A stretch of 64,000 nucleotides of DNA, from assembly GCA_041748855.1 (NCBI GenBank), contig JBGTCK010000051.1:8525-72524 (forward strand), read 5' to 3'. Every line of letters begins with the position of its first letter. Positions within the stretch are counted from its first letter, which is position 1. The position numbers and the translations under genes are program-made. This document shows, in pieces, positions 1 through 64,000 of this stretch. The notes below the pieces were generated by a model, which made no database searches, was not told where the DNA came from, and worked only from the letters and a program-made list of their open reading frames with translations. The stretch is from Acidimicrobiia bacterium. GTDB lineage: Bacteria > Actinomycetota > Acidimicrobiia > Spongiisociales > ZC4RG35.

Positions 1-15
1 AGTAGCGCCCGAGGT

Positions 16-510
16 TCAGCCGGAGCGGCGCTCTTCGGCGATGTCGTCCTCGACCCGCCGCAGCATCGTGAGGAATCGCTCCTTGTCGAGCTCGAAGCGG
101 GTGACATCCTCTTCTACTTCACGTGCGATCTGATCGATCGCGACAAAGAAGGAGAGCTGACCCTCCCGAAGTGCATCGAGAATCTCGCCCTCGTCAGAGC
201 TCACTCTGAAGATGGTCTGCCCATCAGTCACGAGCTTCACCTCCGAGAGGTGGTTTTCCATTCCACCCTCACGGCGGAGGTAATCCCATGCCCGGCGCAC
301 GCGCTGTAGAGACATGCCGTTGTCGAGGAGGCTGCGAACAACCCTCAAGGCAACGAGGTCTCTGAACGAATAGAGGCGCCGGACACCCGGTCGGCCCCCG
401 CTTTTCTGAACCGATGGCTTTACCAAGCCGACCCGGTCCCAATAACGCAACTGGTGGTGTGTGCAATTGGTCAGCCGACATGCCTGTTCGGCAGTGAATG
501 CCTGCTCCAC
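16..510 (-). CDS. MerR family transcriptional regulator
   Basis: 164-aa ORF. N-terminal MerR-type HTH (AEQACRLTNCTHHQLRYWDRVGLVKP ... RLYSFRDLVALRVVRSLL) with a helical C-terminal domain. Confidence 0.8.
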   Translation of the reverse strand: MEQAFTAEQACRLTNCTHHQLRYWDRVGLVKPSVQKSGGRPGVRRLYSFRDLVALRVVRSLLDNGMSLQRVRRAWDYLRREGGMENHLSEVKLVTDGQTIFRVSSDEGEILDALREGQLSFFVAIDQIAREVEEDVTRFELDKERFLTMLRRVEDDIAEERRSG

Positions 511-658
511 TCTTCCCTTCCTAAAAAACGTCGACCTGGCGCCATTGAGCCAGGTTCAAAATCTGTACCTCAGGCGATTGACTCCACCCCGGAGGAACGC
601 CATGGGGACGCAACCTTAGCCGGTTCGGCAAAGGGAGGAAGGATCGCGAAATTCGGCG

Positions 659-964
659 TCAGACGACTTGATCGGTGTCGTTCTCTCCGGCCTCGGTGGA
701 GACCAGTCGCTCGCGGAGAACGGGCACGAGAACACTCACCGAAGCGACGAGGACAGCAAATCCGACCAGTGCGAAAACGATATTCTGAGCGAAGAAGGAC
801 AAGATCACCGCAAGTCCGATCACCGCTCCGGCAGCTGCCAGGCGTACCTTCACCATCGGCGTCTTGTCGATGTTCGCGACGGCGCGTACCAGCTCCGGAT
901 CTTCCTCGTAGAACTGACGTTCTATCTCGGCGAGGATCTTTTGTTCCCGATCGTCTAGTGGCAT
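659..964 (-). CDS. DUF3040 family membrane protein
   Basis: 101-aa ORF. The N-terminus MPLDDREQKILAEIERQFYEEDPEL is typical of DUF3040 and is followed by two hydrophobic helices. Confidence 0.7.
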   Translation of the reverse strand: MPLDDREQKILAEIERQFYEEDPELVRAVANIDKTPMVKVRLAAAGAVIGLAVILSFFAQNIVFALVGFAVLVASVSVLVPVLRERLVSTEAGENDTDQVV

Positions 965-1032
965 TTGGGTGGGCTCTCGTCTTCCCTGTCTGCTCCAACT
1001 TTACACCGGGTCCGGAGTCAGTAGTCCATAGT

Positions 1033-2205
1033 TCAGTCGGACTTTTCCTGCCACCCGAGAAGACGAGCCGGCTCGACCGATGCCGGCCCGAATCGGTCCT
1101 CGACATCGCCGACGACCTTTGACACCCGACTCCATGAGTCGTCGTCGCCGAGAAGAAGCTGGGCGCCTCCGGTTTCTGTCTCGAAAGATGACCCGGCCAG
1201 GCCGAGCAGTCGCACCGGACGATCGGCAGGGACATCGGACAGCAGCTCTTTGGCGATCTTGAAAATGTCCCGGGAACCGTCGATCCCCTCAGGTCGGGTC
1301 CGTGACCTCGTCACAGTGGTGAAGTCGTCGTACCGCACCTTCAGTGAGATGGTGCGGGGCCGGGCCGATGCCTGCCGCAGCCTCATCGCGAGGCGCTGGG
1401 CATGAGCCAGGAGCGCCGACTCGACGAGATTCCTCCCTTCCAGGTCGTTGCTGTACGTCTCCTCGACAGATATCTGTTTCGTTTCCACTGCCGATTCCAC
1501 ACCGCGGGGGTCGATTCCGTTGGCGAGAGCGTGGAGATGTGCACCCTGGGAGGGTCCCAGCGCCGCAGATACTGTCGATTCCGGAAGCGCAGCCAGGTCC
1601 CCGACCGTGCCGATCCCCAGCCGCTGCAGACCGGCCAGGGTGGCCGGGCCTACCCCCCAGAGCTCCTCGACCGGCAGCGCATGGAGAAACTCCTGTTGCC
1701 CCTTCGAGTCGATGTGACGGAGACCGTCGGGTTTGGCGGCCTTTGATGCGAGCTTGGCCACGAACTTGGTCGAGGCCACGCCGACCGACGAAGGAAGCCC
1801 GATATCGGAGCGGATCTTTGCCCTGATCTCCTGGCCAACCTCCACCGGTGACTTGTAATGGTGGCGGAGACCGCCGACATCGAGGAATGCCTCGTCGAGG
1901 CTGAGGCCCTCCACCCTCGGGGTGAAGGAGTTGAACACTTCGAAGACCCGCCCGGAGAACTCACCGTATTTGCCGTGGGACGGTGAGACGACGATGAGCT
2001 CGGGGCAGAGGCGCCGGGCGACGCTCGTCGGTTGAGCCGACCTTACGCCCTTCCGCCTCGCCTCATAGGAAGCACTCGCGATCACCCCGCGGCCGCCGGT
2101 CCCTCCCACGGCCACCGGCCGGTCGCGGAGGTCCCCTCTGGACAGTCGCTCCACTTCGACGAAGAACGAGTCCATATCGACGTGCAGGATCGGTTGAGAC
2201 CACAT
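1033..2205 (-). CDS. dinB: DNA polymerase IV (Y-family)
   Basis: 390-aa ORF with ILHVDMDSFFVEVE and SLDEAFLDV motifs and Y-family polymerase architecture. Confidence 0.9.
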   Translation of the reverse strand: MWSQPILHVDMDSFFVEVERLSRGDLRDRPVAVGGTGGRGVIASASYEARRKGVRSAQPTSVARRLCPELIVVSPSHGKYGEFSGRVFEVFNSFTPRVEGLSLDEAFLDVGGLRHHYKSPVEVGQEIRAKIRSDIGLPSSVGVASTKFVAKLASKAAKPDGLRHIDSKGQQEFLHALPVEELWGVGPATLAGLQRLGIGTVGDLAALPESTVSAALGPSQGAHLHALANGIDPRGVESAVETKQISVEETYSNDLEGRNLVESALLAHAQRLAMRLRQASARPRTISLKVRYDDFTTVTRSRTRPEGIDGSRDIFKIAKELLSDVPADRPVRLLGLAGSSFETETGGAQLLLGDDDSWSRVSKVVGDVEDRFGPASVEPARLLGWQEKSD

Positions 2206-2258
2206 GTATCAGCAAAGATACCTGACGTAGCAGGCGGGACGGGCCAAACTACCGGCCA

Positions 2259-2933
2259 ATGTCAGCATTCGTTCACCTCGTCCGGCATGGAGAGGTCTCC
2301 AACCCGGACAATGTCGTCTACGGCTCCCTGCCCAACTTCGGACTTTCAACCCTGGGCATCGAACAGGCGCGCAAGGTTGGCCGTTATCTCGGGCCCCGGG
2401 CGGTGGTGGCCATATGGTCGTCACCACTGGAGCGATCCCTGAGGACAGCAGAAGAGATCGCCGCGCGTTCGGGGGTTCCCGTGCGGGTGGACGCCGACCT
2501 GACCGAGTGGAACACCATCGATCGCTGGAAGGGCCATTCGTGGCAGGACATACCAGCGAAGTTCCCCGGCGAGCTCGAGGCCTACCTCGAGCATCCGGAG
2601 TCGCTGCAGTTCGCCGATGAGACGCTTTCCGACCTCGCTGAGAGAATGGCCGAAGTCGCCCGGAGACTCGACCAGGAACACCCCCACGGCGACGTGGTCA
2701 TCGTCTCCCACCAGGATCCGATACAGGCAGCCCGGCTCCGCCTCGTCGGCTCACCGCTTTCGAATCTCCAAGAAGACAAGCCGGCTCACGGCGCAGTTGT
2801 CACTCTGCGTCCCGGGACCACCTGGGTCGAACAGACGATGTGGAGCCCCGGGGACACTCCTGGCTTCGGCGAACACGCCGACCTGAGGGCCGTGGCCACC
2901 GAGGACAATCCCGACGGGCCAACTTCGGCTTGA
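2259..2933 (+). CDS. histidine phosphatase (phosphoglycerate mutase-like) family protein
   Basis: 224-aa ORF with the N-terminal catalytic motif VHLVRHGE. Confidence 0.8.
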   Translation: MSAFVHLVRHGEVSNPDNVVYGSLPNFGLSTLGIEQARKVGRYLGPRAVVAIWSSPLERSLRTAEEIAARSGVPVRVDADLTEWNTIDRWKGHSWQDIPAKFPGELEAYLEHPESLQFADETLSDLAERMAEVARRLDQEHPHGDVVIVSHQDPIQAARLRLVGSPLSNLQEDKPAHGAVVTLRPGTTWVEQTMWSPGDTPGFGEHADLRAVATEDNPDGPTSA

Positions 2934-2958
2934 AGACCCCGGCTGCGACAATGGAGCC

Positions 2959-3699
2959 GTGAAACCGACCCTGATCGCAGCGACGCCGATGTTGGCGATT
3001 CTGATCTGGCTGGCCGCGATCATGCTCGACCCCGGGCCCTATCACTCGAGCTCCGTGCTCCTCACGGGACTCGGCTGGCTCCTCCTATCAACCGTTGCCA
3101 CCGTTGGGCTGGTGCTTGTGGGCGGGCGATGGGCCTTGCGCACACTCATAGTCGTGCTGGGGTCGACCCTCTTGGTGGGAACCGTTATTCCCCTCTCGCC
3201 CTGGAGCATGGCGGGCCTGGGAGCTACGGCGCTGGGTCTCATCCTGCTGCTGTCACCCCGTCAGCACCGACTCGTCAGAAAGCTCCCGTCGGCCGGTGGC
3301 CCGCCCGCCCGTTCGGTGCTCGTCACCCTCGCCGCACTGGGACTCCCCCTCGCCCTCGGCCTGATTCCCGCCGATGCCAACTCGTGGGTGCTCGCGATGG
3401 CGGCTAGCGGGCCCCTGGCCGCGATTCTCTACAGCCGGACAATCCCCGGCGGACTCGCCGCCATGCGCTTCGGGTTGATCGCTGCCTCGCTCGCCCTTGC
3501 CGCATTCATGCCTCTCCCCCACGCCATAGTCGCCGTGTTGGTGTCTGCGGCCATCACCGCAACCGCATGGTCGTCCGATGTCGCCGTAGCCTTCCGGCCG
3601 CTCATCGAGAAAGGCACCAGTTATGCCATCCCACCTGAGCTCACACCAAAGGAGATCCTCGACGGCGCTGGCATCGACGAGAGGGGCCAGGCTCGGTGA
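2959..3699 (+). CDS. polytopic membrane protein, function unknown
   Basis: 246-aa ORF (GTG start) that is almost entirely hydrophobic Leu/Ala/Gly-rich helices. Coding strand inferred from gene context. Confidence 0.5.
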   Translation: MKPTLIAATPMLAILIWLAAIMLDPGPYHSSSVLLTGLGWLLLSTVATVGLVLVGGRWALRTLIVVLGSTLLVGTVIPLSPWSMAGLGATALGLILLLSPRQHRLVRKLPSAGGPPARSVLVTLAALGLPLALGLIPADANSWVLAMAASGPLAAILYSRTIPGGLAAMRFGLIAASLALAAFMPLPHAIVAVLVSAAITATAWSSDVAVAFRPLIEKGTSYAIPPELTPKEILDGAGIDERGQAR

Positions 3700-3980
3700 G
3701 ACGAACCCCGAACCCGTGGATTGTCATCCCATCGCTGGCTGTCGGCCTGCTCGCTGGGCTCCTGGGTTGGTTCGTGACTGATTTGAGCTGCACGACATCG
3801 GACCCGGTCGGAGCGGTGACACACTGCTACGGCTGGGCGGCGGCGATGGCGGCAGGGGCATTCCTCGTGGTCACAGTAGGGATGGCACTGGTGCTGGTGC
3901 TCGTCTACCGCAGCCTTGGCGAGTGGCAAGAGGCTCGGACCAAGAACGAAGATCCTTCCGGCCCGGGTTGTGAGGTGTAG
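3696..3980 (+). CDS. small membrane protein, function unknown
   Basis: 94-aa ORF overlapping the upstream stop by 4 nt, with two predicted TM helices. Confidence 0.4.
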   Translation: MRRTPNPWIVIPSLAVGLLAGLLGWFVTDLSCTTSDPVGAVTHCYGWAAAMAAGAFLVVTVGMALVLVLVYRSLGEWQEARTKNEDPSGPGCEV

Positions 3981-3995
3981 GGGTTCCGGGTCTGC

Positions 3996-4241
3996 TCAGG
4001 CGTTGAGCTTGGTGTGGACCAGGTCGACTGCCTGGCCGACAGTCATGATCGACTCCGCTTCCTCATCGGGGATTTTCACCCCGAACTCGTCCTCGAGTGC
4101 CATCAGTAGCTCAACAACCCCGAGGCTGTCGACATCGAGGTCTTCTTCGAAGTGGGCATCATCGTTGATCTTCTCGGCGTCCAGACCTAACTCGGACACG
4201 AGGACACCGGTCAACTTCTCCGATACTTCGTTTCTTTCCAT
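3996..4241 (-). CDS. acpP: acyl carrier protein
   Basis: 81 aa with the phosphopantetheine attachment motif LDVDSLGVVELLMALEDEFG. Lies downstream of fabD-fabH-fabG. Confidence 0.9.
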   Translation of the reverse strand: MERNEVSEKLTGVLVSELGLDAEKINDDAHFEEDLDVDSLGVVELLMALEDEFGVKIPDEEAESIMTVGQAVDLVHTKLNA

Positions 4242-4276
4242 TTCTCGTTTCTCCTATCTATGAGTTGGGGAAGAAC

Positions 4277-5023
4277 TTACAGGGTGATCCCGCCGTCTAC
4301 CGCCAAAACCTGGCCTGTTATGTAGCTGCTTGCATCAGATGCAAGAAATCCGACTGCCTCTGCGACCTCCTCAGGTTGGCCGAAGCGACCCAGTGCAACG
4401 GCGGCAGATGCCGCTTCCTTCACGCTGTCGCCAAGTGCGTCGGTCATGTCGGTCTCGATGTATCCGGGAGCAACGACATTCGACGTGATGCCCCGGGACC
4501 CAACCTCCTTGGCGATCGACTTGGCGAAAGCAATCATCCCCGCCTTGGATGCCGCGTAGTTCGCCTGGCCGGCGTTGCCTGAAATCCCAGCAACCGAAGC
4601 TATCGAGATGATGCGGCCCCATCTTGACTTGAGCATTCCCCGGAGAGACGCCTTTGTGCAGAGAAATGCCGAGCGGAGATTGGTCTGGATCACAGAGTCG
4701 AAGTCTTCGGCGCTCATCCGGAGCAACAGATTGTCCTTGGTGATGCCAGCGTTGTTGACGAGGACATCGACTGCGCCGAGGTCGGTCGCGACCATGTCGA
4801 ACAAGGCGTCGACCTGATCTGGATCAGAAACATCGGCCTGAGCCGACATCGCCCGACCTCCCGCCGACTCGATCTGTGCCACCACGTCGGCGGCGGCGGA
4901 CGCATTCGCCGAGTAGTTGACGACGACCGCATGGCCGTCGGCGGCGAGTCGAATGGCGATCGCCCTGCCTATCCCCCTCGAGCCGCCAGTTACCAGGGCG
5001 ACCCGGGCATCGCCGCCGGTCAA
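4277..5023 (-). CDS. fabG: 3-oxoacyl-ACP reductase (SDR)
   Basis: 248 aa with the [12 protein letters not shown] cofactor motif and the catalytic YAASKAG (YxxxK), in a fab operon context. Confidence 0.85.
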
Positions 5024-6105
5024 GCCAACTTCTCCGGGACCCCGAAGAAGTCGAAGTTCGACTGGAGGATCTCAAGGGTGGTGCGATCGGCCGGGGGCAG
5101 TTCGGCGTCGCTTTCCTGGAGTGGCTCGACCCGGGCACCCCAGCGTACGATTGCCGAGCCCCAGGTGAGCCCGCCGCCGAATGCGGTGAAGGCAACGATG
5201 GAGCCGGGCGCGATCTGTCCCTGCTCCAGCGCCTCGGTGAGAGCAACCGGAATGGTCGCGGCCGAAGTGTTGCCGTAGGAGTGGATGTTGACGAAGACCT
5301 TGGCGGTGTCGACACCGAGCCGCCGCGCAGTGGCGTCGATGATCCTGACATTTGCCTGGTGCGGGATGAGGAGGTCGACATCCTCCAATCCGAGGCCCGA
5401 CTTCTCCAACGCTTGCAGCGAACTCTCCGCCATCTTGGTGACCGCCCGCCGGAATACCTCCTGGCCATCCATCCGAATTGCGCACTGGTCCGGCGGTCGC
5501 GGCGCCCAGTCGCCCTGGGTCCCATCTGCTGGAACCTCGAGAAACCTGCCTGCCGAGCCGTCGATGCCCAACTCCGAGCCGAGCACTCCTACGCCCTCTT
5601 CGCATGGCTCGAGGACCACAGCACCAGCGCCATCGCCGAAGAGGACACAAGTCGTGCGGTCGGTGAAATTCATCAAATGGTGGAGCTTCTCGGTGCCCAC
5701 CAAGAGGACGATCTTGTTGGTACCGCCCCGAATCATGTTGGCCCCGGTCACCAGCCCGTAGACGAATCCAGAGCAAGCCGCATTGAGGTCCATGGCTGCT
5801 GCGTTCACGGCGCCGATCTTCTCTTGGACCCGGGAAGCCGTCGAGGGAATGATCGAGTCTCCGGAGCATGTGGCCACAAGGAGGAGATCGACGTCCTGAA
5901 CCGACTTGCCGGCGGCAGCCAGGGCGCGCAAACAGGCAACAGCTGCCAGATCGGAGGCCTCGACATGGGAGATCCGTCGCTCTTTGATGCCGGTACGGGT
6001 GGTTATCCAGTCGTCGGAAGTGTCGACGATCTGTTCCAGGTCGTGGTTGGAGAGGACATTTGGGGGCATGCACTTGCCCCAGCCGGTTATCTCAGCATTC
6101 ATCAT
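5020..6105 (-). CDS. fabH: beta-ketoacyl-ACP synthase III
   Basis: 361 aa with the active-site Cys in LNAACSGF, plus HQANVRI and YGNTSAAT motifs. The C-terminal tail of about 35 aa is longer than in typical FabH. Confidence 0.85.
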
Positions 6106-7043
6106 TGGTGATCCATCGTACTCAGTGACTCAACCGCTGAGTCGATGTCATCCAGCGATGAGACGGTAAACACATTTGCTTCAGGAATCGTCCGTTTCGC
6201 CAGCCCTGCTGTCACGTCCCCGGGTCCGATGTGGACGAAAGTCCCGATTCCGGATGCGGCCATATTCCGGAGCGACTCCTCGAAGCGGACGGGTGAAGTG
6301 ACCTGTTCGACCAGTTTCGCCCCGATCGAACCTGACTCGTGTGGACGTGCCGACACGTTGGAGATCACTTCGAATTCGGGCTCGGCGAAGCTGACATCGG
6401 CGGTCGCAGTCGCCAGTTCATCTGCCGCCTGTGACATGAACGAAGAGTGGAACGCCCCGGCGACGTTGAGGGTGATGACCCGCCTCACCCCGAGGTCCTT
6501 GCCATGTTCCTCGAGCCACTCGAGATCGGCGGCACTGCCGGCGACAACCACCTGGCCCGGAGCGTTCGAGTTGGCAAGCTGCAGCCTGCCCCCGCGTCCC
6601 TGGTTTTCCCTGACGACCTTTTCTGCGAGATCTACATCGGCGCCGATCAGCGCGGCCATGCCCGAGGGCTCGAGGTCAGCGGCGTTGGCCATGGTTTTCC
6701 CCCTGCCGGCGACCAAGCTCAGGGCCTGCTCGAAGCTCAGCGCTCCCGCAGCGGTCAGGGCGGTGTATTCGCCCAGGGAGTGTCCGGCGGCGGCGGCGGG
6801 AATCTTGCGCACCGCGTCCCGAAACGACAGCCACAGGGCGTAGGAGACGGCAAAGAGGGCAGGTTGGGCATGCTCGGTGCGGGTCAACTCGTCAGCAGGC
6901 CCTTCGAGACACAACGTACGCAGCGACCAGCCCAAGATCGAGTCGGCAATGTCACCCAAAAGCTCTGCGTGGGCTTCGAAGCTGTCTGCCCCCATGCCGA
7001 CCGTCTGGCTGCCCTGGCCGGGAAAGAGAATCGCGTAAGTCAC
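6102..7043 (-). CDS. fabD: malonyl-CoA:ACP transacylase
   Basis: 313 aa with an FPGQGSQ N-terminus and the GHSLGEYTAL active site. Confidence 0.9.
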   Translation of the reverse strand: MTYAILFPGQGSQTVGMGADSFEAHAELLGDIADSILGWSLRTLCLEGPADELTRTEHAQPALFAVSYALWLSFRDAVRKIPAAAAGHSLGEYTALTAAGALSFEQALSLVAGRGKTMANAADLEPSGMAALIGADVDLAEKVVRENQGRGGRLQLANSNAPGQVVVAGSAADLEWLEEHGKDLGVRRVITLNVAGAFHSSFMSQAADELATATADVSFAEPEFEVISNVSARPHESGSIGAKLVEQVTSPVRFEESLRNMAASGIGTFVHIGPGDVTAGLAKRTIPEANVFTVSSLDDIDSAVESLSTMDHQ

Positions 7044-7074
7044 TGTGGGTTCGACCTCGCCGGCCCGTCTTCGG

Positions 7075-8100
7075 TTACGAAAGGGCAGTCAGCAGACGAT
7101 CGACATCGTCGCGGTCGACGTCGCGGTGGGTGACGAGTCTCCAGCCACCGAGAATGGGCGGGTTCGCCCGCACCCCCGCACTGTCCAATCTGTCTTTGAT
7201 CTCGCTCCACGGGATCCCGATTGCCTCGATGTCGACCCGGACCATGTTGGTCTCCACATCCATTACGTCCACCGACCCGGGAAATCGCTCTGCGAGACCG
7301 GCGGCAAGGTAATCGGCTAGATCATGGTCTTCTGCCATCCGCTCTCTCCCGGCAAGTGCGACTCGGGCGGCAGCTGCGATCACCCCGGCCTGGCGCATGC
7401 CCCCGCCCAGCCTCTTCCGCAGGTAGCGGATCTCAGCTATCGAATCCCGCGGTCCGCAGACGATCGAGCCGACAGGTGCCCCCAGTCCCTTGGAGAAGCA
7501 GAACTGGATGGTGTCGGCATGTTTCGACCAGGTCGCCGCGTCGACCCCGGTGGCGGCAACCGCATTGAAGATGCGTGCGCCGTCGATATGGATCTTGAGC
7601 CCTCTCGCTGCCGCGGTTGCCGAGGTCTTTTCGAAGAGCTCATACGGGATCACCCGGCCGCCGGAGAGGTTGTGCGTGTTCTCCCAGACCATTAGGCCGA
7701 TTCGGGGGAAGAACCCCACCGCGTCCATTGCCCGGTCGACATCTTCGGGCATTATCTGGCCATTCGCATTGGAGACTGTCCGAAAGCCGACGCCGGAGAG
7801 GGCCTGGGGGGCGCCGCCCTCGATGCTCCTCACGTGGCTGGCCTCGTGCGCGAGCACCTCCTCACCGGGGTTGGTGTGGAACATGATCGCCAGCTGGTTG
7901 CCCATTGTGCCCGTCGGGACGTAGATGGCAGCTTCCTTACCTGTCACCTCTGCCGATTCCTCCTCGAGGAGGTTCACCGTGGGATCGTCGTGATAGACAT
8001 CGTCACCCAACGGGGCGTTGGCCATTGCCTCCATCATTGCCGGCGTGGGACGGGTGACCGTGTCGGATCTGAAGTCGGCGTTGCCGTCGCTAAAAGCCAT
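7075..8100 (-). CDS. ltaE: low-specificity L-threonine aldolase
   Basis: 341 aa. FRSDTVTRPTPAMMEAMANAPLGDDVYHDDPTV is typical of the beta-eliminating lyase/threonine aldolase family. Confidence 0.8.
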   Translation of the reverse strand: MAFSDGNADFRSDTVTRPTPAMMEAMANAPLGDDVYHDDPTVNLLEEESAEVTGKEAAIYVPTGTMGNQLAIMFHTNPGEEVLAHEASHVRSIEGGAPQALSGVGFRTVSNANGQIMPEDVDRAMDAVGFFPRIGLMVWENTHNLSGGRVIPYELFEKTSATAAARGLKIHIDGARIFNAVAATGVDAATWSKHADTIQFCFSKGLGAPVGSIVCGPRDSIAEIRYLRKRLGGGMRQAGVIAAAARVALAGRERMAEDHDLADYLAAGLAERFPGSVDVMDVETNMVRVDIEAIGIPWSEIKDRLDSAGVRANPPILGGWRLVTHRDVDRDDVDRLLTALS

Positions 8101-8136
8101 GGGGTTGAGGGTAGTGCAGCGCCTAGTCCCGGCTTG

Positions 8137-9309
8137 TCACAGGCGGCCGAGTGCCTTCCCGATCCGCTGCGCCGCCTCGGTGATCCGATCCGCATCTTCG
8201 ACCAGGGCAAAGCGGACATGGCCCTCACCGGCCGTGCCGAAGCCCAGCCCGGGGCTGACCGCCACCCCGGCCTTCTCCAGAAGGTAGATGGAGAAGTCGA
8301 GCGATCCCATGTCTGCGTACGCATCCGGAATCGTCGCCCAGACGAACATGGTCGCCTCGGGCGGGGGGACGGACCAGCCGATTTCATCGAGTCCACCGAT
8401 CAGGGCATCCCGCCGTTGCCGGTAGATTTCGTTGACCTCGTCGACGTACCCGTCTCCCTCATTCAGTGCTGCCGCCGCCGCGACCTGGATTGGCTGGAAG
8501 GTCCCGTAGTCGAGATAGCTCTTCAGCTTGGCCAGTGCGGCGACAATCTCAGAGTTGCCCGCCATGAAACCAACCCGCCAACCAGCCATCGAGTGGCCTT
8601 TGGTCAGCGAGTACAGCTCGACGCCAACCTCTATGGCCCCGTCGACTTCGAGCAGCGACGGCGCACGGTATCCGCCAAAGCCGATGTCGGCGTAGGCGAA
8701 GTCATGGACGACAACAACCTCCTGCTCCCTGGCGAATGCCACCAGGCGCTCGAAAAACCCGATATCGACAGTCTTGGTCGTCGGGTTGTGGGGGAAGCTG
8801 ACGATGATTACCCGTGGCCGGGGCCATGAGTTCTTAAACATCCGGTCGACTACCTCGAAGTAGTCCTCCTCCGAGCCGATCGGTGCGATACGGACCTCCG
8901 CACCGGCGATCACTGGGGCGAATATGTGGATCGGGTACGACGGGTCCGGGACGATGGCCGCGTCGCCGGGCTGGAGAAGCGTCCACATCAGATGAGAGAG
9001 CCCTTCCTTGGCGCCGATGGTGGCGATCACCTCGGTCTCGGGGTCGAGAGTGACCCCGAAACGACGATGGTACCGAGCGGCCAGGGCATTCCTGAGATCG
9101 TCGATCCCCCGCGATGCCGAGTACCGGTGGTTGCCCGGATTCAGGGCCTCTGCGCGCAGGGTTTCGACTGCGATCTCAGGGGAAGCGATATCAGGGTTGC
9201 CAAATCCGAGGTCGATCACATCGACGCCGGATTCCCTGACTTCCAGCTTGCGACGGTTTACCTCTGCAAATGCATAGGGAGGCAGCGATCCGATCCGTCT
9301 GAAGTCCAT
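8137..9309 (-). CDS. class I/II PLP-dependent aminotransferase (AlaC/DapL-like)
   Basis: 390 aa with an NPxNPTG-like FPHNPTT motif and the PLP-lysine motif SLTKGHSMAGWRVG. Confidence 0.8.
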   Translation of the reverse strand: MDFRRIGSLPPYAFAEVNRRKLEVRESGVDVIDLGFGNPDIASPEIAVETLRAEALNPGNHRYSASRGIDDLRNALAARYHRRFGVTLDPETEVIATIGAKEGLSHLMWTLLQPGDAAIVPDPSYPIHIFAPVIAGAEVRIAPIGSEEDYFEVVDRMFKNSWPRPRVIIVSFPHNPTTKTVDIGFFERLVAFAREQEVVVVHDFAYADIGFGGYRAPSLLEVDGAIEVGVELYSLTKGHSMAGWRVGFMAGNSEIVAALAKLKSYLDYGTFQPIQVAAAAALNEGDGYVDEVNEIYRQRRDALIGGLDEIGWSVPPPEATMFVWATIPDAYADMGSLDFSIYLLEKAGVAVSPGLGFGTAGEGHVRFALVEDADRITEAAQRIGKALGRL

Positions 9310-9367
9310 TGACTCTTCAATTTAGCTCCAGAGCGGGCAAATCCCGGTAGCCCGGGTCAACGGGCGC

Positions 9368-9799
9368 CTAACCATTGAGACGGTCGAAGATGCCCCTGAT
9401 CTTGGTCGGGACGAGTCCCCTCGCCAGTGAGAGGACGTCCTCGATCAGCTTGAGCAGGTCGACCGGGCCGTCCCAGTGCTCCTCGACGATCTCCGGGCCG
9501 GAACGGTTGATCAGCCCGTCGATTGCCAGCAGCAGAAAGAGGATGTCGTCGGCCCATCCGATGACAGGGATTATGTCCGGGATGAGGTCTATCGGGCTCG
9601 CGACGTAGGCCGCCGCAGCACCCAAAGCAATTTTCGAGCGACGCGGCACCCTCGGGTCGGCAAGCAGCCTCCCCACCAGCTTGACGATATTGGGAACGAT
9701 CAGAACCGTATCCTGGATCAGCTTTCGCCCCTGGACGGAGTTTCCTCCGGGCGGTACCACCTCGTCGGGACGAACCCGCTCCTGATTGTTGTAGGTCAT
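9368..9799 (-). CDS. DUF1232 (YkvA-like) membrane protein
   Basis: 143 aa with the characteristic SPIDLIPDIIPVIGWADD motif. Last gene of a 4-gene ATGA-coupled operon. Confidence 0.7.
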   Translation of the reverse strand: MTYNNQERVRPDEVVPPGGNSVQGRKLIQDTVLIVPNIVKLVGRLLADPRVPRRSKIALGAAAAYVASPIDLIPDIIPVIGWADDILFLLLAIDGLINRSGPEIVEEHWDGPVDLLKLIEDVLSLARGLVPTKIRGIFDRLNG

Positions 9800-9987
9800 T
9801 CGACTTCTATCCGTTCGGTCCCATTAGCTGACTGCTCTCCGTTCTCATTGTCACCCATTTTCCCCAATTCGTCTATCACGGCTTCGACCGCCTTTACCCC
9901 TTCGATGGCTGCCTGAATCATATGAATCAATGCCCGTTTCCCGGCACGGCCCAGAGTGGCCACCACCTCATCACGATCAGGCATCAA
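9796..9987 (-). CDS. small helical acidic protein, function unknown
   Basis: 63-aa ORF sharing 4-nt overlaps with both neighbours (translational coupling). No recognisable domain. Confidence 0.45.
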   Translation of the reverse strand: MMPDRDEVVATLGRAGKRALIHMIQAAIEGVKAVEAVIDELGKMGDNENGEQSANGTERIEVE

Positions 9988-11159
9988 GCACTATCCGGCT
10001 CGTTGAAGGAGACGGAGAGAACGCCGTTATCCAGCTTGGCCCGCGTCACCTCGCGCCGATGCAAAGCGTCGGGCAGCACAAATGAGCGCCGATAGGGCCC
10101 GAGCTGTACGAACAGCTCGTTTCCCTTGCGGTAAACGTCGAGGTCGGCCTTTTCCGCAAAGGGCACGTCCAGCTCCATGGTCACACCAGCCGAGCCCTCG
10201 ACAATCCTGAAGGGACTTGTGGCATGGAAGTCGGCGATCGGATCAGATTCTCCGTAGAGTTCCTGTGCCAACCGACGAAGACGGTCCAGGCCGATCATCT
10301 CATCGTCGAACAACCGCACCCGGAGTCGGGGCACATCGGCAAAGGCCTCGTCGACCACGTCGAGATGCCCCTTCTGGATAGATCTCCAGCGATCGAAATA
10401 GGGGTCGGTGACGTCGTCGGGGAGCACACGGTTCACCACCACACCGTCCACCCCGTAGCCGAAAAGGCCCAGGTAGCTATAGGTGCGCCGGGCCTCATCG
10501 ATCACCATTTTCTCGGGGTTGACCACCAGGCGCGCCGAGGTGATCTCGGGCGAGCTCATCAGCTCCTTGACCCCCTCGATCGAGTCGAAAACCGATTGGG
10601 CAGCGCCAAAGACCTCGTCGCGGGGCAGTGGCAGATCGGTCATCCTGGAGAGAAGCGGGCGGGCGGCCTTCATCAGCTTCCGTTCGGTTGGCATCACCCT
10701 TTCGAAATACCAGGAGAGAACTTCGGGCAGGGAGAGGAGGCGGAGCGTTTCTGCGGTAGGGGCGCAGTCGACCACCACCACGTCGTAGTCCCCGGACCGA
10801 GCGTGCTCGTTGACCTCGATCAGAGCAAACAGCTCGTCCATCCCGGGAAATATCAAGAACTCCTCGGACTCGATGCCGCCCGCCCCACCCCAGTCGAGCA
10901 CATCCATGAGCTGGCGCCTGATCGATCCCCAGTACTTATCGAGCTGACGCTGGGTATCGATCTGCTGTCCCTGGAGATTGGGGGCGATATCGGTGGGATC
11001 GCTTCCCAGACCCACCATAAGGGCGTCGGATAAGGAGTGCGCGGGATCGGTGGAGGTGACCATGGTCCGATAGCCGGCGTCGGCAGCGGCCAGGGCGGTG
11101 GCCGCAGCCACCGTTGTCTTGCCCACGCCCCCCTTTCCGGTGACGAGGATGATCCTCAT
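9984..11159 (-). CDS. ArsA/Get3-family P-loop ATPase with C-terminal HSP20-like domain
   Basis: 391 aa with P-loop GKGGVGKTT and ArsA/Get3 signature STDPAHSLSDAL. The C-terminal beta-sandwich-like segment (VTMELDVPFAEKADLDVYRKGNELFV...LDNGVLSVSF) resembles alpha-crystallin/ArsA_HSP20. Confidence 0.85.
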   Translation of the reverse strand: MRIILVTGKGGVGKTTVAAATALAAADAGYRTMVTSTDPAHSLSDALMVGLGSDPTDIAPNLQGQQIDTQRQLDKYWGSIRRQLMDVLDWGGAGGIESEEFLIFPGMDELFALIEVNEHARSGDYDVVVVDCAPTAETLRLLSLPEVLSWYFERVMPTERKLMKAARPLLSRMTDLPLPRDEVFGAAQSVFDSIEGVKELMSSPEITSARLVVNPEKMVIDEARRTYSYLGLFGYGVDGVVVNRVLPDDVTDPYFDRWRSIQKGHLDVVDEAFADVPRLRVRLFDDEMIGLDRLRRLAQELYGESDPIADFHATSPFRIVEGSAGVTMELDVPFAEKADLDVYRKGNELFVQLGPYRRSFVLPDALHRREVTRAKLDNGVLSVSFNEPDSA

Positions 11160-11596
11160 TCAGCCTGCTCGGAGACCCTCTTACGCAGACCCTTGAGGGC
11201 CGTTGTCACGATCTGGCGCTCTGCCTGGCTGCGAATGAACCCGGGGATCTTGAAGTTGGGCTCGACGCTCAGGGCATAGACCACTTCGACGCCTTGCTCG
11301 GTTTCGTTGAACGTGTACGAGCCCTCGAGCATTTTCACGTCTCCGCTCTCTTCGGCCGTCCAACTCAGGGAATGCGGCCGGGCGTGTGTGTAGCGCAGGA
11401 CGTACTCGATCTCCTTGATGAAGCCGTCAATGACGAATCGGGCACGGGTTACGTTCCCCTTGTCGTCGGTTTCCAGAACCTCGACCTCCTTGATCCCTGT
11501 CGCCCACTCCGGGTAACCGGCGATGTCGGCCACGGTGTCGTAAAGGTCGGTCGCAGCTGCGTCTATTTCCAGCGTTTGAAAGGTGCCTTCACTCAT
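11156..11596 (-). CDS. SRPBCC (polyketide cyclase/dehydrase-like) family protein
   Basis: 146 aa with the pattern typical of the SRPBCC fold (DLYDTVADIAGYPEW...). First gene of the ArsA operon. Confidence 0.75.
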   Translation of the reverse strand: MSEGTFQTLEIDAAATDLYDTVADIAGYPEWATGIKEVEVLETDDKGNVTRARFVIDGFIKEIEYVLRYTHARPHSLSWTAEESGDVKMLEGSYTFNETEQGVEVVYALSVEPNFKIPGFIRSQAERQIVTTALKGLRKRVSEQAE

Positions 11597-11638
11597 GTCG
11601 TCGCAGGTGAGGTTAGCGCCCGGCCGGACCTAGAACTT

Positions 11639-11800
11639 AGTGGCCCGTCGCTCAAATGCTGGCGGCGTTTCTCCGGCCCTCGAGGCCCCTGGCTGCGTCG
11701 AGGTGCTCGCCGCACTCCCGGGCTGCGACTGCGCGCTTCTCCTGCCAGTTGACCTCGATGACTCGGGGCTACGCTCGCCCTATTTGACCGACAGACCACT
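11639..11800 (-). mobile_element. MITE-like element, copy 3 (inverted relative to copies 1 and 2)
   Basis: 162 bp, alignable end to end by eye with 53737..53900 and 47289..47515 in reverse complement. Terminal inverted repeats are AGTGGTCTGTCGGTCAAATA and AGTGGCCCGTCGCTCAAATG (each end read inward, 5' to 3'). Strand label is an arbitrary polarity. Confidence 0.6.
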
Positions 11801-12556
11801 CAGATCAAGCCGATAGGCACGGCCGGTCGCCCGGAAGTAGCCGACGTTGACACACGACGTCGCTCCGATCCGCCACCGTGATGCCTGGGGCTGGTGAACA
11901 TCGCCGTAGAGATGCAATCCGGGTCTGACACTGCGGATGTAGTCGAGGATTGGTTGTGAGCTGCGCTCTTTGCGCCCGGTGATCACATCTGTCTCCAAGG
12001 GGCCGAGGGCCGGTGCGACATGGGTGCACAGCACGTCGACCTCACCAATCGAGTCGAGGGTCTCCCGCATCTCGTCGTCAGAGATCTCGCCCGGAGCCTG
12101 CATCGGGGTCGCCACTCCCCCGCCAGCGAACCCGAAGCTGACCCCCTCGATTTCGACCCTTCTTCCGTGCACGTACTCGAATCCAGGAGGGAGAGATTCG
12201 GCAAGGCTGGCGGGTCTGTCCACGTTCCCGTGGATCACATAGCCTGACGCATTCCCCAACGCCGCCGACAGCAGTCCATATTGATCAGCAATAGCTCTCT
12301 CGATGCCCCGGCGCGCCTCGTCCGGGTCACCCGGGCGGGTTTGCCACATCGTCCGCATCCTTTCGAAGTCGCCTTCGCCCCGGGCGCGCGCTGCGTCCCG
12401 GGCGAACTCGATGCCAAGTGCGGCGGCTACCGCCCCTTCACCGGTCCTGTAGTCGGTGAGGTTGGCTAGGTCGCCGAGTATGAGCAGCGTCTCGCCAGTG
12501 GAGGCGACAGAGGCCAGGGCGTCAAAGGCACCGTGGACATCGGAGACGACGAGCAT
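11780..12556 (-). CDS. metallophosphoesterase
   Basis: Start placed at the internal ATG giving MLVVSDVHGAFDAL (the DxH motif at the N-terminus), which overlaps the upstream stop (TGATG). GDLANL and GNVD motifs are present. The last 6 codons and the stop lie inside MITE copy 3. Confidence 0.8.
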   Translation of the reverse strand: MLVVSDVHGAFDALASVASTGETLLILGDLANLTDYRTGEGAVAAALGIEFARDAARARGEGDFERMRTMWQTRPGDPDEARRGIERAIADQYGLLSAALGNASGYVIHGNVDRPASLAESLPPGFEYVHGRRVEIEGVSFGFAGGGVATPMQAPGEISDDEMRETLDSIGEVDVLCTHVAPALGPLETDVITGRKERSSQPILDYIRSVRPGLHLYGDVHQPQASRWRIGATSCVNVGYFRATGRAYRLDLSGLSVK

Positions 12557-12852
12557 CAGGCGCCGGCATCCGTCCCAGTGGCGTACCTGACCCAGAGCAC
12601 ACTGAGGAAGGCCGCTACCAGGGCGGCAACCAGAGCAATGGGCCAGCTCCATCCGAGCGGTGAGAACTCAGCGGCCATACCGCCGATACCGAATCCGAGG
12701 ACACCGGCAACGATCAAGCGCCCCCGTTGTCCGATTCGCACTGCTGGATCGCGATGCTCACGTCCCAGGTTCTCTGCGAGCGTTCCCCCCATCACAATGA
12801 CCAGAAGGGCTACGAACCCGACCGCAAGCGAAATGGCATAGACCACGACCAT
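12556..12852 (-). CDS. small membrane protein, function unknown
   Basis: 98-aa ORF with three hydrophobic helices, translationally coupled to the metallophosphoesterase gene. Confidence 0.5.
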   Translation of the reverse strand: MVVVYAISLAVGFVALLVIVMGGTLAENLGREHRDPAVRIGQRGRLIVAGVLGFGIGGMAAEFSPLGWSWPIALVAALVAAFLSVLWVRYATGTDAGA

Positions 12853-12894
12853 CCCGCTGAGGATAACGGGCAGGACTGTCCAATCAGGTAGTCC

Positions 12895-13083
12895 TCAGGA
12901 CGCCCTGCGATCGGTGGGCACGAGGCGCAGTCTGGGAACCAATCCGGTGTCGGCGAGATTATCGAGCGCGGTCACCTCATCGTCGCTCAGTTCGACCGGC
13001 CCGATCTGGAACAGGACGGAGACCACGCAGTCGTCACACGCCGATGTCTTCTTCATCGCACAAACATCACAGTCGATCAGCAC
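12895..13083 (-). CDS. small Cys-rich protein, function unknown
   Basis: 62-aa ORF with CDVC...ACDDC (two CxxC-type pairs, possibly metal-binding). No family recognised. Confidence 0.45.
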   Translation of the reverse strand: MLIDCDVCAMKKTSACDDCVVSVLFQIGPVELSDDEVTALDNLADTGLVPRLRLVPTDRRAS

Positions 13084-13141
13084 CTCATCTCCTTCCTTTC
13101 AACGGGGAACGTACCTCCCGCCTGTGACAGATTCGGAAATG

Positions 13142-13174
13142 AAAGGAGCCCCCTGAGGTCAGGGGGCTCCTTTT
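13142..13174 (-). terminator. intrinsic terminator downstream of the opu substrate-binding gene
   Basis: Perfect 11-bp stem GGAGCCCCCTG/CAGGGGGCTCC with a 4-nt loop. On the minus-strand RNA it is followed by UUUCAUUUCC. Confidence 0.6.
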
Positions 13175-13194
13175 GGATACGTCGGACCGATTGA

Positions 13195-14100
13195 TCAGCC
13201 GTCGATAAACCCGTTCGCAGTGAGCCACTCAGTGGCCAGTGCCGCGGGATCCTCCTGGTCGATGTCCGCACGCTTGTTCATCTCGGTGAGGTCCTCGGTG
13301 GTGAGAGCCTCCGAGACGCGGTTGAGCAGGTTGGTCAGGTCGTCTCCGTAAGCGTCGACGACATCGGTGCGAATCGCCGGAACCAGGTTCTCGGCCGGAT
13401 TCAACCCCATGTCATCTTCCAACGAGACCCAGCCACGGTCGGCGATGATTCCCGAGGTCGTAAACAGAAGCGCGACATCGATCTCCCCACCGTCGAGAGC
13501 GGCGATGGTGATTGGCCCTGCCGCATCGAGTGGAGTGAACTCGGCGAATTCGAGGCCATACACCTCACTCAGGCCGAGCAGGCAGAACTCCCGTTCCGGG
13601 CATTCGGGCGGACCGCCAAAGACGAGCTCGCCGGCCACCGGCTGGAGGTCGGAGACCGTGGTCAAACCGTATTCGGCTGCGGTTTCTGCTGTGACCACAT
13701 AAGCGTTCTTGTCCTGCGCCGGGCTGTACTGAAGCAGCGTCACACCGGTCTCCTCGAAGGCGGCCTTGGCGTCGTTCCAGGTCGACTCCGAATCGGCAGT
13801 GGGCGTCGCGCCGAGGAACCCGGCGAGGGTCCCAACGTACTCGGGCACCAGGTCGATTTCGCCTGACTCGAGAGCCGGCTTCACCACCTCGCGGTTTCCG
13901 AGATTTAGCCTTCGCTCAACCTCGAAGCCCTCGGCTTCGAGAGCTTGGGCATAGATCTCGGCCACGATCACGGACTCGTTGAATGCGAAGGAACCAATTG
14001 CAATCGGTTCTCCATCACTGTCACCCGACCCACAAGCCGTTGCCACCAGGGCCACGGCCAGGATCGCCCCAACAGTGCGTTTGCGGACAAGTTTCCGCAT
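13195..14100 (-). CDS. glycine betaine/choline-type ABC transporter substrate-binding lipoprotein
   Basis: 301 aa with a lipoprotein signal (...LVATACGSG) and an OpuC/OsmX-like substrate-binding family pattern. Lies in an operon with two permeases and a CBS-containing ATPase. Confidence 0.85.
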   Translation of the reverse strand: MRKLVRKRTVGAILAVALVATACGSGDSDGEPIAIGSFAFNESVIVAEIYAQALEAEGFEVERRLNLGNREVVKPALESGEIDLVPEYVGTLAGFLGATPTADSESTWNDAKAAFEETGVTLLQYSPAQDKNAYVVTAETAAEYGLTTVSDLQPVAGELVFGGPPECPEREFCLLGLSEVYGLEFAEFTPLDAAGPITIAALDGGEIDVALLFTTSGIIADRGWVSLEDDMGLNPAENLVPAIRTDVVDAYGDDLTNLLNRVSEALTTEDLTEMNKRADIDQEDPAALATEWLTANGFIDG

Positions 14101-14207
14101 GGGTTTCTCCTTCTGTATAGATAATGATGCGCCCGTTTCATCTGTCAGATACTGACCGACCGCGCACCGATTAAAACCAACCCTATGCGAGTCCGGGAGA
14201 TTCCGGA

Positions 14208-14915
14208 TTATCCGGCGACGTTGAGCCCTTTGGGTGTCACTGCCCGCTGAATGAAGCTGAAACTCACCTCCGCAGCAATCGCAAGCAGCCCGACTGCAAT
14301 CGCTCCGAAAAGGATCTCACCGTTGTCCCGGACCGCAAAACCGTCGATGATGTAGCGCCCCAGGCCACCCCAGGCGACCAGGGCACCGAGGGTTGCGGTG
14401 GCAATCACCTGGACAAAAGCGATGCGTACTCCTTCCATCACCAGCGGCATCGCCATCGGAAGCTCGATGCCGACCAGGACCTGCCGCCCGGTGAGGCCCA
14501 TCCCTCGGGCAGCCTCGATTGTCGCCGGCTGGACAGCCTGGATCCCCGCGATCGTGTTGGTGAACACGGGGGGCGCGGCCAGGGCGATCAGCGCGACGAG
14601 GATCGACCAGGGCGTGCCAACCCCGGCCCCCATTTCAACCAGGATGAGGAAGGCAATCGCAAGGATCCCGAACGACGGGACAGCCCGTCCGATGTTGACC
14701 ACAGCGGTCGCCGCCTGGGAGCCCTTTCTTATGTGCCCGAGGTAAAGGGCCAACGGAAAGACCACCACAAAAGCGATCACAGTTGCAGCGACCGAGACCC
14801 AGACATGATCGAAAAGCCGGACCCAGAACGATCCCGGGCCGGTCCAGGTCGCCGGATCGGCCACGAATTCGACGAACTGATCCCAAATTCCCATCAGGTG
14901 TTTGCCTTCGCCCAC
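14208..14915 (-). CDS. osmoprotectant ABC transporter permease
   Basis: 235-aa ORF of a BPD-type permease. An alternative start at the ATG at 14894 would give a TGATG overlap with the upstream gene. Confidence 0.85.
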   Translation of the reverse strand: MGEGKHLMGIWDQFVEFVADPATWTGPGSFWVRLFDHVWVSVAATVIAFVVVFPLALYLGHIRKGSQAATAVVNIGRAVPSFGILAIAFLILVEMGAGVGTPWSILVALIALAAPPVFTNTIAGIQAVQPATIEAARGMGLTGRQVLVGIELPMAMPLVMEGVRIAFVQVIATATLGALVAWGGLGRYIIDGFAVRDNGEILFGAIAVGLLAIAAEVSFSFIQRAVTPKGLNVAG

Positions 14916-15562
14916 GGGCTCAACACGCGTTGCAGGGCAATAAAGGCAAGGTCGAGGATGGTGGCGAGCACAACGGATAGGACGACGCCGACGATCATCT
15001 GAGTCCAGAAGAAGGTGTTCAGCCCACGAAGGATGAAGAAGCCGTACCCGCCCAGTCCGATCACTGCCGTCACGGTCACCAGGCCTACTGTTGTGACAGT
15101 GGCGATCCGCATGCCGGCCATGATCACAGGTAGGGCCAGAGGAACCTCCATCTTCCAGAAGCGGGCCCGTGCGGTGTACCCCATTCCGTCAGCTGCCTCC
15201 TTGACCGCCTCCGGCACGCCATCGATACCGGCCACGATGTTCCGGATCAGGATGAACAGAGTGTACGAAGTGAGGGCGATGATCGCCGTCGTGTCACTCA
15301 GCCCGGTAAACGGAACCAGCAGGGCGAACAGGGCGAGGGAAGGAATGGTGTAGAGCAGGCCGGTGAAACCTGTGATCGACGGATAGGACCACCGCCAGCG
15401 GAGTGCGACCACCGTCAGACCGACTGAGATGAGAAGCCCGAGCCCCACTGAGATGCCGGTGAGTGTGAGGTGCTCCCAGGTCCGGTCGACTATCTGACCC
15501 ATGTTTCTCTCCACCCACGTCCAGTCGACGAGGGGGCCGGACTGCGCCAGGACGGAGCTCAT
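14894..15562 (-). CDS. osmoprotectant ABC transporter permease
   Basis: 222-aa polytopic permease with a 4-nt overlap with the ATPase gene. Confidence 0.85.
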   Translation of the reverse strand: MSSVLAQSGPLVDWTWVERNMGQIVDRTWEHLTLTGISVGLGLLISVGLTVVALRWRWSYPSITGFTGLLYTIPSLALFALLVPFTGLSDTTAIIALTSYTLFILIRNIVAGIDGVPEAVKEAADGMGYTARARFWKMEVPLALPVIMAGMRIATVTTVGLVTVTAVIGLGGYGFFILRGLNTFFWTQMIVGVVLSVVLATILDLAFIALQRVLSPWAKANT

Positions 15563-16668
15563 TCGGTGATTTCCTCGGCAATCGCTTCGAGGTCGAGCAT
15601 CCCGCGGTACTCATCGTCTTCGACAACAACCGCCATCCGGGCGTGACCGGTGACAACGGCGTCCAGCGCCTCTCGTAGCGACGACGAGGGAGTGAGAGAT
15701 ACTGCGAACGGCTTCGGCTCGGCCCCTGCCAGCCCCAGCGACTCGACATCGGTGCGGTCGACCCAGCCGAGGAGCCTCTTCCCGTCGAGGACACCGATCC
15801 AGTCGATCCCGTTCTCAGACATGATCCGTACGGCATCCTCACGCGAACCGCTGCGATCGATCATCGGGCCATGCACCATATCTGCTGAGCTGACCGGCAG
15901 CAGCCCGAGCCGTTTCAGGCCGCGCTCGCCGCCGAGAAAGTCCTCAACGAACTGATTGGCTGGCTCGCTCAAAATCGTTTCAGGAGTGTCGTACTGTTCG
16001 AGAATGCCCCCGGTGTTGAGGATCGCGATCCTGGTGCCGAGAAATATCGCCTCGTCGATGTCATGGGTGACGAAGACCACGGTCTTTCCCAGCTTGTCTT
16101 GAAGGTCGAGGAATTCACGTTGCAGGTGGCCGCGGACAATCGGGTCGACTGCACCGAACGGCTCGTCCATCAGCAGGACCGGAGGGTCGGCGGCAAGGGC
16201 GCGGGCGACGCCGACTCTCTGTTGCTGTCCGCCAGACAGCTCGGCCGGATAGCGCTCGAGCATCTCGGTCTCGAGACCGACCACATCGATCAGCCCCGAA
16301 ATCCGCTCCCGGATCCGCGACTTGTCCCATCCGAGCAGCTCGGGGACCGTGGCAATGTTCTGAGCGATAGTTCGATGGGGAAACAGACCGATCTGCTGGA
16401 TGACGTATCCGATCGACCTGCGCAGCTCGTGTGCGGGCACCGACAGAGCATCGACGCCATCGACCTGGATCGAGCCGCCGGTCGGTTCGATGATGCGGTT
16501 GATCATCTTGAGGGTCGTGGTCTTACCGCACCCCGAAGGTCCGACCAGAGTCACGAACTCTCCCCTGCCGACGTCGAGGCTCAAACGGTCCACGGCCGGG
16601 GTGGCCGCTCCCGGGTAGTGTTTCGACACTTCTTCGAGCCGGATCATGACTTCACTGGCGACCAACAC
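15559..16668 (-). CDS. osmoprotectant ABC transporter ATP-binding protein with C-terminal CBS pair
   Basis: 369 aa with Walker A GPSGCGKTT, signature LSGGQQQRVGVARAL and Walker B LLMDEPF. The C-terminal tandem CBS-like region matches OpuCA/ProV architecture. Confidence 0.9.
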   Translation of the reverse strand: MLVASEVMIRLEEVSKHYPGAATPAVDRLSLDVGRGEFVTLVGPSGCGKTTTLKMINRIIEPTGGSIQVDGVDALSVPAHELRRSIGYVIQQIGLFPHRTIAQNIATVPELLGWDKSRIRERISGLIDVVGLETEMLERYPAELSGGQQQRVGVARALAADPPVLLMDEPFGAVDPIVRGHLQREFLDLQDKLGKTVVFVTHDIDEAIFLGTRIAILNTGGILEQYDTPETILSEPANQFVEDFLGGERGLKRLGLLPVSSADMVHGPMIDRSGSREDAVRIMSENGIDWIGVLDGKRLLGWVDRTDVESLGLAGAEPKPFAVSLTPSSSLREALDAVVTGHARMAVVVEDDEYRGMLDLEAIAEEITE

Positions 16669-16712
16669 ACCTACTTCCTGGTTGGCGTAGAGGTTAGAAG
16701 GTCGGCCAGGAC

Positions 16713-17624
16713 TTATTCGAGGCTGGCTATGAACCCCAGGATCGCCGCTGTGTACTGCTCGCCGAGCACATCGAGAGATTCGACGTGGTCAGCACTCTCT
16801 ACCAGGACCAACTGGACCAGTGAGGGGTTGAGCTCGGCAAACTCGATACTGGTCTGAACCGGGACCGTTAGATCGGCCGTGCCGTGATGGATCAGGACCG
16901 GGATCTTGAGGCTCTGCGCGGAGTTGTCCACGTAATCGAGAGTCCTCCAGCTGATGCCGATCCGCAGCGACGTCATGAACTTGGCGACGGCGCTCAGGCT
17001 CTCGGGGACCTGGAGGGGAAGGACCGGAAGATCCCGCTGGGATGCGTTGTGATTGACCGTTTCGCCGAAGTCGATGTTCGGGGAATCGAAGTGGGCTCCG
17101 ATGACGCGGTCCCGGACCTCCCGGTAAGCAAAACCGAGGGTGTGGGCAGCGCCGGTGGAGTAGGCGTTCATGAAGATCTTCTCAGCACCATTCGCCAGGG
17201 CGTATTCGACCGCATCACTGACATCGCGGTGCTCGGTGGCCCCGTACTGGTAGAAGCCTGAAGGATCTTCGGGTTGGCCATCGTCGTTTCTATAGGTGAT
17301 GGCCAACTGGGGATAGCCGGCATCCTGTAGCGGAGCAAAGAGGGGCTCGGCTTCAGCGGGAGTGGTGCCACGCCCGTGGACATGAATCACCCATGTGTCC
17401 CCGTCGGAAGGCAGGTACCAAGCATCCATCGCACCGAGCTCGGTTTCGTACTCGACCAACTCCATCTCGTAGTCGCCGCCAGTAACGGTGATCGGGTCCG
17501 GGTCGATGACGAAGGCATCGTCGATCAGCTCGCCGGAGAAGTACCAGCCACCCGCCGCATGGAAGACAATGGCCAGAGCGACGAGCGACCAGAACAGGCC
17601 GCGAAAAAGGCTTTTAGTGTTCAC
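16713..17624 (-). CDS. alpha/beta hydrolase, membrane-anchored
   Basis: 303 aa with an N-terminal TM helix and the hydrolase-fold pattern HVHGRG...AYSTGAA...HHGTAD. Confidence 0.75.
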   Translation of the reverse strand: MNTKSLFRGLFWSLVALAIVFHAAGGWYFSGELIDDAFVIDPDPITVTGGDYEMELVEYETELGAMDAWYLPSDGDTWVIHVHGRGTTPAEAEPLFAPLQDAGYPQLAITYRNDDGQPEDPSGFYQYGATEHRDVSDAVEYALANGAEKIFMNAYSTGAAHTLGFAYREVRDRVIGAHFDSPNIDFGETVNHNASQRDLPVLPLQVPESLSAVAKFMTSLRIGISWRTLDYVDNSAQSLKIPVLIHHGTADLTVPVQTSIEFAELNPSLVQLVLVESADHVESLDVLGEQYTAAILGFIASLE

Positions 17625-17644
17625 CGGCTTGATTCTGCCCTAAT

Positions 17645-18547
17645 TCAAGCCGCTGGCAAGGACAAACCGCCGACCAGATGATCGTCGTGGTCGGTGACCG
17701 GTATGGGGTCGTCCCCGAATGTCTCCCCCAACGGGCGGGCCTCTTCGATGGTCGCGTCGACCCGGGTCGACACCGGATCGTCCATCACACTCGCCACCGT
17801 CCGATTCCCTTCGCCACTGAGATCTTCCCGGCGCACCACTCCGACGAGCACCCCTTCTTCGGCAACGGCAAGAACACTTTCGGTGTGAAGCTTCAGGGTG
17901 TCAGCCGCCTGGAGAAGAGGCGCCACATAGACGGGCTCACCCATGAACCGGTACACCCGGTCCGGCGCCGACTTGACCATCACGGCCCCGGCTCGGGCCG
18001 CACCCTTGATTCGGGCACCGGAGCCAAAGCGGGAACGTCGCAACCACGAGCCTCCCGGAGCACCCACGACCATCAGTGAGCCGTCTTCGGCGGTGTCGGC
18101 GAGCTCGTTCATGTCCTGGGCCTGAACCACCCTTCGCTCGGCTCCGGGGAAGCGTTCGCCATAGAGGGCCACGATCCTCATCGCATTGCCCAGGCCTTCG
18201 GCGTCCTGGTGGGCCGACACGATCTCGAGGGGAACGCCGAGCACGTTGGAGATGTGTGCAGCCGTGTTCACCGCCAGTTCCGAATGAGGGCCGCCGGCCA
18301 CCGTCGCTGAAACCCGGGTAATTCGCTCGGGGTCGAAGTCGACCGGCACCGCGACGTTGGCGAGATCGAAGGAACCTGGCATTTTCTTGGCGACTACGAA
18401 ATCGGCTCGATGATCGAGACAACCCCGGGACAGGTCACCTTGAATCCGGTCCGGTTCGCCGGTGGAGAGAATCTCCGCCAGTTCGAGACAACCCTTCCCT
18501 CGCGTCCACACCACATTCTGTTCCGCCAGGGACTGTGAAGTCATCAC
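17645..18547 (-). CDS. USP-like domain protein with C-terminal CBS pair
   Basis: 300 aa. The central region is universal stress protein-like (LMVVGAPGGSWLRR...GAVMV) and the C-terminus is a CBS-pair-like repeat. Confidence 0.55.
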   Translation of the reverse strand: MMTSQSLAEQNVVWTRGKGCLELAEILSTGEPDRIQGDLSRGCLDHRADFVVAKKMPGSFDLANVAVPVDFDPERITRVSATVAGGPHSELAVNTAAHISNVLGVPLEIVSAHQDAEGLGNAMRIVALYGERFPGAERRVVQAQDMNELADTAEDGSLMVVGAPGGSWLRRSRFGSGARIKGAARAGAVMVKSAPDRVYRFMGEPVYVAPLLQAADTLKLHTESVLAVAEEGVLVGVVRREDLSGEGNRTVASVMDDPVSTRVDATIEEARPLGETFGDDPIPVTDHDDHLVGGLSLPAA

Positions 18548-18636
18548 TGCCTTTCGCTGCTACCGGGCCGCCGGTTGTGGCCCTGACTCGAGCCCAACCC
18601 TCCGATCATCCTAGAGCGGTATGACAGAATGTCTCT

Positions 18637-19236
18637 ATGGAATTCAGAGAAGTGCTGGAACGTCGGCGCATGGTACGCAACTACAAGGACGACTCGATCG
18701 ACCCCGAAATCCTGACGCGGGTTGCGGCCGCCGCCCTCCGCGCCCCCTCGGCCGGCAACTCCCAGGGGGTTTCAGTCGTGGTGGTCACCGACAAGCAGCG
18801 ACGCCAGGAAATCGCCGACCTCGCGACCGAGGCCACCTACGTCGCCGCCGGTTTCGACCCATGGATCTCCCGGGCACCCGCTCACATCGTGATTTCGATA
18901 TCGGAGCAGATCTACCACGACCGATACCGGGAGCCGGACAAGCTCGACGACCGGGGGGAGGAGATCCCGTGGCCGGTACCCTACTGGTGGGTCGACGCAG
19001 GGGCGGCGATGATGGCAGTGCTGCTTGCTGCGGTCGACGAAGGGCTCGCTGCGGGATTTCTCGGCGTCCACTCGATTCCGGACCTGAGAAAACTGCTCGA
19101 GATCCCGGGTGAGTTCTCGCCGCTCGGGGTGATCACAGTTGGCCATCCCGCACCGGATCGAAGGTCAAAGAGCCTCGACCGGGGTCAACGCCCTCTCGAA
19201 GAGACCCTCCACTTCGAGACCTACACCGCTCCCTGA
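18637..19236 (+). CDS. nitroreductase family protein
   Basis: 199 aa. EVLERRRMVRNY...APSAGNSQG is typical of the nitroreductase fold. Confidence 0.8.
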   Translation: MEFREVLERRRMVRNYKDDSIDPEILTRVAAAALRAPSAGNSQGVSVVVVTDKQRRQEIADLATEATYVAAGFDPWISRAPAHIVISISEQIYHDRYREPDKLDDRGEEIPWPVPYWWVDAGAAMMAVLLAAVDEGLAAGFLGVHSIPDLRKLLEIPGEFSPLGVITVGHPAPDRRSKSLDRGQRPLEETLHFETYTAP

Positions 19237-20000
19237 CGTCGCTGGCGAACAGCCTCATAGACTACAAGCGCTGCCGAAACCGCAGTATTGAGTGAGTCCG
19301 CGCCGCCATGCATCGGTATCGAAACGCTCCAGTCGGCATTGGCGGTTGCATCCTCCGACAGTCCGCTTGCCTCGGCCCCGACCCAGATTGCCACTGGCCC
19401 CGCGAGCTGTGCCTCCCAATATGCCTGCGCCGCCACCGGAGACGTCGCCACCGACGCTATGCCGTGATCGCGAAGCCACCCGAAGACGTCGGCCCTTTTG
19501 GCGGTGGCGATTGGGACAGTGAACAGGGTCCCGGTCGATGACCTCACCGTGTTCGGGTTGAACGGGTCGGCAGCGGGCTCGATCACGATGACCCCGTCGG
19601 CCCCGGCACCATCGGCGACCCTGAGCAGGGCTCCGAGATTTCCAGGCTTCTCCAGTCCTTCGGCGACCAGGAGAAGGGGTTCGGAGGATGGGCTCAGATT
19701 CTCGAGACCGGTGTCCCAACAGGCGAACAAGGCGATGATTCCGGTCGAGGAGCGACGATACGATGCCCGGTCGATTGCTTCACGGCTCATGGTCACATGC
19801 GTCAGACCGAAGGTCGACTGAGCATCATCGGGACAGATGTAGGTCTCAACCGGGAGGTGTCCTCGTTCGAGTGCTCGCTCGACGATCCGGGGCTCCTCGA
19901 CCGCGAACAGCCTCTCCTCGTCGCGGTGGCGTCTCTGCTGGAGACGGACCAGCCGCTTGACCTGCTCGTTCGCGGGTGAGGAAATGTCGTAGCCGGTCAA
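19221..20000 (-). CDS. TrmH/SpoU family RNA 2'-O-methyltransferase
   Basis: 259 aa with SpoU methylase motifs (GNLGALLRVADGAGADGV, IPMHGGADSLNTAVSAAL). Confidence 0.8.
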   Translation of the reverse strand: MTGYDISSPANEQVKRLVRLQQRRHRDEERLFAVEEPRIVERALERGHLPVETYICPDDAQSTFGLTHVTMSREAIDRASYRRSSTGIIALFACWDTGLENLSPSSEPLLLVAEGLEKPGNLGALLRVADGAGADGVIVIEPAADPFNPNTVRSSTGTLFTVPIATAKRADVFGWLRDHGIASVATSPVAAQAYWEAQLAGPVAIWVGAEASGLSEDATANADWSVSIPMHGGADSLNTAVSAALVVYEAVRQRRQGAV

Positions 20001-20003
20001 GCC

Positions 20004-20237
20004 CTACCCGCTGTCGTCGGAGCCCGGCGGCAGCATCCGTTCCAGGATCTCGAGGGCCAATTCGGTGTCACTTGCGCGAACCAGGACCTTGACCCCGGAA
20101 TACGCTTCGAGTTGAGGGACAGCTCCCGACGCCGAGTCGGCCTGGATCATCGAATCGACGCCGCTTGCTGCCAGCTTGGCTTTGACCAGGTTGGCTTCGG
20201 ACGACGAGCTGTACATCCCGATCTGCACCAGTTCCAT
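20004..20237 (-). CDS. DUF2007-like small protein
   Basis: 77 aa with the pattern of the putative signal-transducing DUF2007 fold (SSSEANLVKAKLAASGV...VLVRASDTELALEIL). Confidence 0.5.
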   Translation of the reverse strand: MELVQIGMYSSSSEANLVKAKLAASGVDSMIQADSASGAVPQLEAYSGVKVLVRASDTELALEILERMLPPGSDDSG

Positions 20238-20261
20238 GAACTGACTCTAATACTTGCAGGA

Positions 20262-20277
20262 TCGAACATATGTTCGA
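20262..20277. promoter_or_regulatory. LexA SOS box (mycobacterial/Gram-positive type)
   Basis: Perfect palindrome TCGAACATATGTTCGA, matching the consensus TCGAAC-N4-GTTCGA. It lies 15 nt upstream of the GTG start of the DnaQ/GIY-YIG gene, in a 55-nt divergent spacer. Confidence 0.7.
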
Positions 20278-20292
20278 TAAGGTAAACCGGGC

Positions 20293-21927
20293 GTGGCACT
20301 TCCCATCCAGCCCAGTTTCGACGACCTGTCGACTCCGCTCTTCGATATCACTTTCTGTGTGCTCGACCTCGAGACCACGGGCGGGTCGCCTGCAAGCTGT
20401 GAGATAACCGAGATCGGGGCGGTCAAATACTGCCGTGGTGAGGAGGTCGGTTCGTTTCAGACACTGGTCGATCCCGGGGCGCCCATCCCCGCCTCGATAA
20501 CCATGCTCACCGGGATCACCCATGCCATGGTCTACGACGCCCCGAAGGTCGAGACCGCGCTCCCCACTTTTCTCGAGTTCATCGGTGATGCGGTGATCGT
20601 CGGGCACAACGTTCGCTTCGATGTGTCGTTCCTCAACGCGGCAACCGACCGGCTCGGCTACGCCCGACTCGACAATGCGCGGGTCGACACCGCCGCGCTG
20701 GCCCGGCGGCTGATCCGGGGTGAAGTCCGGAACTTGAAACTCGCCAGCCTCGCCGCCTTCTTCCGGAGCCCGGTGGTGCCCAACCACCGGGCTCTCGACG
20801 ATGCCAAGGCGACCGCCCACGTTTTGCACGGCCTGCTCGAACGCGCCGGGTCGCTCGGTGTCACCAACATCGACGACCTCCTCGCCTTGCCCCGGGCGAA
20901 GGGAGCCCGGTATTACGCCAAGATCCGCCTTTCGGACCAGCTTCCCCCTGCGCCGGGTGTGTACTTGTTCCGCGACCGCAACGGCGCGGTGATATACGTG
21001 GGCAAGGCGACCAATCTACGCCAGAGAGTCAGGCAGTATTTCTATGGCGATACCCGCAAAACGATCGGAAACATGATGCGGGAAATGGCCTCGATCGACC
21101 ATCAGGTGTGCCCCACCGTCATCGAGGCTGAGGTCACCGAACTGCGGCTCATCCACGCCCATCGGCCCCGGTACAACCGACGGAGCCGTCCACCAAAGTC
21201 GTCGCACTTCGTCCGGGTGACCCGGGAGCAGTTTCCCCGACTGTCGGTGGTGCGAACGGTCAAAGAGGACGCCCTGGCCCACGTCGGCCCTTTCCGGAGT
21301 AAGAAAGCCGCGGACCTCGTGGTTGCGGCGATCTGGGATGCGCTCCCCGTGCGGCGCTGCACAGGCATGCCGGCGAGCAGGGGTGGTAGCTGTGCTCCGG
21401 CCCAACTGGGCGTGGCAATGTGCCCGTGTGACGGCAGGCTCGATCCCGGGGCATATTCGCGAGTGATCGACGTTCTCCTCACCGGGCTCGACCATCAGGC
21501 GGAGGTCCTCCTCGAGCCGCTCCGGGAGCGGATGGAGCAGTATGCGATGGAGCAGAGATTCGAGGAGGCTGGCTGGGCCCGGGACCGGCACAACGCCCTG
21601 GCCCGATCGCTACTGCGACGCCAGCAATGGGCTGCCCTGGAGTCTGCAGGGTTATTCGAAGCGGTATCGGCATCGGGTGAGCACGTCCTGGTCGACCACG
21701 GAGTTCTCGTCGCCACCTGGAGGGATGGGAAACGCCCCCTGCTGGGAAGCCCGGCCGTCAGTTCGCTCACCACCCGGCAGGTTTCACCGTCGGTCGAGGC
21801 GGCCGAAGAATCGGCATTGATTTGGAACTGGTTGGAGGGCTCGAGTATCGGACTCGTCTCCGCTCAGGGTGGGCTCGCCCTTCCCATGGCACCGGTCAGG
21901 ATTCTCAAGGTGGGCGAGGCCGCCTGA
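20293..21927 (+). CDS. DEDD (DnaQ-like) 3'-5' exonuclease fused to a GIY-YIG (UvrC N-terminal-like) nuclease domain
   Basis: 544 aa (GTG start) with ExoI motif VLDLETTG and ExoIII HRALDDAKAT, followed by GIY-YIG (GVYLFRDRNGAVIYVGKATNLRQRV). Confidence 0.8.
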   Translation: MALPIQPSFDDLSTPLFDITFCVLDLETTGGSPASCEITEIGAVKYCRGEEVGSFQTLVDPGAPIPASITMLTGITHAMVYDAPKVETALPTFLEFIGDAVIVGHNVRFDVSFLNAATDRLGYARLDNARVDTAALARRLIRGEVRNLKLASLAAFFRSPVVPNHRALDDAKATAHVLHGLLERAGSLGVTNIDDLLALPRAKGARYYAKIRLSDQLPPAPGVYLFRDRNGAVIYVGKATNLRQRVRQYFYGDTRKTIGNMMREMASIDHQVCPTVIEAEVTELRLIHAHRPRYNRRSRPPKSSHFVRVTREQFPRLSVVRTVKEDALAHVGPFRSKKAADLVVAAIWDALPVRRCTGMPASRGGSCAPAQLGVAMCPCDGRLDPGAYSRVIDVLLTGLDHQAEVLLEPLRERMEQYAMEQRFEEAGWARDRHNALARSLLRRQQWAALESAGLFEAVSASGEHVLVDHGVLVATWRDGKRPLLGSPAVSSLTTRQVSPSVEAAEESALIWNWLEGSSIGLVSAQGGLALPMAPVRILKVGEAA

Positions 21928-21941
21928 CCGCATTGCTCGGA

Positions 21942-21967
21942 TATTCAAGAACTTGCATACTTATGCA
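21942..21967. promoter_or_regulatory. putative ArgR operator (ARG boxes) upstream of argC
   Basis: Imperfect palindrome TATTCAAGAACTTGCATA overlaps the perfect palindrome TGCATA-CT-TATGCA. It lies 20 nt upstream of the argC ATG, and the operon encodes ArgR. Confidence 0.5.
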
Positions 21968-21986
21968 GTCGGAGTAATGTTCCCTG

Positions 21987-23021
21987 ATGCACAAGGTCGC
22001 AATCGTGGGCGCATCGGGTTATGTGGGCGCCGAGCTCCTCAGGCTCGTCACGGCCCATGAGGCGCTCGAAGTGTCAGCGGCCACCGGTGCCTCGTCCGCA
22101 GGCACTCCGATCGCGGACAGATATCCGCACCTTTCCGGCGTCATCGGTGATCTTTCGTTCAGCACCTATTCGCCTCAGATCGCAGAAGGGACCGACGTCA
22201 CCTTTCTTGCACTCCCCCACGGCCAATCCCAGCGGATAATCTCCGAAATCCGGCCGGCGACCAAGCGGATCATCGACCTCTCCGCAGACTTCAGGTTCTT
22301 CGACTCCGGCACATACGAGCAGTGGTACGGCGAAACCCACCATCAACCGGACCTCCTCGGGGATTTCGTGACCGGTCTGCCCGAACTATTCCGGTCCGAG
22401 TTGTCCGGGGCGGACCAGATCGCAGTATCCGGGTGTTACGTCACTGCAGCTTCGCTGGCCCTGGCCCCTCTGGTCGGAACGGGGCTGGTCGAACCAAAGG
22501 GCATGATCGTCGACGCTGCCAGCGGAACTTCCGGGGCGGGCCGCACTTCGAAACCCGAGTTGGCGTTTTCCGCCGTCGACGAGAACTTCACCGCATACGG
22601 CCTTCTCGACCACCGGCACACCCCGGAAATGGAAATGGTCGTCGGCCGCCACTCGGGACAAGAGGTCCAGCTTCTCTTCACCCCCCACCTCGCCCCCATG
22701 ACCCGGGGGATACTCGCCACGTGTTATGGGCGTCCCGCTGGCCCCTTCACAACCGAAGACGCACTCGCCTGCCTCGACGACTTCTACGCCAGCGAGCCGT
22801 TTGTGAGCGTCAGCGACACTTCCCCCTCTACAAAGTCGACCCTCGGTTCGAACAGCGTCCATCTGACCGCCAGAGTCGATCCCCGCACCGGTTGGATCGT
22901 GGTCATCTCGGCTCTGGACAATCTGGTCAAGGGGGCGGCAGGCCAGGCGATCCAGTGCGCAAACATTGCCCTCGGATTGCCCGAGACCACCGGTCTCTCC
23001 ATTGCCGGGATGTACCCGTGA
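21987..23021 (+). CDS. argC: N-acetyl-gamma-glutamyl-phosphate reductase
   Basis: 344 aa with VAIVGASGYVGAEL and active-site Cys context AVSGCY. First gene of the arg operon. Confidence 0.95.
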   Translation: MHKVAIVGASGYVGAELLRLVTAHEALEVSAATGASSAGTPIADRYPHLSGVIGDLSFSTYSPQIAEGTDVTFLALPHGQSQRIISEIRPATKRIIDLSADFRFFDSGTYEQWYGETHHQPDLLGDFVTGLPELFRSELSGADQIAVSGCYVTAASLALAPLVGTGLVEPKGMIVDAASGTSGAGRTSKPELAFSAVDENFTAYGLLDHRHTPEMEMVVGRHSGQEVQLLFTPHLAPMTRGILATCYGRPAGPFTTEDALACLDDFYASEPFVSVSDTSPSTKSTLGSNSVHLTARVDPRTGWIVVISALDNLVKGAAGQAIQCANIALGLPETTGLSIAGMYP

Positions 23022-24253
23022 GCATCTCCCCTCTCGCCCCGAACAGCTTCCCCGAGCTCCCGCCCATCGCCGGTGTCGAACTGGGCACAGCAGCGGCCGG
23101 CATCAGGAAAAAGGAGCGGACCGACCTGCTCGTGGCGAAGTTTTCGCCGGGCACCAGCGTCGCTGGGGTCTTCACCCGGACCTTGTGCCCTGCCGCCCCG
23201 GTCGAATGGTGTCGCCGGATCATCGAGAGTGGCGACGGCAAGGCACAGGCACTGGTGTGCAATTCGGGCAACGCCAATGCATTCACCGGCAAGGCTGGCG
23301 AGGTCTCCACCGAGCTCACTGCAGTGACAGTGGCTACCGCCCTCGGGATACCAGCTGACGCAGTGCTCGTTGCGTCGACAGGCGTCATCGGCGAGCCGAT
23401 GCCCGACGACAGGATCACCGCCGCAATCCCCGAACTGCTCTCCGGGCTGGGCGCATCCGCTCCCGCCGGCTGGGAGCAGGCTGCCGGGGCAATCCGGACC
23501 ACTGACACCTTCAGCAAAGGCGCTTGTGCCTCGATCCCCGGGACAGACGCCTCAGTGGTGGGCATCGCCAAGGGCAGCGGGATGATCGCCCCCGACATGG
23601 CGACCATGCTCGGGTTCGTCTTCACCGACCTCGGCATCGCCCCGGACATCCTCCAGGAGTCGCTGAACGCGTCGGTCGAAAAGAGCTTCAACCGGATCAC
23701 CGTCGACTCGGACACCTCCACCAACGACACCGTGCTCCTTTTCGCCACCGGGGCCGGCATCGATGACCCGATCACCGACTGGAACGATCCGAGGCTGGAT
23801 GCTTTCCAGGGAGCTCTCGAAGCCGTCACCCTCGACCTCGCTCATCAGATCGTCCGCGACGGCGAGGGGGCAACCAAGTTCGCCTCGGTCAAAGTCACCG
23901 GGGCCGCCAGTGAGGAATCTGCAGTTGCAATTGCCAGGTCGATTGCAGACTCCCCGCTGGTCAAGACGGCGATGGCCGCCGGAGATGCAAACTGGGGCCG
24001 GGTGGTCATGGCCGTGGGCAAGGCCGGCCAGCCTGCAAACCGGGACAAACTCGCAATCTGGATCGGCCCCGAACAGGTGGCGGCTTCGGGCACAGTCCTC
24101 GACGGTTACCGGGAGGAGGCCGCGACGGCACACCTCGCTCTCGACGAAGTCGAGATAACAGTCGACGTCGGTGTCGGTGAGCACGAGGCAACCGTCTGGA
24201 CGTGTGACCTGACCCACGGCTATATCGAGATCAACGCCGGGTACCGGACATGA
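23018..24253 (+). CDS. argJ: bifunctional ornithine acetyltransferase/N-acetylglutamate synthase
   Basis: Start placed at the GTG that overlaps the argC stop (GTGA). The self-cleavage motif DMATMLGFVFTD is present. The upstream 232 codons of the 643-aa ORF overlap argC out of frame and are not argJ-like. Confidence 0.9.
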   Translation: MSISPLAPNSFPELPPIAGVELGTAAAGIRKKERTDLLVAKFSPGTSVAGVFTRTLCPAAPVEWCRRIIESGDGKAQALVCNSGNANAFTGKAGEVSTELTAVTVATALGIPADAVLVASTGVIGEPMPDDRITAAIPELLSGLGASAPAGWEQAAGAIRTTDTFSKGACASIPGTDASVVGIAKGSGMIAPDMATMLGFVFTDLGIAPDILQESLNASVEKSFNRITVDSDTSTNDTVLLFATGAGIDDPITDWNDPRLDAFQGALEAVTLDLAHQIVRDGEGATKFASVKVTGAASEESAVAIARSIADSPLVKTAMAAGDANWGRVVMAVGKAGQPANRDKLAIWIGPEQVAASGTVLDGYREEAATAHLALDEVEITVDVGVGEHEATVWTCDLTHGYIEINAGYRT

Positions 24254-25125
24254 TCGGCACCACCACATACGCCCCCGAGCAGCGCGCCGGGGCGCTGCTC
24301 GAGGCGCTCCCCTACATCAAGCAATTCCGGGACGCGGTGATCGTGGTCAAGTACGGGGGCAGCGCGATGACCGACCCGGCCCTGGCCACTACCTTCGCCG
24401 AAGACATCGTTCTGTTGCGTTCCGTAGGGATGAGACCGGTGGTGGTCCACGGGGGCGGCCCTCAGATCGGACATCACCTCGAGAAACTGGGCAAGGAGAC
24501 TCGATTCCAGGACGGTCTCAGGGTCACCGACTCCGAGACCCTCGACATCGTGAGGATGATCCTCGTCGGAAAGATCGGGCGCGACATCGTGGGGGCGATC
24601 AACGTCCACGGCGCCTATGCGGTCGGACTGTCCGGTGAAGACGGCGGGATGATCACTGCCGAACCTTTCGATGAGTCCCTGGGGCTCGTCGGCCGCATCG
24701 TCTCAGTCCAACCGGGGATCATCGAACGGCTCCTCGCCGAGAACATGATCCCTGTGATTTCCACCATCGGCTCCGACCGGGCCGGCCAGGCGTACAACAT
24801 CAACGCCGACACCGTTGCCGGCGCCCTGGCGGCCGCACTCCACGCCGAGAAGATCATCTATCTCACCGACGTCCCCGGTCTGCTCGAAGACCCCTCCGAC
24901 CCCGACACGCTGATCCGGAGGACATCGGTCGGCGAGGTGGAGAAGATGCTGAAGACCTCAGCGATCAGCAGCGGAATGATCCCGAAGCTGCAGGCATGCA
25001 TAGATGCCCTCAGAGGCGGGGCGGCATCGGCCCATATGCTCGACGGCACCATCCCCCACGTGCTCCTGTTGGAACTGCTCACAGACACCGGAATCGGCAC
25101 GATGGTCGGGGGCGATCTGCGATGA
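24250..25125 (+). CDS. argB: acetylglutamate kinase
   Basis: 291 aa with VVKYGGSAM and VVHGGGPQI motifs. Confidence 0.95.
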   Translation: MIGTTTYAPEQRAGALLEALPYIKQFRDAVIVVKYGGSAMTDPALATTFAEDIVLLRSVGMRPVVVHGGGPQIGHHLEKLGKETRFQDGLRVTDSETLDIVRMILVGKIGRDIVGAINVHGAYAVGLSGEDGGMITAEPFDESLGLVGRIVSVQPGIIERLLAENMIPVISTIGSDRAGQAYNINADTVAGALAAALHAEKIIYLTDVPGLLEDPSDPDTLIRRTSVGEVEKMLKTSAISSGMIPKLQACIDALRGGAASAHMLDGTIPHVLLLELLTDTGIGTMVGGDLR

Positions 25126-26336
25126 CACTCACCCAGGCTGCCGCATGGGGCACCACCGGTGACCACAGCCCCTTGATGAATAATTACGGCTCGCCACCCC
25201 GGCTTTTTGTAAAGGGCCTCGGCCCTTACATCTGGGACCGCGACGGCCGCCAGTATCTCGATTTTCTCGGCGGGCTCGCAGTGGTGGCCCTCGGCCACGC
25301 CCACCCGGCGATCACCAGGGCTGTCACCAAACAGGCCGGATTGCTCGTGCACACCTCGAACCTGTTCGCCAATGAGCACCAGGCTCCCGTTGCCGAGACG
25401 ATCAACTCCCTCGTCGATTGCGGCCGGGGCCAGGTGCTGTTCCAGAATTCGGGTGCCGAGGCCAACGAGGCTGCAATCAAGCTCGCCCGGAAACATCAGG
25501 GCCCAGAACGGTATGTGGTGCTCTCGGCACTCGGTTCTTTCCATGGAAGGACACTGGCCACGCTTGCCGCCACCGGGCAGCCTGCCAAACACACTCCCTT
25601 CGCTCCGATGCCCGATGGCTTCCGACACATCCCCTTCAACGATATTGCCACCCTCGAGTCAGCCCTGGATGCCGATGTCGCCGCAGTGCTTCTCGAATCG
25701 GTCCAGGGCGAGGGAGGCGTCATCCCTGCCGACGCTGGCTACCTCCAGGAAGTGCGCTCGTTGTGCGACCAGAATGGGGTGCTGCTCATCCTCGACGAGA
25801 TCCAGACCGGGATGGGCCGCACCGGTGAGTGGTTCGGGTTCCAACACGCCGGTATCAAACCCGACATCGTGACCATGGCCAAGGCACTCGGCAACGGCTT
25901 CCCGGTAGGGGCGGTCTGGGCGACCGATGCGGTCGCTGCCGCTTTCGGGCCAGGAGACCACGGATCGACGTTTGCCGGCCAGCCGGTCGCTCTGGCGGCC
26001 GCCCGGGCCGCCCTCGACACTTACATCGAACTCGACGCACCAGCTCTGGTCAGGGAAATGGGTACGTACCTGACGAGGCGAGCGGAGGCCAGCGTCGGTG
26101 TCGTCCAGGTTCGGGGCCACGGCCTGCTCCTCGCACTCGAGCTGAGCCCGGCAGCTCTTGCCGGCCGGACTGCCAAGGACATCGCCACTGCATGTCTCGA
26201 CCGGGGCCTGATCGTCAACGGGGTCACCCCGACCGCACTTCGACTGGCACCCCCCTACATCGTCACCAAACAACAGATAGACGAGGCAATCGACATCATC
26301 TCCGATGCGATCGCCTCCGCACCCGAGGAGGAATGA
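25122..26336 (+). CDS. argD: acetylornithine aminotransferase
   Basis: Start at an ATG overlapping the argB stop (ATGA). Class III aminotransferase motifs are LILDEIQTGMGRTG and TMAKALGNGFP (PLP Lys). Confidence 0.9.
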   Translation: MTLTQAAAWGTTGDHSPLMNNYGSPPRLFVKGLGPYIWDRDGRQYLDFLGGLAVVALGHAHPAITRAVTKQAGLLVHTSNLFANEHQAPVAETINSLVDCGRGQVLFQNSGAEANEAAIKLARKHQGPERYVVLSALGSFHGRTLATLAATGQPAKHTPFAPMPDGFRHIPFNDIATLESALDADVAAVLLESVQGEGGVIPADAGYLQEVRSLCDQNGVLLILDEIQTGMGRTGEWFGFQHAGIKPDIVTMAKALGNGFPVGAVWATDAVAAAFGPGDHGSTFAGQPVALAAARAALDTYIELDAPALVREMGTYLTRRAEASVGVVQVRGHGLLLALELSPAALAGRTAKDIATACLDRGLIVNGVTPTALRLAPPYIVTKQQIDEAIDIISDAIASAPEEE

Positions 26337-27229
26337 TGCGCCATTACCTGGACATCGATGAACTGAGCAAGGACGGGCTGGAGTATGTGCTCGACCTCTC
26401 ATCGCAACCGGCCACGACGACTCCCCTAGCCGGCAAAGGCATGGCCCTGCTTTTCGAAAAGCCCTCGGCCCGAACCCGGAACGCGATGGAGATGGCGGTG
26501 GTCCAGCTCGGCGGCCATCCCGTGTACATCCGGCCCGACGAGCTCGGCCTCGACGTGCGTGAGACGGTCGAAGACGTCACCCGGACCTTCGCCTGCTACC
26601 ACGATCTCCTCGGGGCAAGGGTCTTCGCCCATTCCACGGTGAAGCGAATGGCAGCCCTCGATGTGATCCCGGTGGTCAACCTCCTCAGCGACAAATCGCA
26701 CCCAATGCAAGCCCTGGGCGACCTGCTCACCATGCGCTCAGAGCTCTCGGTGCTCGAGGACCGCACCATCACCTTCATCGGCGACGCCAACAACGTCGCA
26801 CTCTCTCTGGCCAAGGCGGCCGGCCTTGCCGGGATGAGATTCCGCCTCGCCGGACCCTCCGGCTACTCCTTCTCCCCGGATGACATCGCCGAGATCAACA
26901 CGTCAGGCGCTGAAGTCGAGGTCTTCCGCTCGCCCTACGAGGCCGTCTCCGATGCTGACGTCGTCTATACCGACACCTGGGCGTCGATGGGCAAAGAAGA
27001 CGAGACCGAGGCGCGGAAGAATGCCTTCCAGGAGTTCCGGGTCGATGCCAACCTGATGTCAGCAGCTGGCGAAAAGGCAATCTTTCTCCACTGTCTCCCG
27101 GCCAAGCGGGGCAATGAAGTCACCGACGAGGTGCTCGACGGCCCGCAAAGTCGGGTCTGGGCCCAGGCCGAAAACCGTATGCACACGGCTCGCGGCCTGC
27201 TCACCTGGCTCATCGAGGAGATCAAATGA
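26333..27229 (+). CDS. argF: ornithine carbamoyltransferase
   Basis: Start at an ATG overlapping the argD stop. Motifs are FEKPSARTRNAME (carbamoyl-phosphate binding), DTWASMG and HCLPAKRG. Confidence 0.9.
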   Translation: MMRHYLDIDELSKDGLEYVLDLSSQPATTTPLAGKGMALLFEKPSARTRNAMEMAVVQLGGHPVYIRPDELGLDVRETVEDVTRTFACYHDLLGARVFAHSTVKRMAALDVIPVVNLLSDKSHPMQALGDLLTMRSELSVLEDRTITFIGDANNVALSLAKAAGLAGMRFRLAGPSGYSFSPDDIAEINTSGAEVEVFRSPYEAVSDADVVYTDTWASMGKEDETEARKNAFQEFRVDANLMSAAGEKAIFLHCLPAKRGNEVTDEVLDGPQSRVWAQAENRMHTARGLLTWLIEEIK

Positions 27230-27687
27230 ACAAGAACCAGCGACAGCACAAGATCACCGACTTGCTCAGGGGCCAGCCGGTGACCAACCAGGGACAGCTC
27301 GTTGAACTCCTCCAACAAGAGGGCGTGGTCGCTACCCAGGCCACAGTTTCCCGCGACCTCGACGAACTAGGCGCGGTGAAGGTGAAGGTGGGCGGTGGGG
27401 ATGCCGTGTATGCCATCCCCGAAAACCCAGCCGACCGTGTGGTGCCTGAAGACCTGCTGAAACGAGTTCTCAGCAACTGGATCGTAGACATCCAGTCTTC
27501 GGCAAACATCGTGGTGATTCGTACTCCCCCTGGCTCGGCGCATGTGGTTGCTTCAGCAATAGACCGCGCAGGCATGCCCGATGTGCTCGGCACCGTCGCC
27601 GGTGACGACACCATGTTCGTGGTGACTTACGAGGGGACAGACGGAAAAGATCTGGCGGCCAGATTCAAGGAGATCGCAGGACTATGA
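27226..27687 (+). CDS. argR: arginine repressor
   Basis: 153 aa with an N-terminal winged-helix ([12 protein letters not shown]) and the C-terminal oligomerisation motif [12 protein letters not shown]. Confidence 0.9.
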
Positions 27688-28910
27688 ACACCAACAAGAA
27701 CGACATCAAAAAGGTGGTGCTCGCCTATTCGGGCGGTCTCGACACGTCCATCATCCTCCGGTGGCTGCAGGAGACCTACGAAGCCGAGGTCATCTGCTTC
27801 ACGGCCGACATCGGCCAGAAGCACGAGACGGAACCGGCCCGGGCCAAGGCCCTGAGTCTTGGCGTCCCCGAGAGCGACATCCACATCGAAGACCTCCAGG
27901 AGGAGTTCGTCAGCGAGTACGTGTTCCCGATGTTCCGGGCCAATGCTGTCTACGAGGGCGAGTACCTCCTCGGCACGTCCATCGCCCGCCCCCTCATCGG
28001 CAAGCGCATCATCGAGCTCGCCCGTGAGAACAGCGCCGACGCCATCGCCCATGGCGCCACCGGCAAGGGCAACGACCAGATCAGGTTTGAGCTGGCCGCA
28101 TATTCGTTTGCGCCCGATATCGAAGTGATTGCGCCGTGGCGGATCTGGGAGCTCGACTCCAGAGAGTCGCTGATGAGATACGCCAAGGACCGGGGCATCC
28201 CGATCGAGAAGACCCGGGGCAAGGAATCGCCGTTCTCGACCGACGCCAACCTGCTCCACATCTCATATGAGGGCGGGCCGCTGGAGGACCCCTGGGCCGA
28301 GGCTCCGGCTGACATGTGGCAGTGGACTGTCGACCCGGCCCAGGCGCCGGACCGGCCCACCTTCCTCAACCTCGAGTACCAGGGCGGCGACATTGTCGCC
28401 ATCGACGGCCAGCAGCTGTCGCCCGGCGACGTACTCACCACCCTGAACGAGATCGGCGCCGCCAACGGTGTCGGCCGTATCGACATCGTGGAAAACCGCT
28501 ATGTCGGTATGAAGAGCAGAGGGTGTTATGAGACCCCGGGCGGGACGATCATGCTCAAGGCGCACCGCGCCATCGAGTCGATCACCCTCGATCGGGAAGT
28601 GGCACACCTCAAAGACAGCCTGATGCCCAAATATTCCGAGTTGATCTACAACGGCTACTGGTTCAGCCCCGAACGTAAGATGCTGCAGCTGGCAATCGAC
28701 CACAGCCAGGAGCATGTCAACGGAGAGGTCAAGGTCAAGTTGTACAAGGGCAACATCGACATCGTCGGCCGGAGGTCGAGCGAATCTCTGTTCGACGCCC
28801 GCACCGCGAGCTTTGGCGAGGATGAGGGTGTTTACAACCAGGCCGACGCCGACGGCTTCATCAAGCTCAACGCCCTCCGTCTCCGCAACCTGGCGCGCAA
28901 GCGCCCCTGA
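27684..28910 (+). CDS. argG: argininosuccinate synthase
   Basis: 408 aa with the [12 protein letters not shown] motif and [13 protein letters not shown]. Confidence 0.95.
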
Positions 28911-28913
28911 ACC

Positions 28914-30290
28914 ATGACCCTGTGGCAGGGCCGGTTCGAAACCGGGCCATCCGACGACCTCCGTGCGCTCAACGACAGTCTGGCGTTCGACATCCGCATG
29001 TTCCGCGAAGACATCGCCGGTTCTCGTGCCCATGCCCGGATGCTGGCCAAGGTCGGGCTCCTCTCCGGAGACGAGTCCGATGAGATCCTTGCCGCTCTCG
29101 ACACCATCGAGGCGCAGATTGCTGGTGGTGAGTTCGAGTTCGTCGAGAGTGACGAGGACATCCACACTGCCGTCGAACGGGGCGTGACTGCGATCACTCC
29201 TGCCGGGGCCAAGCTGCACACCGGGCGGAGCCGTAACGACCAGGTAACGACCGACCTCCGCCTCTGGACCAAACACGCAATCGACACCACCCTGACCCTC
29301 GTCCATCAGTTGGAGAAAACCCTCCTCGCTCGGGCTGCGGAAGCAGATGAGACAATCCTCCCCGGCTATACCCACCTCCAGCAGGCGCAACCGGTGACCC
29401 TTGCCCACCACCTCCTCGCTCACGGCTGGGCGCTGGCACGTGACTTCGACCGACTCCTGGACGCGAGGAAGCGCCTCGATGTCTCCCCACTGGGCGCCGG
29501 GGCATTGGCCGGATCGACTCTCCCTATCGATCCCGAACTGACAGCCGCCGATCTGGGCTTCGGGTCGGTGTTCGAGAACAGCCTCGATGCCGTCAGCGAC
29601 CGTGACTACGTCGCCGAGACCCTCTTCGCTCTCAGTTTGCTCGGGGTGCACCTGAGCCGGATCGGCGAGGAGCTGGTGGTTTGGTCCTCTACCGAATTCG
29701 GTTACGTGCGGATGGGCGAGACTCACTCCACGGGCTCGTCGATGATGCCTCAGAAGGCAAACCCCGACATCGCCGAACTGGCCCGGGCCAAGTCGGGCAG
29801 GTTGATCGGCAACCTGACCGGGCTACTGGTCACACTCAAAGGCCTCCCCCTCGCCTACAACAAAGACCTCCAGGAAGACAAGGAGCCACTCTTCGACTCT
29901 TTCGACACCATCCAGCTCCTTCTCTCCGCAGTCGACGGGATGATCGCCACTCTGACCTTTGATACCGAAAGGATGGCCGCCGGCGCCGGTTCGCCTTACC
30001 TGTATGCGACCGACCTCGCGGAGTGGCTGGTGGCCCGGGGGACTCCCTTCCGCGAAGCCCATGCCATCGTGGGCGGACTGGTCAGCGAGTCGCTGGCCGG
30101 AGACCGGTCGTTTGGTGATCTGGTCCGGGACTCTTCGGCTCTCGACCCCGAGGCGGCCGCAACTCTCGATCCGGCCACCGACAGACGGGGCACCCGGGGT
30201 GGAGGCACACCGCAGGCCGTCGACCGTCAGATGGCCCACTTCGAGGAACTGATCACAACGCAAGAGAATCTCCAGAAGCAGCACAACTGA
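28914..30290 (+). CDS. argH: argininosuccinate lyase
   Basis: 458 aa with the fumarate-lyase signature GSSMMPQKANPD. Confidence 0.95.
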   Translation: MTLWQGRFETGPSDDLRALNDSLAFDIRMFREDIAGSRAHARMLAKVGLLSGDESDEILAALDTIEAQIAGGEFEFVESDEDIHTAVERGVTAITPAGAKLHTGRSRNDQVTTDLRLWTKHAIDTTLTLVHQLEKTLLARAAEADETILPGYTHLQQAQPVTLAHHLLAHGWALARDFDRLLDARKRLDVSPLGAGALAGSTLPIDPELTAADLGFGSVFENSLDAVSDRDYVAETLFALSLLGVHLSRIGEELVVWSSTEFGYVRMGETHSTGSSMMPQKANPDIAELARAKSGRLIGNLTGLLVTLKGLPLAYNKDLQEDKEPLFDSFDTIQLLLSAVDGMIATLTFDTERMAAGAGSPYLYATDLAEWLVARGTPFREAHAIVGGLVSESLAGDRSFGDLVRDSSALDPEAAATLDPATDRRGTRGGGTPQAVDRQMAHFEELITTQENLQKQHN

Positions 30291-30312
30291 ACCCAGGTGT
30301 CAGAATCCCCGG

Positions 30313-30783
30313 ATGCGAAAGCTCCTGTTCATAGTCCTGCTCGGCCTTTCAGCCTGCGGGTCAGGCGAACTCAGGGGCCAGGACCTGGCAGACCTCCCGC
30401 CGATCACCGGGGAGGAAATGGCCGCCACCCTCGCCGGGTCAGACAAGCCCGCTGTGGTCAATGTCTGGGCATCGTGGTGCGGGCCCTGTCGATCCGAGGC
30501 GCCGTTGCTTACCGCAGCCCATGCCGCTTACGGTGACGAGATCGACTTCATCGGTGTCGACGTCCAGGACAACCAGGCCGACGCCAAGAACTTCATTGCC
30601 GAATTCGGGCTCGACTTCACCCACTACTTCGACCGGAACCGGTCGGTGCCCGACTTCTACGGGGGCTTCGGGACCCCGATCACGTTCTTCTTCGACAGCG
30701 CCGGCACCCTGGTCGACACCCATCTCGGCGTCATCGACGAACGGGCGCTGGCCCTCGGCATCGACGAGATCCGAAGGAGGTAA
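30313..30783 (+). CDS. TlpA/ResA-like thiol:disulfide oxidoreductase lipoprotein
   Basis: 156 aa with the lipobox LGLSAC and the thioredoxin-fold motif NVWASWCGPCRSE. Confidence 0.8.
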   Translation: MRKLLFIVLLGLSACGSGELRGQDLADLPPITGEEMAATLAGSDKPAVVNVWASWCGPCRSEAPLLTAAHAAYGDEIDFIGVDVQDNQADAKNFIAEFGLDFTHYFDRNRSVPDFYGGFGTPITFFFDSAGTLVDTHLGVIDERALALGIDEIRRR

Positions 30784-30785
30784 CC

Positions 30786-31448
30786 GTGGAGTTCACGCTG
30801 CTCTGGGCAGCGCTCACCGGTGTCGCCGGACTGTGGATCGGAGTCCGATTCTGGGCGCATGGCGAGATGGACTCCCTGTTCGACAACCTGCTTCTCGCCG
30901 CCGGGGTCGGGTTACTCGGTGGCCGGGTGACTGCGATGGTGGCCCAAGGGTTGAACCCGGTGACCAACCTCGGAGACCTCATCATCGTCCGCGGCGGGGT
31001 GAGCACTGTCACCGCCACCGTCCTCGCTGTTGCAACCCTCTATCTGAGCACCGGAAGAGAAATCCGGGCTCTCGACATGGCGGCCCCGGCAGCCCTGCTC
31101 GGACTCGCCGGGTGGCACCTCGGGTGTCTCTGGCGCGGGGCTTGTCTCGGGACCGCCTCGAATCTTCCTTGGGCCTGGTCAGGTGCCGGAAGTGACATCA
31201 CCCGTCACCCCGTCGAGATCTACGCCGCCCTCGGAATGGCCCTCGGAGCTTTGGTTGTCAACCGGCTCCCAATGCACACCGGAATCCGGTCGGGGACGGC
31301 CCTGGCCCTGGCGTCGGGCGTCAGGTTGGGTACCGAGCCGTTCCGACTCTCGATCACCGGCGGGCCCGTGGAGTGGTACGCGGTCGGGGTCGTCCTTGGC
31401 GTCGCCGCAGCTGCGTTCTCCGCAGGCCGGCAGCGAAAGCGAACTTGA
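30786..31448 (+). CDS. divergent Lgt (prolipoprotein diacylglyceryl transferase) family membrane protein
   Basis: 220 aa (GTG start). It has Lgt-like motifs GLLGGRV, RGGVS, RHPVEIYAAL (compare RHPSQLYE) and GVRLGTEPFR. It is shorter than canonical Lgt, and the GRLGNF region is replaced by GWHLGCLWRGACLG. Confidence 0.5.
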   Translation: MEFTLLWAALTGVAGLWIGVRFWAHGEMDSLFDNLLLAAGVGLLGGRVTAMVAQGLNPVTNLGDLIIVRGGVSTVTATVLAVATLYLSTGREIRALDMAAPAALLGLAGWHLGCLWRGACLGTASNLPWAWSGAGSDITRHPVEIYAALGMALGALVVNRLPMHTGIRSGTALALASGVRLGTEPFRLSITGGPVEWYAVGVVLGVAAAAFSAGRQRKRT

Positions 31449-31479
31449 GTGTTGTGCCCGCGACAGGGAGACTCCTGAC

Positions 31480-32124
31480 GTGAGTGAACTGTTGCGGTTG
31501 GATTCGGTCGCAGTGTCCCTGGGCGGGGTGACTGTGCTCACTGATATCAGCCTCGAAATGGGGTCCGGTGACGCGATCGCGGTTGTCGGACCGAACGGGA
31601 GCGGGAAGACCACCGTCTTGCGGCTGCTGGCCACTCTGCTCCGGCCCGCCCATGGCACCGGAATCGTCCTCGGAGCCGATCTCGGCGGGGTTGTCGAGCG
31701 GTCGGTGCGGACGTCGATTGGCCTGATCACACATGCTCCGGCCCTCCTCGATGAACTGACCATCTCCGAGAACCTGATCCACTTCTGTCGGGTCTCGGAG
31801 CGCCCGGAAGTTGCGGTACCAAAAGCCCTGTCAGCGGTCGGCCTGGAGAACGTGGCCGACCGTTTGGTGGCCCGCTGCAGTTTCGGGATGAAGCGGCGGG
31901 CGGAAATTGCCTGGCTCCTCATCGCCAAACCGCGACTCCTTCTCCTCGACGAGGCCCGTTCCGGCCTCGACATCGAGGCAAGGAGCCTCGTCGACTCACT
32001 GGCCAGGCTCACCCGTGAGCGCGGGGGTGGGGTCGTTGCGGTGTCACACGAAGAGGGCGACCTGAGCCCGGACCTGGTCGCAGTGCACCGGCTCCAAAAC
32101 GGACGGCTGGAGCGGGTGTCGTGA
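31480..32124 (+). CDS. ccmA: heme exporter ATP-binding protein
   Basis: Start placed at a GTG 9 nt downstream of a GGGAG RBS. Walker A is GPNGSGKTT and Walker B is LLLLDEA. Directly followed by ccmB and ccmC. Confidence 0.8.
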   Translation: MSELLRLDSVAVSLGGVTVLTDISLEMGSGDAIAVVGPNGSGKTTVLRLLATLLRPAHGTGIVLGADLGGVVERSVRTSIGLITHAPALLDELTISENLIHFCRVSERPEVAVPKALSAVGLENVADRLVARCSFGMKRRAEIAWLLIAKPRLLLLDEARSGLDIEARSLVDSLARLTRERGGGVVAVSHEEGDLSPDLVAVHRLQNGRLERVS

Positions 32125-32795
32125 GCCTGTGGCGACAGTCCACAGAAGTGATGCGAGTCGACCTGGTGGTGGAACAGCGCATCGGAGACACTTTCCGCAT
32201 CGTGCTCCCCTTTGCGGTGGTGGCCCTGATGATCTTTTCCCTGGCAATACCGGCGGGTGTCAGCGACGTCGGCGACGTGGGCACGGCTGTCTTCTGGGGG
32301 GTTGCCATTCTCTACGGGATGCAGGTTGCTTTGCGCACCTCTATGAGCGAGACGGAACAACGCAAGGACATCGCAATGCTCCTCGGCCTCGACCCGGCAG
32401 CCCGGTTCCTCGGAAGGTCGATGGCTGCGGCCTTGTTCCTCATCGTCTTTATGGGAGTCCTCTTCATCGCGATGGTATTGCTCTTCAATCCGGACCTCCC
32501 CCGGGGTTGGGTCTGGTCGGCCGCACTGGCAATTTTCCTGGCGGCGGGCGGCCTTGCGATGCTCGCCACCCTCGCCGGCGAGGTTGCGTCGGGTCTCCGC
32601 AACCGCTCCGCACTCGCATCACTCCTGATCGCCCCCCTCGCCATTCCCCTGGTCGTCGGGGCCTCACAGTTGCTCGAATTTATGGCGGGGAACAACGGTA
32701 TCCTGATCTGGATTCTGCTTCTGATCACAACAGATCTGGCCCTGCTGGTCGCAGGAGTCGGGCTCTCCAGACCGCTAGAGGAAGCGTCACGATGA
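32121..32795 (+). CDS. ccmB: heme exporter permease
   Basis: 224-aa, 6-TM protein between ccmA and ccmC with 4-nt overlaps on both sides. Confidence 0.8.
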   Translation: MSLWRQSTEVMRVDLVVEQRIGDTFRIVLPFAVVALMIFSLAIPAGVSDVGDVGTAVFWGVAILYGMQVALRTSMSETEQRKDIAMLLGLDPAARFLGRSMAAALFLIVFMGVLFIAMVLLFNPDLPRGWVWSAALAIFLAAGGLAMLATLAGEVASGLRNRSALASLLIAPLAIPLVVGASQLLEFMAGNNGILIWILLLITTDLALLVAGVGLSRPLEEASR

Positions 32796-33502
32796 GACGA
32801 GTACAGATAATGCTCCTGATCGCCGCACTGGCCCTGTCCGTCGGCGTTTACCTGGCGTTCACCGCACCTCTCGATGCCCTTCAGGGTGAATTCACGGCAA
32901 TGCTCTACATCCACGTCCCGACTCTGTGGCTTGCCTTCCTTGCTTTCGGAATCACCGCTCTCGGCTCGATCATGTACCTGATCGGGAAGAAACCCCGCTG
33001 GGATCGCGCCGCGGAAGCTTCTGCCGAGATCGGAGTCCTTTTTGCTGTCGTAGGGGTCTTCAGCGGGATGGTTTGGGGCCAGGCCGTCTGGGGCCAGGCG
33101 TGGGACTGGGGTGATGCCCGCCTGGCGACCACCGCGGTGATGATCTTTGTCTACATCGGATACCTCGCACTGCGCAAAGCAATCCCCGACCCCGACGTTC
33201 GGGCCCGCAGATCGGCCATCCTCGGGACCATCGCCGTCATCCAAGTGCCGCTCGTCTATTTCTCGGTCAACCTCTTTCGCACGCTTCACCAGACCCAGTC
33301 GATCCGCCCCGACGGCGCCACCATGGATCCTGAGATGCTGGTTGCCCTGCTCGTCAACGTCGTCGCCTTCACCATCCTCTACGCAGCGCTGTTCATGGGG
33401 CGCACCTACGTTGCCCGCCTCGAAGCGGCCCGGGTTTCGGAAAGAGCACCGGCCGGCGAAGCCGTCTCACCTCCCCGGCTCAAGGAGATCGAGGATGTCT
33501 GA
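32792..33502 (+). CDS. ccmC: heme exporter/heme lyase-associated protein
   Basis: Start at an ATG overlapping the ccmB stop (ATGA). The Trp-rich WWD motif WGQAVWGQAWDWGDARL is present. The N-terminal 220 codons of the 457-aa ORF overlap ccmB out of frame. Confidence 0.85.
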   Translation: MRRVQIMLLIAALALSVGVYLAFTAPLDALQGEFTAMLYIHVPTLWLAFLAFGITALGSIMYLIGKKPRWDRAAEASAEIGVLFAVVGVFSGMVWGQAVWGQAWDWGDARLATTAVMIFVYIGYLALRKAIPDPDVRARRSAILGTIAVIQVPLVYFSVNLFRTLHQTQSIRPDGATMDPEMLVALLVNVVAFTILYAALFMGRTYVARLEAARVSERAPAGEAVSPPRLKEIEDV

Positions 33503-33596
33503 TGCTCTCGTCGTCGTCGTGACCTACACAGTGGTGTACGGGGCCGCTCTCGGTTACGCCGCCTATCTCCACATGCGCTGGAAGCGGGCGCGGTAG
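33495..33596 (+). CDS. ccmD: CcmD-like small membrane protein
   Basis: 33-codon ORF MSDALVVVVTYTVVYGAALGYAAYLHMRWKRAR: one TM helix with a basic C-terminus, in the canonical position between ccmC (8-nt overlap) and ccmE. Too short for the supplied ORF track as a stand-alone gene. Confidence 0.5.
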   Translation: MSDALVVVVTYTVVYGAALGYAAYLHMRWKRAR

Positions 33597-33598
33597 CC

Positions 33599-34006
33599 AT
33601 GGAGCACCGCACTCTGGTTCTTTCTGGGATCGGAGGGATCATCGCACTCATCATCACCATGTCGCTCATCGGCCTGGGCGACAACCTCACTTACTACCTC
33701 TATCCCACCGAAGCCGTCGAACGACGTGCGGACTTCACCGACGGGGAAAACTTCAGGTTGGCCGGCGCCGTGGTGGAGGGCAGCCTGTCCGAGGAAGGCC
33801 AAGACCTCGTCTTCGATGTTTCTGACGGCGGCGCGACTATCCCGGTCAGGTTGACCAACACTCCTCCTCCGCTGTTCGACGACACGGTCCCGGTGCTGCT
33901 CGATGGTGCCTGGGAAGGTGACACCTACGTCGCGACGAATGCTCTCATCCGCCACGACGAGAACTATGTCGTACCGGAAGAGGGAACCCCGGCCGAGGAA
34001 AGCTGA
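33599..34006 (+). CDS. ccmE: cytochrome c maturation heme chaperone
   Basis: 135 aa with an N-terminal TM anchor, an OB-fold and the heme-binding motif RHDENYVVPE (HxxxY). Confidence 0.85.
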   Translation: MEHRTLVLSGIGGIIALIITMSLIGLGDNLTYYLYPTEAVERRADFTDGENFRLAGAVVEGSLSEEGQDLVFDVSDGGATIPVRLTNTPPPLFDDTVPVLLDGAWEGDTYVATNALIRHDENYVVPEEGTPAEES

Positions 34007-36033
34007 TGGCACTTTCCCTCCTCGGGACCGCCGGAATCCTCGCCGGGCTCCTCGGGGCGGTCCTTCTTGCGTACCGGGGTGTACAGACCGCCCGGTCGGC
34101 AACCGGTGTCGGCGATCTGGCACCTCCCGCCAAACTCCTACTCGGTGGATCCGTTGTCGCGATGCTCGCCATCGAACTGGCGCTCCTGACCAACGACTTT
34201 TCGATCTCCTATGTCGCCAACCACCACGCCTCCACCACTCCGTTCCCGTTCAACGTTGCCAGTGCCTGGGGTGCCCTCGAAGGCTCGATCGTGCTCTGGG
34301 GCCTGGTGCTCGCAGGGTTCACCTGGTTCGTCCTCAGGCAATACCTGAAAGGGCCCGATCATCTCGGTGCGGGGGCCCTGGCGGTTCTCGGCGTGATCTC
34401 AATGTTCTTCTTCGGGCTGATGATCACTGTCTCCAACCCGTTCGAGGTGTGTGTGCAGGCGGCTGAGCAGGCTTGCGCCGTCTCCAGCCCCTGGCCCTTC
34501 TCGTCGATCGACGCACCGGCCGAGGGCGCCGGCCCCAATCCCCTTCTCCAGAACCACATCATGATGGCGATCCACCCCCCGATGCTCTACCTCGGATATG
34601 TCGGGATGTCGGTTCCATTCGCTTATGCAATCAGTGCTCTCGCCCTGAGGGTCCCGGGGCCGGTGTGGCTCCGCCGGTCGCACCGTTCCACCCTGGTGGC
34701 CTGGAGCTTTCTCACCGCCGGCATCGTCCTCGGTGGGTGGTGGGCGTACGAGGTGCTCTCCTGGGGTGGGTACTGGGCATGGGACCCGGTGGAGAATGCG
34801 TCGTTCATGCCGTGGCTGGTGGCCACCGCCTTCCTCCACTCCGCGATCGTTCAACAACGGCGGGACATGCTGCAGGCCTGGAACTTCGTTCTGGTCATCT
34901 CGGCCTTCTCGCTGACAATCCTCGGCACCTTCCTCACCCGCTCGGGCACCATCAACTCCGTCCACTCCTTTACCCAGAGCGCAATCGGCCCGGTATTGCT
35001 CGGGTTCCTCGCCCTTGTCCTGGTTGGATCATTCACGCTCTTCGCCAGCCGCTCCCACCTGGTGAGCTCAGCCCCCCGCATCGACACCTTCGTCAGCCGG
35101 GAGGGTGCATTTCTAGCCAACAACCTCCTGCTCACGCTCTACGCCTTCGTGGTCCTGATCGGAACGACCTACCCGCTTCTCGTCGAGGCTTTCACCGGCA
35201 CCCAGGTGGGGGTGGGAGCACCCTTCTACAACAGGCTCGCAGTTCCGCTCACGTTCGCCCTGCTGCTGGTGATGGGCTTCGGCCCGATCACACCGTGGGG
35301 AGAATCGTCCCCCGGAATCATCTGGAGGAGAAGCCGCGTGCCGCTGGTGGCCGCAGTCGGCGCCGGCCTAGCGGTCGCTCTCTTCGTCAGCCGAATCGGC
35401 TGGGTGGTGTTGGCAGTGGCTCTCGCCACCTTCGTCACCGGCACGATCATCGGGCTTCTGTTCGAACAGGCCGGGCGGCGCGCCGCAAGACGTGAGCTGT
35501 CCCTGGTGGGCGGACTTCGTGAAGTTGTCAGAGGCGACACCGCATTCTGGGCGGGGCAAGTGAGCCACATTGGAGTGATCCTGGTGGCGTTGGGAATTGC
35601 CTTTGCCGCCAATCTGGCGTTGCACGAGACGGTCGTCCTCGAGGCGGGCGAGTCGGTCGGGTTCGCAGGCTACGAGCTCGTCTACGAGGGGCCGTTCCAG
35701 TTCGAAGAGCCGCAGCGGATCGTGCGCGGAGCCCGAATCACCGTGCTGAAGGACAACCAGTTCGTTGCAGTAATGGAGCCGACCAACAATTTCTACGGTT
35801 CACAAGCTTCCGGGATCATCACTCCCGATGTCCTCACCCGGCCCGCAGGTGACCTCTACCTGACTCTTCGCGACCTCGACAACATCAGCGCCACGTTGTC
35901 TCTCGACACTTCGCCTCTGATCTGGCTGCTCTGGTTCGGTGGGCTGCTCGCAGCCGGAGGCGGTTTCTGGGCGATGTCGGCGCGGGCGTCCGAGCGAAAC
36001 CTGGTGACCGAGAGCACTCCGGTAGATGTCTGA
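34006..36033 (+). CDS. ccmF: cytochrome c heme lyase subunit
   Basis: 675-aa polytopic protein with the WWD motif WGGYWAWDPVENASFMPWL. Confidence 0.9.
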   Translation: MALSLLGTAGILAGLLGAVLLAYRGVQTARSATGVGDLAPPAKLLLGGSVVAMLAIELALLTNDFSISYVANHHASTTPFPFNVASAWGALEGSIVLWGLVLAGFTWFVLRQYLKGPDHLGAGALAVLGVISMFFFGLMITVSNPFEVCVQAAEQACAVSSPWPFSSIDAPAEGAGPNPLLQNHIMMAIHPPMLYLGYVGMSVPFAYAISALALRVPGPVWLRRSHRSTLVAWSFLTAGIVLGGWWAYEVLSWGGYWAWDPVENASFMPWLVATAFLHSAIVQQRRDMLQAWNFVLVISAFSLTILGTFLTRSGTINSVHSFTQSAIGPVLLGFLALVLVGSFTLFASRSHLVSSAPRIDTFVSREGAFLANNLLLTLYAFVVLIGTTYPLLVEAFTGTQVGVGAPFYNRLAVPLTFALLLVMGFGPITPWGESSPGIIWRRSRVPLVAAVGAGLAVALFVSRIGWVVLAVALATFVTGTIIGLLFEQAGRRAARRELSLVGGLREVVRGDTAFWAGQVSHIGVILVALGIAFAANLALHETVVLEAGESVGFAGYELVYEGPFQFEEPQRIVRGARITVLKDNQFVAVMEPTNNFYGSQASGIITPDVLTRPAGDLYLTLRDLDNISATLSLDTSPLIWLLWFGGLLAAGGGFWAMSARASERNLVTESTPVDV

Positions 36034-37024
36034 GCGCCTGAAGAACCTGCTGATCGCCGGTGTGACCCTGGCGATGGCGGTCGCGCTGGTGGTGCTTGTG
36101 GCCACCAATGAGTCCCCCGACGACAGGGTCGAACGGCTCGGGGCATCGATCAGGTGCCCGGTCTGCCAGGGCGAAGCCATTGGCGACTCTCCGGCTCAGA
36201 TGGCAACGGACATGATGAACCTCGTCGAAGAACGGGTGGCAGGAGGTGCCTCCGACGAGGAGATAATCGACGAGTTGCTCGGCTCGTTCAGCGGGGCTGT
36301 ACTCCTCGACCCGCCCCTTTCCGGAGCGACATTGCTTCTCTGGCTGGCGCCGGTGGCAGCTCTCTTGGTCGGGGTGGCGGTGGTCCTGTGGTGGAAGTCG
36401 CACCCCGGCCGAATCACAACGGACGATCGTCCTCCGGCCACACGCACCAGGCGCCTGGTCGGAGGGCTCATCCTCGTCGGGGGCTTCGGTGCGATTGTGC
36501 TGGTTGCCGCCACGCTGCTCCAGGATCGGGCCGGCCCCAACGAAGGTGTTGCCGACGTCGCCGACGCCGACCTCGCCGACGTCAGCAACGAGACGATGGA
36601 AGCAGTGGTCGCAGCCAACCTGGACAATCCACAGATCAACGGGATGCGTCTCGCTCTTGCCGAGAGATATTTCGCAACGGGCGACTATCGGGCAGCCTTC
36701 CCGCATTACCTGCACGTCGCCCAGGATGGGTCGTCCAGCGACGATGAAGCAACCGCCGCCCTGGTCCGCCTTGCCTGGATGGCGTATGACGGTAACGATG
36801 AGCTCGACACTGCAATCGCTCTCCTCGATGAGGCCCTGCAGATCCGCCCTGGTTTCGGGGGAGCGCTCTATTGGAAGGGCCAGGTTCTGTGGTGTGAAGG
36901 CGAGAACAACCAGGCAGCGGAGCTGTTCGAGCAGGTTCTCGCTGACAGTGAGTTCGAAGATGACACGCGATCAGCGGTCGAGGCCGACCTCGCCCGGGCG
37001 TCGGCCGGGGAGTCGTGCCAATGA
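36026..37024 (+). CDS. ccmH: CcmH fused to a TPR-like (CcmI-like) C-terminal domain
   Basis: 332 aa with the RCPVCQGEAIGDSPAQMATDM motif (LRCxxC), a TM helix, then a helical repeat region. Confidence 0.8.
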   Translation: MSERLKNLLIAGVTLAMAVALVVLVATNESPDDRVERLGASIRCPVCQGEAIGDSPAQMATDMMNLVEERVAGGASDEEIIDELLGSFSGAVLLDPPLSGATLLLWLAPVAALLVGVAVVLWWKSHPGRITTDDRPPATRTRRLVGGLILVGGFGAIVLVAATLLQDRAGPNEGVADVADADLADVSNETMEAVVAANLDNPQINGMRLALAERYFATGDYRAAFPHYLHVAQDGSSSDDEATAALVRLAWMAYDGNDELDTAIALLDEALQIRPGFGGALYWKGQVLWCEGENNQAAELFEQVLADSEFEDDTRSAVEADLARASAGESCQ

Positions 37025-37614
37025 GAGGCAACGCCATCAAGTGGGCGGGCCTAGCTATAGCCGGCGCAGCTGTGATCTTCTCGGTTGTACTCGCAAGCCG
37101 CTTCGGGATCGATCCCGGACTCGTCGAGTCTCCTCTCCTCGGTGAGACCGCTCCTGCCCTCGAGCTGCCGTTCCTCGATGGCTCGGGAACCTTCGACACC
37201 ACCGACCTGGACGGCACGATCACTGTCGTCAACTTCTTCGCATCGTGGTGTCTCGAATGCCGGAACGAGCATGCCGACCTCGTCGCCACCGCTGACGCTT
37301 TCGCCGACCGGGGGGTCCGCTTCGTGCAGATCTCCTACCAGGAGAGTGCCGGGGCTTCGTCCTCATATCTCGACCAGGCGGGTCGGTCTGCTTCGACCCT
37401 GTACCTCCACGACCCTGGGAGCAGGGCAGCAATCGCTTTCGGAGTATTCGGGATCCCGGAGACCTTCTTCATCGACGACTCCGGCACCGTCGTGGGCAAG
37501 ATCATCGGCGAGGCAACCGCTTTGATTCTGGGAGCCACTCTGGACACGATTCTGGCCGGGAATGTTCCCGGTCAGCAGGTCACCGGGGATACCCGGCAAC
37601 AGCCCGAAAGCTAG
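37021..37614 (+). CDS. ccmG: thiol:disulfide interchange protein DsbE/CcmG
   Basis: Start taken at the ATG overlapping the ccmH stop (ATGA); a GTG at 37015 is also possible. It has a TM anchor and the thioredoxin-fold motif NFFASWCLECRNE plus GVFGIPETF. Confidence 0.8.
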   Translation: MRGNAIKWAGLAIAGAAVIFSVVLASRFGIDPGLVESPLLGETAPALELPFLDGSGTFDTTDLDGTITVVNFFASWCLECRNEHADLVATADAFADRGVRFVQISYQESAGASSSYLDQAGRSASTLYLHDPGSRAAIAFGVFGIPETFFIDDSGTVVGKIIGEATALILGATLDTILAGNVPGQQVTGDTRQQPES

Positions 37615-39029
37615 CTATCCGGCGGTGGTTCCTCGTCGGGACGCAGAACCTCTAGGGCGACCTCGTCGAAGGTGACCGTGTCGATCGAAGCCGGGCCGGT
37701 GTCTAGGAGGAAGACGTCGAAGAACCCGATCAGATACTGGTTGATGATTGCGATTATCCGCCCAGCGCCGATTGGCCCGCGCAAACCCATCTCGTCGGCG
37801 AGTGGGGAGAACAGAGGAAGCATCACGAAGTCGTTGTGCCCGGAGCCGTCGATTCCGATCCAGTACGTAATTGCCTCGCTGCGCTCGGCGATCCCCCGCA
37901 GAATTGCGTCGTTGCGCCTGTCATCCCACTCTGCCGAACGCAAGAACATCGCAGGCTTGGTCGCTGATATGGCCAAGATATCGTTGGGCAGTTGCTCAAC
38001 CCAGGGATCCATCCCCAGGAACGCGTCACAGCGCTCATCGGTGATGCAAACGCTTAGTGCCCCTCCCCCACCGGCGGAGTGCCCGTAGAGCCCAATCCGG
38101 GTCAGGTCGATGCTCTCGACAATCGGCCCGAAGGGGCCAGCTTCCGCCTCGTCAAGTGCATCGAGGACCGCCACGAGGTCGTTGGCGTAGGTCTCCACCA
38201 GAAGCTGGGCAGCATCCTCATAAACATCTGCGGCGACACTCCCTTCATCGGGCAGAGCGTCGGGGTCGTAGGGCACCAGATCTCCGTCGTCGAAGATGGT
38301 GGCAACTGCCATATAGGTATGATCTGGTGCGATCACGACGTATCCGTTGGAGACGAGGTTCTCGATCTGATTGAGTGCAACCGACCGATATCCACGCCAA
38401 CCATGACTGTAGATGACTAGCGGATACGTGCCGGGGGCGACGGTGAGGCCCTCATATGTGTGCGACTTGGTATACCCAAGATGATTGAGAAACCACGAGG
38501 GAAGGCCTACCGACCGGGCTAGTTCGGGTCCGATCTCCGACCACTGCGGGTGGATCTGGCCCGGGTCGGTCTCGCTGTCCGGCAACGCGGGGTAAAAAAT
38601 CTGTACTACCAAGTCCCGAGCCCGCCCCGGATGAGGGCCATACACCTCCTCGCTTTCAGGGACCGAAAGCTCGACGGTGACCGTGCCAACGGTTTCGGGG
38701 CCGGAGGGTGCGGGCAATTCCGGCACCGGGAATAGCCAGGCGGGTGATGACACGAGCAGGAGGCCGGCCAACCCGAACACGCCACGGGCGATCCGGCTCG
38801 ACCACTTGAGATTGCGATCGAGAAAGACGATATCGCCGATGATCAGCCCGACTGCGGCCGCATAGAGAGGGATCAGCTGCCAGCGAAAACCTCCGATCTG
38901 CAACTGTGCGATCAACGTCGCGAACATCAAACCGGACGCAATCCCCCGCCTGGGGCGAACCCCGAAGACCGCAGGCCAGGCCACGGCAAAGACACAAGTG
39001 AACAGGAGAAGAAGCTCGAACTGTCTCAC
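37611..39029 (-). CDS. membrane-anchored alpha/beta hydrolase (PAF-acetylhydrolase/dienelactone hydrolase-like)
   Basis: 472 aa with N-terminal TM helices and the nucleophile elbow LYGHSAGGG. Confidence 0.7.
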   Translation of the reverse strand: MRQFELLLLFTCVFAVAWPAVFGVRPRRGIASGLMFATLIAQLQIGGFRWQLIPLYAAAVGLIIGDIVFLDRNLKWSSRIARGVFGLAGLLLVSSPAWLFPVPELPAPSGPETVGTVTVELSVPESEEVYGPHPGRARDLVVQIFYPALPDSETDPGQIHPQWSEIGPELARSVGLPSWFLNHLGYTKSHTYEGLTVAPGTYPLVIYSHGWRGYRSVALNQIENLVSNGYVVIAPDHTYMAVATIFDDGDLVPYDPDALPDEGSVAADVYEDAAQLLVETYANDLVAVLDALDEAEAGPFGPIVESIDLTRIGLYGHSAGGGGALSVCITDERCDAFLGMDPWVEQLPNDILAISATKPAMFLRSAEWDDRRNDAILRGIAERSEAITYWIGIDGSGHNDFVMLPLFSPLADEMGLRGPIGAGRIIAIINQYLIGFFDVFLLDTGPASIDTVTFDEVALEVLRPDEEPPPDS

Positions 39030-39083
39030 AGGGAGTAGGGCCCGGTCGGAGCGACGTTCATCAGTTGTCGCCCGGGGTGACGT

Positions 39084-39449
39084 CTACCACGAATCAGGCT
39101 TCGGCGTCCCCTGATGAAAACTCATAAGCCATCGACCCGACCGTTTCACCCAGACCGAGCTGCGAAGGACCTCCCGGCCGGTCGAGCCTGTGGTCCGATA
39201 GGTGCAGAGCATGACCGTCGGATATATCTCCCGGACCTCCCAGTCCTTGACCACCACTTCTTGTGAGCGCCCGCGTGACATCTCCCGCACTATCGACACC
39301 AGGTCATACTGGCGGCCCCTGGTCCCGATCTCGGTGAACTCGTCGGCAAACAGTTCGAGGACACGGGAGGTATCTCTCCTGAACTCTGGGTCCAGAAGTT
39401 GCATTTCGAGGTCGCGAAGCAGCTCCTCGGTGGAGATCTCAATCGGCAT
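39084..39449 (-). CDS. DUF4440/SnoaL-like (NTF2 fold) protein
   Basis: 121 aa with the pattern typical of DUF4440. Lies 22 nt downstream of the TlpA-like gene. Confidence 0.65.
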   Translation of the reverse strand: MPIEISTEELLRDLEMQLLDPEFRRDTSRVLELFADEFTEIGTRGRQYDLVSIVREMSRGRSQEVVVKDWEVREIYPTVMLCTYRTTGSTGREVLRSSVWVKRSGRWLMSFHQGTPKPDSW

Positions 39450-39471
39450 GACGCCGATCGTAGCGAACTGT

Positions 39472-40074
39472 TTACCCAGTCAGAGCGATGAGGTTTTCGA
39501 GCGCCTCTCTGATCTCGTCCTCCGCCCTGATCCCGGGCCAGGAATCGACAACGGTTTGGTCAGCGGCGATCAGAACGGTCACCGGCTGATACGGAACCCC
39601 GTAGAGCCCAAAAATGTCCTCATCGGCATCAAGACCCCACTTGACCTCACCGGAGAGAAACAGCTCCTCGGCTCTCGCTTCGGTCAGTTCGAAACTCGAC
39701 TTCCAGGCAGGAGCGACGAAGTCGACTCTGTCGGCGTACTCAGCGGCAAGTTGGTCGACGACGGGCAACTCCCGTCGACAGGTGGGTCACCATTCGGCCC
39801 AGAAGACGAGATATACCGGTCGGGCTCCATCGGAGAGCGTGTAACTGCCTCCGTCTCCTAGTTCCAGCGTGAAGTCGGGAGCGAGATCACGGTCCGACGT
39901 CGTTGCCGACTCCTCAGGGCTGGTCGTGGTGTCGCCCGCTCCGGGAGGTGTCGTGGTGGCAGAGGTGGCGACGGTTGTGTCACCGGGACCGGCCTCCGTC
40001 GTGGTCGTCCCGGAGTCACCGGCACAGGCCGACACCACCAGCGCCAGGAGACAGAGGACAATCGACTTTTTCAT
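39472..40074 (-). CDS. TlpA/ResA-like thioredoxin-fold lipoprotein with in-frame TGA at the redox motif (candidate selenoprotein U-P-T-C; alternatively a pseudogene)
   Basis: ORFs 39787..40197 and 39472..39768 are in the same frame and separated only by the TGA at 39787..39789. The read-through product reads MKKSIVLCLLALVVSAC...RPVYLVFWAEW-[TGA]-PTCRRELPVVDQLAAEY... The TGA replaces the first Cys of W-C-x-x-C (the paralogs read WASWCGPC and FASWCLEC). Confidence 0.55.
39754..39780 (-). promoter_or_regulatory. SECIS-like hairpin downstream of the in-frame UGA
   Basis: In the mRNA UGA-CCCACCUGUC-GACGGG-AGUUG-CCCGUC-GUCGAC, a 6-7 bp stem is extendable by GUC/GAC across a 3-nt bulge. The 5-nt apical loop contains G-U at positions 21 and 22 from the U of UGA (E. 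coli fdhF has G23/U24). Confidence 0.45.
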
Positions 40075-40139
40075 GGGTCCAACGCTAGACGGAGTGGTGT
40101 TTACCGGGAGTAAATGAGATCGGATGGGAAACATTACAC

Positions 40140-40610
40140 TTGGACTTCGTGCCAGACACCCAGCTCTACTTTGCATACGCCTCGCTGCTCGACCCACAGC
40201 AGTTGGCGGAAACGGCGCCCGGTGCCCGATTCCTCTTCAGCGCCCACTTCCCGGAGACCATGCTCGTGTTCGTTGCCAACGGTGCCGGGCCCGTTGCTTC
40301 CCTCGTCGAGTCAGCAGGTTCGATCGTCTGGGGTGGTGTTTTCGAGGTACCCCGGGCCGAAGTGGACCAGCTCGTTCTGAGTGAGGCCGGGGAGGGCCGG
40401 GCACCGGCGTGGGAGATGAAGGCCGTTGATCGTGCTGGGAACAAACACGAGTGTCTGGCGTTTGTCGCCGACCCTGCCGGCGTCGCCGAACCCGAAAATC
40501 CCACTGCGGAGTACCTGGGAAACATGATCCGGGGAGCGCGACACTGGAACCTCCCGGCCGGATGGGTGGTTGGCCTCGAAGACCTCGCCGACGACCAGCT
40601 ACTCACCTGA
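40140..40610 (+). CDS. gamma-glutamylcyclotransferase (AIG2/GGACT-like) family protein
   Basis: 156 aa (TTG start in the track; the exact start is uncertain). YFAYASLLDP...VWGGVFEV is typical of the GGCT fold. Confidence 0.7.
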   Translation: MDFVPDTQLYFAYASLLDPQQLAETAPGARFLFSAHFPETMLVFVANGAGPVASLVESAGSIVWGGVFEVPRAEVDQLVLSEAGEGRAPAWEMKAVDRAGNKHECLAFVADPAGVAEPENPTAEYLGNMIRGARHWNLPAGWVVGLEDLADDQLLT

Positions 40611-40894
40611 GTTCTAATGGAAACATCCGGTCTTCCCCGGGTGTGGCTTCAAATCCTCTGCTCAGGCCTCTCTGCGACCGGGAACAACCTATAGAGCCCG
40701 TAGGCGACAAGTGCACCGACGAGTGGGACACCAGGTACATCAGAGGTCGTTGAAATTTCCTGACACGACCAAGACGCGCTCCTCCCGTTTCAAGCCAGAC
40801 CTTCTGACCCATCGACCCACCCGAAAGGTTTCCGGCCAGGCTCAGGCTATTTCAGAAGAGGTCCAGTGACGTGGATTTCGGTGCTGGAAAGCGA

Positions 40895-40920
40895 GAAGGC
40901 CCCCAGGCAGAGGGGCCTTC
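40895..40920. terminator. strong isolated hairpin in a long non-coding spacer
   Basis: GAAGGCCCC-(8 nt)-GGGGCCTTC, a perfect 9-bp GC-rich stem with no clear U-tract. It lies about 285 nt after the GGCT gene and about 120 nt before the permease gene. Confidence 0.4.
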
Positions 40921-41043
40921 GTTCTCCTCGACGAGGTGGCCATGCCCCGGTCTAACTAACTGCCGGAGTTCGTTGGCCTTGCTGCCAAAATATCGAATTC
41001 CTTGGGAGTAGCATCATCCGACGCCAGAATCGGGGATAGGGAG

Positions 41044-43383
41044 ATGCAGGAATCGAGCGAGCTACAACGCGATCTGGGATTCTGGAGTGCGCTCACTATC
41101 GGCGCCGGCACGATGATCGGTGCCGGGATCTTCCTTCTCGCCGGCAGGGCGATCGAAGCCGCCGGGCCGGGTGCGTCAGTGTCCTACATCGTCGCTGGCG
41201 TGGTCTGCCTCCTGACCGCCGCGTCGGCAGCGGAACTTGCTACCGGGATGCCGACCTCGGGCGGTGACTACTACTTCGTCTCGCGTTCGCTGGGCGCTGC
41301 AATGGGTGCCATCTCCGGTGTGGGGATCTGGCTCTCCCTGACGGTGGCGATAGCGTTCTATCTCGTCGGCACGGGCGAGTTCCTGGCCCAGGTCAGTCCG
41401 GTACCCGAGGTCGCCGGCGCTCTCGCCGGGGCGGTGTTGCTTTTGGTCCTGAACGTCGTGGGGGCCAAGTTCTCCGGATCTGTCCAGGTCGCAATCGTTC
41501 TGGCCCTCATGGTCATTCTCGGCATATTCGTAGTCGGGGGCATTCTGCAGGCCGAGGTAGCCAACCTCAGCCCATTTCTCCCCGAGGGCGGAGGAGCGGT
41601 GCTGTCGACGACGGCACTCGTATTCGTCTCATTCCTCGGGTTCGTCAAGATTGCCGCAGTTGCCGAAGAGATCAAGGAGCCGGAGAAGAACCTGCCCCGA
41701 GCCCTGATCGGGTCGGTGGCGCTGGTCACCGTGCTCTACGTGCTGATCGTTCTGGTGGTCGCCGGTGTGTTCACGCAGGCGACGATCCGTGACATACCCG
41801 ACCCACTCACTCGGACCGCCCGCCTGGCCTTTGGTGGCGCCGGCGCGACCGGAATCATCGTCGCCGGGTTGTTTGCCACACTGTCGTCTGCCAATGCCTC
41901 GATCCTCGCCGCCTCGCGGATCAATCTCGCCATGTCCCGCGATGGTCTCTTCCCCGAGAAGTTGGCCAAGATCAACGCGCGTTTCATCACGCCGCTCCGC
42001 GCGATCGTGCTGACGTCGGCGCTCGCCGGAGTCCTGATCGTGGCACTTCCCAACATCGAGGAGCTCGCCAAGATCGCCTCGTCGTTGCAGCTGTACTCCT
42101 ATGCGGCGATCAACGTTGGGGCCGTGGCCCTTCGGGCTTCGGACCCACCGTGGTACATGCCTACCTTCCGCGTTCCGCTGTCGCCGCTGCCCCAGACTCT
42201 TGGTGCTCTCGGTTGTCTGGCGATCATCGGCTTCTCTGGGACCACTGCGCAATTGGCAGTCGCCGGGCTGATCGTCGTCAGCCTTCTCTGGTACTTCGTC
42301 CGGAGGAAAGGCGTCGACTTCGAGTCCGCTGTAGGACTGCTACGTCTGCGATGGAGCCAGCTGGGTCTCCGGGCCCTGTTCTCACCGCCAACCAGGGCTG
42401 AGGTCCAGGCTGAGGCCCCTGTTGCACCGATGGAACGAATCGCGGGCATAGAGGACCCGCGTCGCGTAGCGGTGGCAATGGCGAATCCGAACACCGAGCG
42501 ACCTCTGCTCCGGCTTGGGCGGCTGATCGCCACCGGCTCAAAGGCGCCAGGGGAGATCTTCGCACTTCGGTTGATCAAGGTGCCACGTCAAACCCCGCTC
42601 AGGGAGCTCGGTACCCGCACCGGTCTTATCACCAAGGCCGGCGCCTCCCTTGCAGAAGCGATCGCTGATCTGCCCGCTGTGCCGGAGCCCTCCAAACGGC
42701 CTGTCGCCCAGACGACGGCGGAGATCATCATCGAGCCGGCTCACGACATTGGCGTCGGTTTGGTCGAAGAGTCCGTTCGTCACCGGGCAGATCTTCTGGT
42801 ACTCGGCTGGCACGGTGGGTTCTCTCTCGGACGAATCTCCGATTCGCCCGTACGCCGTGTTGTGGGAGGGCTACCAGCAGACTTCGCCGTGCTCAACGAC
42901 CGCGGGTTGGCCGATCTCGATCGTATTCTCCTGCCGTGGGGTGGTGGGCCGCATGCACGTCTGGGACTCGAACTGGCGCTGCGCATCGCCGGCGCCACGG
43001 GCGGCAAGGTCGACCTCCTGCGGGCCGTGCGCGAGTCCGTCAACCCGGAACAGGAGGCCGCCACGGTCCGCAAGGCGATCGAGCCACTGGCCAGCCAGGT
43101 GGACACGCCGATCGAAGTGCTTGTCAGGCCGTCCGAGGATGTTGTCAGCACGATCGTCGGAACGGCCAGAGAGGGAGACTACGACCTCCTGATCATCGGA
43201 GCTTCAGGCGAGTCCGGTCTGCGGACGGTTCTGTTCGGGACGATCCCCGATATCGTGGCCGACCGCGCACCCTGCTCGGTACTCCTGGTGCGTCGCTACG
43301 TTCCGGGGCACTGGGCCTACCGCACCTCCCAGGGCTTCAGGCGCTTGCGGGAACGAGTGGGGCTGTCCTCGTCTGCCGAGTGA
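41044..43383 (+). CDS. APC-family amino acid permease fused to tandem universal stress protein (USP) domains
   Basis: ATG start at 41044 (the track ORF starts at a TTG at 41002). About 440 aa form a 12-TM permease (WSALTIGAGTMIGAGIFLLAG), followed by two USP-like domains (ADLLVLGWHG..., YDLLIIGASGESGL...). Confidence 0.8.
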   Translation: MQESSELQRDLGFWSALTIGAGTMIGAGIFLLAGRAIEAAGPGASVSYIVAGVVCLLTAASAAELATGMPTSGGDYYFVSRSLGAAMGAISGVGIWLSLTVAIAFYLVGTGEFLAQVSPVPEVAGALAGAVLLLVLNVVGAKFSGSVQVAIVLALMVILGIFVVGGILQAEVANLSPFLPEGGGAVLSTTALVFVSFLGFVKIAAVAEEIKEPEKNLPRALIGSVALVTVLYVLIVLVVAGVFTQATIRDIPDPLTRTARLAFGGAGATGIIVAGLFATLSSANASILAASRINLAMSRDGLFPEKLAKINARFITPLRAIVLTSALAGVLIVALPNIEELAKIASSLQLYSYAAINVGAVALRASDPPWYMPTFRVPLSPLPQTLGALGCLAIIGFSGTTAQLAVAGLIVVSLLWYFVRRKGVDFESAVGLLRLRWSQLGLRALFSPPTRAEVQAEAPVAPMERIAGIEDPRRVAVAMANPNTERPLLRLGRLIATGSKAPGEIFALRLIKVPRQTPLRELGTRTGLITKAGASLAEAIADLPAVPEPSKRPVAQTTAEIIIEPAHDIGVGLVEESVRHRADLLVLGWHGGFSLGRISDSPVRRVVGGLPADFAVLNDRGLADLDRILLPWGGGPHARLGLELALRIAGATGGKVDLLRAVRESVNPEQEAATVRKAIEPLASQVDTPIEVLVRPSEDVVSTIVGTAREGDYDLLIIGASGESGLRTVLFGTIPDIVADRAPCSVLLVRRYVPGHWAYRTSQGFRRLRERVGLSSSAE

Positions 43384-43384
43384 G

Positions 43385-43453
43385 CCCGGCAACGCGCAGA
43401 AGACCCCTTTCGGGGTCCTCTGCACACAGCGAGTCGATCTGTAAGCCGGATTC
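43385..43453 (-). repeat. displaced copy of the rnpB 3' end plus terminator (direct repeat A)
   Basis: 69 nt, 66/69 identical to 46851..46919. It contains GAATCCGGCTTACAGATCGACTC (the last ~23 nt of RNase P RNA) and the GNRA-capped terminator hairpin. It starts 2 nt after the permease stop codon. Confidence 0.8.
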
Positions 43454-43762
43454 GGTCTGGGTCAACCGAGTCGAAGACTTCGGACGACGGCCGTGGACCA
43501 TTGTCAATTCAGTCCGAGCACGCCGATTCGCCGACCAAACGGATCCGAGAGAATTCGCAATCAGAGAGATCAACGGTCGAGATCGAGGGGCTATACGTCT
43601 CACATTCACGAGATTGGCCTAGGCGCCGTATCCGAGCAACGGGCTCATCCTCGTCAGGGTCGGGTCAATCGTCCGGTCCAAGCCGAGCAGTCCATCCCCG
43701 GTGGCCCAAGAGCCTAATAAGGGGCAGCCGGAACCGAGATGGTCTCGCAAAGAGGTTGGTCT

Positions 43763-43899
43763 TTATGTGATGGGGCCGGCGATGAACCCTGAGACGAGTT
43801 TTGCCACTTGGTCCGGGTGGCCTAGCCAGGGACCATGCTCGGCGTCGAGCATCTCAAGCTGAGCCTCTGGAATGGCAGAAGCTGCCTCCTGAGCTGCGT
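43763..43899 (-). pseudogene. alpha/beta hydrolase C-terminal remnant
   Basis: Translates as DAAQEAASAIPEAQLEMLDAEHGPWLGHPDQVAKLVSGFIAGPIT*, a typical C-terminus of the fold including the catalytic-His region. No upstream body remains in frame. Confidence 0.45.
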
Positions 43900-43942
43900 C
43901 ACATCCCCACTTCGACAAACCACCTGGTTGTACGACTTCCTG

Positions 43943-44185
43943 TCAGCCCGCGTTGAGGGCGGCCTCCTCGATGGAGGCCGCCCATGCTCTCGAAGTTTCT
44001 CCTAAGCATCGTGTCGGTCACGGGACCGGTCAGTCGGCCGATGGGGCCTCCCCTTGCCACATACCCGTAGTCGAATGTGATCGCTGTCCCGTCCCCGTCG
44101 GGCTCGAGCGTGAGCCTGGACTCTGCTTGCTTGAACGGGACGAGAGCGGATGGTTGATTCGCGGTGATGTGCACGCGAACTTGTC
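43943..44185 (-). pseudogene. SRPBCC family gene remnant (N-terminally truncated, frameshifted near the 3' end)
   Basis: VRVHITANQPSALVPFKQAESRLTLEPDGDGTAITFDYGYVARGGPIGRLTGPV...RRNFESMGG resembles the C-terminal half of the neighbouring SRPBCC proteins. A plausible end (SIEEAALNAG*) is in a different frame. Confidence 0.4.
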
Positions 44186-44269
44186 GTTGTGCGCTCTGTT
44201 GCGCCAATGGATCAGCCGAACCAGCACGATGGGTGCGTAAGATATTTCCAGGCACTCGACGGAGGAAAG

Positions 44270-44692
44270 GTGAAACTCGAAGCATCGACCGTCATTGATC
44301 GACCCGTTGCGACCGTATGGGAGTTTTACGCCGTCAACCACGTTCAAAACCATCCGCGTTGGGATTCGACCATCGAACTCGAAGCCATCTCCGACGAACC
44401 CATCCGCGTTGGCACCGTCATCAAGAGACGCACTAACCGCGGCGGAAGGATCACCGACGGAACGATGGAAGTGACCGAGTTCGAACCCGACAGGACAATG
44501 CGAGTCAGAATCCACGACCGGCCAATGACGATCGACGGTTGGGCTCTGCTCGAAGCGACTTCGGACAATGCGACCAAACTGACCATCGGCGGGGACATTC
44601 CGAACTTGGACCCTTCGATGGAGGATGTGATCAGGCAGTTGATGCAGCGAAGCGCCAAGAACATCAAGTCGCTCATCGAATCGGAAACCTGA
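44270..44692 (+). CDS. SRPBCC family protein
   Basis: Start placed at a GTG preceded by GGAGGAAAGG. VKLEASTVIDRPVATVWEFYAV... is a typical SRPBCC N-terminus. The product is about 140 aa. Confidence 0.7.
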   Translation: MKLEASTVIDRPVATVWEFYAVNHVQNHPRWDSTIELEAISDEPIRVGTVIKRRTNRGGRITDGTMEVTEFEPDRTMRVRIHDRPMTIDGWALLEATSDNATKLTIGGDIPNLDPSMEDVIRQLMQRSAKNIKSLIESET

Positions 44693-45144
44693 TCATAGAA
44701 GGATCCCCGTCCAGGGAAACGGGCGCCTCATGGCATAGCAGTCTCGCATTGCTGCCCGAGCGCAGAGGTACCCCGGTCGGTAGTGGTTGGTCTCAGATAT
44801 GGCGGACCGCACCAGATTGATTTTTTGTGGGCGCGGTAGGTTCACTCGGGCCGTTGCGTATGGTTAGGAGTGTGACTTGGCAGGATGGCTGTTGATTGGC
44901 GGATCCCTGCTCGCCATCGCCGTGGTGTCGTTTACCTGTGGCACCGTTCTGGCATGCGGCTGCAGTGCGAATCTCGAGGTGACTTCGCGACAGCAACGTT
45001 TATGATCGCCTCCGGTGCCTTGTCTACATCGAAAATCGAGGTGTCATTCGTCGGATTAGCCGCCCTCACCGGTGCACTGACGAAGAGGCATCTCAGTCGG
45101 TCAGACCTGGCGCCGCCTCTGATACCCCATTCGCCGAGGGGGGG

Positions 45145-46233
45145 ATGATGGGTGGACCAGGTGCGTCGCGAGAGGTGGTTCGCTTCTGTCGCGCCCATGG
45201 CGGTGTGAGGATCGCGTACGCGGTCCATGGCGACGGACCGCCGCTGATCCTCGGCAAGAATTGGATCAGCCACCTCCAGTACGATTGGGATGACCCGGTA
45301 CTCGGGCACCTCCTTGGTGCTCTGGGCCGTCTGGCGACCGTCGTCCGGTATGACGAACGCGGCTACGGGTTGTCCGACTGGGAGCCGGAGGATTTCTCGC
45401 TGGAGGCGAGACTCGGCGACCTGGAGACAGTGGCGGCAGCAGCTGGCTTCGATCGGTACTCCGTCATGGCCATGGGGCAGGCAGGTCAGGTCGCGATCAG
45501 TCACGCCGCCCAACAACCTGAGCGTGTAACCCGCCTGATTCTCAACGGCACGTTCGCCGGAGTGACCGACGAGTACCGAGCGAGCTTCGAGGAGTATTTC
45601 GCGACGCTCGTACAGATCGTTCGCTTCGGATGGACGCTACCTGATTCGCGCTTCCGGCGCGTCTTCTCCGAGAGCATGGTTCCCGAAGCGACGGAGAGCC
45701 AGAAACGCTGGATCGACGAGCTCCAGCCGCTCGTCACCAGCAAGGACACGGCAATCACCGCTGCCCAGGCGCGCCAGAAGGTGGACGTCATCGACCTCCT
45801 CGCCGATGTGGCTGTGCCCACCCTCGTGTTACACGCGCGTGGCAACCGGATGACGCCCTTCGAGCAGGGTCGGCTCATGGCTGCTCACATCCCCGATGCA
45901 CGTTTGGTCGCGCTGGAGAGTGAGAACATGTCGCCCCTTGCCAACGAGTCGGCCTGGCCGGTCTGGCTGGAGGAGGTCACGGGGTTCCTGGAGCCTGACC
46001 GTGCGTCAATCCCCACCCGGTCAGCCCCATCCGAGCTGGTAGAACAGCTCACAGAAAGGGAAGTCGAACTCCTGCACCTGGTGGCTGACGGTCTCACCAA
46101 CGACGAGATAGCCGAGCAGCTAGTGCTCAGCGCCCGGACCGTCGAACGCCACCTCTCCAACATCTACCGCAAGCTGGGGGTGTCCGGCAGAGCTGCCAGG
46201 GCAGCCGCGGTCGCCCACATCCTGAGGAACTGA
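45145..46233 (+). CDS. alpha/beta hydrolase domain fused to a LuxR-type HTH transcriptional regulator
   Basis: 362 aa. The N-terminal region has the hydrolase fold and the C-terminus is a LuxR/GerE HTH ([44 protein letters not shown]). Confidence 0.75.
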
Positions 46234-46351
46234 TCGGTACGTGTTCGGCGCCACTGTGTGGTGAGGCCAGTTCTGACGTTGCGTGCTCACACCGATGCGG
46301 CGATAGAGCAGCGCCCGTAACTTGGTTGTTATATCAAGCGAGGAGCAAGCG

Positions 46352-46777
46352 ATGATCGACGAAACACACACAGTGGCCATCTCCAGGCCGGTTAAAGAGG
46401 TGTTCGACTTCGTAGCGGATCCGGCGAACGAGCCCGACTGGCATTTCGATGTGAAGGAGGTTCTCCGGCCCAAGAACGGCCCTTACGAGCCCGGCGAGAC
46501 CTTCCAGTGGGTCGTCAAGTTCGGAGGGTCCAAGACCTACTCCGTGGAGATCACGGCCCTCGAGCCAAACCGGTTTATCGAGATCACCACACGCGAAGGC
46601 GCAGTCCTGCCCGTTCTCACCCACACTTTCCAACCCGATGGAGACGGGACCCGCTACACGCGGCGGGTGAGGTTCGAAACCAGGGGGTTGTTGCGGGTCA
46701 TGGCCCCGCTAATGGTGCGCATAAACAATCCCAATACGAGGTGGGCGGAAAACCTGAAGGAAGTTCTCGAGGGCTGA
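46352..46777 (+). CDS. SRPBCC family protein
   Basis: ATG start preceded by GAGGAG. MIDETHTVAISRPVKEVFDFVADPANEPDWH is a typical SRPBCC N-terminus. The product is 141 aa. Confidence 0.7.
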   Translation: MIDETHTVAISRPVKEVFDFVADPANEPDWHFDVKEVLRPKNGPYEPGETFQWVVKFGGSKTYSVEITALEPNRFIEITTREGAVLPVLTHTFQPDGDGTRYTRRVRFETRGLLRVMAPLMVRINNPNTRWAENLKEVLEG

Positions 46778-46850
46778 CAGTCTGGTCCTGGCCTCGGGTA
46801 AAAGGATCGATGGCCTCAACCATTGCCTTGTTCTGGTTGCGGATCTGAAA

Positions 46851-46919
46851 CCCGGCAACGCGCAGAAGACCCCTCTCGGGGTCCTCTGCACACTGTGAGT
46901 CGATCTGTAAGCCGGATTC
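46851..46919 (-). repeat. rnpB 3' end plus terminator (direct repeat B, part of the functional gene)
   Basis: 69 nt, 66/69 identical to 43385..43453. Confidence 0.8.
46865..46886 (-). terminator. hairpin immediately 3' of rnpB
   Basis: Minus-strand RNA forms GAGGACCCC-GAGA-GGGGUCUUC: 9 bp including one G-U pair, with a GNRA loop. The same stem would carry a C-A mismatch on the plus-strand RNA. Confidence 0.5.
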
Positions 46920-47267
46920 TGTTACCTGTCGCGCCCGGCAACGCCGGGCCGACACGACGACCATCCATCTAGGCGAACTGTCTCCAGTCCGCTCGAGCGG
47001 CCTACCCGGGATATTCAACGGGCCGTTGATCCCTGCTTGGCCTTGCTCCCGGTGGGGTTTACAAGCTGTCCCGGTCGCCCGGGGCACTGGTGGTCTCTTA
47101 CACCACCTTTTCACCCTTGCCTGTGTCCGAAGACCATCGGCGGTTCATTTTCTGCTGCACTTTCCGTCGGGTTGCCCCGCCTGGGAGTTACCCAGCACCG
47201 TGCCCTGTGGAGTCCGGACTTTCCTCGCCTCCGCTGCGCGGAGCCGCGGCCGTCCAATCGACTCGCT
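46895..47267 (-). ncRNA. rnpB: RNase P RNA, bacterial type A
   Basis: The minus strand reads GCGAGUCGAU...GGAGGCGAGGAAAGUCCGGACUCCACAGGGCA...GGGUAAC...AGUGCAGCAGAAA...CCGCCGAUGG...CAAGGGUGAAAAGGUGGUGUAAGAGACCACC...GGGAGCAAGGCCAAGCAGGG...CCCGGGUAGGCCGCUCGAGC...CUAGAUGGAUGG...ACAGAAUCCGGCUUACAGAUCGACUC. Universally conserved P4/J regions are present. Ends are approximate to within a few nt. Confidence 0.9.
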
Positions 47268-47273
47268 TCCCCA

Positions 47274-47279
47274 ATTCTA
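47274..47279 (-). promoter_or_regulatory. putative -10 box of the rnpB promoter
   Basis: TAGAAT lies 7-8 nt upstream of the inferred 5' end of RNase P RNA. An identical TAGAAT sits 11 nt upstream of tRNA-Val. Confidence 0.4.
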
Positions 47280-47288
47280 CCCGGTTCC

Positions 47289-47515
47289 AGTGGTGGGTCG
47301 GTCGAAAAGGTTGTGTGTGTTTCCGAGTTCTCGGCGTCATCTGGCAAGGAGAAAAGCGCAGCCGCACCCGGACCGTTCGGCGAGCATTTTGGACGCAGCC
47401 AGGGGCAACCCGATGAAATCGGGTTGCCTGGAGTTTGATGCTCAAACTCCCACGAATGGCATCCGCGGCGACGAGGGCCGGAGAGACTCCATCATTACTC
47501 GGGCGACGCACCACT
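47289..47515 (+). mobile_element. MITE-like element, copy 1 (with a 63-nt nested insertion)
   Basis: 227 bp. It aligns with 53737..53900 over its whole length apart from the 63-nt insert at 47406..47468. Ends are AGTGGTGGGTCGGTCGAAAA and TACTCGGGCGACGCACCACT (inverted repeats). Confidence 0.6.
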
Positions 47516-47872
47516 CCGTCCCCCGATAAACCCTCCCACGCCCCCAGCGACTATCGACACAAAGGCGAGCAAGAGGACATTCCAGACTGATATCGACGCC
47601 CCACGGAAACTCGCCAGCAGGATCAGGAGTCCCCCGAGAAGGAGGCCGGCGACCGATCCGTGAAACCGGTTGGAATGCAGCGCCATTCTCCCCGCAATCC
47701 ATCCCCCGACCACGAGTCCCACCAGAAGCCCAATCAGCAGTCCGATGGTGGGGCCGTTGGTCACATCGAACAGAGCCAGTCCACCACCAACTAGAAACCC
47801 GACGAACGTGATCGAAAGGCCCCCGGCCGCCACGCCCATGACGACCGCCTGAACTCTCAATGCAGCGAGCAT
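47495..47872 (-). CDS. glycine-rich small membrane protein
   Basis: 125 aa with four Gly/Leu-rich TM helices. The last 6 codons (SGASPE) and the stop lie within the MITE terminal repeat. Confidence 0.6.
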   Translation of the reverse strand: MLAALRVQAVVMGVAAGGLSITFVGFLVGGGLALFDVTNGPTIGLLIGLLVGLVVGGWIAGRMALHSNRFHGSVAGLLLGGLLILLASFRGASISVWNVLLLAFVSIVAGGVGGFIGGRSGASPE

Positions 47873-47987
47873 GAATCAGCCCCCATCAGGTCGCGCGCCG
47901 ACAATCCGTGGCTCTCATTTTCCGAAAGTTAGTGGCGGACACTCTCCAAGCTTCGTGAAAGCCGTCAGACCGGGGATAATCGGGGGA

Positions 47988-48407
47988 ATGGACCCGATCT
48001 CTGCAGCCGAGACAACCCACCCCTGGGGCGAGTCCGAGACGCCGTTTGTCGAGATCGGCGGCCCTGATGAGGTTCGGCTCCTGGTTGAGGAGTTCTACGA
48101 CATCATCGAAGAAGAGTCGCCGTCCCTTCGGGACATGCTGCCGCATAACACCGCAGGTTCACGTTTGAAGCTGTATCAGTTCATGAGCGGATGGCTGGGC
48201 GGGCCCCAGCTCTATCAGGAAGAACGCGGCCATCCTCGGCTCCGGATACGCCATTTCCCGTTTTCGATCGGCGACGAGGAAGCAGCCGAGTGGATGAGGT
48301 GCATGGTCAAGGCCATGGCCCGACGCAAGCTACCCGGACAATTGACCACGTTCCTCACCGAGCGTCTCAACGAAACCGCTCTGCACCTGCGGAATCAACC
48401 CGTCTGA
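47988..48407 (+). CDS. group II truncated hemoglobin-like globin
   Basis: Start placed at the internal ATG (MDPISAAE...). FVEIGGPDEVRLLVEEFYDII...GGPQLYQEERGHPRLRIRHFPFSIG...WMRCM is typical of the trHbO/YjbI family. Confidence 0.75.
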   Translation: MDPISAAETTHPWGESETPFVEIGGPDEVRLLVEEFYDIIEEESPSLRDMLPHNTAGSRLKLYQFMSGWLGGPQLYQEERGHPRLRIRHFPFSIGDEEAAEWMRCMVKAMARRKLPGQLTTFLTERLNETALHLRNQPV

Positions 48408-48410
48408 ATC

Positions 48411-49094
48411 ATGTGCGGTCGTTTCTCCATCACCGGTGACCTCGACTTCTACGCCGAGTATTTCGGGGTCGACGACATCCGGACCGAGCCGCTGGAACCA
48501 AGTTGGAATGTGGCACCGACCGATGGTGTCTATGTCGTTGCCGAGAACGACGGAAAACGCTCGCTGGGATCGATGAAATGGGGTTTGGTCCCCCACTGGG
48601 CCAAGGACAGGAGGTCGATCCAGATCAACGCCAGAGTGGAGACAGTCGCCACTACTTCTATGTTCCGGGACTCGTTTGCCCGAAAACGCTGCCTGATCCC
48701 CGCTGACGGATTCTACGAATGGGAACCGCCCGAGCACGGACGGTCGCCACACTGGATCTACCGTGCCGACGGCCACCCCATGGTCTTTGCCGGGATCTGG
48801 GCGTCGCGGATGAACGAGGACACTCAGGAGTGGGAAAGGACCTGTTCCATCCTCACCACCGAGGCCGATGGATCGGTACGTGACATTCACCACCGGATGC
48901 CGGTGGCCCTGGTTCCCGATGTCTGGGATGCCTGGCTGGACCGGGAGCTGACCGATCCGGAGGCTGCGCTCGAGCTGGTTCGGACGGTTGACCAGGATGA
49001 GATCATGGAACATGAGGTTTCGAAGCGGGTGAACTCCGTCAAGAACAACGATCGGGAGCTCACCGCTCCCGCCGCACCCGATACCCTCTTCTAA
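48411..49094 (+). CDS. SOS response-associated peptidase (SRAP/YedK-like abasic-site processing protein)
   Basis: 227 aa with N-terminal MCGRF (catalytic Cys2), plus WNVAPT and GLVPHWAKD motifs. Confidence 0.9.
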   Translation: MCGRFSITGDLDFYAEYFGVDDIRTEPLEPSWNVAPTDGVYVVAENDGKRSLGSMKWGLVPHWAKDRRSIQINARVETVATTSMFRDSFARKRCLIPADGFYEWEPPEHGRSPHWIYRADGHPMVFAGIWASRMNEDTQEWERTCSILTTEADGSVRDIHHRMPVALVPDVWDAWLDRELTDPEAALELVRTVDQDEIMEHEVSKRVNSVKNNDRELTAPAAPDTLF

Positions 49095-49121
49095 ATCGGG
49101 GCAACGGGCTCTCCCCCGATT
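49094..49121 (+). terminator. hairpin after the SRAP gene
   Basis: AATCGGGG-(12 nt)-CCCCGATT overlaps the TAA stop and is followed by a weak U-rich tract (UAUCCUU). Confidence 0.4.
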
Positions 49122-49144
49122 ATCCTTGCCCTGCTCTGGACTCG

Positions 49145-50833
49145 ATGAGAACCCTCGCGCGCCTGCTGGCGCTCATCCTCGCCATGGTGGCATGTTCGCC
49201 CGCGGGCACAGGTCCACCGACCGGCGGCACGCAACCCGATGGAACACCTGCCCCATCGGCCCCGACTTCGACCGAACCGGGACCGCGCCAGTGTGTTCGC
49301 CCGACAGCTTCCACCGCCACCGTTTCCACCGGCGCAGCGGCAACCGATGCTCTCTTCTTATCCGGTGAGATCTTCATCTGCGCCGACAATGTCGTGGTCG
49401 TCGGTGAGTCTGACGTCAATCAGGTCGCCGCCGGAGCCCAGCTCGCTGCGGCGCTCGACGGGCCGCTCTTGTTCCCCCACCCGCAACTTGCTGCGGAAAT
49501 CGGCCGCCTCAAACCCGCCCACGTCTACATCCTGGGCGATGTCGAAGTGACGTTGCCGCCGGGCTCGGAAGTTTCGCGTCTCGGGATGACTGAGGCGGTC
49601 GATGCGGCGCGGACGGCTCTTGGCGCAATCGAAGAGCTCCGGCTTCCGGCCAATCCCGACGCCTCGACCATCGTCGAGACCGTGAAGGCGATCTCAGATC
49701 GTACCCGGGTCGTGATCCCCCAGACTGCACCCGGCGACACCACTGGGGCACCTCCGCCAACGTTCGACGCTGCGGCGATTGTTGCCGGATTGGCGGTGCC
49801 GAGCGAGGCCCCGACGATCTGGCTGGTAAACGCTTCCGACCCGGTGGGGATACTGATGGCTGCCGCTACTGGCCAGGCTGTCGGCGCCCGGGTGATGAGC
49901 ATCGACACCGCAGACATCCTCGGGTACCCCGAGGTCGGGACTGCACTAGGGGGCAGGGGCGCAGACACATTGCGGTTCGTCGGAGCCGTGCCGGAGACCG
50001 GCGACTGGGAGCTGGCGGTCCTCCTCAACGGCAGACAACTACCCGGTGGCGGCTACTCCATCCTCGGCGAGGACCAGCCCAAACGTTACGTTGCCTTTTA
50101 CGGCCATCCCGAGACCTCGGCACTTGGTGTACTCGGGGAACAGGGGCCGCAAGAGACGCTCGACCGTATGACGTCGTTTGTCGAGTCGTACACCACCGAT
50201 GGCTATCTGGCAATACCCACCTTCGAGATGATCGCAACTGTGGCGGCTGCGGACATCACCGAAGACGGTGATTACAGCTTCGAATGGCCTCCCTCCACTT
50301 TCACCGAATGGATCGATATCGCCGCAGAACAGGGTGCCTATGTCATCCTCGACCTCCAGCCAGGTCGCGAGGATTTCCTCCAACAGGCCCAACAGTATGA
50401 GGCGCTCCTCCTCCACCCCCATGTCGGGCTGGCTCTCGACCCGGAGTGGCGGTTGAGGCCGGATGAAGTGCACCTCGAACAGATCGGGAGGGTGGAGGTT
50501 GCTGAGGTCAACCTCGTGGTCGACTGGCTCGCCGACCTGACCCGGGACAACGGGCTTCCCCAGAAGATGATCATCGTCCACCAGTTCCGCGAGTTCATGA
50601 TTCAGGATCGGGACATGCTCAAACAACGCCCGGAATTGCAGATGGTGATACAGATGGACGGACAGGGCCCGATCGCCACCAAAGACCAAACCTGGGCGGT
50701 GCTCACCGCCGGAACCGAGAACGACCACTGGCGGTGGGGTTGGAAGAACTTCTTCGACGAGGACACTCCCACCCCGAGCCCGGAGCACACCATGGGCAAG
50801 TTGCCGGTCCCGGTTTTCGTCAGCTACCAGTAG
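49145..50833 (+). CDS. secreted lipoprotein with cell-wall-binding-repeat-like N-terminal region and uncharacterised C-terminal domain
   Basis: 562 aa with the lipobox LAMVAC. The N-terminal repeats resemble CWB2-type units (VVVVGESD...AAGAQLAAALDGPLLF...VYILGD). The C-terminal domain of about 250 aa was not assigned to a family. Confidence 0.6.
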   Translation: MRTLARLLALILAMVACSPAGTGPPTGGTQPDGTPAPSAPTSTEPGPRQCVRPTASTATVSTGAAATDALFLSGEIFICADNVVVVGESDVNQVAAGAQLAAALDGPLLFPHPQLAAEIGRLKPAHVYILGDVEVTLPPGSEVSRLGMTEAVDAARTALGAIEELRLPANPDASTIVETVKAISDRTRVVIPQTAPGDTTGAPPPTFDAAAIVAGLAVPSEAPTIWLVNASDPVGILMAAATGQAVGARVMSIDTADILGYPEVGTALGGRGADTLRFVGAVPETGDWELAVLLNGRQLPGGGYSILGEDQPKRYVAFYGHPETSALGVLGEQGPQETLDRMTSFVESYTTDGYLAIPTFEMIATVAAADITEDGDYSFEWPPSTFTEWIDIAAEQGAYVILDLQPGREDFLQQAQQYEALLLHPHVGLALDPEWRLRPDEVHLEQIGRVEVAEVNLVVDWLADLTRDNGLPQKMIIVHQFREFMIQDRDMLKQRPELQMVIQMDGQGPIATKDQTWAVLTAGTENDHWRWGWKNFFDEDTPTPSPEHTMGKLPVPVFVSYQ

Positions 50834-50842
50834 GGTGGCCCG

Positions 50843-51811
50843 ATGACGAAATTCGCGTATTTCTGTGGCCACGAGCAGTGGCAGCCCGAAGTCCTGGTCG
50901 AGCATGCCCTCCTCGCCGAGGCCGCCGGTTTCGACATGGTCGTGGTCTCCGAGCACTTCCATCCCTGGGTCGACGACGAATCCGCCTCCGGTTTCGCATT
51001 CTCCACCATCGGGGCGATGGCGGCTGCCACATCGTCGATCGAGTTCGCCACCGGCGTGACCACTCCCCTGTTCCGATTCCACCCGGCGGTCGTGGCGCAA
51101 GCTGCTGCCACCCTGGACCGGCTCTCCGGCGGACGGTTCACCCTCGGGGTCGGAACCGGGGAAAACATCAACGAAGGCCCCCTCGGGTACGAATTTCCGG
51201 CCTACGCCGAGCGAAATTCACGCATGCGCGAGGCCCTCGAGATCATGCGCCGGCTCCTCGACGGGGAGAAGCTCACATTCGACGGCGAGTTCTACAAGAC
51301 AGACAGGGCCAAGCTCTACTCCCCTCCCACCGGGCCGGTCCCGATCCTTCTCGCCGCCGGCGGGCCCAAGTCGGCACAACTGGCCGGAGAGATGGCCCAG
51401 GGCGTGGTGACCTCGGTGAAGGATCCTGCTGAGACCCGGGAGAAGGTGATCGAGCCGCTGCTGGAAGCCTCGAGCGGCGACCCGATCGTCCTGGCGACGC
51501 GCTGGTCTCTGTTCGCCGCAAACGACGAAGAAGCATGGAAGGCGCTCTACTCCTGGAGGGGATTGCGCGCCCCGGGAAGGCTCGAAGCCGTCGACCCGGC
51601 CACGCTGCGAGAGCGCGCCGATGAACTTCCGCGCGACGAGGTGCTCGGCCGCTACACGCAAGTCAACAGTCCCGCTGACATCATCGATGCCTACAAACCA
51701 CTGGTCACCGAGCTCGGGGCCGACATCGTCACTTTTCAGATGGCGTCTCTCGATCAACCGGAGTTGATCCGGATGATCGGCAGCGAGGTCCTGCCTGCCC
51801 TGCGCGGGTAG
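50843..51811 (+). CDS. LLM-class F420-dependent oxidoreductase (G6PDH-related subfamily)
   Basis: 322 aa. FAYFCGHEQWQPEVLVEHALLAEAAGFDMVVVSEHFHPW and GGRFTLGVGTGE are typical of luciferase-like F420-dependent enzymes. Confidence 0.85.
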   Translation: MTKFAYFCGHEQWQPEVLVEHALLAEAAGFDMVVVSEHFHPWVDDESASGFAFSTIGAMAAATSSIEFATGVTTPLFRFHPAVVAQAAATLDRLSGGRFTLGVGTGENINEGPLGYEFPAYAERNSRMREALEIMRRLLDGEKLTFDGEFYKTDRAKLYSPPTGPVPILLAAGGPKSAQLAGEMAQGVVTSVKDPAETREKVIEPLLEASSGDPIVLATRWSLFAANDEEAWKALYSWRGLRAPGRLEAVDPATLRERADELPRDEVLGRYTQVNSPADIIDAYKPLVTELGADIVTFQMASLDQPELIRMIGSEVLPALRG

Positions 51812-52474
51812 CTATCCCAGCCTGGTGATCAACTCGATCAGCTGAAGCAGGTCTTGGACGACATTCGGGGCGAGGTTCGGAGTCTCAGCCGCCACATAGA
51901 ACGACGGCACCTGTTCCCTCATTTGGGCGAGAATGAACGTCGCATCTTCGGAGGGCTGGTCGAAGAGAAGCTCGATCTGTGGATAGAGCCGACTGGCAAG
52001 TGAAGGCCCAAACGTGGCGAACAGGTCGACTCGATGGCCCTCTAGCTCCCGGGTGGCGATGTGGTGGGTCTCTCCCGATCCGGTGGCGATCTCAACGATG
52101 GTGAACTCAACGCCCTGAGCGGTGGTAGCCGCCGACCCGACTACCTCGACGCCGTCGCCGAGCAGTGAATTGATGCTCTGGGCAAAACCCGACCAGAAGT
52201 TGGAAGCGATGCCAGCGTCGCCGTCGCGGAGGCCCGAAGCGACATCGGCGACAGAAGCACCCTCGGCAAGAGCTGCCAGCGCAGACTGCTCTGGCACGGC
52301 CAGCGCAGAAGCTGCGCCAAACTCTCCGGCCGCCAGCAGCGAAAAGAGCTCTTCGACTGCTTGTTCGGCGGTCTCGGCGCCGGTGCCAGGTTGATCCGCC
52401 GTTTCTCCGTTACCGGAGCAGGCACCAGCCGCGGCGATCAGGACCGCGACGACAAGAAGCTTCTTAGACGACAT
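51812..52474 (-). CDS. lipoprotein, function unknown
   Basis: Start placed at the internal ATG giving MSSKKLLVVAVLIAAAGACSG (lipobox). The product is 220 aa. The upstream part of the 318-aa ORF overlaps the preceding gene. Confidence 0.6.
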   Translation of the reverse strand: MSSKKLLVVAVLIAAAGACSGNGETADQPGTGAETAEQAVEELFSLLAAGEFGAASALAVPEQSALAALAEGASVADVASGLRDGDAGIASNFWSGFAQSINSLLGDGVEVVGSAATTAQGVEFTIVEIATGSGETHHIATRELEGHRVDLFATFGPSLASRLYPQIELLFDQPSEDATFILAQMREQVPSFYVAAETPNLAPNVVQDLLQLIELITRLG

Positions 52475-52994
52475 GTTCAGGGATCCTTCCGGTCTCCAGT
52501 AGACCCTTCCGGCGTTCGGGGATGTTGAGACCCACTGCGAACCACATCCACACCAGATAGAGGACGCCCGCAGCTTCGAGGACCCACCGCCACGGATCGG
52601 CAAGCGCGCGCTCCCAGGCGAGCGGCCAGAAGGGGGCTGGCCCGGCCGCGAACTCGAACCCGAAGAAGGGCCAGAAGAAGACCTCCGGGTTTGCCCACAT
52701 CCCGTCGAGCAACAAGTGGAACAGCCAGGCAACCCCAACTGCCATGAACGCTCTTCTCCTTCTGCCACGCCTCGTCAGCAACAGCACAAACACCATGTAA
52801 ACACTTGCGACGGTAAGCGAGTGCGCCCAAAGCTGGCCCTTCGAGTACCGATCGGCGAGGAGCAGGGTGCCGATCGGCAGGTCGATCAAATCGGGGATCA
52901 ACACCCCGAGGAAGAGGAAACGGGCGTCGACTTTCGGATCTCGAAAGATCCAACGAAACAGCCAGAGTGTTGCCCCGAGACGCCAGATCAGCAT
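52464..52994 (-). CDS. membrane-bound metal-dependent hydrolase (YdjM/DUF457-like)
   Basis: Start placed at the internal ATG (MLIWRLG...). The polytopic pattern includes LIPDLIDLP and HSL/HLLLD His motifs. Confidence 0.6.
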   Translation of the reverse strand: MLIWRLGATLWLFRWIFRDPKVDARFLFLGVLIPDLIDLPIGTLLLADRYSKGQLWAHSLTVASVYMVFVLLLTRRGRRRRAFMAVGVAWLFHLLLDGMWANPEVFFWPFFGFEFAAGPAPFWPLAWERALADPWRWVLEAAGVLYLVWMWFAVGLNIPERRKGLLETGRIPEHVV

Positions 52995-53014
52995 TTCAGG
53001 ACGCCCGTGCCGTT

Positions 53015-53722
53015 CTACGCTACGAGGATGCGCCGGCAGTGAACGCAGCGAGGGATGTCGGCTTTGAGGGCTTCGTCTCGCTCCGCAGGAGAAAGCGCCA
53101 TGTTGCAGCCACCGCACACCCCATTCTCGAAGCGCCCGACAGCCACACCCTCTTTGGAGGCGCGCAGGGTCTCGTACATCTCGAGGAGATCGGGATCAAC
53201 CGGCTTGATCGCCTCGAATTTGCGCTCTTCCTTGCGGGCGATCTCGGCATCGATTCGTTTCCAATCTTCCTTGATCGATGCCTCCAGCCGGGCCTTTTCG
53301 GCAACCAGCGCGTCGTGCCTGGCCTGCAGGGAGCCGACTTCCTCCCGGACCGGGTCGACATTGTCGAGGAGCTTCAAGACCCGGCTTTCCATCGCCTCAC
53401 GCTGGCCTCGCAGACTCTCCACTTCGAGCCGCATGTGCTCGGTCTCCCGGGCGGTCATAGATCCGGCAAACAACCTCGTCTCGTGCTCGTTGAGCTTCGA
53501 TTCGAGGATCTCCAGCTCACCCTCCGATTTGTCGAAGTCGAGTTCGAGTGTGCGCAGGGTTGTGCTCGCCTCGGAGATCTCCTTCGCCAGCACCTCGAGC
53601 TCATCGTGGGCGATCTTGTAGGCAGCGAGGTCGGGGAGATTCTGACGTTCCCCGAGCAGGCGATCGATCTGCGAATCCAGATCCTGGACATCGAGGAGGT
53701 CGGCGAGGCTGGTTAGTTCCAT
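53015..53722 (-). CDS. DUF164-type coiled-coil protein with C-terminal C4 zinc ribbon
   Basis: 235 aa with a long coiled coil followed by GVCGGCNMAL...IPRCVHCRRIL. Lies downstream of the Nif3-like gene. Confidence 0.8.
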   Translation of the reverse strand: MELTSLADLLDVQDLDSQIDRLLGERQNLPDLAAYKIAHDELEVLAKEISEASTTLRTLELDFDKSEGELEILESKLNEHETRLFAGSMTARETEHMRLEVESLRGQREAMESRVLKLLDNVDPVREEVGSLQARHDALVAEKARLEASIKEDWKRIDAEIARKEERKFEAIKPVDPDLLEMYETLRASKEGVAVGRFENGVCGGCNMALSPAERDEALKADIPRCVHCRRILVA

Positions 53723-53736
53723 GCGAGAAGCAGGCT

Positions 53737-53900
53737 AGTGGTGTGTCGCTCGAATAGGTTGCGCGTGTCTCCGAGGCATCGGCGTCATCTGGCAAGGAGA
53801 AAAGCACAGTCGCAGCCGGGGAGCTGCGGCGAGCATTTTCGACGCAGCCAGGGGCGACGAGGGCCGGAGAGACGCCATCAATATTCGAGCGGCGCACCAC
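53737..53900 (+). mobile_element. MITE-like element, copy 2 (reference copy)
   Basis: 164 bp. The terminal inverted repeats GTGGTGTGTCGCTCGAATA (left) and GTGGTGCGCCGCTCGAATA (reverse complement of the right end) match at 17/19 positions. It fills most of the Nif3-DUF164 spacer and ends 14 nt from the DUF164 start codon. Confidence 0.65.
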
Positions 53901-53963
53901 CGGTGGTGTGTTGAGGGCTTTCGGCCGGTCGGTGCACGAACCGGTTGGATGGTGGGAGCCCGG

Positions 53964-54737
53964 TCAACCCCAGGTCTCGGGGTCGACCTCGGTGAAGTCG
54001 ATGACCTCGACATCGGCAACGGTCGAGGCGAGGGCGACAAGGCCCGGCATACCGGGGCGTTCGGTAGCGACATGGCCAGGATCGACCACAGCCAGGCCCA
54101 GGTCGAGGGCCCGGACCGCTCGGTGGTGGGAGACGTCGCCGGTGACGAGCCCGTCCGCCACACGCGAGGCTTGGTCGATGAGGTCCGAACCCGAGCCGGG
54201 CACCACCGCCACCCTCTCCAACATCCTCTCCCGGTCTCCGGAAACACGGAGGCCGGCAATCCCGAAGGCATCGGTGGCCATTGCATCGAGAACTCCGAGC
54301 TTCGCGTCGAAGGTACCCACCCGGCCAATCGGAGGGAAGCCCTCTTCCTCATCATTTCCAAAAGGTTCGATATCACGAAGTTTGAAGACAGCCGCCAGTG
54401 CTTCGGCAGTGCCGCCCGGGGCAGCGTCGAAGTCGGTGTGGGTAACCAGAAGCGCGGCCCCGGACTGAATTAAGCGCAGCGCCCGGGAGGCGGGAGACCG
54501 GCCGTCCACAATTCGGTTGATCGGCTCGAAGAGCAGGGGGTGGTACGTGATCAGCAGGTCGACGGGGTCTGCCTCGACAGCAGCCACCACCTGTTCGGTC
54601 ACCTCATGGCAGACACCCAGGCGATCTACCCGATGCTTCCGGTCTCCGAGTTGCAGGCCCACCGGATCCCACGAAGCTGCGGTCTCCGGGCGGGTCCTTT
54701 CTGCGAGGTGTTCCGCAATTTCATTGACTGTTGGCAC
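53964..54737 (-). CDS. Nif3-like dinuclear metal centre protein (GTP cyclohydrolase 1 type 2 family)
   Basis: Start placed at a GTG (VPTVNEIAEHL...). Motifs are WDPVGLQLGD, YHPLLF and HHRAVRALDLGLAVVDPGHVATE. Confidence 0.85.
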   Translation of the reverse strand: MPTVNEIAEHLAERTRPETAASWDPVGLQLGDRKHRVDRLGVCHEVTEQVVAAVEADPVDLLITYHPLLFEPINRIVDGRSPASRALRLIQSGAALLVTHTDFDAAPGGTAEALAAVFKLRDIEPFGNDEEEGFPPIGRVGTFDAKLGVLDAMATDAFGIAGLRVSGDRERMLERVAVVPGSGSDLIDQASRVADGLVTGDVSHHRAVRALDLGLAVVDPGHVATERPGMPGLVALASTVADVEVIDFTEVDPETWG

Positions 54738-54778
54738 CAGGGCAGGGTAACCCAAAAAACACGGGATACGCTCACGCC

Positions 54779-55822
54779 ATGGATACGACCGCAGCAAACT
54801 CCTGGCAACCCCCGTCTCGATGGTTGTCCTTGAGGGTGATCGACTCTCATGCGGCTGGTGAGCCGTTTCGGGTGGTGACCGACGGACTCCCGGAGATCCC
54901 GGGGACCACAGTCCTCGACCGTCGTCGGTTCGCGACAGAGCACCTCGATCACCTGCGCAAGGGGCTGATGTGGGAGCCGCGGGGGCACCGCGATATGTAC
55001 GGGGGGTGGATTGGCGATGCGGTCGAACCCGATTCCGACTTCTCCATACTGTTCACCCACAACGAGGGGTTCTCGACGATGTGCGGCCACGGCATTCTCG
55101 CGGTCACCAAGGTTGTCCTCGACACCGGCATGGTCAACCGTTCAGTCCCGCAAACGACCTTGCGCATCGACACCCCGGCCGGGCAGGTGACCAGCGTGGC
55201 CGACCACGATGCGGACGGGATGGTTGAACGAGTCCGTTTCCGCAACGTCGCCTCCTACGTCGATAGCCTCGACGAAACCATCGAGGTCAGCGGAATCGGT
55301 GAGGTGAGGTACGACCTGGCTTTCGGCGGGGCCTTCTACGCATATGTCGACGCCCTGTCGTTGGGAGTCCGCTGGCCCCCCGATGAAAGCGGATCGTTGG
55401 TCGAACTCGGCCGGCGTATCAAGAAAGCGGTGGTGGCTAGCCGCGCGATTACCCATCCGGTCCACGCTGAGCTCGGGTTCCTCTACGGAGTTATCTTCAG
55501 CGGGCCGGCCGTCGATCCGGCGAACCATCGGCGAAACGTTTGTGTCTTCGCCGACGGCGAGGTCGACCGCTCCCCTACCGGGACCGGCGTCTCCGGCCAT
55601 ATCGCTATCGAGTCCGCCCGGGAAAACATGCAGCCCGGGGACCGCCTGGTGGTGGAGAGCATCGTCGGCAGCGAGTTCGCCGGCACCCTCGCGGAGCTGA
55701 CTCGAATTGGAAAGGTCGAGGCGGTCATCCCCGAAATCGAAGGCATGGCACACATCACCGGCAGGTCCGAGTTCTGGTTCGACCCCGCAGACAGCCTCAG
55801 CCCGGGATTTTTGCTTCGCTGA
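54779..55822 (+). CDS. proline racemase superfamily enzyme, Cys/Thr type (predicted trans-3-hydroxy-L-proline dehydratase-like)
   Basis: ATG start at 54779. VIDSHAAGEP is present. The first catalytic residue is in STMCGHG, and the second catalytic position reads DRSPTGTG (Thr instead of Cys). Confidence 0.75.
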   Translation: MDTTAANSWQPPSRWLSLRVIDSHAAGEPFRVVTDGLPEIPGTTVLDRRRFATEHLDHLRKGLMWEPRGHRDMYGGWIGDAVEPDSDFSILFTHNEGFSTMCGHGILAVTKVVLDTGMVNRSVPQTTLRIDTPAGQVTSVADHDADGMVERVRFRNVASYVDSLDETIEVSGIGEVRYDLAFGGAFYAYVDALSLGVRWPPDESGSLVELGRRIKKAVVASRAITHPVHAELGFLYGVIFSGPAVDPANHRRNVCVFADGEVDRSPTGTGVSGHIAIESARENMQPGDRLVVESIVGSEFAGTLAELTRIGKVEAVIPEIEGMAHITGRSEFWFDPADSLSPGFLLR

Positions 55823-56990
55823 CCCGGCCCCTGCCCGGATGTGAGACCGCTGTCTTCGCCGCCAGGAAAGTCGTCAGCGGAACGGCTGCCACCAGGCCTA
55901 TCGATCCGACCAGGGTGCGGACGATTTCTACCGCGACCACCTCCGAACTGACCACGAAACCCATCCTCATCCCGGACAGGCTGAACAGGATGAGCAACGG
56001 CATCGCCGCCCCGACATAGGCGAGGAGCAGCGTGTTGACGGTTGATGCGATATGGTCCCGGCCCACTCTGAGGCCGGCTGCAAACAACTCGGCAGATCCG
56101 AGCTGATCGTTGGCGGAGCACACTTCCCAAACCGTTGACGCCTGTGTGACGGTGACATCGTCGAGAGCACCGATCGTCCCCAGGACGATTCCGGCAAGGA
56201 GCAGCCCGCTGAGATCGATCCCCGGCACGGCAGTCAAGTAGAACGACTCTTCGTCGGCGAAGCCGGAGAACCGGGCCAGCAACAACACGATCCAGGAGAG
56301 AGCCACTGTGATTCCCAACGCGCCGAACGCACCGATGGCCGCCACGTGTGTCAGCGGGTTCGGGCCATGGGTCACGTAGAGAGAGATCAAGGCGATGGCG
56401 CCACCGCCGACCAGGGCAACCAACACAGCATCGCGGCCGGCGACGATCGCCGGGACGATGAAAAGCAACAGCACGACGACACTTGCGGTGAGCCCGAAAA
56501 GGGCAAGTAGCCCGCGAACCCGCGCCAGAGCGACAACTGCAAGGGCAAAGAGCAGCAAAACCCCACCGACCAAGGCACGCCTGTCCCGATCGGCGTATTG
56601 ATACGAAACGGACCCGTCGTCGAATCCGGTGACGTTGATGAAAACTCCGTCCCCGATGTCGAATACGGGTTGGCCCTCCCCTTCAGAGAACTCCTGGATT
56701 ACGGGCCCACCATCATCGCCCAGGTCGAACGCCACCAGATAGCACTGAAGGTCAGCTGAGTAGCTGCAGGGCTCGTTGGCGACGGATTCAACCGTTGCGG
56801 GAACCGCCTCGTCGGCAAAACCGAGGGCGGTGAGATCGACGTCGGGGGCTTCTTTAGGCACCAGCACAACCAGGCCCACCGTGATGAAGAGGATCATCAA
56901 GACCACCACGGTCCCCTGCCAGCCAGGGAGCTTCAATCGTCGGCGGTCGGGTCCGATCAGAGTTTGGAAGTCGTCAGAACCGTCGGGCAT
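55797..56990 (-). CDS. YibE/F family membrane protein
   Basis: 397 aa with one N-terminal TM helix, an extracytoplasmic domain and then a polytopic YibE/F-like region. Confidence 0.7.
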   Translation of the reverse strand: MPDGSDDFQTLIGPDRRRLKLPGWQGTVVVLMILFITVGLVVLVPKEAPDVDLTALGFADEAVPATVESVANEPCSYSADLQCYLVAFDLGDDGGPVIQEFSEGEGQPVFDIGDGVFINVTGFDDGSVSYQYADRDRRALVGGVLLLFALAVVALARVRGLLALFGLTASVVVLLLFIVPAIVAGRDAVLVALVGGGAIALISLYVTHGPNPLTHVAAIGAFGALGITVALSWIVLLLARFSGFADEESFYLTAVPGIDLSGLLLAGIVLGTIGALDDVTVTQASTVWEVCSANDQLGSAELFAAGLRVGRDHIASTVNTLLLAYVGAAMPLLILFSLSGMRMGFVVSSEVVAVEIVRTLVGSIGLVAAVPLTTFLAAKTAVSHPGRGRVSEAKIPG

Positions 56991-57031
56991 GGGACGAGGT
57001 TAGGGCGAGAGCGGCGCTTGGCGGTGTCAGC

Positions 57032-58741
57032 TCAGCGGTTCGAGCCGACCAGCGATGACGGCGCCGCGTGTTGTGCGATGGACCCAGGGAGGATGAGCGA
57101 GAAACAGGCACCGCCCAGGCGCTCGGATCGCCGGTATGCCGCCGAGCCTCCGTGTGACATCACTATCGCCTCCACTATCGCCAGCCCGATTCCGAGTCCC
57201 GGACTGTTCGCGTTCAGGCGATTCGCCCCCCGTTCGAAACGCTGCCAGATGACCGCTTCGTATTTGGTGGGGACTCCGTCACCGTTGTCATGCGTCTCGA
57301 TCACCAGGTCGTCACCCTCGATCTTGCTGACCAGGACTGCGGTATCACCGCCATAGCGCACTGCGTTGCTCAGGAGGTTCGAGAGCGCTTGCTGAATGCG
57401 GCCCGAATCCACCCGCACCATGGCGTCGGCGGCGATCTCGACGTCGATGCTCGTCCCTTCGGGTTCGACGCCCCGGAGCGCCGCGTTCACTATCGAGGAG
57501 ACCGAAACTTCGGTGATCTCGAGTGGGAGGTTGCGATGGACCCCGCGTGCGAGCATAACCAGGTCGGAGACCAGGCGGGACATGTGGTTTGCCTGATTGC
57601 TGGCCTCGGTGATCATCTCATTGCGGGCGTCTTCAGGGAAGTCGCCTGCGTCATCGGTCAGAAGATTGAGATACCCAACTATTGCAGTCAGCGGGGTCCG
57701 CAGTTCATGGCTCACAGACGCAACCAGTTCGGAACGTTGCTTCTCCACCCTCCTCTGGTTGTTGCGGATGGAAACCATCTGGCGGAGGAAGATGAGGATA
57801 CCGACAGCAAGTACGGCATCGAGCAGCAGCCGCGCATCTGGGTCCAAGGTAAGTTGGTAATACGTGCCGACATGGACCGCAAGCAGACCCGCACCGAGCA
57901 AGTAGGGCCAGACGAGGGCCAGGAATGGCACCTCCAACTCGGGAAACTCTCGTTTCGCCGGGGCGATGTCGACGATTGCTGCCGTGGCCACAAACAAGGT
58001 CGATGCCAATAAGAGGAGCGGCCACGCGGGAGCGGCGTCGACGAATGAGACGTTGACTCCGGTTTGCAGGTAGATGAAGTCGGAGACCACCTGCACACTC
58101 AGGGCGAGGGCGAGAAGCATAAGCCGGGGGTCGAAACGAAAGTGGCTGCGCCGGATGATCAGGATGATCAACCCGAACACCACCGCCACATCGAGGATCG
58201 GGTAGGTGGCTGCGATCAACGTCCGCCACCAGGGGGCTCCTGCGAAGCTCTCGATCAGGTCCTGGAATAATGTTACCCACACCAGAACTGCCAGTGAGAT
58301 ACCGCCGACCAGGGCATCGAGGATGGTTGGAAGCCACTCCCGCCCACCTGATTCGACCCGGGCGAGCATGATCAACGCCACTAGCAGTGTCGCATACGCC
58401 CCGAGGAAGAAGGTGTCGAAAGGGCCAACTGATTGAACGTCGGCACCGAGCTCGGTGAGAATCCCGGTGACCAGCACGCCCATCATCGCCAGGAACGTTC
58501 CTCCGCCGATCAGCCGCCAGACGATGCGCTCGGACCGCTCCAGGCTCCGAGATCGTCGGAGGAAGAGTATGCCGGCCGTGGACATGCCGAGGATCAGGCC
58601 GAGGAATCCGATTATGTCGGCCATCTCGGAGCCATCCGGGGAAACGATCACGGTGAAGATCCCGGCGACGAGAAGCACCATGACAAAGCCCGGGGCGAGC
58701 CATCTCTTGGTGCCCGCTCCCAGGGACGCGGTCGAATTCAT
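57032..58741 (-). CDS. sensor histidine kinase with large polytopic N-terminal domain
   Basis: 569 aa with about 10 TM helices, the H-box SHELRTPLTAI, the N-box LSNAVRYG and G-boxes DNGDGVP/GLGIGLAIV. No adjacent response regulator. Confidence 0.85.
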   Translation of the reverse strand: MNSTASLGAGTKRWLAPGFVMVLLVAGIFTVIVSPDGSEMADIIGFLGLILGMSTAGILFLRRSRSLERSERIVWRLIGGGTFLAMMGVLVTGILTELGADVQSVGPFDTFFLGAYATLLVALIMLARVESGGREWLPTILDALVGGISLAVLVWVTLFQDLIESFAGAPWWRTLIAATYPILDVAVVFGLIILIIRRSHFRFDPRLMLLALALSVQVVSDFIYLQTGVNVSFVDAAPAWPLLLLASTLFVATAAIVDIAPAKREFPELEVPFLALVWPYLLGAGLLAVHVGTYYQLTLDPDARLLLDAVLAVGILIFLRQMVSIRNNQRRVEKQRSELVASVSHELRTPLTAIVGYLNLLTDDAGDFPEDARNEMITEASNQANHMSRLVSDLVMLARGVHRNLPLEITEVSVSSIVNAALRGVEPEGTSIDVEIAADAMVRVDSGRIQQALSNLLSNAVRYGGDTAVLVSKIEGDDLVIETHDNGDGVPTKYEAVIWQRFERGANRLNANSPGLGIGLAIVEAIVMSHGGSAAYRRSERLGGACFSLILPGSIAQHAAPSSLVGSNR

Positions 58742-59061
58742 GTCCTACTATCGGCAGGGGGGTGCCGCCTATTTAGGGCTGATACCCATCCCGAAATCGC
58801 CCGACTTGGCATCGCCGGCGACCTCTCCGGGCAGATCGATCTCGATCCCGGTTTCAGCGGTCTACGCCAGTCATGACCCGCTCCTCCGGTATTTGCCGAC
58901 AAATTGTCGGAAATCCGACCACGCGCGCCCGGCCATCACGGAATAGACGAGGTCCGGCCAGCAGATCTGCGAGAGCAAGGCCGAGTCAGGCGCCCGGCAG
59001 GCGGACCAAGCGTCTGCTGGCGAGTGTTGGCGTTGGGTTGCGGTCTACTGCAGCGTTCGCG

Positions 59062-59853
59062 CTACCCCAGAGTGTTGGTGAATAGTTTTGCGATCTTCTT
59101 GTAACCGCTGTCATCAGGATGGAGGCAGTCATCGCCACCGACGAAGTCATCCCGCCTCAGCTCACCGTAGGTCTCCACCACCGTCGCACCGGTGGCTGCC
59201 GCGACCCCGCGGATGATGTCGTTGAACCCGAACGGAAGCGGACCACCACCCTCCAGCACCAGATCGGCGAGAGGGGCGAGGTCGGCCAGGAAGCAGGCAC
59301 CGAGCGGGTTGTAATAGGTCATCATCGCAATCTCGGTCTCAGGTCCAGCCGCAGCCCGGAGCGATCCCAGGATTAGACCGAGATTCGCCGTGTAGGTGGC
59401 GAACCCGTTTGCAATCACCTCGGTGCACTCCGGCGTCACTCCTCCGGAGCAGGCGGCGATTACCGGGTTGAACAGGTCGTTGCCTCCGATGGTCACCGTC
59501 ACCAGTACCACGTCGTTGGAAGGGTTGGCATCGGAGTTTCGAGCAGCCAGCAACTCAAGCGCCGGCTGCAATTGATTGGCGATCAGTGATGTCGATGTTG
59601 CACCGGGCACTGCCAGGTTGACCAAATCGACTGTGGCGCAACCGGACGCTTCTTCCACGCAATAAAGGTCAGGTGCACGCTGGTTGACGAGCGGCACATA
59701 ACCGTCGGTGAAGGGGTCGGACGCACCAAACCCCCAGGCAACGGAGTCTCCTAATCCCAAATGGACGGGGTTCTCCTCGGTGTCGGCTCCCGCTGTCAGC
59801 GGGACCATCGTCATCGCCAGAACCGTGGCGAGTATCAGAAACCTTCGCATCAT
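59062..59853 (-). CDS. secreted SGNH/GDSL hydrolase
   Basis: 263 aa with a signal peptide, block I GLGDSVAWG, block III GGND and block V DCLHPD. Confidence 0.75.
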   Translation of the reverse strand: MMRRFLILATVLAMTMVPLTAGADTEENPVHLGLGDSVAWGFGASDPFTDGYVPLVNQRAPDLYCVEEASGCATVDLVNLAVPGATSTSLIANQLQPALELLAARNSDANPSNDVVLVTVTIGGNDLFNPVIAACSGGVTPECTEVIANGFATYTANLGLILGSLRAAAGPETEIAMMTYYNPLGACFLADLAPLADLVLEGGGPLPFGFNDIIRGVAAATGATVVETYGELRRDDFVGGDDCLHPDDSGYKKIAKLFTNTLG

Positions 59854-59976
59854 TCCTCCTCAGGCGTCAACAGCCGAAACTTACACGACACGGATGGTCG
59901 GAGACGAGACCAAAGCGATAGTCTCGCCTTAGCCGAGCGGGTGGCGCAACTGGTGACCCCGCCTATCATCGATTGC

Positions 59977-60387
59977 ATGACCGAAGAACAGAGCTTTGCC
60001 CCTCAGCCCCCGCGCCCGATGAGCGACGCCGACCGGAAGAACTGGGCGATGGCCGCCCACCTGTCTGCGTTGATTGCCTTTATCGGGGTCCCATCCCTCA
60101 TCGGCCCCCTGGTGGTGTGGCTCGTGAAAAAGGACAGTGATGCCTACATCGCCGCCCACAGCGCTCACGCCCTCAACTTCAACATCTCGGTGCTGATCTA
60201 CACCATCGTGGGCTCCATCGCCGTGGGCATCATTGGGATTTTCACACTCGGGATCGGCTTCTTGCTGGCAATACCCGCGGTGATTGTCGCCCTTGTCATC
60301 TGGCTGGTACTCGTCATCCAGGGTGGGATGGCTGCCTCCCGTGGCGAGCAGTTCCGCTACCCGCTGACCATCGACCTCGTCAAGTAG
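59977..60387 (+). CDS. DUF4870-like membrane protein
   Basis: ATG start at 59977. The product is 136 aa, with NWAMAAHLSALIAFIG...VVWLVKKDSDAYIAAHSAHALNFNIS typical of DUF4870. Confidence 0.65.
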   Translation: MTEEQSFAPQPPRPMSDADRKNWAMAAHLSALIAFIGVPSLIGPLVVWLVKKDSDAYIAAHSAHALNFNISVLIYTIVGSIAVGIIGIFTLGIGFLLAIPAVIVALVIWLVLVIQGGMAASRGEQFRYPLTIDLVK

Positions 60388-60394
60388 GGTCGAC

Positions 60395-60910
60395 TCAGCG
60401 GCACGAACCCCGAACGTAAGGGCTCCAGGCGCCCCAGCCCTGCTGGTCACGGATCTGAGCAGCCACTTCGAGGTTGGTCCACGGATCGAAGAGTTCGTGG
60501 GTGTCGTGACCGAAATGAGCCGCCCAGAAGGGCATCACCTGCATCAGGCCCGAAGCTCCCGAGGTCGGATTCCTCGCTGACGGGTCACCTGCGCTCTCCA
60601 GTTCCATCAAACAGAGGGCGCGCGAGACGTCTTCAGGTCGGAAGTACGAGGCAACCAGTGGCCCCCAACGATCCACGTCAGAGCCCCACTCCCCGACCGA
60701 CTCCTCAGCGCAAGCCTCGACGATGGGGAGGTACTCGTTGATTTGCTCGAGGCGCTCCATGGTCAGACCGCGGCGGGCTTCCTGGCGAACCACCAGAGCG
60801 AACCGTTCCCAAGCCTCGTCGCATTCGACAGGGTTGGCCATAGCCGTGTTGTTGGCGAACAAGGCAAAGAAGACGGCGATGACAAGCAGGCAGCGGCGAA
60901 CAGCCGCCAT
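60395..60910 (-). CDS. secreted lytic transglycosylase (SLT domain) protein
   Basis: Start placed at the ATG giving the signal peptide MAAVRRCLLVIAVFFALFANNTAMA. SLT motifs are ELESAGDPSA and SGASGLMQVMP. Confidence 0.7.
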   Translation of the reverse strand: MAAVRRCLLVIAVFFALFANNTAMANPVECDEAWERFALVVRQEARRGLTMERLEQINEYLPIVEACAEESVGEWGSDVDRWGPLVASYFRPEDVSRALCLMELESAGDPSARNPTSGASGLMQVMPFWAAHFGHDTHELFDPWTNLEVAAQIRDQQGWGAWSPYVRGSCR

Positions 60911-61053
60911 GAATGATCCGATCACGGGTCCAGAGTTCCTTTCCGGCCGCATGCTGAAGGAGCAACCCGGCCTCGATGAGATAAGTCGCCACGCTTTCCC
61001 CCGGGCGCAGGCGCTCAAACATCTTCATTTGTTTGGCAGTGCGTCAGCCTGTT

Positions 61054-61785
61054 CTACGACTCCAGGTCCCACAACGCGCGGTAGTAGCGAATGCGGTCTG
61101 CATCGGGCTCGATAACGTATTCCTCGAAGAGCTCATCCTGGTGTCCCTCGCCGAAGTTCCAATCCAGGCTGAGTGACGCAATTGCGAGGTCAGCCCACCG
61201 GTCGCCAACCGTGAGGTCGCCGAGGTCGACGTGACCCACCCACTCGCCGTCAGGAGATATGAGAGTGTTCGGGGCGCAGGCATCGCCGTGGGCAATGACC
61301 GGATCGTCCAACGGCGGGGCCTGCCCCAGTGATACCGGTCGGCGGCCGGCCCAAGTCTCAGCCGCCCAGGCTGTTGGAAAGTCGCCAATGGGAAGCGAAT
61401 GGATCGCCCTCAGTCCGATAGCGATCGCCCGGATCGCCTCGGACCGCCGGGCACGCCACCTATCTCCGACGGCGTGTGTGCCGGGCAGTGCCGTCGTCAC
61501 GAGCCATTGCGCCGTCTCGTCTGCCCCGAAATCGATGACGCCGGGCGCGGGGTGTCGGGGCGAGAGCCACTCGAGACGGAGTCGCTCCCGGTCGAGATCG
61601 ATCCCGGTGGACCGAGGGTTCCACTTGACGAACCGATCGTCGAACCCGAACGTCAATCCCCCCAACTCATTCCGCCAGACGAGTTCGAGAGCGTGGCCGG
61701 CGGCGATTTCGAGAACGACAGGCGGGATCGGGTCATCTCCGAGCTGGTGCAACGCTGCAAGGTCTGAAAAGTCCAGTTCGACCAT
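61054..61785 (-). CDS. aminoglycoside phosphotransferase (APH) family protein
   Basis: 243 aa with the catalytic loop VIAHGDACAPNTLI and the metal-binding motif HVDLGDLTVGDRWADLA. Substrate not determinable from sequence. Confidence 0.75.
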   Translation of the reverse strand: MVELDFSDLAALHQLGDDPIPPVVLEIAAGHALELVWRNELGGLTFGFDDRFVKWNPRSTGIDLDRERLRLEWLSPRHPAPGVIDFGADETAQWLVTTALPGTHAVGDRWRARRSEAIRAIAIGLRAIHSLPIGDFPTAWAAETWAGRRPVSLGQAPPLDDPVIAHGDACAPNTLISPDGEWVGHVDLGDLTVGDRWADLAIASLSLDWNFGEGHQDELFEEYVIEPDADRIRYYRALWDLES

Positions 61786-61831
61786 GTCCTCAGACTGTAA
61801 CGAGGACAGGCGGACAGTCAGGCCGGATTAG

Positions 61832-61905
61832 TGGGCGTTGAGGGACTCGAACCCCCGACCCCTGCCTTGTAAGGGCAGTGCTCTAGCCAACTGAGCTAAA
61901 CGCCC
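61832..61905 (-). tRNA. tRNA-Val (anticodon TAC)
   Basis: 74 nt: GGGCGTTTAGCTCAGTTGGCTAGAGCACTGCCCTTACAAGGCAGGGGTCGGGGGTTCGAGTCCCTCAACGCCCA. It folds into a full cloverleaf (7-bp acceptor, GCTC/GAGC D stem, CTGCC/GGCAG anticodon stem, loop CTTACAA, TTCGAGT T-loop). CCA is not encoded. Confidence 0.95.
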
Positions 61906-62095
61906 GGGAGCAGCGATTCTACGACAAGTGGTTTCCTTCACCACCTCGAGATCGGGACTAGACCGTTCGCGCGAGGACAGATTGGTCCCCGGGAACCATT
62001 CAGTTTCCAGGGGGTTCACCCGATATACGAGCCTGTTGATAAATCCTCAATAGTGGCCGGTCGTGTTCCTACGCTGGCCAAGGAATAGAACCACA

Positions 62096-63028
62096 ATGGC
62101 AAAGAGCGCATCCATCAGACGAGAAGTAAGCGACGAGGCGGTCCGGCAGTACCTCGACGGGATCGGCACCTACATGCTGCTCACCGCCGAAGACGAGGTC
62201 CAACTCGCCAAGGCCATCGAAATCGGGAAAAAGGCCGAAGCTGCCTTGCCCGACGAAACAGATTCTGCCAAACGGCGTGAGCTGAAACGACTGATCCGCA
62301 CCGGTGAAGAAGCCCGCCAGACCTTCATCAGAGCCAACCTGCGACTGGTGGTCTCCATCGCCAAACGTTACGGACACGCCCGCCTCCCGTTCCTCGACCT
62401 CGTTCAGGAAGGCAACCTCGGCCTGATCCGGGCTGTGGAAAAGTTCGAGTACCGGAAGGGCTTCAAGTTCTCCACATATGCAACGTGGTGGATCCGCCAG
62501 GCCATCACCAGGGCAATCGCCGACAAGAGCCGGACGATCCGGGTGCCGGTCCACATGATGGACACCATCACTCAGATGCAGACCGCCGAGTCGAACCTCA
62601 CACGGCGTCTCGGTCGGAAGCCGACCGACGACGAATTGGCTGAAGAGTCCGGGCTCACCGTGAAGAAGCTCATCGAGGCACGGAAAGTGGCACCGGAGCC
62701 GATCTCGATTTCCGAGCCGATCGGCGAAGACAACGCGACACTCGGTGACTTCATCGCCGATGACGAAGCCGCCACGCCTTTCGACCTCATTGCATCCAAG
62801 CTCAATATCGAAGACCTCCGTCACATCCTCGACAGGCTGAACGATCGGGAGCGGACCATCATCGAGATGCGCTACGGCTTGAACGGAACGATCCCGGCGA
62901 CTCTCGATGAGGTAGGCCGCCACTTCGACGTCACCCGAGAGCGGATCCGCCAGATCGAAGCCAAGGCACTCGCCAAGATGAGGCACCCTTCGACACCCGG
63001 GGCTCTCCGCGAGCTCGCAGTCTCCTGA
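62096..63028 (+). CDS. RNA polymerase sigma-70 family factor (group 1/2, SigA/SigB-like)
   Basis: ATG start at 62096. The product is 310 aa, with region 1.2 (VRQYLDGIG), 2.1-2.4 ([12 protein letters not shown]...[34 protein letters not shown]), 3 and 4.2 ([24 protein letters not shown]). Confidence 0.9.
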
Positions 63029-63070
63029 CCCTGGCTCCGTCCGGCCTTCGGTCTGGTGGCGGGGACCCGA

Positions 63071-63385
63071 TCAAGCGGACTTGACCAGCTCCCACAGCTG
63101 GGAAAGATCTGCCTCGAGGGGCAGGCCTTTCTCGGAATGACTGGGACGACCGCGACCGCGGCGCCGGTGGAACGGTTGGCCATCCCAGAAGATGACACCG
63201 CCCCAGACTCCCCAGTCGTGGCCCTCGCTCAAGGCGATCTGAAGGCATCGCACCCTTAGATCACAGCCGGCGCAGACCTCCTGGGCCTGGGCCATCTCGG
63301 CGGGGCGCTCCGAGAAGAACCACTCGTGCTCTCCTTCGGAACTACATCGTCCGTGCTCCTGTATTTCTCGTAATTCCTTGTTCAT
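63071..63385 (-). CDS. whiB7: WhiB7-type Fe-S transcriptional regulator with C-terminal AT-hook
   Basis: 104 aa with Cys spacing C-X22-C-X2-C-X5-C (RCSS...VCAGCDLRVRC), the GVWGG turn and the AT-hook RRRGRGRP. Confidence 0.85.
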   Translation of the reverse strand: MNKELREIQEHGRCSSEGEHEWFFSERPAEMAQAQEVCAGCDLRVRCLQIALSEGHDWGVWGGVIFWDGQPFHRRRGRGRPSHSEKGLPLEADLSQLWELVKSA

Positions 63386-63421
63386 TTCAAATCCTGATTC
63401 TCTTCTTCATTTGATCGGGGC

Positions 63422-63452
63422 AAAAAGAAAGCCGCCGGGGTGATCCGGCGGC
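63422..63452 (-). terminator. intrinsic terminator (attenuator) in the whiB7 leader
   Basis: Minus-strand RNA forms GCCGCCGG-AUCACC-CCGGCGGC followed by UUUCUUUUU. It lies 37 nt upstream of the whiB7 ATG and 30 nt downstream of the uORF stop. Confidence 0.7.
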
Positions 63453-63481
63453 CTGCTCACGAAACGATTGTGAAGATCAAA

Positions 63482-63595
63482 TCATGGATCAAGAGGCTGC
63501 CGGTTGACGTTGGCTGCGCCGCCGTCGGATGTCGGAACGGGCGCGACAAAGCCAGTCTGCTGCTGGGTGAATGCGATATTGCGCTTCTCGTTCAC
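63482..63595 (-). CDS. whiB7 leader peptide (uORF)
   Basis: 37-codon ORF (GTG start) MNEKRNIAFTQQQTGFVAPVPTSDGGAANVNRQPLDP*, preceded by AAGAGG with a 5-nt spacer. Below the size cut-off of the supplied ORF track. Confidence 0.55.
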   Translation of the reverse strand: MNEKRNIAFTQQQTGFVAPVPTSDGGAANVNRQPLDP

Positions 63596-63620
63596 TAGTA
63601 CCTCTTTACTCGACGGAACA

Positions 63621-63658
63621 ACAATATCGGTTGAGAATCATCCGTCAAGGTATTAAAC
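63621..63658 (-). promoter_or_regulatory. putative whiB7 promoter with adjacent AT-rich (AT-hook) site
   Basis: On the minus strand, GTTTAATA (AT-rich) is followed by CC, the -35 TTGACG, a 16-nt spacer and the -10 TATTGT. This is the architecture known for autoregulated whiB7 promoters. Confidence 0.45.
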
Positions 63659-63694
63659 GAATTCGGTGAGCACTTAAATGGGTTGCCAACAACG

Positions 63695-64000
63695 ATGAGC
63701 AACTACCTCGAGCTGGTCGACTACCGAAGCCAGGTCGCCGATCTCTACGGCGCCGTCCGCCGTTCGGAGCCATCTCAGTCGACCTGGAAGTCCTGGCGCC
63801 GATCGCGGGACCGCCTTTTTGCAACCCACCCCCAGTCTCCGATCGAAGACAGAGAGGCATTTGCCTCGCTCCCCTTTTTCGCATACGGGCCCGAATGGCG
63901 CACAGCAGGCGTGTTCCGGCCCGACGAAGATGACGAGGTCGATGTGGTCAACTCGGGAAACGACACCACCATGTTCACCAGGATTGGTGGAGTCGAGTTC
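63695..64000 (+). CDS. DUF1684 domain protein (partial; continues beyond the window)
   Basis: Open frame from the ATG at 63695 to the window end: MSNYLELVDYRSQVADLYGAVRR...WKSWRRSRDRLFATHPQSPI...LPFFAYGPEWR. The pattern is typical of DUF1684. Not in the ORF track because no stop lies within the window. Confidence 0.6.
   Translation, partial: MSNYLELVDYRSQVADLYGAVRRSEPSQSTWKSWRRSRDRLFATHPQSPIEDREAFASLPFFAYGPEWRTAGVFRPDEDDEVDVVNSGNDTTMFTRIGGVEF

What the first reader, a model, noticed from the sequence alone, without database searches (positions are those of the whole stretch)
39472..40074. Candidate selenoprotein: TlpA-like lipoprotein with UGA in place of the first Cys of the CxxC redox motif, plus a SECIS-like hairpin
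Two same-strand ORFs (39787..40197 and 39472..39768) are in one frame, separated only by the TGA at 39787..39789. Reading through gives a 200-residue thioredoxin-fold lipoprotein: MKKSIVLCLLALVVSAC (lipobox) ... RPVYLVFWAEW-[UGA]-PTCRRELPVVDQLAAEYADRVDFV...

The UGA sits at the nucleophilic Cys of W-C-x-x-C. The two paralogs in this window read NVWASWCGPCRSE and NFFASWCLECRNE. Neither half looks like a viable gene alone: the upstream half would end one residue before the active site, and the downstream half would need a TTG start inside the motif.

Eleven nt after the UGA the mRNA forms GACGGG-AGUUG-CCCGUC, extendable by GUC/GAC across a 3-nt bulge. This places a G-U-containing apical loop about 20 nt from the UGA, close to the geometry of bacterial SECIS elements. 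TGA is an ordinary stop elsewhere in the window (argC, argB, ccmE and others), so this is not genome-wide reassignment. Sec/Cys pairs in thioredoxin-like and Prx-like oxidoreductases are an established class of bacterial selenoproteins, but Sec use is uncommon in Actinomycetota.
Basis: partly seen in the sequence, partly recalled or inferred. Interest (0 to 1): 0.8.

Follow-up and report, generated by a model that had tools for sequence, protein, structure and literature searches.

The report
Selenocysteine TlpA/ResA-like lipoprotein gene
The apparent stop codon inside this thioredoxin-like lipoprotein gene is almost certainly a selenocysteine codon: 70 related Acidimicrobiia assemblies keep the same UGA and a co-varying RNA hairpin after it, so this is a real, routinely mis-annotated member of a known class of bacterial selenoproteins.

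Summary
On the minus strand, ATG 40074 to TAA 39472 reads as one 200-codon TlpA/ResA-like lipoprotein gene. It is interrupted only by TGA 39787-39789, at the first position of W-[U]-P-T-C.

Among 80 homologous loci from reference genomes (nearly all Acidimicrobiia MAGs), 70 carry TGA at this codon and 10 carry TGC/TGT. All 71 TGA genes, window included, keep an intact 102-106-codon frame after it. That part is under purifying selection (dN/dS about 0.2).

The hairpin GACGGG-AGUUG-CCCGUC starts 10 nt after the UGA. It pairs in 99.5% of cells, has compensatory changes at two pairs, and coincides with a sharp drop in synonymous variation. Cys forms lack that drop, and their hairpins are absent or decayed. 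Sec and Cys forms sit in the same syntenic position, convergent on the ccm cytochrome c maturation operon.

A model of a Cys ortholog superposes on ResA (TM 0.90).

The main gap is that selA/selB/selC/selD could not be checked in any genome carrying the gene. Several attempts failed, and only a preprint on Actinomarina supports Sec use within the class.

TlpA-like UxxC selenoproteins are already catalogued, so this is a new member of a known kind.

The parts
39472..40074 (-). Complete coding sequence of the selenoprotein: 200 codons including Sec96, plus the TAA stop at 39472-39474.
   Evidence: translation; Redoxin/AhpC-TSA/Thioredoxin Pfam hits across the TGA; full-length Cys orthologs and 70 TGA orthologs.
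40024..40074 (-). Lipoprotein signal peptide MKKSIVLCLLALVVSAC, with the lipobox V-S-A-C. Cys17 is the predicted lipidated residue.
   Evidence: Read directly from the sequence. Cys17 is nearly invariant in the homolog alignment. No dedicated signal-peptide predictor was run.
39895..40023 (-). Low-complexity Thr/Pro/Gly-rich linker (residues 18 to about 60) between the lipid anchor and the catalytic domain.
   Evidence: very variable in length and sequence among homologs. pLDDT is 57-72 in the model of the ortholog.
39475..39894 (-). Thioredoxin-fold (TlpA/ResA/CcmG-like) catalytic domain, residues 61-200.
   Evidence: The AlphaFold model of Cys ortholog P0004 matches ResA with TM 0.90 and rmsd 1.4 A.
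39787..39789 (-). In-frame UGA read as selenocysteine (Sec96), at the nucleophilic position of the redox motif.
   Evidence: TGA in 70 of 80 related loci and TGC/TGT in 10; 52 predicted proteins all end at ...VFWAEW.
39778..39789 (-). Redox motif U-P-T-C. The resolving Cys99 codon is 39778-39780.
   Evidence: C99 invariant; helix alpha-1 of the ortholog begins right after the first Cys.
39760..39776 (-). Core of the SECIS-like hairpin: 5' arm GACGGG 39771-39776, loop AGUUG 39766-39770, 3' arm CCCGUC 39760-39765. Ten nucleotides separate the UGA from the first paired base.
   Evidence: 99.5% of cells paired, with compensatory GC to AU/UA changes at two pairs; synonymous-site trough at codons +5 to +9 in TGA genes only.
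39754..39780 (-). Possible lower extension of the hairpin. Either C-G plus G-C/U-G across a U-U mismatch, or GUC/GAC across a 3-nt bulge.
   Evidence: 73-100% paired depending on the pair, and no change on both sides at any of these pairs. Weakly supported.
39084..39449 (-). DUF4440 gene 22 nt downstream on the same strand, probably co-transcribed.
   Evidence: Pfam; conserved in this position in 37 of 70 TGA loci and 6 of 10 Cys loci.
37611..39029 (-). PAF-acetylhydrolase-like alpha/beta hydrolase gene with a hydrophobic N-terminus, next downstream on the same strand.
   Evidence: conserved in 63 of 70 TGA loci and 9 of 10 Cys loci.
31183..37614 (+). Context: System I cytochrome c maturation cluster, convergent on the selenoprotein gene. 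It comprises ccmA, ccmB, ccmC region, ccmE, ccmF, ccmH and a Cys-containing CcmG/TlpA-like paralog (37015-37614).
   Evidence: synteny is kept in 51-55 of 70 TGA loci and 8 of 10 Cys loci.

Best explanation
The gene at 40074-39472 (minus strand) encodes one 200-residue exported lipoprotein with a TlpA/ResA/CcmG-type thioredoxin fold. Its active site is U-P-T-C.

UGA 39789-39787 is decoded as selenocysteine. The hairpin that begins 10 nt downstream (6-bp G+C-rich stem, loop AGUUG) is inferred to act as a bacterial SECIS. It would recruit SelB·GTP·Sec-tRNA(Sec) to the ribosome paused at the UGA, in competition with release factor 2.

The mature protein would be tethered by its lipidated Cys17 and a flexible Thr/Pro linker to the outer face of the membrane. 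There it is inferred to work as a thiol-disulfide reductase. Sec96 attacks a substrate disulfide, Cys99 resolves the mixed selenenylsulfide, and the Se-S form is re-reduced by a membrane electron shuttle.

Its conserved position next to the ccm operon suggests a partner in cytochrome c maturation or another extracytoplasmic redox client. That link is inference from synteny only.

Shown here: the conserved recoded UGA, the Sec/Cys orthology, the RNA-level constraint and the fold. Inferred: SelB dependence, actual selenium incorporation, export and lipidation, and the substrate.
For: 1. Conserved stop. 52 predicted proteins with very divergent N-termini all end at ...PVYLVFWAEW.

2. Sec/Cys pair. 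In 80 loci from reference genomes the next codon is TGA in 70 and TGC/TGT in 10. Full-length homologs read WAEW-C-P-x-C.

3. Translation continues past the UGA. All 71 TGA genes keep a 102-106-codon in-frame continuation, and 49 of them then terminate at a real TGA. Median dN/dS is 0.21 and 0.19 downstream, against 0.12 upstream, at dS about 1.3-1.4.

4. RNA structure. The core helix pairs in 99.5% of cells. Pair 20-36 has GC in 60, AU in 4, UA in 1 and GU in 4. Pair 23-33 has GC in 65, AU in 4 and GU in 1. Pair 21-35 switches between AU and GU. No shuffle reached the observed number of cells changed on both sides. Several compensatory changes alter the protein on one side (Arg to Gln or Leu) and are silent on the other. 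They occur in separate branches of the tree.

5. Synonymous constraint. Codons +5 to +9 are almost fixed in TGA genes: CGG 67/67, GAG 71/71, TTG 66 with TTA 5, CCC 66 with CCT 5, GTC 61/70. Codon entropy there is 0-0.6 bits, against 1.0-2.4 bits for Leu, Pro and Arg codons elsewhere in the gene. Cys genes use CTN, CCG and AAG at the same positions.

6. Orthology. Sec and Cys forms lie in the same syntenic slot. Cys forms nested among Sec forms (L084, L085, L086) and the outer-clade L047 keep decayed remnants of the hairpin. This is the pattern expected after Sec-to-Cys replacement.

7. Fold. Pfam Redoxin/AhpC-TSA/Thioredoxin hits. The closest solved sequences are Etrx1, DsbF, DsbE and ResA. 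The model of ortholog P0004 (pLDDT above 95 in the domain) superposes on ResA at TM 0.90 and rmsd 1.4 A, and helix alpha-1 starts right after the Cys/Sec.

8. TGA is the commonest ordinary stop in the window, so the code is not reassigned.

9. Literature. TlpA-like (cd02966) and Prx-like UxxC selenoproteins are catalogued families (PMC13188914; PMC1088965). selA, selB, selC and selD are reported in all 84 complete Actinomarina genomes, which belong to class Acidimicrobiia (bioRxiv 10.64898/2026.04.03.716425).
Against: - No selA, selB, selD or tRNA-Sec was found in the window or in the 80 loci (1.25 Mb, largely the same syntenic region). The rest of any genome that carries the gene could not be read. 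The window's own contig is not in the searchable collections.
- The hairpin of the single sequence is not thermodynamically exceptional (z = -1.15).
- No Rfam family matches. Rfam has little coverage of bacterial SECIS elements.
- No other conserved in-frame TGA/Cys site was found in the syntenic +/-10 kb. There is therefore no second selenoprotein here to corroborate Sec decoding.
- There is no experimental evidence of selenium incorporation.
Confidence: 0.9

Rival explanations
1. The UGA is read through, with help from the downstream hairpin, but without selenocysteine. The inserted residue would be Cys or Trp, delivered by a near-cognate or suppressor tRNA, or by SelB carrying a mis-charged tRNA.
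For: Sec machinery was not demonstrated in these genomes. One homolog, P0059, has Trp at this position (WAEWWGSC), so a TGG codon is tolerated at least once.
Against: The position is the nucleophilic Cys of a CxxC motif, the classical Sec/Cys site. The hairpin's size, its spacing from the UGA and its G-containing small loop fit bacterial SECIS elements (features as described in PMC1088965). Cys could be encoded directly at no cost, as it is in 10 loci. Keeping a UGA plus a constrained hairpin in 70 lineages is therefore hard to explain unless something other than Cys is inserted. Sec machinery is reported within the class.
Confidence: 0.05
2. The TGA is a true stop and the locus holds two separate products. 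One is a short anchored N-terminal lipoprotein ending at Trp95. The other is an independently initiated C-terminal fragment starting at the TTG (39768).
For: Gene callers predict exactly these fragments.
Against: The split would fall inside the redox motif of a single compact domain. Pfam matches and the structural model run across it. The supposed TTG start is TTA in five loci, which is not a start codon, and it lies in the hairpin loop. Ten orthologs in the same syntenic slot are uninterrupted.
Confidence: 0.03
3. The gene is a pseudogene inactivated by a nonsense mutation, or the TGA is an assembly or sequencing error.
For: A single in-frame stop in one sequence would normally suggest this.
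Against: The same TGA is present in 70 independent assemblies that have diverged to dS about 1.3. None has a second lesion. The downstream half is under purifying selection with dN/dS about 0.2.
Confidence: 0.01

Closest known systems
[quoted passage not shown] Sources: Zhang, Fomenko & Gladyshev 2005 (PMC1088965); review PMC13188914.
   Same: Thioredoxin fold with cd02966/PF00578/PF08534-type sequence. Sec at the first position of UxxC, with Cys-containing homologs. A stem-loop with a small G-containing loop just downstream of the UGA.
   Different: This clade is defined by the W-A-E-W-U-P-T-C motif, a lipoprotein anchor with a Thr/Pro linker, a fixed position next to the ccm operon, and presence in most Acidimicrobiia reference genomes sampled. 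I found none of these described.
ResA (Bacillus subtilis and B. anthracis), CcmG/DsbE and TlpA: extracytoplasmic thiol-disulfide reductases of cytochrome c maturation.
   Same: Best structural matches (TM 0.90, rmsd 1.4 A to 1su9/1st9/4nmu). Membrane-tethered, with CxxC at the start of helix alpha-1. Genomic association with cytochrome c maturation genes.
   Different: Sec instead of the nucleophilic Cys. Only 25-29% sequence identity, and scores far below the NCBIfam cut-offs for ResA (51.9 against 170 bits) and TlpA (29.2 against 230 bits). A separate Cys-containing CcmG-like paralog sits inside the ccm operon (37015-37614), so this protein is probably not the canonical CcmG.
Mycobacterium tuberculosis DsbE (Mpt53, 1LU4) and DsbF (3IOS), and Streptococcus pneumoniae surface lipoproteins Etrx1/Etrx2 (4EVM/4HQS, 2YP6).
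   Same: Secreted or lipid-anchored thioredoxin-like proteins of monoderm bacteria. They are the best sequence matches among solved structures (E = 5e-11 to 3e-9) and good structural matches.
   Different: All use Cys. Their clients (for example MsrAB2 for Etrx) are not encoded next to this gene.
NCBIfam selenoprotein models NF041054 (ResA-like WAxxUGC motif protein) and NF041057 (Rcas_1661 family thioredoxin-like (seleno)lipoprotein).
   Same: The concept is the same: thioredoxin-like, ResA-like exported or lipid-anchored proteins with Sec in the redox motif. The local motif also resembles WAxxU.
   Different: Scores are 19.7 bits (cut-off 300) and 17.9 bits (cut-off 190), so this protein is not a member of either. 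The motif here is UPTC, not UGC.
Escherichia coli fdhF SECIS element.
   Same: A hairpin inside the coding sequence that starts about 10-11 nt after the UGA, with a short G+C-rich upper stem and a small loop containing G and U. The fdhF details are from my own knowledge of the literature (Liu et al. 1998) and were not checked here.
   Different: There is no sequence similarity. No bulged U is evident, and the loop is the 5-nt AGUUG. SelB binding was not tested.

Membership tests
Bacterial selenoprotein gene (Sec-UGA plus SECIS) | In-frame UGA aligned with Cys in homologs (a Sec/Cys pair), with conserved flanks on both sides. | tested here: met
   TGA in 70 loci and TGC/TGT in 10. The flanks FWAEW and PTCRRELP are conserved. 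U/C was the only residue aligned at the site in the six-frame scan.
Bacterial selenoprotein gene (Sec-UGA plus SECIS) | The reading frame continues after the UGA and is under purifying selection. | tested here: met
   all 71 genes keep 102-106 codons after the UGA; dN/dS is 0.19-0.21.
Bacterial selenoprotein gene (Sec-UGA plus SECIS) | A stem-loop immediately downstream of the UGA with a small apical loop containing G, supported by covariation. | tested here: met
   (99.5% paired; compensatory changes at 2 of 6 pairs; loop AGUUG with G2 invariant). (synonymous-site trough in TGA genes only). Single-sequence stability is not significant.
Bacterial selenoprotein gene (Sec-UGA plus SECIS) | tRNA-Sec (selC), selA, selB and selD present in the same genome. 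| not testable with these tools
   None was found in the window or in the 1.25 Mb of related loci. The window contig is not in the collections. SelD seeds from the metagenome scan turned out to be Binatia, Gemmatimonadota, Propionibacteriaceae and Dormibacterota. Support is from the literature only: Actinomarina genomes.
Bacterial selenoprotein gene (Sec-UGA plus SECIS) | Selenium incorporated at the UGA position. | not testable with these tools
   This needs 75Se labelling or mass spectrometry.
TlpA/ResA/CcmG-like thioredoxin-fold oxidoreductases (cd02966) | Thioredoxin fold with the N-terminal beta-hairpin and central insertion typical of ResA/CcmG. | tested here: met
   AlphaFold model of Cys ortholog P0004 (75% identical over the domain; pLDDT above 95). 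Foldseek top hits are ResA, DsbF, DsbE and CcmG, with TM up to 0.90. The window protein itself was not modelled.
TlpA/ResA/CcmG-like thioredoxin-fold oxidoreductases (cd02966) | W-C-x-x-C redox motif at the N-terminus of helix alpha-1, and a cis-Pro loop. | tested here: met
   The motif is W-U-P-T-C. Helix 87-103 of the model starts after C86. The Pro of Y-Q-P aligns with the Y-P of Etrx1. The cis conformation is inferred, not measured.
TlpA/ResA/CcmG-like thioredoxin-fold oxidoreductases (cd02966) | Export signal or membrane anchor. | tested here: met
   An N-terminal basic-hydrophobic segment with lipobox VSAC is visible in the sequence. Cys17 is nearly invariant. This rests on inspection only; no predictor was run.
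ResA / TlpA / DsbE equivalogs (NCBIfam NF002854, NF047696, NF011941) | Score at or above the curated cut-off. | tested here: not met
   51.9 against 170 bits, 29.2 against 230 bits, and 26.6 against 359 bits.
NCBIfam selenoprotein families NF041054 (WAxxUGC) and NF041057 (Rcas_1661 selenolipoprotein) | Score at or above the curated cut-off. | tested here: not met
   19.7 against 300 bits and 17.9 against 190 bits.
Peroxiredoxin (AhpC/TSA, PF00578) | Peroxidatic Cys/Sec in a P-x-x-x-T/S-x-x-C/U motif. | tested here: not met
   The Pfam AhpC-TSA hit reflects the shared fold. The sequence around the site is F-W-A-E-W-U-P-T-C, a thioredoxin-type WCxxC motif, with no PxxxTxxC.
'Thiol-disulfide isomerase-like' selenoprotein family of the Sargasso Sea study | Sequence similarity to its reference members (MGB1650493.1, MAK15852.1). 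| not testable with these tools
   Only the family description (cd02966 / PF13905, UxxC) could be compared. The reference sequences could not be fetched.

The most novel reading that the evidence does not exclude
This lipoprotein may be a class-wide, Sec-dependent extracytoplasmic reductase coupled to System I cytochrome c maturation. If so, respiration-related redox maintenance in most Acidimicrobiia would depend on selenium, and this gene would be a main reason the class keeps the Sec trait. The evidence allowing this reading is the fixed convergent position next to ccmF-ccmH-ccmG in 51-55 of 70 TGA loci, and the repeated but rare replacement by Cys. Nothing here tests the client protein.
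Probability: 0.25. Interest if true: 0.6.

Novelty: new member of a known kind. Interest (0 to 1): 0.45.

Why it matters
- **Annotation.** In every assembly examined, the gene appears only as truncated open reading frames or under a generic 'hypothetical' label. The protein database holds at least 52 such N-terminal fragments. No NCBIfam model would rescue it. Recognising the family would correct the annotation of a conserved gene in a widespread, mostly uncultured class of Actinomycetota.

- **Selenium biology.** It indicates that many soil, freshwater and marine Acidimicrobiia need selenium. It also gives a clean natural series of Sec forms, Cys forms and decaying SECIS remnants at one orthologous locus. 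That series could be used to study why Sec is kept or lost.

- **Biochemistry.** It offers a Sec-containing ResA/TlpA-type reductase on the outside of a monoderm cell. Comparing the U96C variant would measure what Sec buys in an oxidising compartment.

Tried and rejected
**1. Rfam.** The whole window at gathering thresholds gave only RNase P RNA and tRNA-Val. A permissive scan of 39400-40150 gave three chance-level hits and no SECIS family.

**2. Sec machinery nearby.** ARAGORN and tblastn with E. coli SelA, SelB and SelD against the window and 80 loci found nothing. My first attempt to fetch E. coli selA from a remembered sequence also failed. The genes were then taken from NC_000913.

**3. 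Finding the window's own genome.** Only a 2.2-kb Logan contig carries the neighbouring protein.

**4. Reaching Acidimicrobiia sel genes through a metagenome scan.** That ranking was misleading.
- L184 (selA-selB-selD) is Binatia/Deltaproteobacteria.
- L177, L093 and L201 are Gemmatimonadota.
- L135 is Enemella evansiae.
- L090 is Dormibacterota/Chloroflexi.

**5. A second selenoprotein.**
- A search for other hairpins with the same loop after a TGA found none.
- A six-frame scan for conserved U/C sites was first too noisy.
- After tightening, it left only this gene plus low-complexity off-frame artefacts.

**6. Promoter and terminator scan of 37400-40700.** No sites.

**7. Rejected readings.**
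- Peroxiredoxin: no PxxxTxxC motif.
- Canonical CcmG: a separate Cys paralog sits in the ccm operon.
- Genome-wide UGA reassignment: TGA is the commonest stop.
Full report
**1. The observation**

On the minus strand the sequence reads ATG (40074) AAA AAG ... TTC TGG GCC GAA TGG TGA CCC ACC TGT CGA CGG GAG TTG CCC GTC GTC GAC ... TAA (39474-39472). This is one frame of 200 codons with a single internal TGA at 39789-39787.

The second starts at a TTG. With Cys placed at the TGA, the protein matches Pfam Redoxin and AhpC-TSA over residues 63-178, straight across the interruption, and Thioredoxin over 81-120.

The N-terminus MKKSIVLCLLALVVSAC has a lipobox.

**2. The stop codon is conserved, not accidental**

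A protein search with the read-through sequence returned about 68 full-length homologs of roughly 190 residues. It also returned 52 shorter predicted proteins without Pfam domains. Every one of those 52 ends in ...PVYLVFWAEW, although their N-terminal parts are very different from one another. The full-length homologs read WAEW-C-P-[T/V]-C at the same place.

A scan of one genome per species of bacteria and archaea gave 185 confirmed relatives, of which the best 80 loci were kept. Nearly all are titled Acidimicrobiia or Actinomycetota MAGs. A few bins carry other labels but have the same gene order. Two loci, L016 and L020, come from one assembly.

The codon after FWAEW is TGA in 70 loci, TGC in 8 and TGT in 2. 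All 71 TGA genes (70 loci plus the window) continue in frame for 102-106 codons without any further stop or frameshift. In 49 of them the true terminator is itself TGA.

For 300 random pairs of TGA genes, median dN/dS is 0.12 for the 30 codons before the TGA. It is 0.21 and 0.19 for two blocks after it, at dS about 1.3-1.4. So the part after the TGA is translated and selected. A pseudogene, a sequencing error or two unrelated genes cannot explain this.

**3. The hairpin**

I aligned the 63 nt around the TGA from the 71 TGA genes (no gaps).

| Feature | Result |
|---|---|
| Core helix, columns 20-25 with 31-36 (window 39776-39771 with 39765-39760) | Standard pairs in 99.5% of cells |
| Pair 20-36 | GC 60, AU 4, UA 1, GU 4 |
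| Pair 23-33 | GC 65, AU 4, GU 1 |
| Pair 21-35 | Alternates between AU (49) and GU (20) |
| Other three pairs | Never vary |
| Cells changed on both sides | 9 observed; shuffle mean 0.8; 0 of 500 shuffles reach 9 |
| 3' arm slid by 1-2 columns | Pairing drops to 28-46% |

The double changes are informative. CGG to CAG (Arg to Gln) is matched by the silent CCC to CCT in L028, L032, L045 and, on a different branch, L039. CGA to CAA is matched by GTC to GTT in L041/L044 and separately in L053/L060. G-U intermediates occur in L006, L013, L025 and L046. CGA to CUA is matched by GTC to GTA in L037. A protein-level constraint would not produce such changes.

The proposed lower extensions are weaker, with 73-100% pairing depending on the pair and no change on both sides.

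The loop is AGUUG. It is AGUUA in five loci, so only the G at loop position 2 is invariant.

On its own the window's hairpin is not unusually stable (-17.8 kcal/mol, z = -1.15). No Rfam family matches it. The case for the hairpin is therefore entirely comparative.

**4. Synonymous sites**

Codon by codon, the TGA genes show a sharp trough of synonymous variation at codons +5 to +9:

- CGG in 67 of 67
- GAG in 71 of 71
- TTG in 66, TTA in 5
- CCC in 66, CCT in 5
- GTC in 61 of 70

Codon entropy there is 0-0.6 bits. Leu, Pro and Arg codons elsewhere in the same gene have 1.0-2.4 bits.

TTG is otherwise a minority Leu codon in this gene. The ten Cys genes use CTG/CTT/CTC for this Leu, CCG for the Pro, and mostly AAG (Lys) in place of the CGG.

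**5. Sec and Cys forms are orthologs, and Cys replaced Sec more than once**

Both forms lie in the same gene order: AIG2-like gene (divergent), then this gene, DUF4440 and a PAF-acetylhydrolase-like hydrolase on one strand. These are convergent on ccmG-like, ccmH and ccmF.

In a neighbour-joining tree, the ten Cys loci of the genome scan form one clade outside the Sec forms. Three further Cys genes, fetched from metagenome assemblies, nest at two places inside the Sec clade: L085 alone, and L084 with L086.

These nested Cys genes and L047 still carry remnants of the hairpin:

- L086 keeps everything except a U-U mismatch at pair 21-35.
- L047 keeps the loop and 5' arm, but has CCG for CCC.
- L084 has lost the 3' arm.
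- L085 has a changed loop.

Decaying remnants of this kind in Cys-containing descendants of selenoproteins were described by Zhang et al. 2006 (PMC1794560).

**6. What the protein is**

The closest solved sequences are S. pneumoniae Etrx1 (4EVM/4HQS, E about 1e-10), M. tuberculosis DsbF and DsbE/Mpt53, and ResA.

I made an AlphaFold model of Cys ortholog P0004, which is 75% identical to the window protein over the domain. Mean pLDDT is 88.5 overall and above 95 through the domain. The N-terminal 50 residues, the signal peptide and linker, are of low confidence.

Foldseek places the model with ResA of B. subtilis and B. anthracis (TM normalised to the target 0.90, rmsd 1.4 A). Next come DsbF, DsbE, CcmG, Etrx1/2, StoA and SdbA. 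Helix alpha-1 begins immediately after the first Cys of the motif, which is the position of Sec96 in the window protein.

The protein scores far below the NCBIfam cut-offs for ResA, TlpA and DsbE. It also scores far below those of the two related selenoprotein models, NF041054 (WAxxUGC) and NF041057 (Rcas_1661 selenolipoprotein). It is not a peroxiredoxin, because there is no PxxxTxxC motif.

The window also holds an arg operon, a second thioredoxin-like lipoprotein gene, an Lgt-like gene and ccmA-B-C-E-F-H-G.

**7. Mechanism proposed**

*Shown:*
- The UGA is conserved in an otherwise intact, selected frame.
- It aligns with the nucleophilic Cys of orthologs.
- An RNA helix 10 nt downstream is constrained only when the UGA is present.

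*Inferred:*
- The helix is a bacterial SECIS bound by SelB·GTP·Sec-tRNA(Sec), which delivers Sec at the UGA.
- The precursor is exported, lipidated at Cys17 and held on a Thr/Pro-rich tether.
- Sec96 attacks disulfides of extracytoplasmic clients and Cys99 resolves the selenenylsulfide.
- Synteny points to cytochrome c maturation. However, a Cys-containing CcmG-like paralog already sits inside the ccm operon, so the client remains open.

**8. The gap: Sec machinery**

Neither the window nor the 80 loci contain selA, selB, selD or tRNA-Sec. This says little, because the loci largely cover the same syntenic 20 kb.

The window's own contig is not in the collections. I tried to reach Acidimicrobiia sel genes through a metagenome scan with a SelD motif, followed by composition-based triage.

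The only support is from the literature. A 2026 preprint reports selC, selA, selD and a divergent selB in all 84 complete genomes of Actinomarina, an order of Acidimicrobiia, with about five predicted selenoproteins each. Older surveys record Sec use in several Actinobacteria.

No second conserved UGA/Cys site exists in the syntenic region.

**9. Comparison with what is known, and verdict**

Thioredoxin-fold UxxC selenoproteins have been catalogued since 2005-2006. [quoted passage not shown] All are listed as predicted with high confidence in current reviews.

This gene works like them and meets every defining feature that could be tested. Whether this particular Acidimicrobiia clade is already in those lists could not be checked. 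No curated NCBIfam model covers it, and public annotations show only truncated fragments.

I therefore file it as a new member of a known kind. I give 0.9 confidence that the UGA encodes selenocysteine. Interest is moderate: the result is solid and corrects a systematic annotation error in a widespread class, but it would not surprise a selenoprotein specialist.

Noticed in passing
P0059 (JGI metagenome contig of 1149 bp), aligned with window codon 39787-39789: One full-length homolog has Trp at the Sec/Cys position (WAEW-W-GSC). This would be a one-base change from TGA to TGG. It may be an inactive or single-Cys variant, or an assembly error.
   Followed up: no
L018, L046, L062, L068, L077 (alignment A2 column 30; window 39766): Five TGA loci have the loop AGUUA instead of AGUUG (Leu TTA for TTG). 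The last loop G is therefore dispensable, while the G at loop position 2 is invariant. TTA also cannot serve as a start codon for a separate downstream ORF.
   Followed up: partly
L084, L085, L086, L047: Cys-containing orthologs closest to the Sec forms keep partly decayed copies of the hairpin. This gives a graded series of SECIS loss after Sec-to-Cys replacement.
   Followed up: partly
L042, L053-L055, L060, L063, L064, L069, L074, L077: In a subset of TGA loci, 2-3.5 kb of extra DNA lies between this gene and the PAF-AH-like hydrolase gene, and DUF4440 is not detected. The inserted genes were not examined.
   Followed up: no
window 30313-31448 (+): A second thioredoxin-like lipoprotein gene (signal MRKLLFIVLLGLSAC, motif WCGPC) is followed directly by an Lgt-like prolipoprotein diacylglyceryl transferase gene. 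Both lie just upstream of ccmA.
   Followed up: partly
window 46892-47265 (-) and 61831-61905 (-): Bacterial RNase P RNA class A (298 bits) and a tRNA-Val (TAC).
   Followed up: no
window 25829-30290 (+): Arginine biosynthesis block (argF-like, argR, argG, argH) immediately upstream of the thioredoxin/ccm region.
   Followed up: no
L177:75-1172(-), L093:2930-4018(+), L090, L184 (metagenome contigs of other phyla): Many SelD genes fetched by the motif scan are themselves Sec forms (…SHGAG-U-ACK…), called as N-terminally truncated ORFs. L177 and L093 have a 5-6-bp hairpin starting 11 nt after the UGA. They belong to Gemmatimonadota, Dormibacterota and Binatia.
   Followed up: partly
L129:12095-14311(+): A 738-residue NifS-SelD fusion protein (cysteine desulfurase/selenium donor protein) on a metagenome contig.
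   Followed up: no
L006, L029, L036, L044 (record titles): Four loci with the same gene order as the Acidimicrobiia loci sit in bins titled Acidobacteria, Boseongicola or Gammaproteobacteria. The bins are probably mislabelled or contaminated.
   Followed up: no
window 39202-39861 (+): A 219-codon ORF runs antisense to the selenoprotein and DUF4440 genes. It is probably a by-product of high G+C content rather than a gene.
   Followed up: no

Follow-up and report, generated by a model that had tools for sequence, protein, structure and literature searches.

Why does the 3' end of rnpB, the gene for RNase P RNA, occur twice in one chromosomal region, with other genes in between? In the window, i.e., the whole 64-kb stretch of DNA that was analysed, the two copies sit 3,466 nt apart in the same orientation and bracket a segment of 3.4 kb. 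A sequence-only reading had regarded them as the scar of an element that recombined in the rnpB 3' end and supplied a surrogate 3' end. This core claim is strongly supported by comparisons with syntenic relatives (L152, L159, L155, L156) and with integrase-bearing elements (L101 and its relatives). Here, L-numbers are locus labels; L152–L156 and L159 are syntenic relatives, L160 is a further outgroup, and L101, L115, L125, L132, and L141 come from IMG/VR. We consider it probable (roughly 0.7) that the segment is a decayed, integrase-less remnant of an element inserted site-specifically in the rnpB 3' end.

The Repeat and the RNase P RNA Gene

The following features define the repeat and its surroundings:

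41044–43383, plus strand: 779-aa fusion of an amino-acid permease and a universal stress protein domain (P0121; Pfam AA_permease 2.7e-42, Usp 4.4e-18)
43385–43456, minus strand: copy A, the distal rnpB 3' fragment (~31 nt) with hairpin T1, GAAA loop (repeat search, folding)
46831–46850, no strand: short flank CTGGTTGCGGATCTGAAA, directly left of copy B (blastn, pairwise alignment)
46851–46922, minus strand: copy B, the predicted working rnpB 3' end (46892–46922) with hairpin T1 (cmscan, repeat search, folding)
46857–46888: hairpin T1 of copy B, GAGA loop
46892–47265, minus strand: rnpB, bacterial type A RNase P RNA, full length (cmscan, RF00010 RNaseP_bact_a)

The repeat search yielded a direct repeat of 72 nt with 94% identity (68/72). 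It contains the pair of 69 bp noticed earlier, which is 66/69 identical and was recovered at exactly two sites in the window (0 and 3 mismatches). With both copies as queries, blastn-short detected no third copy anywhere in the window, and 100 shuffles that preserved the dinucleotides yielded no match. The assignment to rnpB was confirmed by cmscan with 298.2 bits (E 1.4e-96, model positions 1–367). From this placement, copy B comprises the last 28–31 nt of rnpB and the next 41 nt downstream of it.

A hairpin of 14 bp, GCAGAGGACCCC-GNRA-GGGGUCUUCUGC, is formed by each of the two copies, with folding z-scores of -4.8 (B) and -4.2 (A). The pairing described for helix P1 was also seen: the rnpB 5' end GCGAGUCGAU pairs with AUCGACUCGC of copy A at 10/10 positions, and the strand of copy B, AUCGACUCAC, leaves one C-A mismatch, which is non-canonical according to cmscan. 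Apart from this terminal P1 pair, the target gene appears to be intact over its full length. Copy A begins 2 nt past the stop codon of the permease gene (ORF end 43383), as had been stated. It acts as an att-like repeat that closes the far end of the island and is predicted to be a non-functional rnpB fragment.

A repeat of this kind could also be a dispersed terminator, a REP-like sequence, or a MITE. This was rejected, as the window holds two copies and all other copies among the loci compared lie at rnpB. The T1 hairpin pattern had no match among 150 loci scanned, and the T1 copies seen by eye in L152, L155, L159, and L160 are all at rnpB. Exact-pattern scans of IMG/VR with the 23-mer of the clade, the T1 hairpin, and a 20-nt core gave no match, and a scan of one JGI metagenome with the 23-mer gave only two, both genuine rnpB genes. 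The terminator beside many unrelated genes, which the earlier reading had named as the finding that would speak against it, was thus not encountered. An attP of the window's clade was found neither in IMG/VR nor in the JGI scan.

Content and Composition of the Island

Between the two copies, the island holds the following features:

43457–44269, no strand: decayed left part with no intact gene and low GC (Pfam on stop-to-stop segments)
43899–44285, minus strand: partial SRPBCC (Pfam Polyketide_cyc2, E 7.7e-5, below the cut-off; profile positions 74–131 of 142)
44270–44692, plus strand: SRPBCC (Polyketide_cyc2) gene 1, full length (Pfam PF10604, 3.6e-9)
45145–46233, plus strand: alpha/beta-hydrolase and LuxR/GerE HTH fusion regulator (Pfam GerE 4e-18, Abhydrolase_1 2.3e-8)
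46352–46777, plus strand: SRPBCC gene 2 (Pfam PF10604, 2.7e-15)

The gene content agrees with the first description as regards the two SRPBCC genes, the hydrolase-LuxR regulator, and the partial SRPBCC; the proposed alpha/beta-hydrolase remnant was not recovered (best Pfam E 0.24). The regulator and SRPBCC gene 2 form a two-gene cassette, regulator first (45056–46814), which has 86–88% DNA identity in L083–L087. SRPBCC gene 2 is kept beside the regulator in these loci, which represent three other genomic contexts at ordinary chromosomal positions, none adjoining rnpB.

The reported absence of an integrase or excisionase holds by two methods. Pfam searches of all long ORFs between 28 and 52 kb and of intergenic stop-to-stop segments revealed neither such genes nor their remnants, and when three integrases associated with rnpB were used as tblastn queries, the whole window gave matches with E > 0.4 only. 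The search for arm-type repeats was likewise negative: the two inner ends of the island share no k-mers of at least 8 nt and no spaced repeats.

The comparison of composition with the flanks gave a divided result. The GC content of the island is 0.605 (0.584 in its left half, 43457–45055), against a window mean of 0.627, and is the lowest among all 3.4-kb windows of the 64 kb. The tetranucleotide composition is no outlier, since 11% of windows are equally or more distant. Foreignness by tetranucleotides was accordingly rejected as not significant, and GC alone is low. The low GC and the gene fragments in the island count in favour of the remnant reading. In its assessment, the ordinary chromosomal positions of the cassette in relatives, the missing integrase and arm repeats, and the tetranucleotides were entered on the opposing side.

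Empty and Otherwise Occupied Sites in Relatives

Relatives of the locus were found with the globin gene to the right of rnpB as the anchor. Synteny is kept on both sides, with the ccm genes to AIG2_2 on the left and rnpB, an ORF of 122–125 aa, globin, and SRAP on the right. In L152/153/154 and L159, which are syntenic on both sides, there is a single repeat copy and no island. These are the empty sites that the earlier reading had proposed to look for; the exact version, with the permease abutting rnpB, was found in no genome. In L152 and L159, the hairpin native to the single-copy site is T1.

Other relatives carry different DNA at the same place. In L155, the order is permease, displaced T1 hairpin with rnpB fragment (3761–3855), a low-GC island of 5.1 kb that is unrelated to the one in the window, hairpin T2, and rnpB. 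The identity block is only ~31 nt long, GCTGCGAGTCGATCTGTAAGCCGGATTCTGT. Judged by its sequence, this is the attL/attR pattern that would be expected of an element supplying its own terminator. L156 has an insert of 0.8 kb with a STAS gene between two T2-type copies. The displaced copies in the window, L155, and L156 all leave rnpB at the same base (...GGATTCTGT, then C), diverging from it right after GGATTC(T/G)GT with C as the next base. The island DNAs are non-homologous, save for 37 nt with a YGTTGAA pair shared by L155 and L156, and homology among the three beyond these 37 nt was rejected. Pairs of YGTTGAA with 11-nt spacing lie just inside both island ends in L155 and L156, and of five copies on the forward strand of L155 (20 kb), four are at the island ends. 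Such arm-type motifs are thus present in these two relatives, and the window island is without YGTTGAA. No integrase remnant was found in L152 or L155–L160 either. The syntenic relatives show the rnpB 3' end to be an insertion hotspot.

These comparisons also bear on the quality of the assembly. The source is apparently a metagenome-derived contig of 83.7 kb, and repeats can cause mis-joins, so that two contig parts might have been chimerically joined at a shared repeat of ~70 nt. Such an artefact is very improbable: the copies differ at four positions, L152 is collinear with both flanks of the whole region across 25 kb, and a displaced rnpB fragment comes after the permease independently in L155.

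The spacer of ~107 nt between the permease and the displaced copy in L155 was considered as a leftover of the window's island. Its alignment score falls within the range of shuffles, and a shared ancestral island is therefore unsupported. Right after its permease stop codon, L155 weakly resembles the left end of the repeat.

Integrase-Bearing Counterparts

Elements that bear an integrase together with rnpB-3' repeats, which the sequence-only reading had suggested looking for, were found in IMG/VR. In L101, an element of ~10.9 kb, the tyrosine integrase gene (PF00589, 1.9e-20) ends at 11001, 24 nt from the rnpB 3' end at 11025. A perfect rnpB-3' repeat of 29 nt is present at both ends, 10,895 bp apart, and rnpB itself (151 bits) is truncated by the contig end. 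The integrases of L115 and L125 are 45–64% identical to the L101 enzyme and lie 46–79 nt from the rnpB 3' end. In L132 and L141, the integrase adjoins a fragment consisting of the rnpB 3' end only, which in L132 has its own terminator. Three rnpB-associated integrases are mutually 30–38% identical. The identity blocks in L101, L132, L141, L143, and L139/L149 start at TCCGG, 7 nt inside the block of the window. L115, L125, L132, and L141 are similar to L101, and from their sequences these elements are regarded as intact counterparts of the island in the window.

The same data are relevant to a local duplication by replication slippage, unequal crossing-over, or microhomology-mediated template switching, with no part played by mobile elements, in which the genes between the copies would derive from unrelated insertions. 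Repeats of 113 bp that flank E. coli rnpB on its 3' side were reportedly described by Reed and Altman in 1983, and tandem repeats with a period of 113 nt and at least three copies were re-observed in NC_000913.3. In both E. coli and the window, the terminal part of rnpB and its terminator are repeated downstream. The repeats of E. coli K-12, which overlap the rnpB 3' end, are tandem with no genes between them, whereas the window has just two copies 3.4 kb apart with accessory genes inside; tandem repeats of the 113-nt period immediately downstream of rnpB are absent from it. The weak resemblance in L155 after the permease stop would also agree with a duplication. Nevertheless, this origin is improbable and was disfavoured, as three independent inserts share the exact junction inside rnpB, the working gene of L155 has a different terminator that duplication could not produce, and this sublocation of rnpB is also the one used by elements with an integrase.

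Origin of the Island

According to the preferred explanation, the element would carry an attP that mimics the final ~30 nt of RNase P RNA and, in this case, the hairpin downstream of it as well. When the attP recombined with the site on the chromosome, the block would have been duplicated: one copy would stay joined to the body of rnpB and keep the gene intact, and the other would be left beside the permease gene, at the opposite end of the insert. The integrase, as well as arm-type binding sites if there were any, may have been lost later, and the leftover would be accessory cargo, namely, the two SRPBCC genes, the alpha/beta-hydrolase-LuxR regulator, and gene fragments. We infer that it was an integrase that inserted this particular island.

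Some details of the repeat do not fit this explanation well. Both copies carry T1, the native hairpin of the empty-site relatives L152 and L159, and a match that continues for 41 nt past the gene would not be expected of a foreign attP. Following simple insertion into the native site, the flank of ~20 nt should adjoin the distal copy; it is seen beside copy B. Blastn homology to the rnpB-downstream DNA of L155 and L160 starts at 46833 and 46831, respectively, and the flank sequence lies beside the displaced copy in L155 and left of hairpin T1 in L160.

The same observations give weight to a Campbell-type integration of a DNA circle bearing a segment that genuinely stems from downstream of rnpB in a related donor. 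Its source might possibly be an aberrant excision of an rnpB-integrated element that took along the displaced 3' fragment and adjacent host DNA, as in specialised transduction, and its route would be either a RecA-dependent single crossover over ~70–90 nt of homology or an integrase supplied in trans. In that case, the repeat would remain an rnpB-att scar, and neither copy would be a surrogate designed by the element. This fits the presence of T1 in both copies, the extension of identity past the gene end (in L101 and L155, the blocks are of 29–31 nt), the match of 46831–46850 to rnpB-downstream DNA, and the lack of an integrase and arm sites in the island. However, the inner junction is shared down to the nucleotide by L155 and L156, which do bear arm-type motifs, and the donor configuration was not found. 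A length of 72 nt is also short for efficient homologous recombination. We regard a Campbell-type event as unlikely, although clearly less so than a duplication.

For site-specific insertion, the sequence-only reading had taken copy A as ancestral and copy B as derived from the element. This polarity is not established. With L152, L160, the distal copy of L155, and L159 as outgroups, a single consensus is ancestral to both copies. Relative to it, copy A has 2–3 private substitutions (repeat positions 44 and 70, possibly 25), and copy B has one, the P1 C-A mismatch. The polarity is ambiguous because both copies share one consensus and copy B keeps ~20 nt of the rnpB-downstream flank, and any choice of the original copy is one that we infer.

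Comparison with Known Integration Systems

The 3' ends of tRNA and tmRNA genes are the textbook places of integration in evolving bacterial genomes, and programs that find islands rely on this rule. Islands and prophages that use these ends by means of tyrosine integrases have been catalogued (Williams 2002; Islander and TIGER resources, PMC12424338). The rnpB loci share with them the direct repeats of the 3' part of a stable RNA gene that bracket the insert, the preservation of the gene by the surrogate 3' end of the element (in L155, the surrogate terminator is seen directly), a relic fragment, a hotspot with differing occupants in relatives, and, in the intact L101, L115, and L125, an integrase beside the RNA gene. 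The island in the window differs in its target, in the loss of the integrase, and in a 72-nt block that includes the native terminator. TIGER and Islander would not call it because both need an integrase gene. Fragments of tRNA genes have been recognised as relics of past integrations (PMC9897764); copy A resembles them as a non-functional 3' fragment near the intact gene that marks a past integration, the gene here being rnpB and not a tRNA gene.

The earlier reading had flagged rnpB as an unusual target, and indeed, no report of rnpB as an attachment site and no paper naming it as attB was found in the full-text literature, although such absence is not proof. A close case is phage phiEf11, whose attB inside ffs (4.5S RNA) was presented in 2025 as a novel non-coding-RNA attachment site (PMC12540744). 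Phage_Finder 2.5, used in that study, includes RNase P covariance models among its candidate targets. In phiEf11, too, the attB is in a structural RNA gene other than tRNA, with the identity block in its 3' part; the gene and the host phylum are different, and phiEf11 is an intact, experimentally confirmed prophage, whereas the window holds a remnant.

rnpB as a Possible General Attachment Site

With a chance slightly better than even, the rnpB 3' end is a general, as yet undescribed class of attachment site. This estimate covers several parts jointly. In Actinobacteria, a clade of tyrosine integrases would use the rnpB 3' end, and among their elements are units of ~10 kb with capsid, portal, and terminase but no tail genes, which therefore resemble phage satellites. 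Thermus elements appear to be independent users of the same end. In the Acidimicrobiia clade, repeated integrations would have swapped the rnpB terminator between T1 and T2 and left integrase-less cargo islands.

If this is true, an essential ribozyme gene has its 3' end and the termination of its transcription shaped by mobile elements, and foreign DNA can supply its terminator and the 3' strand of P1. The rule known from tRNA and tmRNA genes would be widened to a third universal structural RNA, ffs having joined only in 2025. Islands at rnpB would be missed by tRNA-based calls in Actinobacteria and metagenome-assembled genomes, and rnpB would become a new anchor for island finders, chiefly for these groups. 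Integrases with a conserved, single-copy, and essential target would also be attractive as tools for engineering genomes at a defined site.

The gene to the left of copy A has a history of its own. The segment 40976–43395 is 92% identical to L155, compared with 78–82% for the flanks, and the permease gene is absent from this locus in L152, L159, and L156. Its relatives (76–86% amino-acid identity: L001–L003, L088, L089) lie in unrelated contexts with no rnpB near, and the gene was uninformative as an anchor for the empty site. A former direct adjacency of permease and rnpB, as once supposed, is not established, given three relatives without the permease and the gap of ~107 nt in L155. The permease gene is itself an accessory cassette at this locus, and if the reading of rnpB given above is true, the part of the window from 40.9 to 46.9 kb is flexible, horizontally exchanged DNA and not core genome.

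A repeat built from the rnpB 3' end

The window holds a single full-length rnpB (cmscan). The end of this gene recurs beside a gene that encodes an amino-acid permease fused to a universal stress protein domain (permease-USP), and the two copies bracket a 3.4-kb island. The features of the repeat are as follows.

46892-47265, minus strand: rnpB, full-length bacterial type A RNase P RNA (cmscan, 298 bits, model positions 1-367)
43385-43456: copy A, distal direct repeat, 72 nt, 68/72 identical to copy B
46851-46922: copy B, direct repeat at the working rnpB 3' end, 72 nt; last 28-31 nt of rnpB, a 3-nt spacer, the T1 hairpin and 6 nt
46857-46888: T1 hairpin in copy B, 14 bp, GNRA loop

The sequence-only reading had described a 69-nt repeat of the rnpB 3' end, and this is borne out. 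The 69-mer matches two sites only, with 0 and 3 mismatches, and none of 100 shuffled sequences; short-word BLAST detected no third copy within the 64 kb. The T1 hairpins of the two copies fold with z = -4.8 and -4.2, and copy A begins 2 nt past the permease-USP stop codon. The pairing proposed for helix P1 also holds, as copy A complements the rnpB 5' end at 10/10 positions, with a single C-A mismatch in copy B. It is probable (about 0.7) that the island is the relic of an element that integrated site-specifically at the rnpB 3' end and whose integrase would later have been lost.

Variation at the rnpB locus in relatives

The permease as an anchor yielded non-syntenic loci only. With the globin gene on the far side of rnpB as the anchor, genomes collinear with the window on both flanks were obtained. 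Their common backbone consists of ccm genes, thioredoxin, hydrolase, DUF4440 and AIG2_2 on the left and of rnpB, a 122-125-aa ORF, globin and SRAP on the right, and the interval between AIG2_2 and rnpB varies.

Order of DNA to the left of rnpB in related loci, with identities in brackets; T1 and T2 are two hairpin types downstream of rnpB
L152/153/154 (~86.5%): MIP gene, 135 nt, T1, rnpB
L159 (~74%): MIP gene, beta-lactamase fragment, T1, rnpB; one repeat copy
L156 (~83%): degenerate T2 with rnpB fragment, 0.8 kb with a STAS gene, T2, rnpB
L155 (flanks 78-82%, permease 92%): permease-USP, ~107 nt, T1 with rnpB fragment (3761-3855), 5.1 kb of unrelated low-GC DNA without Pfam matches, T2, rnpB
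L160: T1, rnpB; left side different, non-syntenic
L081/L082/L161: T2, rnpB; left side different, non-syntenic

An empty site, with permease-USP abutting rnpB, had been anticipated. Island-free loci with a single repeat block do exist (L152/153/154, L159), but L152/153/154 lack the permease at the locus as well as the island. The locus L155 is a textbook case: its native T1 end now lies away from the gene, and the working rnpB terminates in another hairpin; its two copies share a stretch of only ~31 nt (GCTGCGAGTCGATCTGTAAGCCGGATTCTGT). In an alignment of eight copies, the rnpB homology of the displaced copies of the window (copy A), L155 and L156 ends at the identical nucleotide, with C as the next base, and the island DNAs of the three are unrelated to one another. 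Three observations, this common junction, the swapped terminator of L155 and the collinearity with L152 over 25 kb, make a local duplication of the rnpB end very improbable and a mis-assembly hardly credible.

Pairs of the motif YGTTGAA, spaced by 11 nt, lie just inside both insert ends in L155 (3970-3987 and 8886-8903) and L156 (4560-4577 and 5252-5270), and 4/5 of the forward-strand motifs in 20 kb of L155 are at the insert ends. Arm-type sites bound by an integrase are expected to be arranged in this way, and the pairs probably served an element family of T2 type, although both inserts now lack an integrase. The window island has no motifs of this type.

The permease-USP gene (41044-43383, plus strand) may have a history of its own. 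Window positions 40976-43395, comprising the gene together with ~70 nt ahead of it and 12 nt behind it, are 92% identical to L155 in surroundings of 78-82%. The gene is missing from the rnpB locus in L152, L159 and L156 and occurs in unrelated contexts in other Acidimicrobiia. For these reasons, it looks like a horizontally exchanged cassette itself, whose insertion point coincides with the left boundary of the T1 block.

The earlier proposal that copy A is ancestral and copy B came from the element could not be confirmed, because both derive from one consensus when compared with outgroups (L152, L160, the distal copy of L155, L159), because T1 occurs in both and because of the left flank of copy B. 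Private changes number 2-3 in copy A and one in copy B, the latter creating the P1 mismatch. The T1 hairpin of both copies is also that of the empty-site genomes, and the sequence bordering copy B on its left (46831-46850, ~20 nt) recurs on the left side of T1 in L155 and L160. These points would fit the entry of a circular DNA bearing authentic sequence from downstream of rnpB in a related donor, which is rather unlikely. A series of integrations with later deletion or gene conversion would be another fit; the one such scenario tested gave a negative outcome, with no detectable remainder of the window island in the L155 spacer.

Content and composition of the island

The relic of site-specific integration favoured here contains the following genes.

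44270-44692, plus strand: SRPBCC gene
45145-46233, plus strand: alpha/beta-hydrolase fused to a LuxR/GerE domain
46352-46777, plus strand: second SRPBCC gene
43899-44285, minus strand: partial SRPBCC, below the Pfam cut-off

No Pfam matches, including to a recombinase, were found in any frame of 43457-43900 and 44693-45144, and the alpha/beta-hydrolase remnant suggested earlier reaches only a Pfam E of 0.24 and is not upheld. The absence of an integrase stands: none is encoded across 28-52 kb, and tblastn of the whole window with three rnpB-associated integrases as queries returned nothing. A deviating composition was found in GC content (0.605, the lowest among the 3.4-kb windows of the 64 kb), mainly owing to the left half of the island (0.584), but not in tetranucleotides, for which the island is not an outlier.

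The hydrolase-LuxR/SRPBCC pair (45056-46814) has 86-88% DNA identity to a two-gene cassette of related Acidimicrobiia, which lies there in three other contexts (L083, L084-L086, L087) and never beside rnpB. The pair is a conserved cassette with at least four genomic contexts in Acidimicrobiia, the window included, and may combine a ligand-sensing regulator with a small-molecule-binding protein.

Integrase-bearing counterparts

IMG/VR was scanned with conserved rnpB 3' motifs. An intact recombinase-bearing element at an rnpB-3'-like repeat, as the sequence-only reading had anticipated, is provided by L101 (IMGVR_UViG_3300042206_000109, 1-11279), an 11.3-kb high-GC viral contig with a ~10.9-kb element at rnpB. 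Its rnpB (151 bits) is truncated by the end of the contig and has the 3' terminus at 11025. A tyrosine integrase gene (PF00589, Phage_int_M, SAM_3) runs up to 11001, and a perfect 29-nt rnpB-3' repeat is located 10,895 bp away, directly past a host ORF stop codon. Between the repeats are genes for the integrase, a helix-turn-helix regulator, primase/helicase, large terminase, portal, scaffold and major capsid and no tail genes, a set that resembles a capsid-forming phage satellite. Repeated CTGCGGAC motifs occur near both L101 ends.

Further IMG/VR contigs show similar arrangements. L115 and L125 encode integrases that share 45-64% identity with that of L101 and are positioned 46-79 nt away from an rnpB 3' end. 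Degenerate rnpB 3'-like sequences, judged by eye, are present downstream of related integrases in L121-L123, where cmscan gave no RNase P match at E <= 0.01. An integrase in L132 adjoins an rnpB-3'-only fragment with its own terminator, which looks like an attP, and in L141 a gap of 26 nt separates the end of the integrase from a fragment of this kind. L139 and L149 derive from one 38.8-kb prophage contig and carry an rnpB-3' fragment at their extreme ends. Three rnpB-associated integrases are pairwise 30-38% identical. In the actinobacterial elements (L101, L132, L139/L149, L141, L143), the identity block begins with TCCGG, 7 nt inside the window block, and therefore at the same sublocation of rnpB.

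In Thermus-type contigs (L092, L100, L103, L106, L110, L113), rnpB 3' fragments 41-183 nt long, each with a terminator of its own, are situated close to the contig ends, and a DUF2586 gene lies ~1.5-2.2 kb from the fragment in the three checked (L092, L100, L106), which suggests Thermus prophages targeting rnpB. In L108, a second rnpB copy is 5' partial and inverted.

Relation to known systems

The 3' ends of tRNA and tmRNA genes are classical integration sites. In 2025, ffs was described as a novel non-coding-RNA attachment site, with software that includes RNase P models among the candidate targets (PMC12540744). No report of rnpB as an attachment site was found in the full-text literature, the coverage of which is incomplete, so that an earlier mention is possible. 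A related but different phenomenon is seen in E. coli K-12 (NC_000913.3; L151 1335-1757, downstream of rnpB), where at least three tandem repeats of 113 nt overlap the last ~40 nt of rnpB, each with a terminator-like hairpin. Such 113-nt repeats were reportedly described by Reed and Altman in 1983. The window island itself, a decayed remnant, is only modestly interesting; it is the hotspot, together with the relatives that carry integrases, that makes the wider question of rnpB as an integration site worth following up.

A dispersed repeat upstream of rnpB

A MITE-like dispersed repeat of ~170-225 nt, with terminal inverted repeats AGTGGTG...CACCACT, occurs at the following positions.

Window: 47289-47513, 53735-53900 and 11639-11810 (reverse strand)
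Relatives: L155 9354-9526; L159 9333-9514

In the window, L155 and L159, one copy precedes rnpB at a distance of 22 nt from its 5' end; L152, L156 and L081 have no copy at this place. Given this distance and its absence in relatives, the repeat must, as predicted from its position, carry or displace the rnpB promoter.

What the first reader, a model, noticed from the sequence alone, without database searches (positions are those of the whole stretch)
53737..53900. Unannotated ~164-bp MITE-like element with ~19-bp terminal inverted repeats, three copies in 64 kb
Three non-coding segments align over their whole length by eye: 53737..53900, 47289..47515 (same orientation, with an extra 63 nt) and 11639..11800 (reverse complement). 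Conserved blocks include CTGGCAAGGAGAAAAGC, GGCGAGCA, GACGCAGCCAGGGG and GAGGGCCGGAGA.

Each copy is bounded by inverted repeats. In copy 2 these are GTGGTGTGTCGCTCGAATA and the reverse complement of TATTCGAGCGGCGCACCAC, matching at 17/19 positions. The other copies match at 15/19 and 13/19.

Indels between copies break every reading frame, and copy orientation is independent of the flanking genes. This argues against a leader, riboswitch or protein-coding repeat and for a non-autonomous transposable element. I could not define a consistent target-site duplication, and no parent IS lies in the window.
Basis: seen in the sequence. Interest (0 to 1): 0.65.

Follow-up and report, generated by a model that had tools for sequence, protein, structure and literature searches.

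The report
IS630-type MITE family in Acidimicrobiia
The three look-alike segments are copies of an undescribed 160-base "jumping" DNA element that cannot move on its own, is moved by IS630-type transposases in uncultured soil Acidimicrobiia, and carries an oddly well-conserved, strand-specific folded core of unknown role.

Summary
The window has three copies (53738-53900 +, 47290-47514 + with a nested 63-nt insert, 11640-11799 -). The 2.55-Mb assembly has 16 full copies and about 5 diverged ones.

The MITE reading is supported and can now be specified:
- The ends are GTGG...CCAC.
This is the IS630/Tc1-mariner signature.
- Thirteen of the genome's copies, among them all three in the window, have empty orthologous sites in sister species.
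- One sister site carries a classic excision footprint, TA-GTG/CCAC-TA.
- Copy number within the genus runs from 0 to about 40 and tracks the presence of IS630-family transposase genes.
- In another Acidimicrobiia genome, a 1171-bp IS630-family IS has termini matching that genome's MITE subfamily. The cognate IS of the window's own subfamily was not found.

Orientation relative to genes is random, and resident copies decay neutrally, so this is not a cis-regulatory RNA.

One feature is unusual. Across subfamilies with different terminal repeats, the internal ~100 nt is the best-conserved part. It is not IS-derived, it is non-palindromic (GGACG repeats), and it sits in a rod-shaped fold that covaries strongly. 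The fold keeps G·U pairs only on one strand, in the variants that multiplied. No function is shown for it.

Verdict: a new member of a known kind, of moderate interest.

The parts
53738..53900 (+). MITE copy 1 (163 nt, GTGG...CCAC). It lies antisense between the NIF3/DUF34 gene (53964-54797, -) and a CT398-like zinc-ribbon gene (53015-53722, -).
   Evidence: Empty orthologous sites in G004, G005, G007, G008 and G010. Flanking genes named by Pfam.
53736..53737 (.). Left copy of the TA target-site duplication of copy 1. The right copy, at 53901-53902, has decayed to CG.
   Evidence: Empty site GGC-TA-GTGGTGTGTGGG in G004 against the filled site. Flank logo of 109 copies: C T A | GTGG..CCAC | T A R.
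53903..53911 (+). GTGGTGTGT just right of copy 1. It matches the first 9 nt of the element and is also present at the 'empty' sites of sister species. It is probably a remnant of an older insertion at the same TA (inference).
   Evidence: Analogous end-like remnants at other 'empty' sites.
53789..53851 (+). Conserved internal module of copy 1: stem CTGGC/GCCAG enclosing AAGGAG..., an apical covarying hairpin, and ...CGACGCA.
   Evidence: It is the best-conserved part across subfamilies with different terminal repeats.
47290..47514 (+). MITE copy 2 (225 nt). Its left end lies 24 nt upstream of the 5' end of the RNase P RNA gene (46892-47265, -).
   Evidence: Empty sites GGTTC-TA-CGTCC in G007 and G005 against GGTTC-CA[GTGG..CCAC]TC-CGTCC here.
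47404..47466 (+). Nested 63-nt double-hairpin insert inside copy 2. It is a different small repeat. Three further CM matches of about 226 nt at other loci (two in G001, one in G007) may be the same composite.
   Evidence: alignment gap. (the 226-nt matches; their sequences were not read, though BLAST splits them the same way). The same hairpin module replaces the left arm of a G004 copy (row G004y).
11640..11799 (-). MITE copy 3 (160 nt). It lies sense between two minus-strand genes (11780-12652 and 11156-11596). TA at 11638-11639.
   Evidence: Empty sites in G004 and G005.
11780..11799 (-). The last six codons (SGLSVK) and the TAG stop of ORF 11780-12652 are encoded by the left end of copy 3.
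   Evidence: read directly from the sequence.
47495..47514 (-). The last six codons (SGASPE) and the TAA stop of ORF 47495-47872 are encoded by the right end of copy 2.

Best explanation
[quoted passage not shown] It encodes nothing.

How it moves. It is moved in trans by IS630-family (HTH + DDE_3) transposases, which recognise its ~28-nt terminal inverted repeats (GTGGYSYGTCG...). It inserts by cut-and-paste into a TA dinucleotide, preferably within CTAG or CTAA, and duplicates the TA.

Where it lands. CTAG is rare in these genomes and often overlaps stop codons, so copies accumulate at gene ends. The element's terminal G rebuilds TAG. When the TA decays, the neighbouring ORF reads a few codons into the element.

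What happens to copies. Resident copies then decay neutrally, or lose the top of the hairpin by symmetric deletion, giving 63-78-nt forms.

Shown here: multi-copy status, the TA duplication, empty sites, one excision footprint, co-occurrence with IS630 transposases, and a cognate IS for a sister subfamily.

Inferred: that the window's own subfamily uses such a transposase, since none is present in this 81%-complete assembly. Also inferred is that the conserved, strand-polar internal module helps the element spread in a single-stranded form (RNA or DNA).
For: Copy number and fold:
- 16 full copies and about 5 diverged ones in G000.
- The whole unit folds as a rod hairpin.

Distribution and transposase:
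- Same-genus genomes hold 0 to about 40 CM matches.
- DDE_3 genes occur in G001, G003, G004, G005, G007, G026 and G027, all of which carry the MITE. They are absent from the copy-free G006, G010 and G011.

Insertion polymorphism and duplication:
- Thirteen G000 copies have contiguous empty sites in G004, G005 or G007.
- Targets CTAG, CTAA and CTAC show that the G belongs to the element and that only TA is duplicated.
- Flank logo of 109 copies: C90 T75 A99 | GTGG..CCAC | T87 A83 G68/A31.
- Footprint GGAC-TA-GTG CCAC-TA-AATC in G004, where G005 has GGAG-TA-ATTC and G000 has the full element.

Cognate IS:
- G322 carries a 1171-bp IS flanked by C|TA. Its termini match the G322 MITE termini at 24/29 and about 19/26 positions.
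- Its ORFs hit NF033545 'IS630 family transposase' at 145 bits. A G003 homologue scores 232 bits.

No role as a cis-regulatory RNA:
- Orientation is random relative to genes.
- Rare pair variants are G·U 25 against A·C 23.
Against: - No IS630-family gene is present in G000 itself, nor in G008 or G012, which carry copies.
- No full-length IS with the window subfamily's termini (TAGTGGYCYGTCGCT.AAATAG) was found in any locus examined.
- The IS630 elements of the same genus end in TAGTGC... and resemble the MITE termini only loosely.
- The internal ~100 nt is not derived from those ISs.
- A pure dsDNA cut-and-paste model does not explain why variants that spread keep G·U but never A·C pairs: 13 column-types against 1.
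- Only one clean footprint was seen.
Confidence: 0.88

Rival explanations
1. It is primarily a structured non-coding RNA gene family. The conserved core is a working RNA, for example a decoy or regulator that binds a protein or the ribosome through its GGA-rich loops. In this reading the terminal repeats merely disperse it, and each copy has a cellular function.
For: - 48 of 55 pairs show double changes. 90.5% of cells are paired against 70.5% in shuffles. The covariation score is 0.50 against 0.08-0.11 for slid partners.
- The + strand folds 8-36 kcal/mol better than the - strand in all 13 elements folded, which cover about ten subfamilies.
- The internal module is more conserved than the termini and is non-palindromic.
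- Variants shared by 4 or more copies are G·U in 13 column-types and A·C in 1.
Against: - Orientation relative to genes is random.
- No conserved promoter or terminator was seen.
- Rare variants break and keep pairs equally, and their density is not significantly lower in the core (p = 0.20).
- Congeneric species have no copies at all.
- Short forms lacking the core sit at several loci, one of them an independent insertion.
- No Rfam family matches even at E <= 5.
- CsrA is absent from carriers.
Confidence: 0.1
2. It is an IS5-family (IS427/ISL2-like) MITE that duplicates the tetranucleotide CTAG. In this reading the element proper is TGG...CCA.
For: - Most copies read CTAGTGG...CCACTAG.
- This string is equally produced by a 4-bp CTAG duplication.
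- CTAG is the commonest target.
Against: - At CTAA and CTAC targets the filled site still has G next to TGG on the left, so the G comes with the element.
- The footprint is TA-GTG CCAC-TA.
- The IS with matching termini is of the IS630 family.
- IS5-family genes were not searched for.
Confidence: 0.04
3. It is a REP/BIME-like or IS200/IS605-derived palindromic element (PATE), moved as single-stranded DNA by a Y1 HUH transposase (RAYT/TnpA) without target duplication.
For: - The fold is a hairpin over the whole length.
- Strand-specific pairing is preserved, as expected for ssDNA transposition.
Against: - A TA duplication is demonstrated by empty/filled pairs and by a footprint.
- The flanks are symmetric, rather than showing a one-sided target motif.
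- The termini match an IS630 IS.
- RAYT/TnpA genes were not searched for.
Confidence: 0.02

Closest known systems
RUP (repeat unit of pneumococcus), 107 bp, proposed to be mobilised by IS630-Spn1
   Same: - Small and non-coding, with terminal repeats similar to those of an IS630-family IS.
- Inserts at TA.
- Many intergenic copies.
- Mobilisation is inferred from sequence only (PMC2229807).
   Different: - No sequence similarity, and a different phylum.
- The present element is longer (160 nt) and G+C-rich.
- It is a complete rod hairpin.
- Its internal module is conserved across subfamilies with different termini.
Correia elements (CREE/NEMIS) of Neisseria
   Same: - About 100-155 bp with a TA duplication.
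- Long hairpin when transcribed.
- Conserved internal functional site (an IHF site).
- Effects on neighbouring genes (PMC2229807).
   Different: - Correia elements are A+T-rich, and their parent transposase is unknown.
- Here the internal conserved part is a purine-rich, strand-polar module, not a recognisable IHF site.
- RNA processing was not tested.
MITEEc1 / ERIC-type IS630-related MITEs of enterobacteria
   Same: - Imperfect palindromes of about 127 bp.
- MITEEc1 is filed under IS630 in ISfinder, as cited in bioRxiv 10.1101/2024.01.18.576219.
- Full-length hairpin RNA.
   Different: - No sequence similarity.
- A different host clade.
- A different target context (CTAR).
Stowaway MITEs / Tc1-mariner excision footprints of eukaryotes
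   Same: - TA duplication.
- Mobilisation in trans by a DDE transposase of the IS630-Tc1-mariner group.
- A footprint made of the terminal nucleotides of the element between two TAs. This comparison rests on my own knowledge.
   Different: - The host is bacterial.
- Only one footprint was observed, and the repair pathway was not examined.

Membership tests
Bacterial MITE | Small (<300 bp) and non-coding. | tested here: met
   Copies are 160-164 nt. Indels between copies break all frames.
Bacterial MITE | Terminal inverted repeats. | tested here: met
   GTGGTSYGTCG...CGACRSRCCAC. Helix 1 is 94.5% paired across 64 elements.
Bacterial MITE | Target-site duplication shown by filled versus empty sites. 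| tested here: met
   TA is single at empty sites and double, or decayed, at filled sites.
Bacterial MITE | Many dispersed copies with insertion polymorphism between relatives. | tested here: met
   16 full copies here and 0 to about 40 matches in congeners. Thirteen copies have empty orthologous sites.
Bacterial MITE | An autonomous IS with matching termini. | tested here: inconclusive
   Met for the G322 subfamily: a 1171-bp IS630 IS with 24/29 and about 19/26 matching positions. Not met for the window's own subfamily.
IS630/Tc1-mariner-mobilised element | TA duplication, often within CTAG. | tested here: met
IS630/Tc1-mariner-mobilised element | An IS630-family transposase in the same genomes. 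| tested here: inconclusive
   It co-occurs in 7 carriers and is absent from the 3 copy-free congeners. It is also absent from G000, G008, G012, G062, G036 and G155, which carry copies. Family identity was confirmed with NF033545.
IS630/Tc1-mariner-mobilised element | An excision footprint of element termini between two TAs. | tested here: met
   One case: G004 reads TA-GTG CCAC-TA at the site of the G000 C80 copy.
IS630/Tc1-mariner-mobilised element | Transposase-dependent mobility demonstrated by experiment. | not testable with these tools
   This needs a bench mobilisation assay.
Any Rfam RNA family (including 6S RNA and SRP RNA, which are also rod-shaped) | A covariance-model match. | tested here: not met
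   No match at gathering score in the window. None at E <= 5 on the element and four diverged relatives, apart from a chance miRNA hit.
CsrA/Rsm-sponge RNAs | Multiple exposed GGA motifs plus a CsrA protein in the host. | tested here: not met
   The GGA-rich loops are present. CsrA (PF02599) is absent from G000-G009, G027 and G029.
REP/RAYT or IS200/IS605 PATE | No target duplication, with a one-sided target motif. | tested here: not met
   A symmetric TA duplication was found. The presence of RAYT genes was not tested.

The most novel reading that the evidence does not exclude
The ~100-nt internal module is a mobile structured nucleic-acid device, not filler.

Its parts are a CUGGC/GCCAG stem, two purine-rich GGACG-repeat strands, and a covarying apical hairpin. 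It is kept while the terminal repeats are swapped to fit different IS630 transposases.

In this reading it acts in single-stranded form of one strand, as RNA or as ssDNA, to promote the element's own propagation. It could do this by presenting the two ends to the transposase as a snap-back hairpin, or by binding a host or transposase factor.

That would make this a MITE superfamily whose success depends on a conserved strand-specific fold, which has not been described for IS630-type MITEs.
Probability: 0.3. Interest if true: 0.7.

Novelty: new member of a known kind. Interest (0 to 1): 0.42.

Why it matters
Annotation. Acidimicrobiia are abundant soil and water bacteria known almost only from MAGs, and their mobile DNA is essentially uncharted. 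This element breaks assemblies, since many copies sit at contig ends. It rewrites the C-termini of neighbouring genes, two of three cases in this window. One copy sits 24 nt upstream of rnpB. Recognising it improves annotation.

Mechanism. The family offers an unusually clean natural data set on how very short MITEs spread:
- Resident copies drift neutrally.
- Only variants that preserve pairing on one strand have multiplied.
- An internal module not derived from the IS outlasts changes of the terminal repeats.

If that reflects a single-stranded intermediate or an RNA cofactor, an old, untested idea about MITE transposition becomes testable with a defined element and transposase pair.

Tried and rejected
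- Rfam. The gathering-score search on the window found only RNase P and a tRNA. E-value mode on the element and four diverged relatives found nothing.
- CsrA-sponge idea. Rejected, because CsrA is absent from carriers.
- Parent IS search by paired termini 0.3-3 kb apart, in all loci and in G000. It gave only noise.
- Termini of 12 DDE_3 loci from relatives. They end in TAGTGC..., not the window subfamily's ends.
- Wide-gap pattern search for a full-length IS.
- Partial BLAST hits that might have been IS ends. All lay at contig ends.
- Phage carriage. 118 or more viral contigs match the loose core pattern, but none of the first 80 matches the covariance model, so these are chance hits.
- Rare-variant depletion in the core. 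The first result (p = 1.5e-5) was an artefact, because those copies had been fetched with an exact pattern covering just those columns. Repeated on 71 copies found with the covariance model, it is not significant (p = 0.20).
- Literature. No paper contains the core sequence words, and none combines Acidimicrobiia with MITEs.
- My gene calls for the orientation statistics are a crude codon-usage caller, not a curated annotation.

Full report
**1. The observation**

The three segments exist as described. They align over their whole length, and copy 2 carries an extra 63 nt. So is the 17/19 terminal repeat, although it belongs to the copy at 53737.

The window lies in an 86-contig, 2.55-Mb, 62% G+C assembly that is 81% complete. 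BLAST and nhmmer find 16 full-length copies, plus about five diverged relatives with other termini.

An exact scan for two conserved blocks over one genome per species returned 112 stretches. Nearly all are in soil Acidimicrobiia MAGs, often with many per genome. Five records carry an 'Acidobacteriota' label that I could not verify, and one Massilia hit looks like chance.

Rfam finds only RNase P RNA (46892-47265, -) and a tRNA in the window.

**2. Anatomy**

The unit is not just bounded by inverted repeats. The whole 164 nt folds into one rod-like hairpin: -99.3 kcal/mol, z = -9.3. The complementary strand folds less well, at -75 kcal/mol. RNAalifold on 15 own copies gives 55 pairs, 16 of them with compensatory changes.

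**3. It is mobile, and the duplication is TA**

A covariance model built from the own copies gives 0 matches in three genomes of the same genus (G006, G010, G011) and up to about 40 in a 1.9-Mb one (G003). Many copies sit at contig ends. Weaker matches occur in other families of the order.

For window copy 1, the two flanking genes (NIF3/DUF34 and a CT398-like zinc-ribbon protein) are adjacent in G004, G005, G007, G008 and G010, with only about 23-37 nt between them.

A composite of the flanks of 14 further copies gave contiguous hits across the junction, that is empty sites, in G004, G005 or G007 for all but one. Flank identity was 83-93%. These genomes nevertheless have their own copies elsewhere.

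Aligning filled and empty sites shows three kinds of target:
- CTAG, at four sites.
- CTAA, at two sites.
- CTAC, at copy 2: GGTTC-TA-CGTCC becomes GGTTC-CA[GTGG...CCAC]TC-CGTCC.

The G next to TGG is present even where the target had no G. So the element is GTGG...CCAC and only TA is duplicated.

The flank logo of 109 distinct copies is C(90) T(75) A(99) | GTGG...CCAC | T(87) A(83) G(68)/A(31).

At the site of the G000 C80 copy, G005 reads GGAG-TA-ATTC (empty). G004 reads GGAC-TA-GTG CCAC-TA-AATC. That is the first three and last four bases of the element between two TAs, which is the kind of footprint left by Tc1/mariner-type excision (a comparison from my own knowledge).

Several other 'empty' sites keep 7-10 nt of an element end, for example TA-GTGGTGTGT at the copy-1 site and CGGACCAC at two sites. 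I read these as remnants of older insertions.

At the copy-1 site, G003 carries an independent 78-nt short form in the opposite orientation. Some TAs are therefore hit repeatedly.

CTAG is strongly under-represented in this genome: 1531 observed against 8858 expected from base composition. This helps explain why copies cluster at gene ends.

**4. Which enzyme**

IS630-family DDE_3 genes (PF13358) are found in G001, G003, G004, G005, G007, G026 and G027, all of which are carriers. They are not found in the copy-free congeners. They are also missing from G000, G008 and G012. Those ISs are flanked by C|TA and begin TAGTGC.... None has the window subfamily's termini.

In G322, a 4.2-Mb assembly of another family with 8 copies of its own subfamily, a 1171-bp IS flanked by C|TA has these termini:
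- TAGTGCCCCGTCACGCAACCTTTGCGCGG
- TAGTGCCTCGTCTTGAAACGTTGGTGG

The G322 MITE ends are:
- TAGTGCCCCGTCACACAACATTTGCCGCG (24/29 matching positions)
- TAGTGCTCCGTCTCAAAACATGGCG (about 19/26 matching positions)

The IS carries HTH and DDE_3 ORFs that match NCBIfam 'IS630 family transposase' above its cut-off. Similarity between the IS and the MITE stops after about 30 nt.

By the correspondence of termini, the MITE + strand is the transposase sense strand.

**5. Not a cis-regulatory RNA**

I used a simple codon-usage gene caller. Of 56 copies with confidently called genes within 400 nt on both sides, 18 are sense and 17 antisense in co-directional gaps, 11 lie between convergent genes, and 10 between divergent genes. 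This mirrors the background of intergenic types.

In the window, copy 1 is antisense to its operon and copy 3 is sense. Copy 2 lies 24 nt upstream of rnpB.

Copies 2 and 3 each supply the last six codons and the stop codon of the neighbouring ORF.

**6. The unusual part**

Diverged relatives from other families and orders of the class were found in two ways: with the covariance model and with a loose core pattern. They share these features:
- All are rods of about 160 nt.
- Most are flanked by TA or a one-base variant of it.
- All begin with GTG.
- Their terminal repeats differ between subfamilies, for example GTGGTGTGTCGCTCAATCAG, GTGCGGTGTCCCGGAAG, GTGGTCGGTCTG and GTGTCCCGAGTCGG.

The best-conserved part is internal. 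A stem CUGGC/GCCAG closes two purine-rich strands and an apical hairpin whose sequence varies but stays paired. The strands are AAGGACGCAGGACGAAG on the 5' side and CGAGGACGAGGACGCA on the 3' side, which are direct repeats, not inverted ones. In the window's subfamily the strands are partly replaced by GAGAAAAGC/GCAUUUUCGAC pairing.

The pattern-based set is biased towards two of these blocks, but the model-based set shows the same picture.

On 64 elements, 90.5% of cells are paired against 70.5% in shuffles. 48 of 55 pairs show double changes. The covariation score is 0.50, against 0.16 for shuffles and 0.08-0.11 with slid partners. That alignment was fitted to the model and contains three stray rows: two reverse-strand matches and one extra weak match.

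The + strand folds 8-36 kcal/mol better than the - strand in all 13 elements folded, which cover about ten subfamilies.

**7. Where selection acts**

Among 71 copies collected without the pattern bias:
- Pair variants seen in 1-2 copies are G·U in 25 cells and A·C in 23. This is the 1:1 ratio expected if resident copies drift.
- Variants shared by four or more copies are G·U in 13 column-types (273 cells) and A·C in one (4 cells).
- The larger, pattern-fetched set gives the same result.
- Rare-variant density is not significantly lower in the core (p = 0.20). An earlier 'significant' dip was an ascertainment artefact.

So individual insertions look functionless. Only lineages that keep the + strand fold have multiplied.

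Short forms of 63-78 nt have lost the top of the rod by symmetric deletions with several different junctions. They still sit at several loci. The core is therefore probably not strictly required for insertion.

**8. What the module is not**

- It matches no Rfam family.
- It is not a CsrA sponge, because CsrA is absent from carriers.
- It was not detectably phage-borne in the 80 viral contigs tested.
- No paper holds its sequence words.

**9. Comparison with known elements**

In kind, this is a bacterial IS630-type MITE like RUP of pneumococcus (terminal repeats like IS630-Spn1, TA targets) and, more loosely, like Correia and ERIC/MITEEc1 elements (PMC2229807; bioRxiv 10.1101/2024.01.18.576219). 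It shares no sequence with them.

It differs in three ways:
- It is G+C-rich.
- It is a full-length covarying rod.
- It keeps a strand-polar internal module that is not IS-derived, across subfamilies with different termini.

**10. Verdict**

The family is undescribed but belongs to a known kind. The open question worth a bench test is why one strand's fold and the GGACG-repeat core are preserved in the lineages that spread.

Noticed in passing
G000 contig C48:14256-14419, outside the window and directly left of the C48 MITE copy: A second, unrelated repeat of about 164 nt with terminal inverted repeats CCGTTGAACAAATGC...GCATTATTCAACGG. It has 10 copies in this genome at 90-96% identity and dozens at 91-97% in G001, G003, G004, G005 and G007. 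It is probably another MITE family. None lies in the window.
   Followed up: partly
window 47404-47466: A 63-nt double-hairpin unit (GCAACCCGAtgaaaTCGGGTTGC, GGAGTTTGAtgcTCAAACTCC) is nested inside MITE copy 2. The same unit replaces the left arm of a MITE in G004 (C123) and adjoins a diverged copy at G000 C62:9100-9262. About 226-nt matches at three other loci of G001 and G007 may be the same composite. It may belong to the 'mosaic hairpin repeat' family noted earlier in this genome.
   Followed up: partly
window 47266-47300: MITE copy 2 begins only 24 nt upstream of the 5' end of the RNase P RNA gene (46892-47265, minus strand). The sister species G005, G007 and G001 have the site empty. The insertion must have displaced or replaced the upstream part of the rnpB promoter in this lineage.
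   Followed up: no
G000 contigs C7:8135-8288, C85:9148-9308, C57:42557-42719: Diverged sister subfamilies in the same genome. They have the same core (CTGGCAAGGACGCAGG...GACGCCGCCAGGGG) but other termini (AGTGTCCTGTCCGG..., GTGCGCCGTCCCG...). An IS630-family IS in G007 (C136) begins CCTAGTGTCCTG, like the first of these.
   Followed up: partly
whole assembly G000: CTAG is about six-fold under-represented: 1531 observed against 8858 expected from base composition.
   Followed up: no
L258 1387-2535 (G322:C3, minus strand): The IS630-family transposase of the cognate IS is split into a 117-aa HTH ORF and a 259-aa DDE ORF. This is either a frameshifted pseudogene or programmed frameshifting.
   Followed up: no
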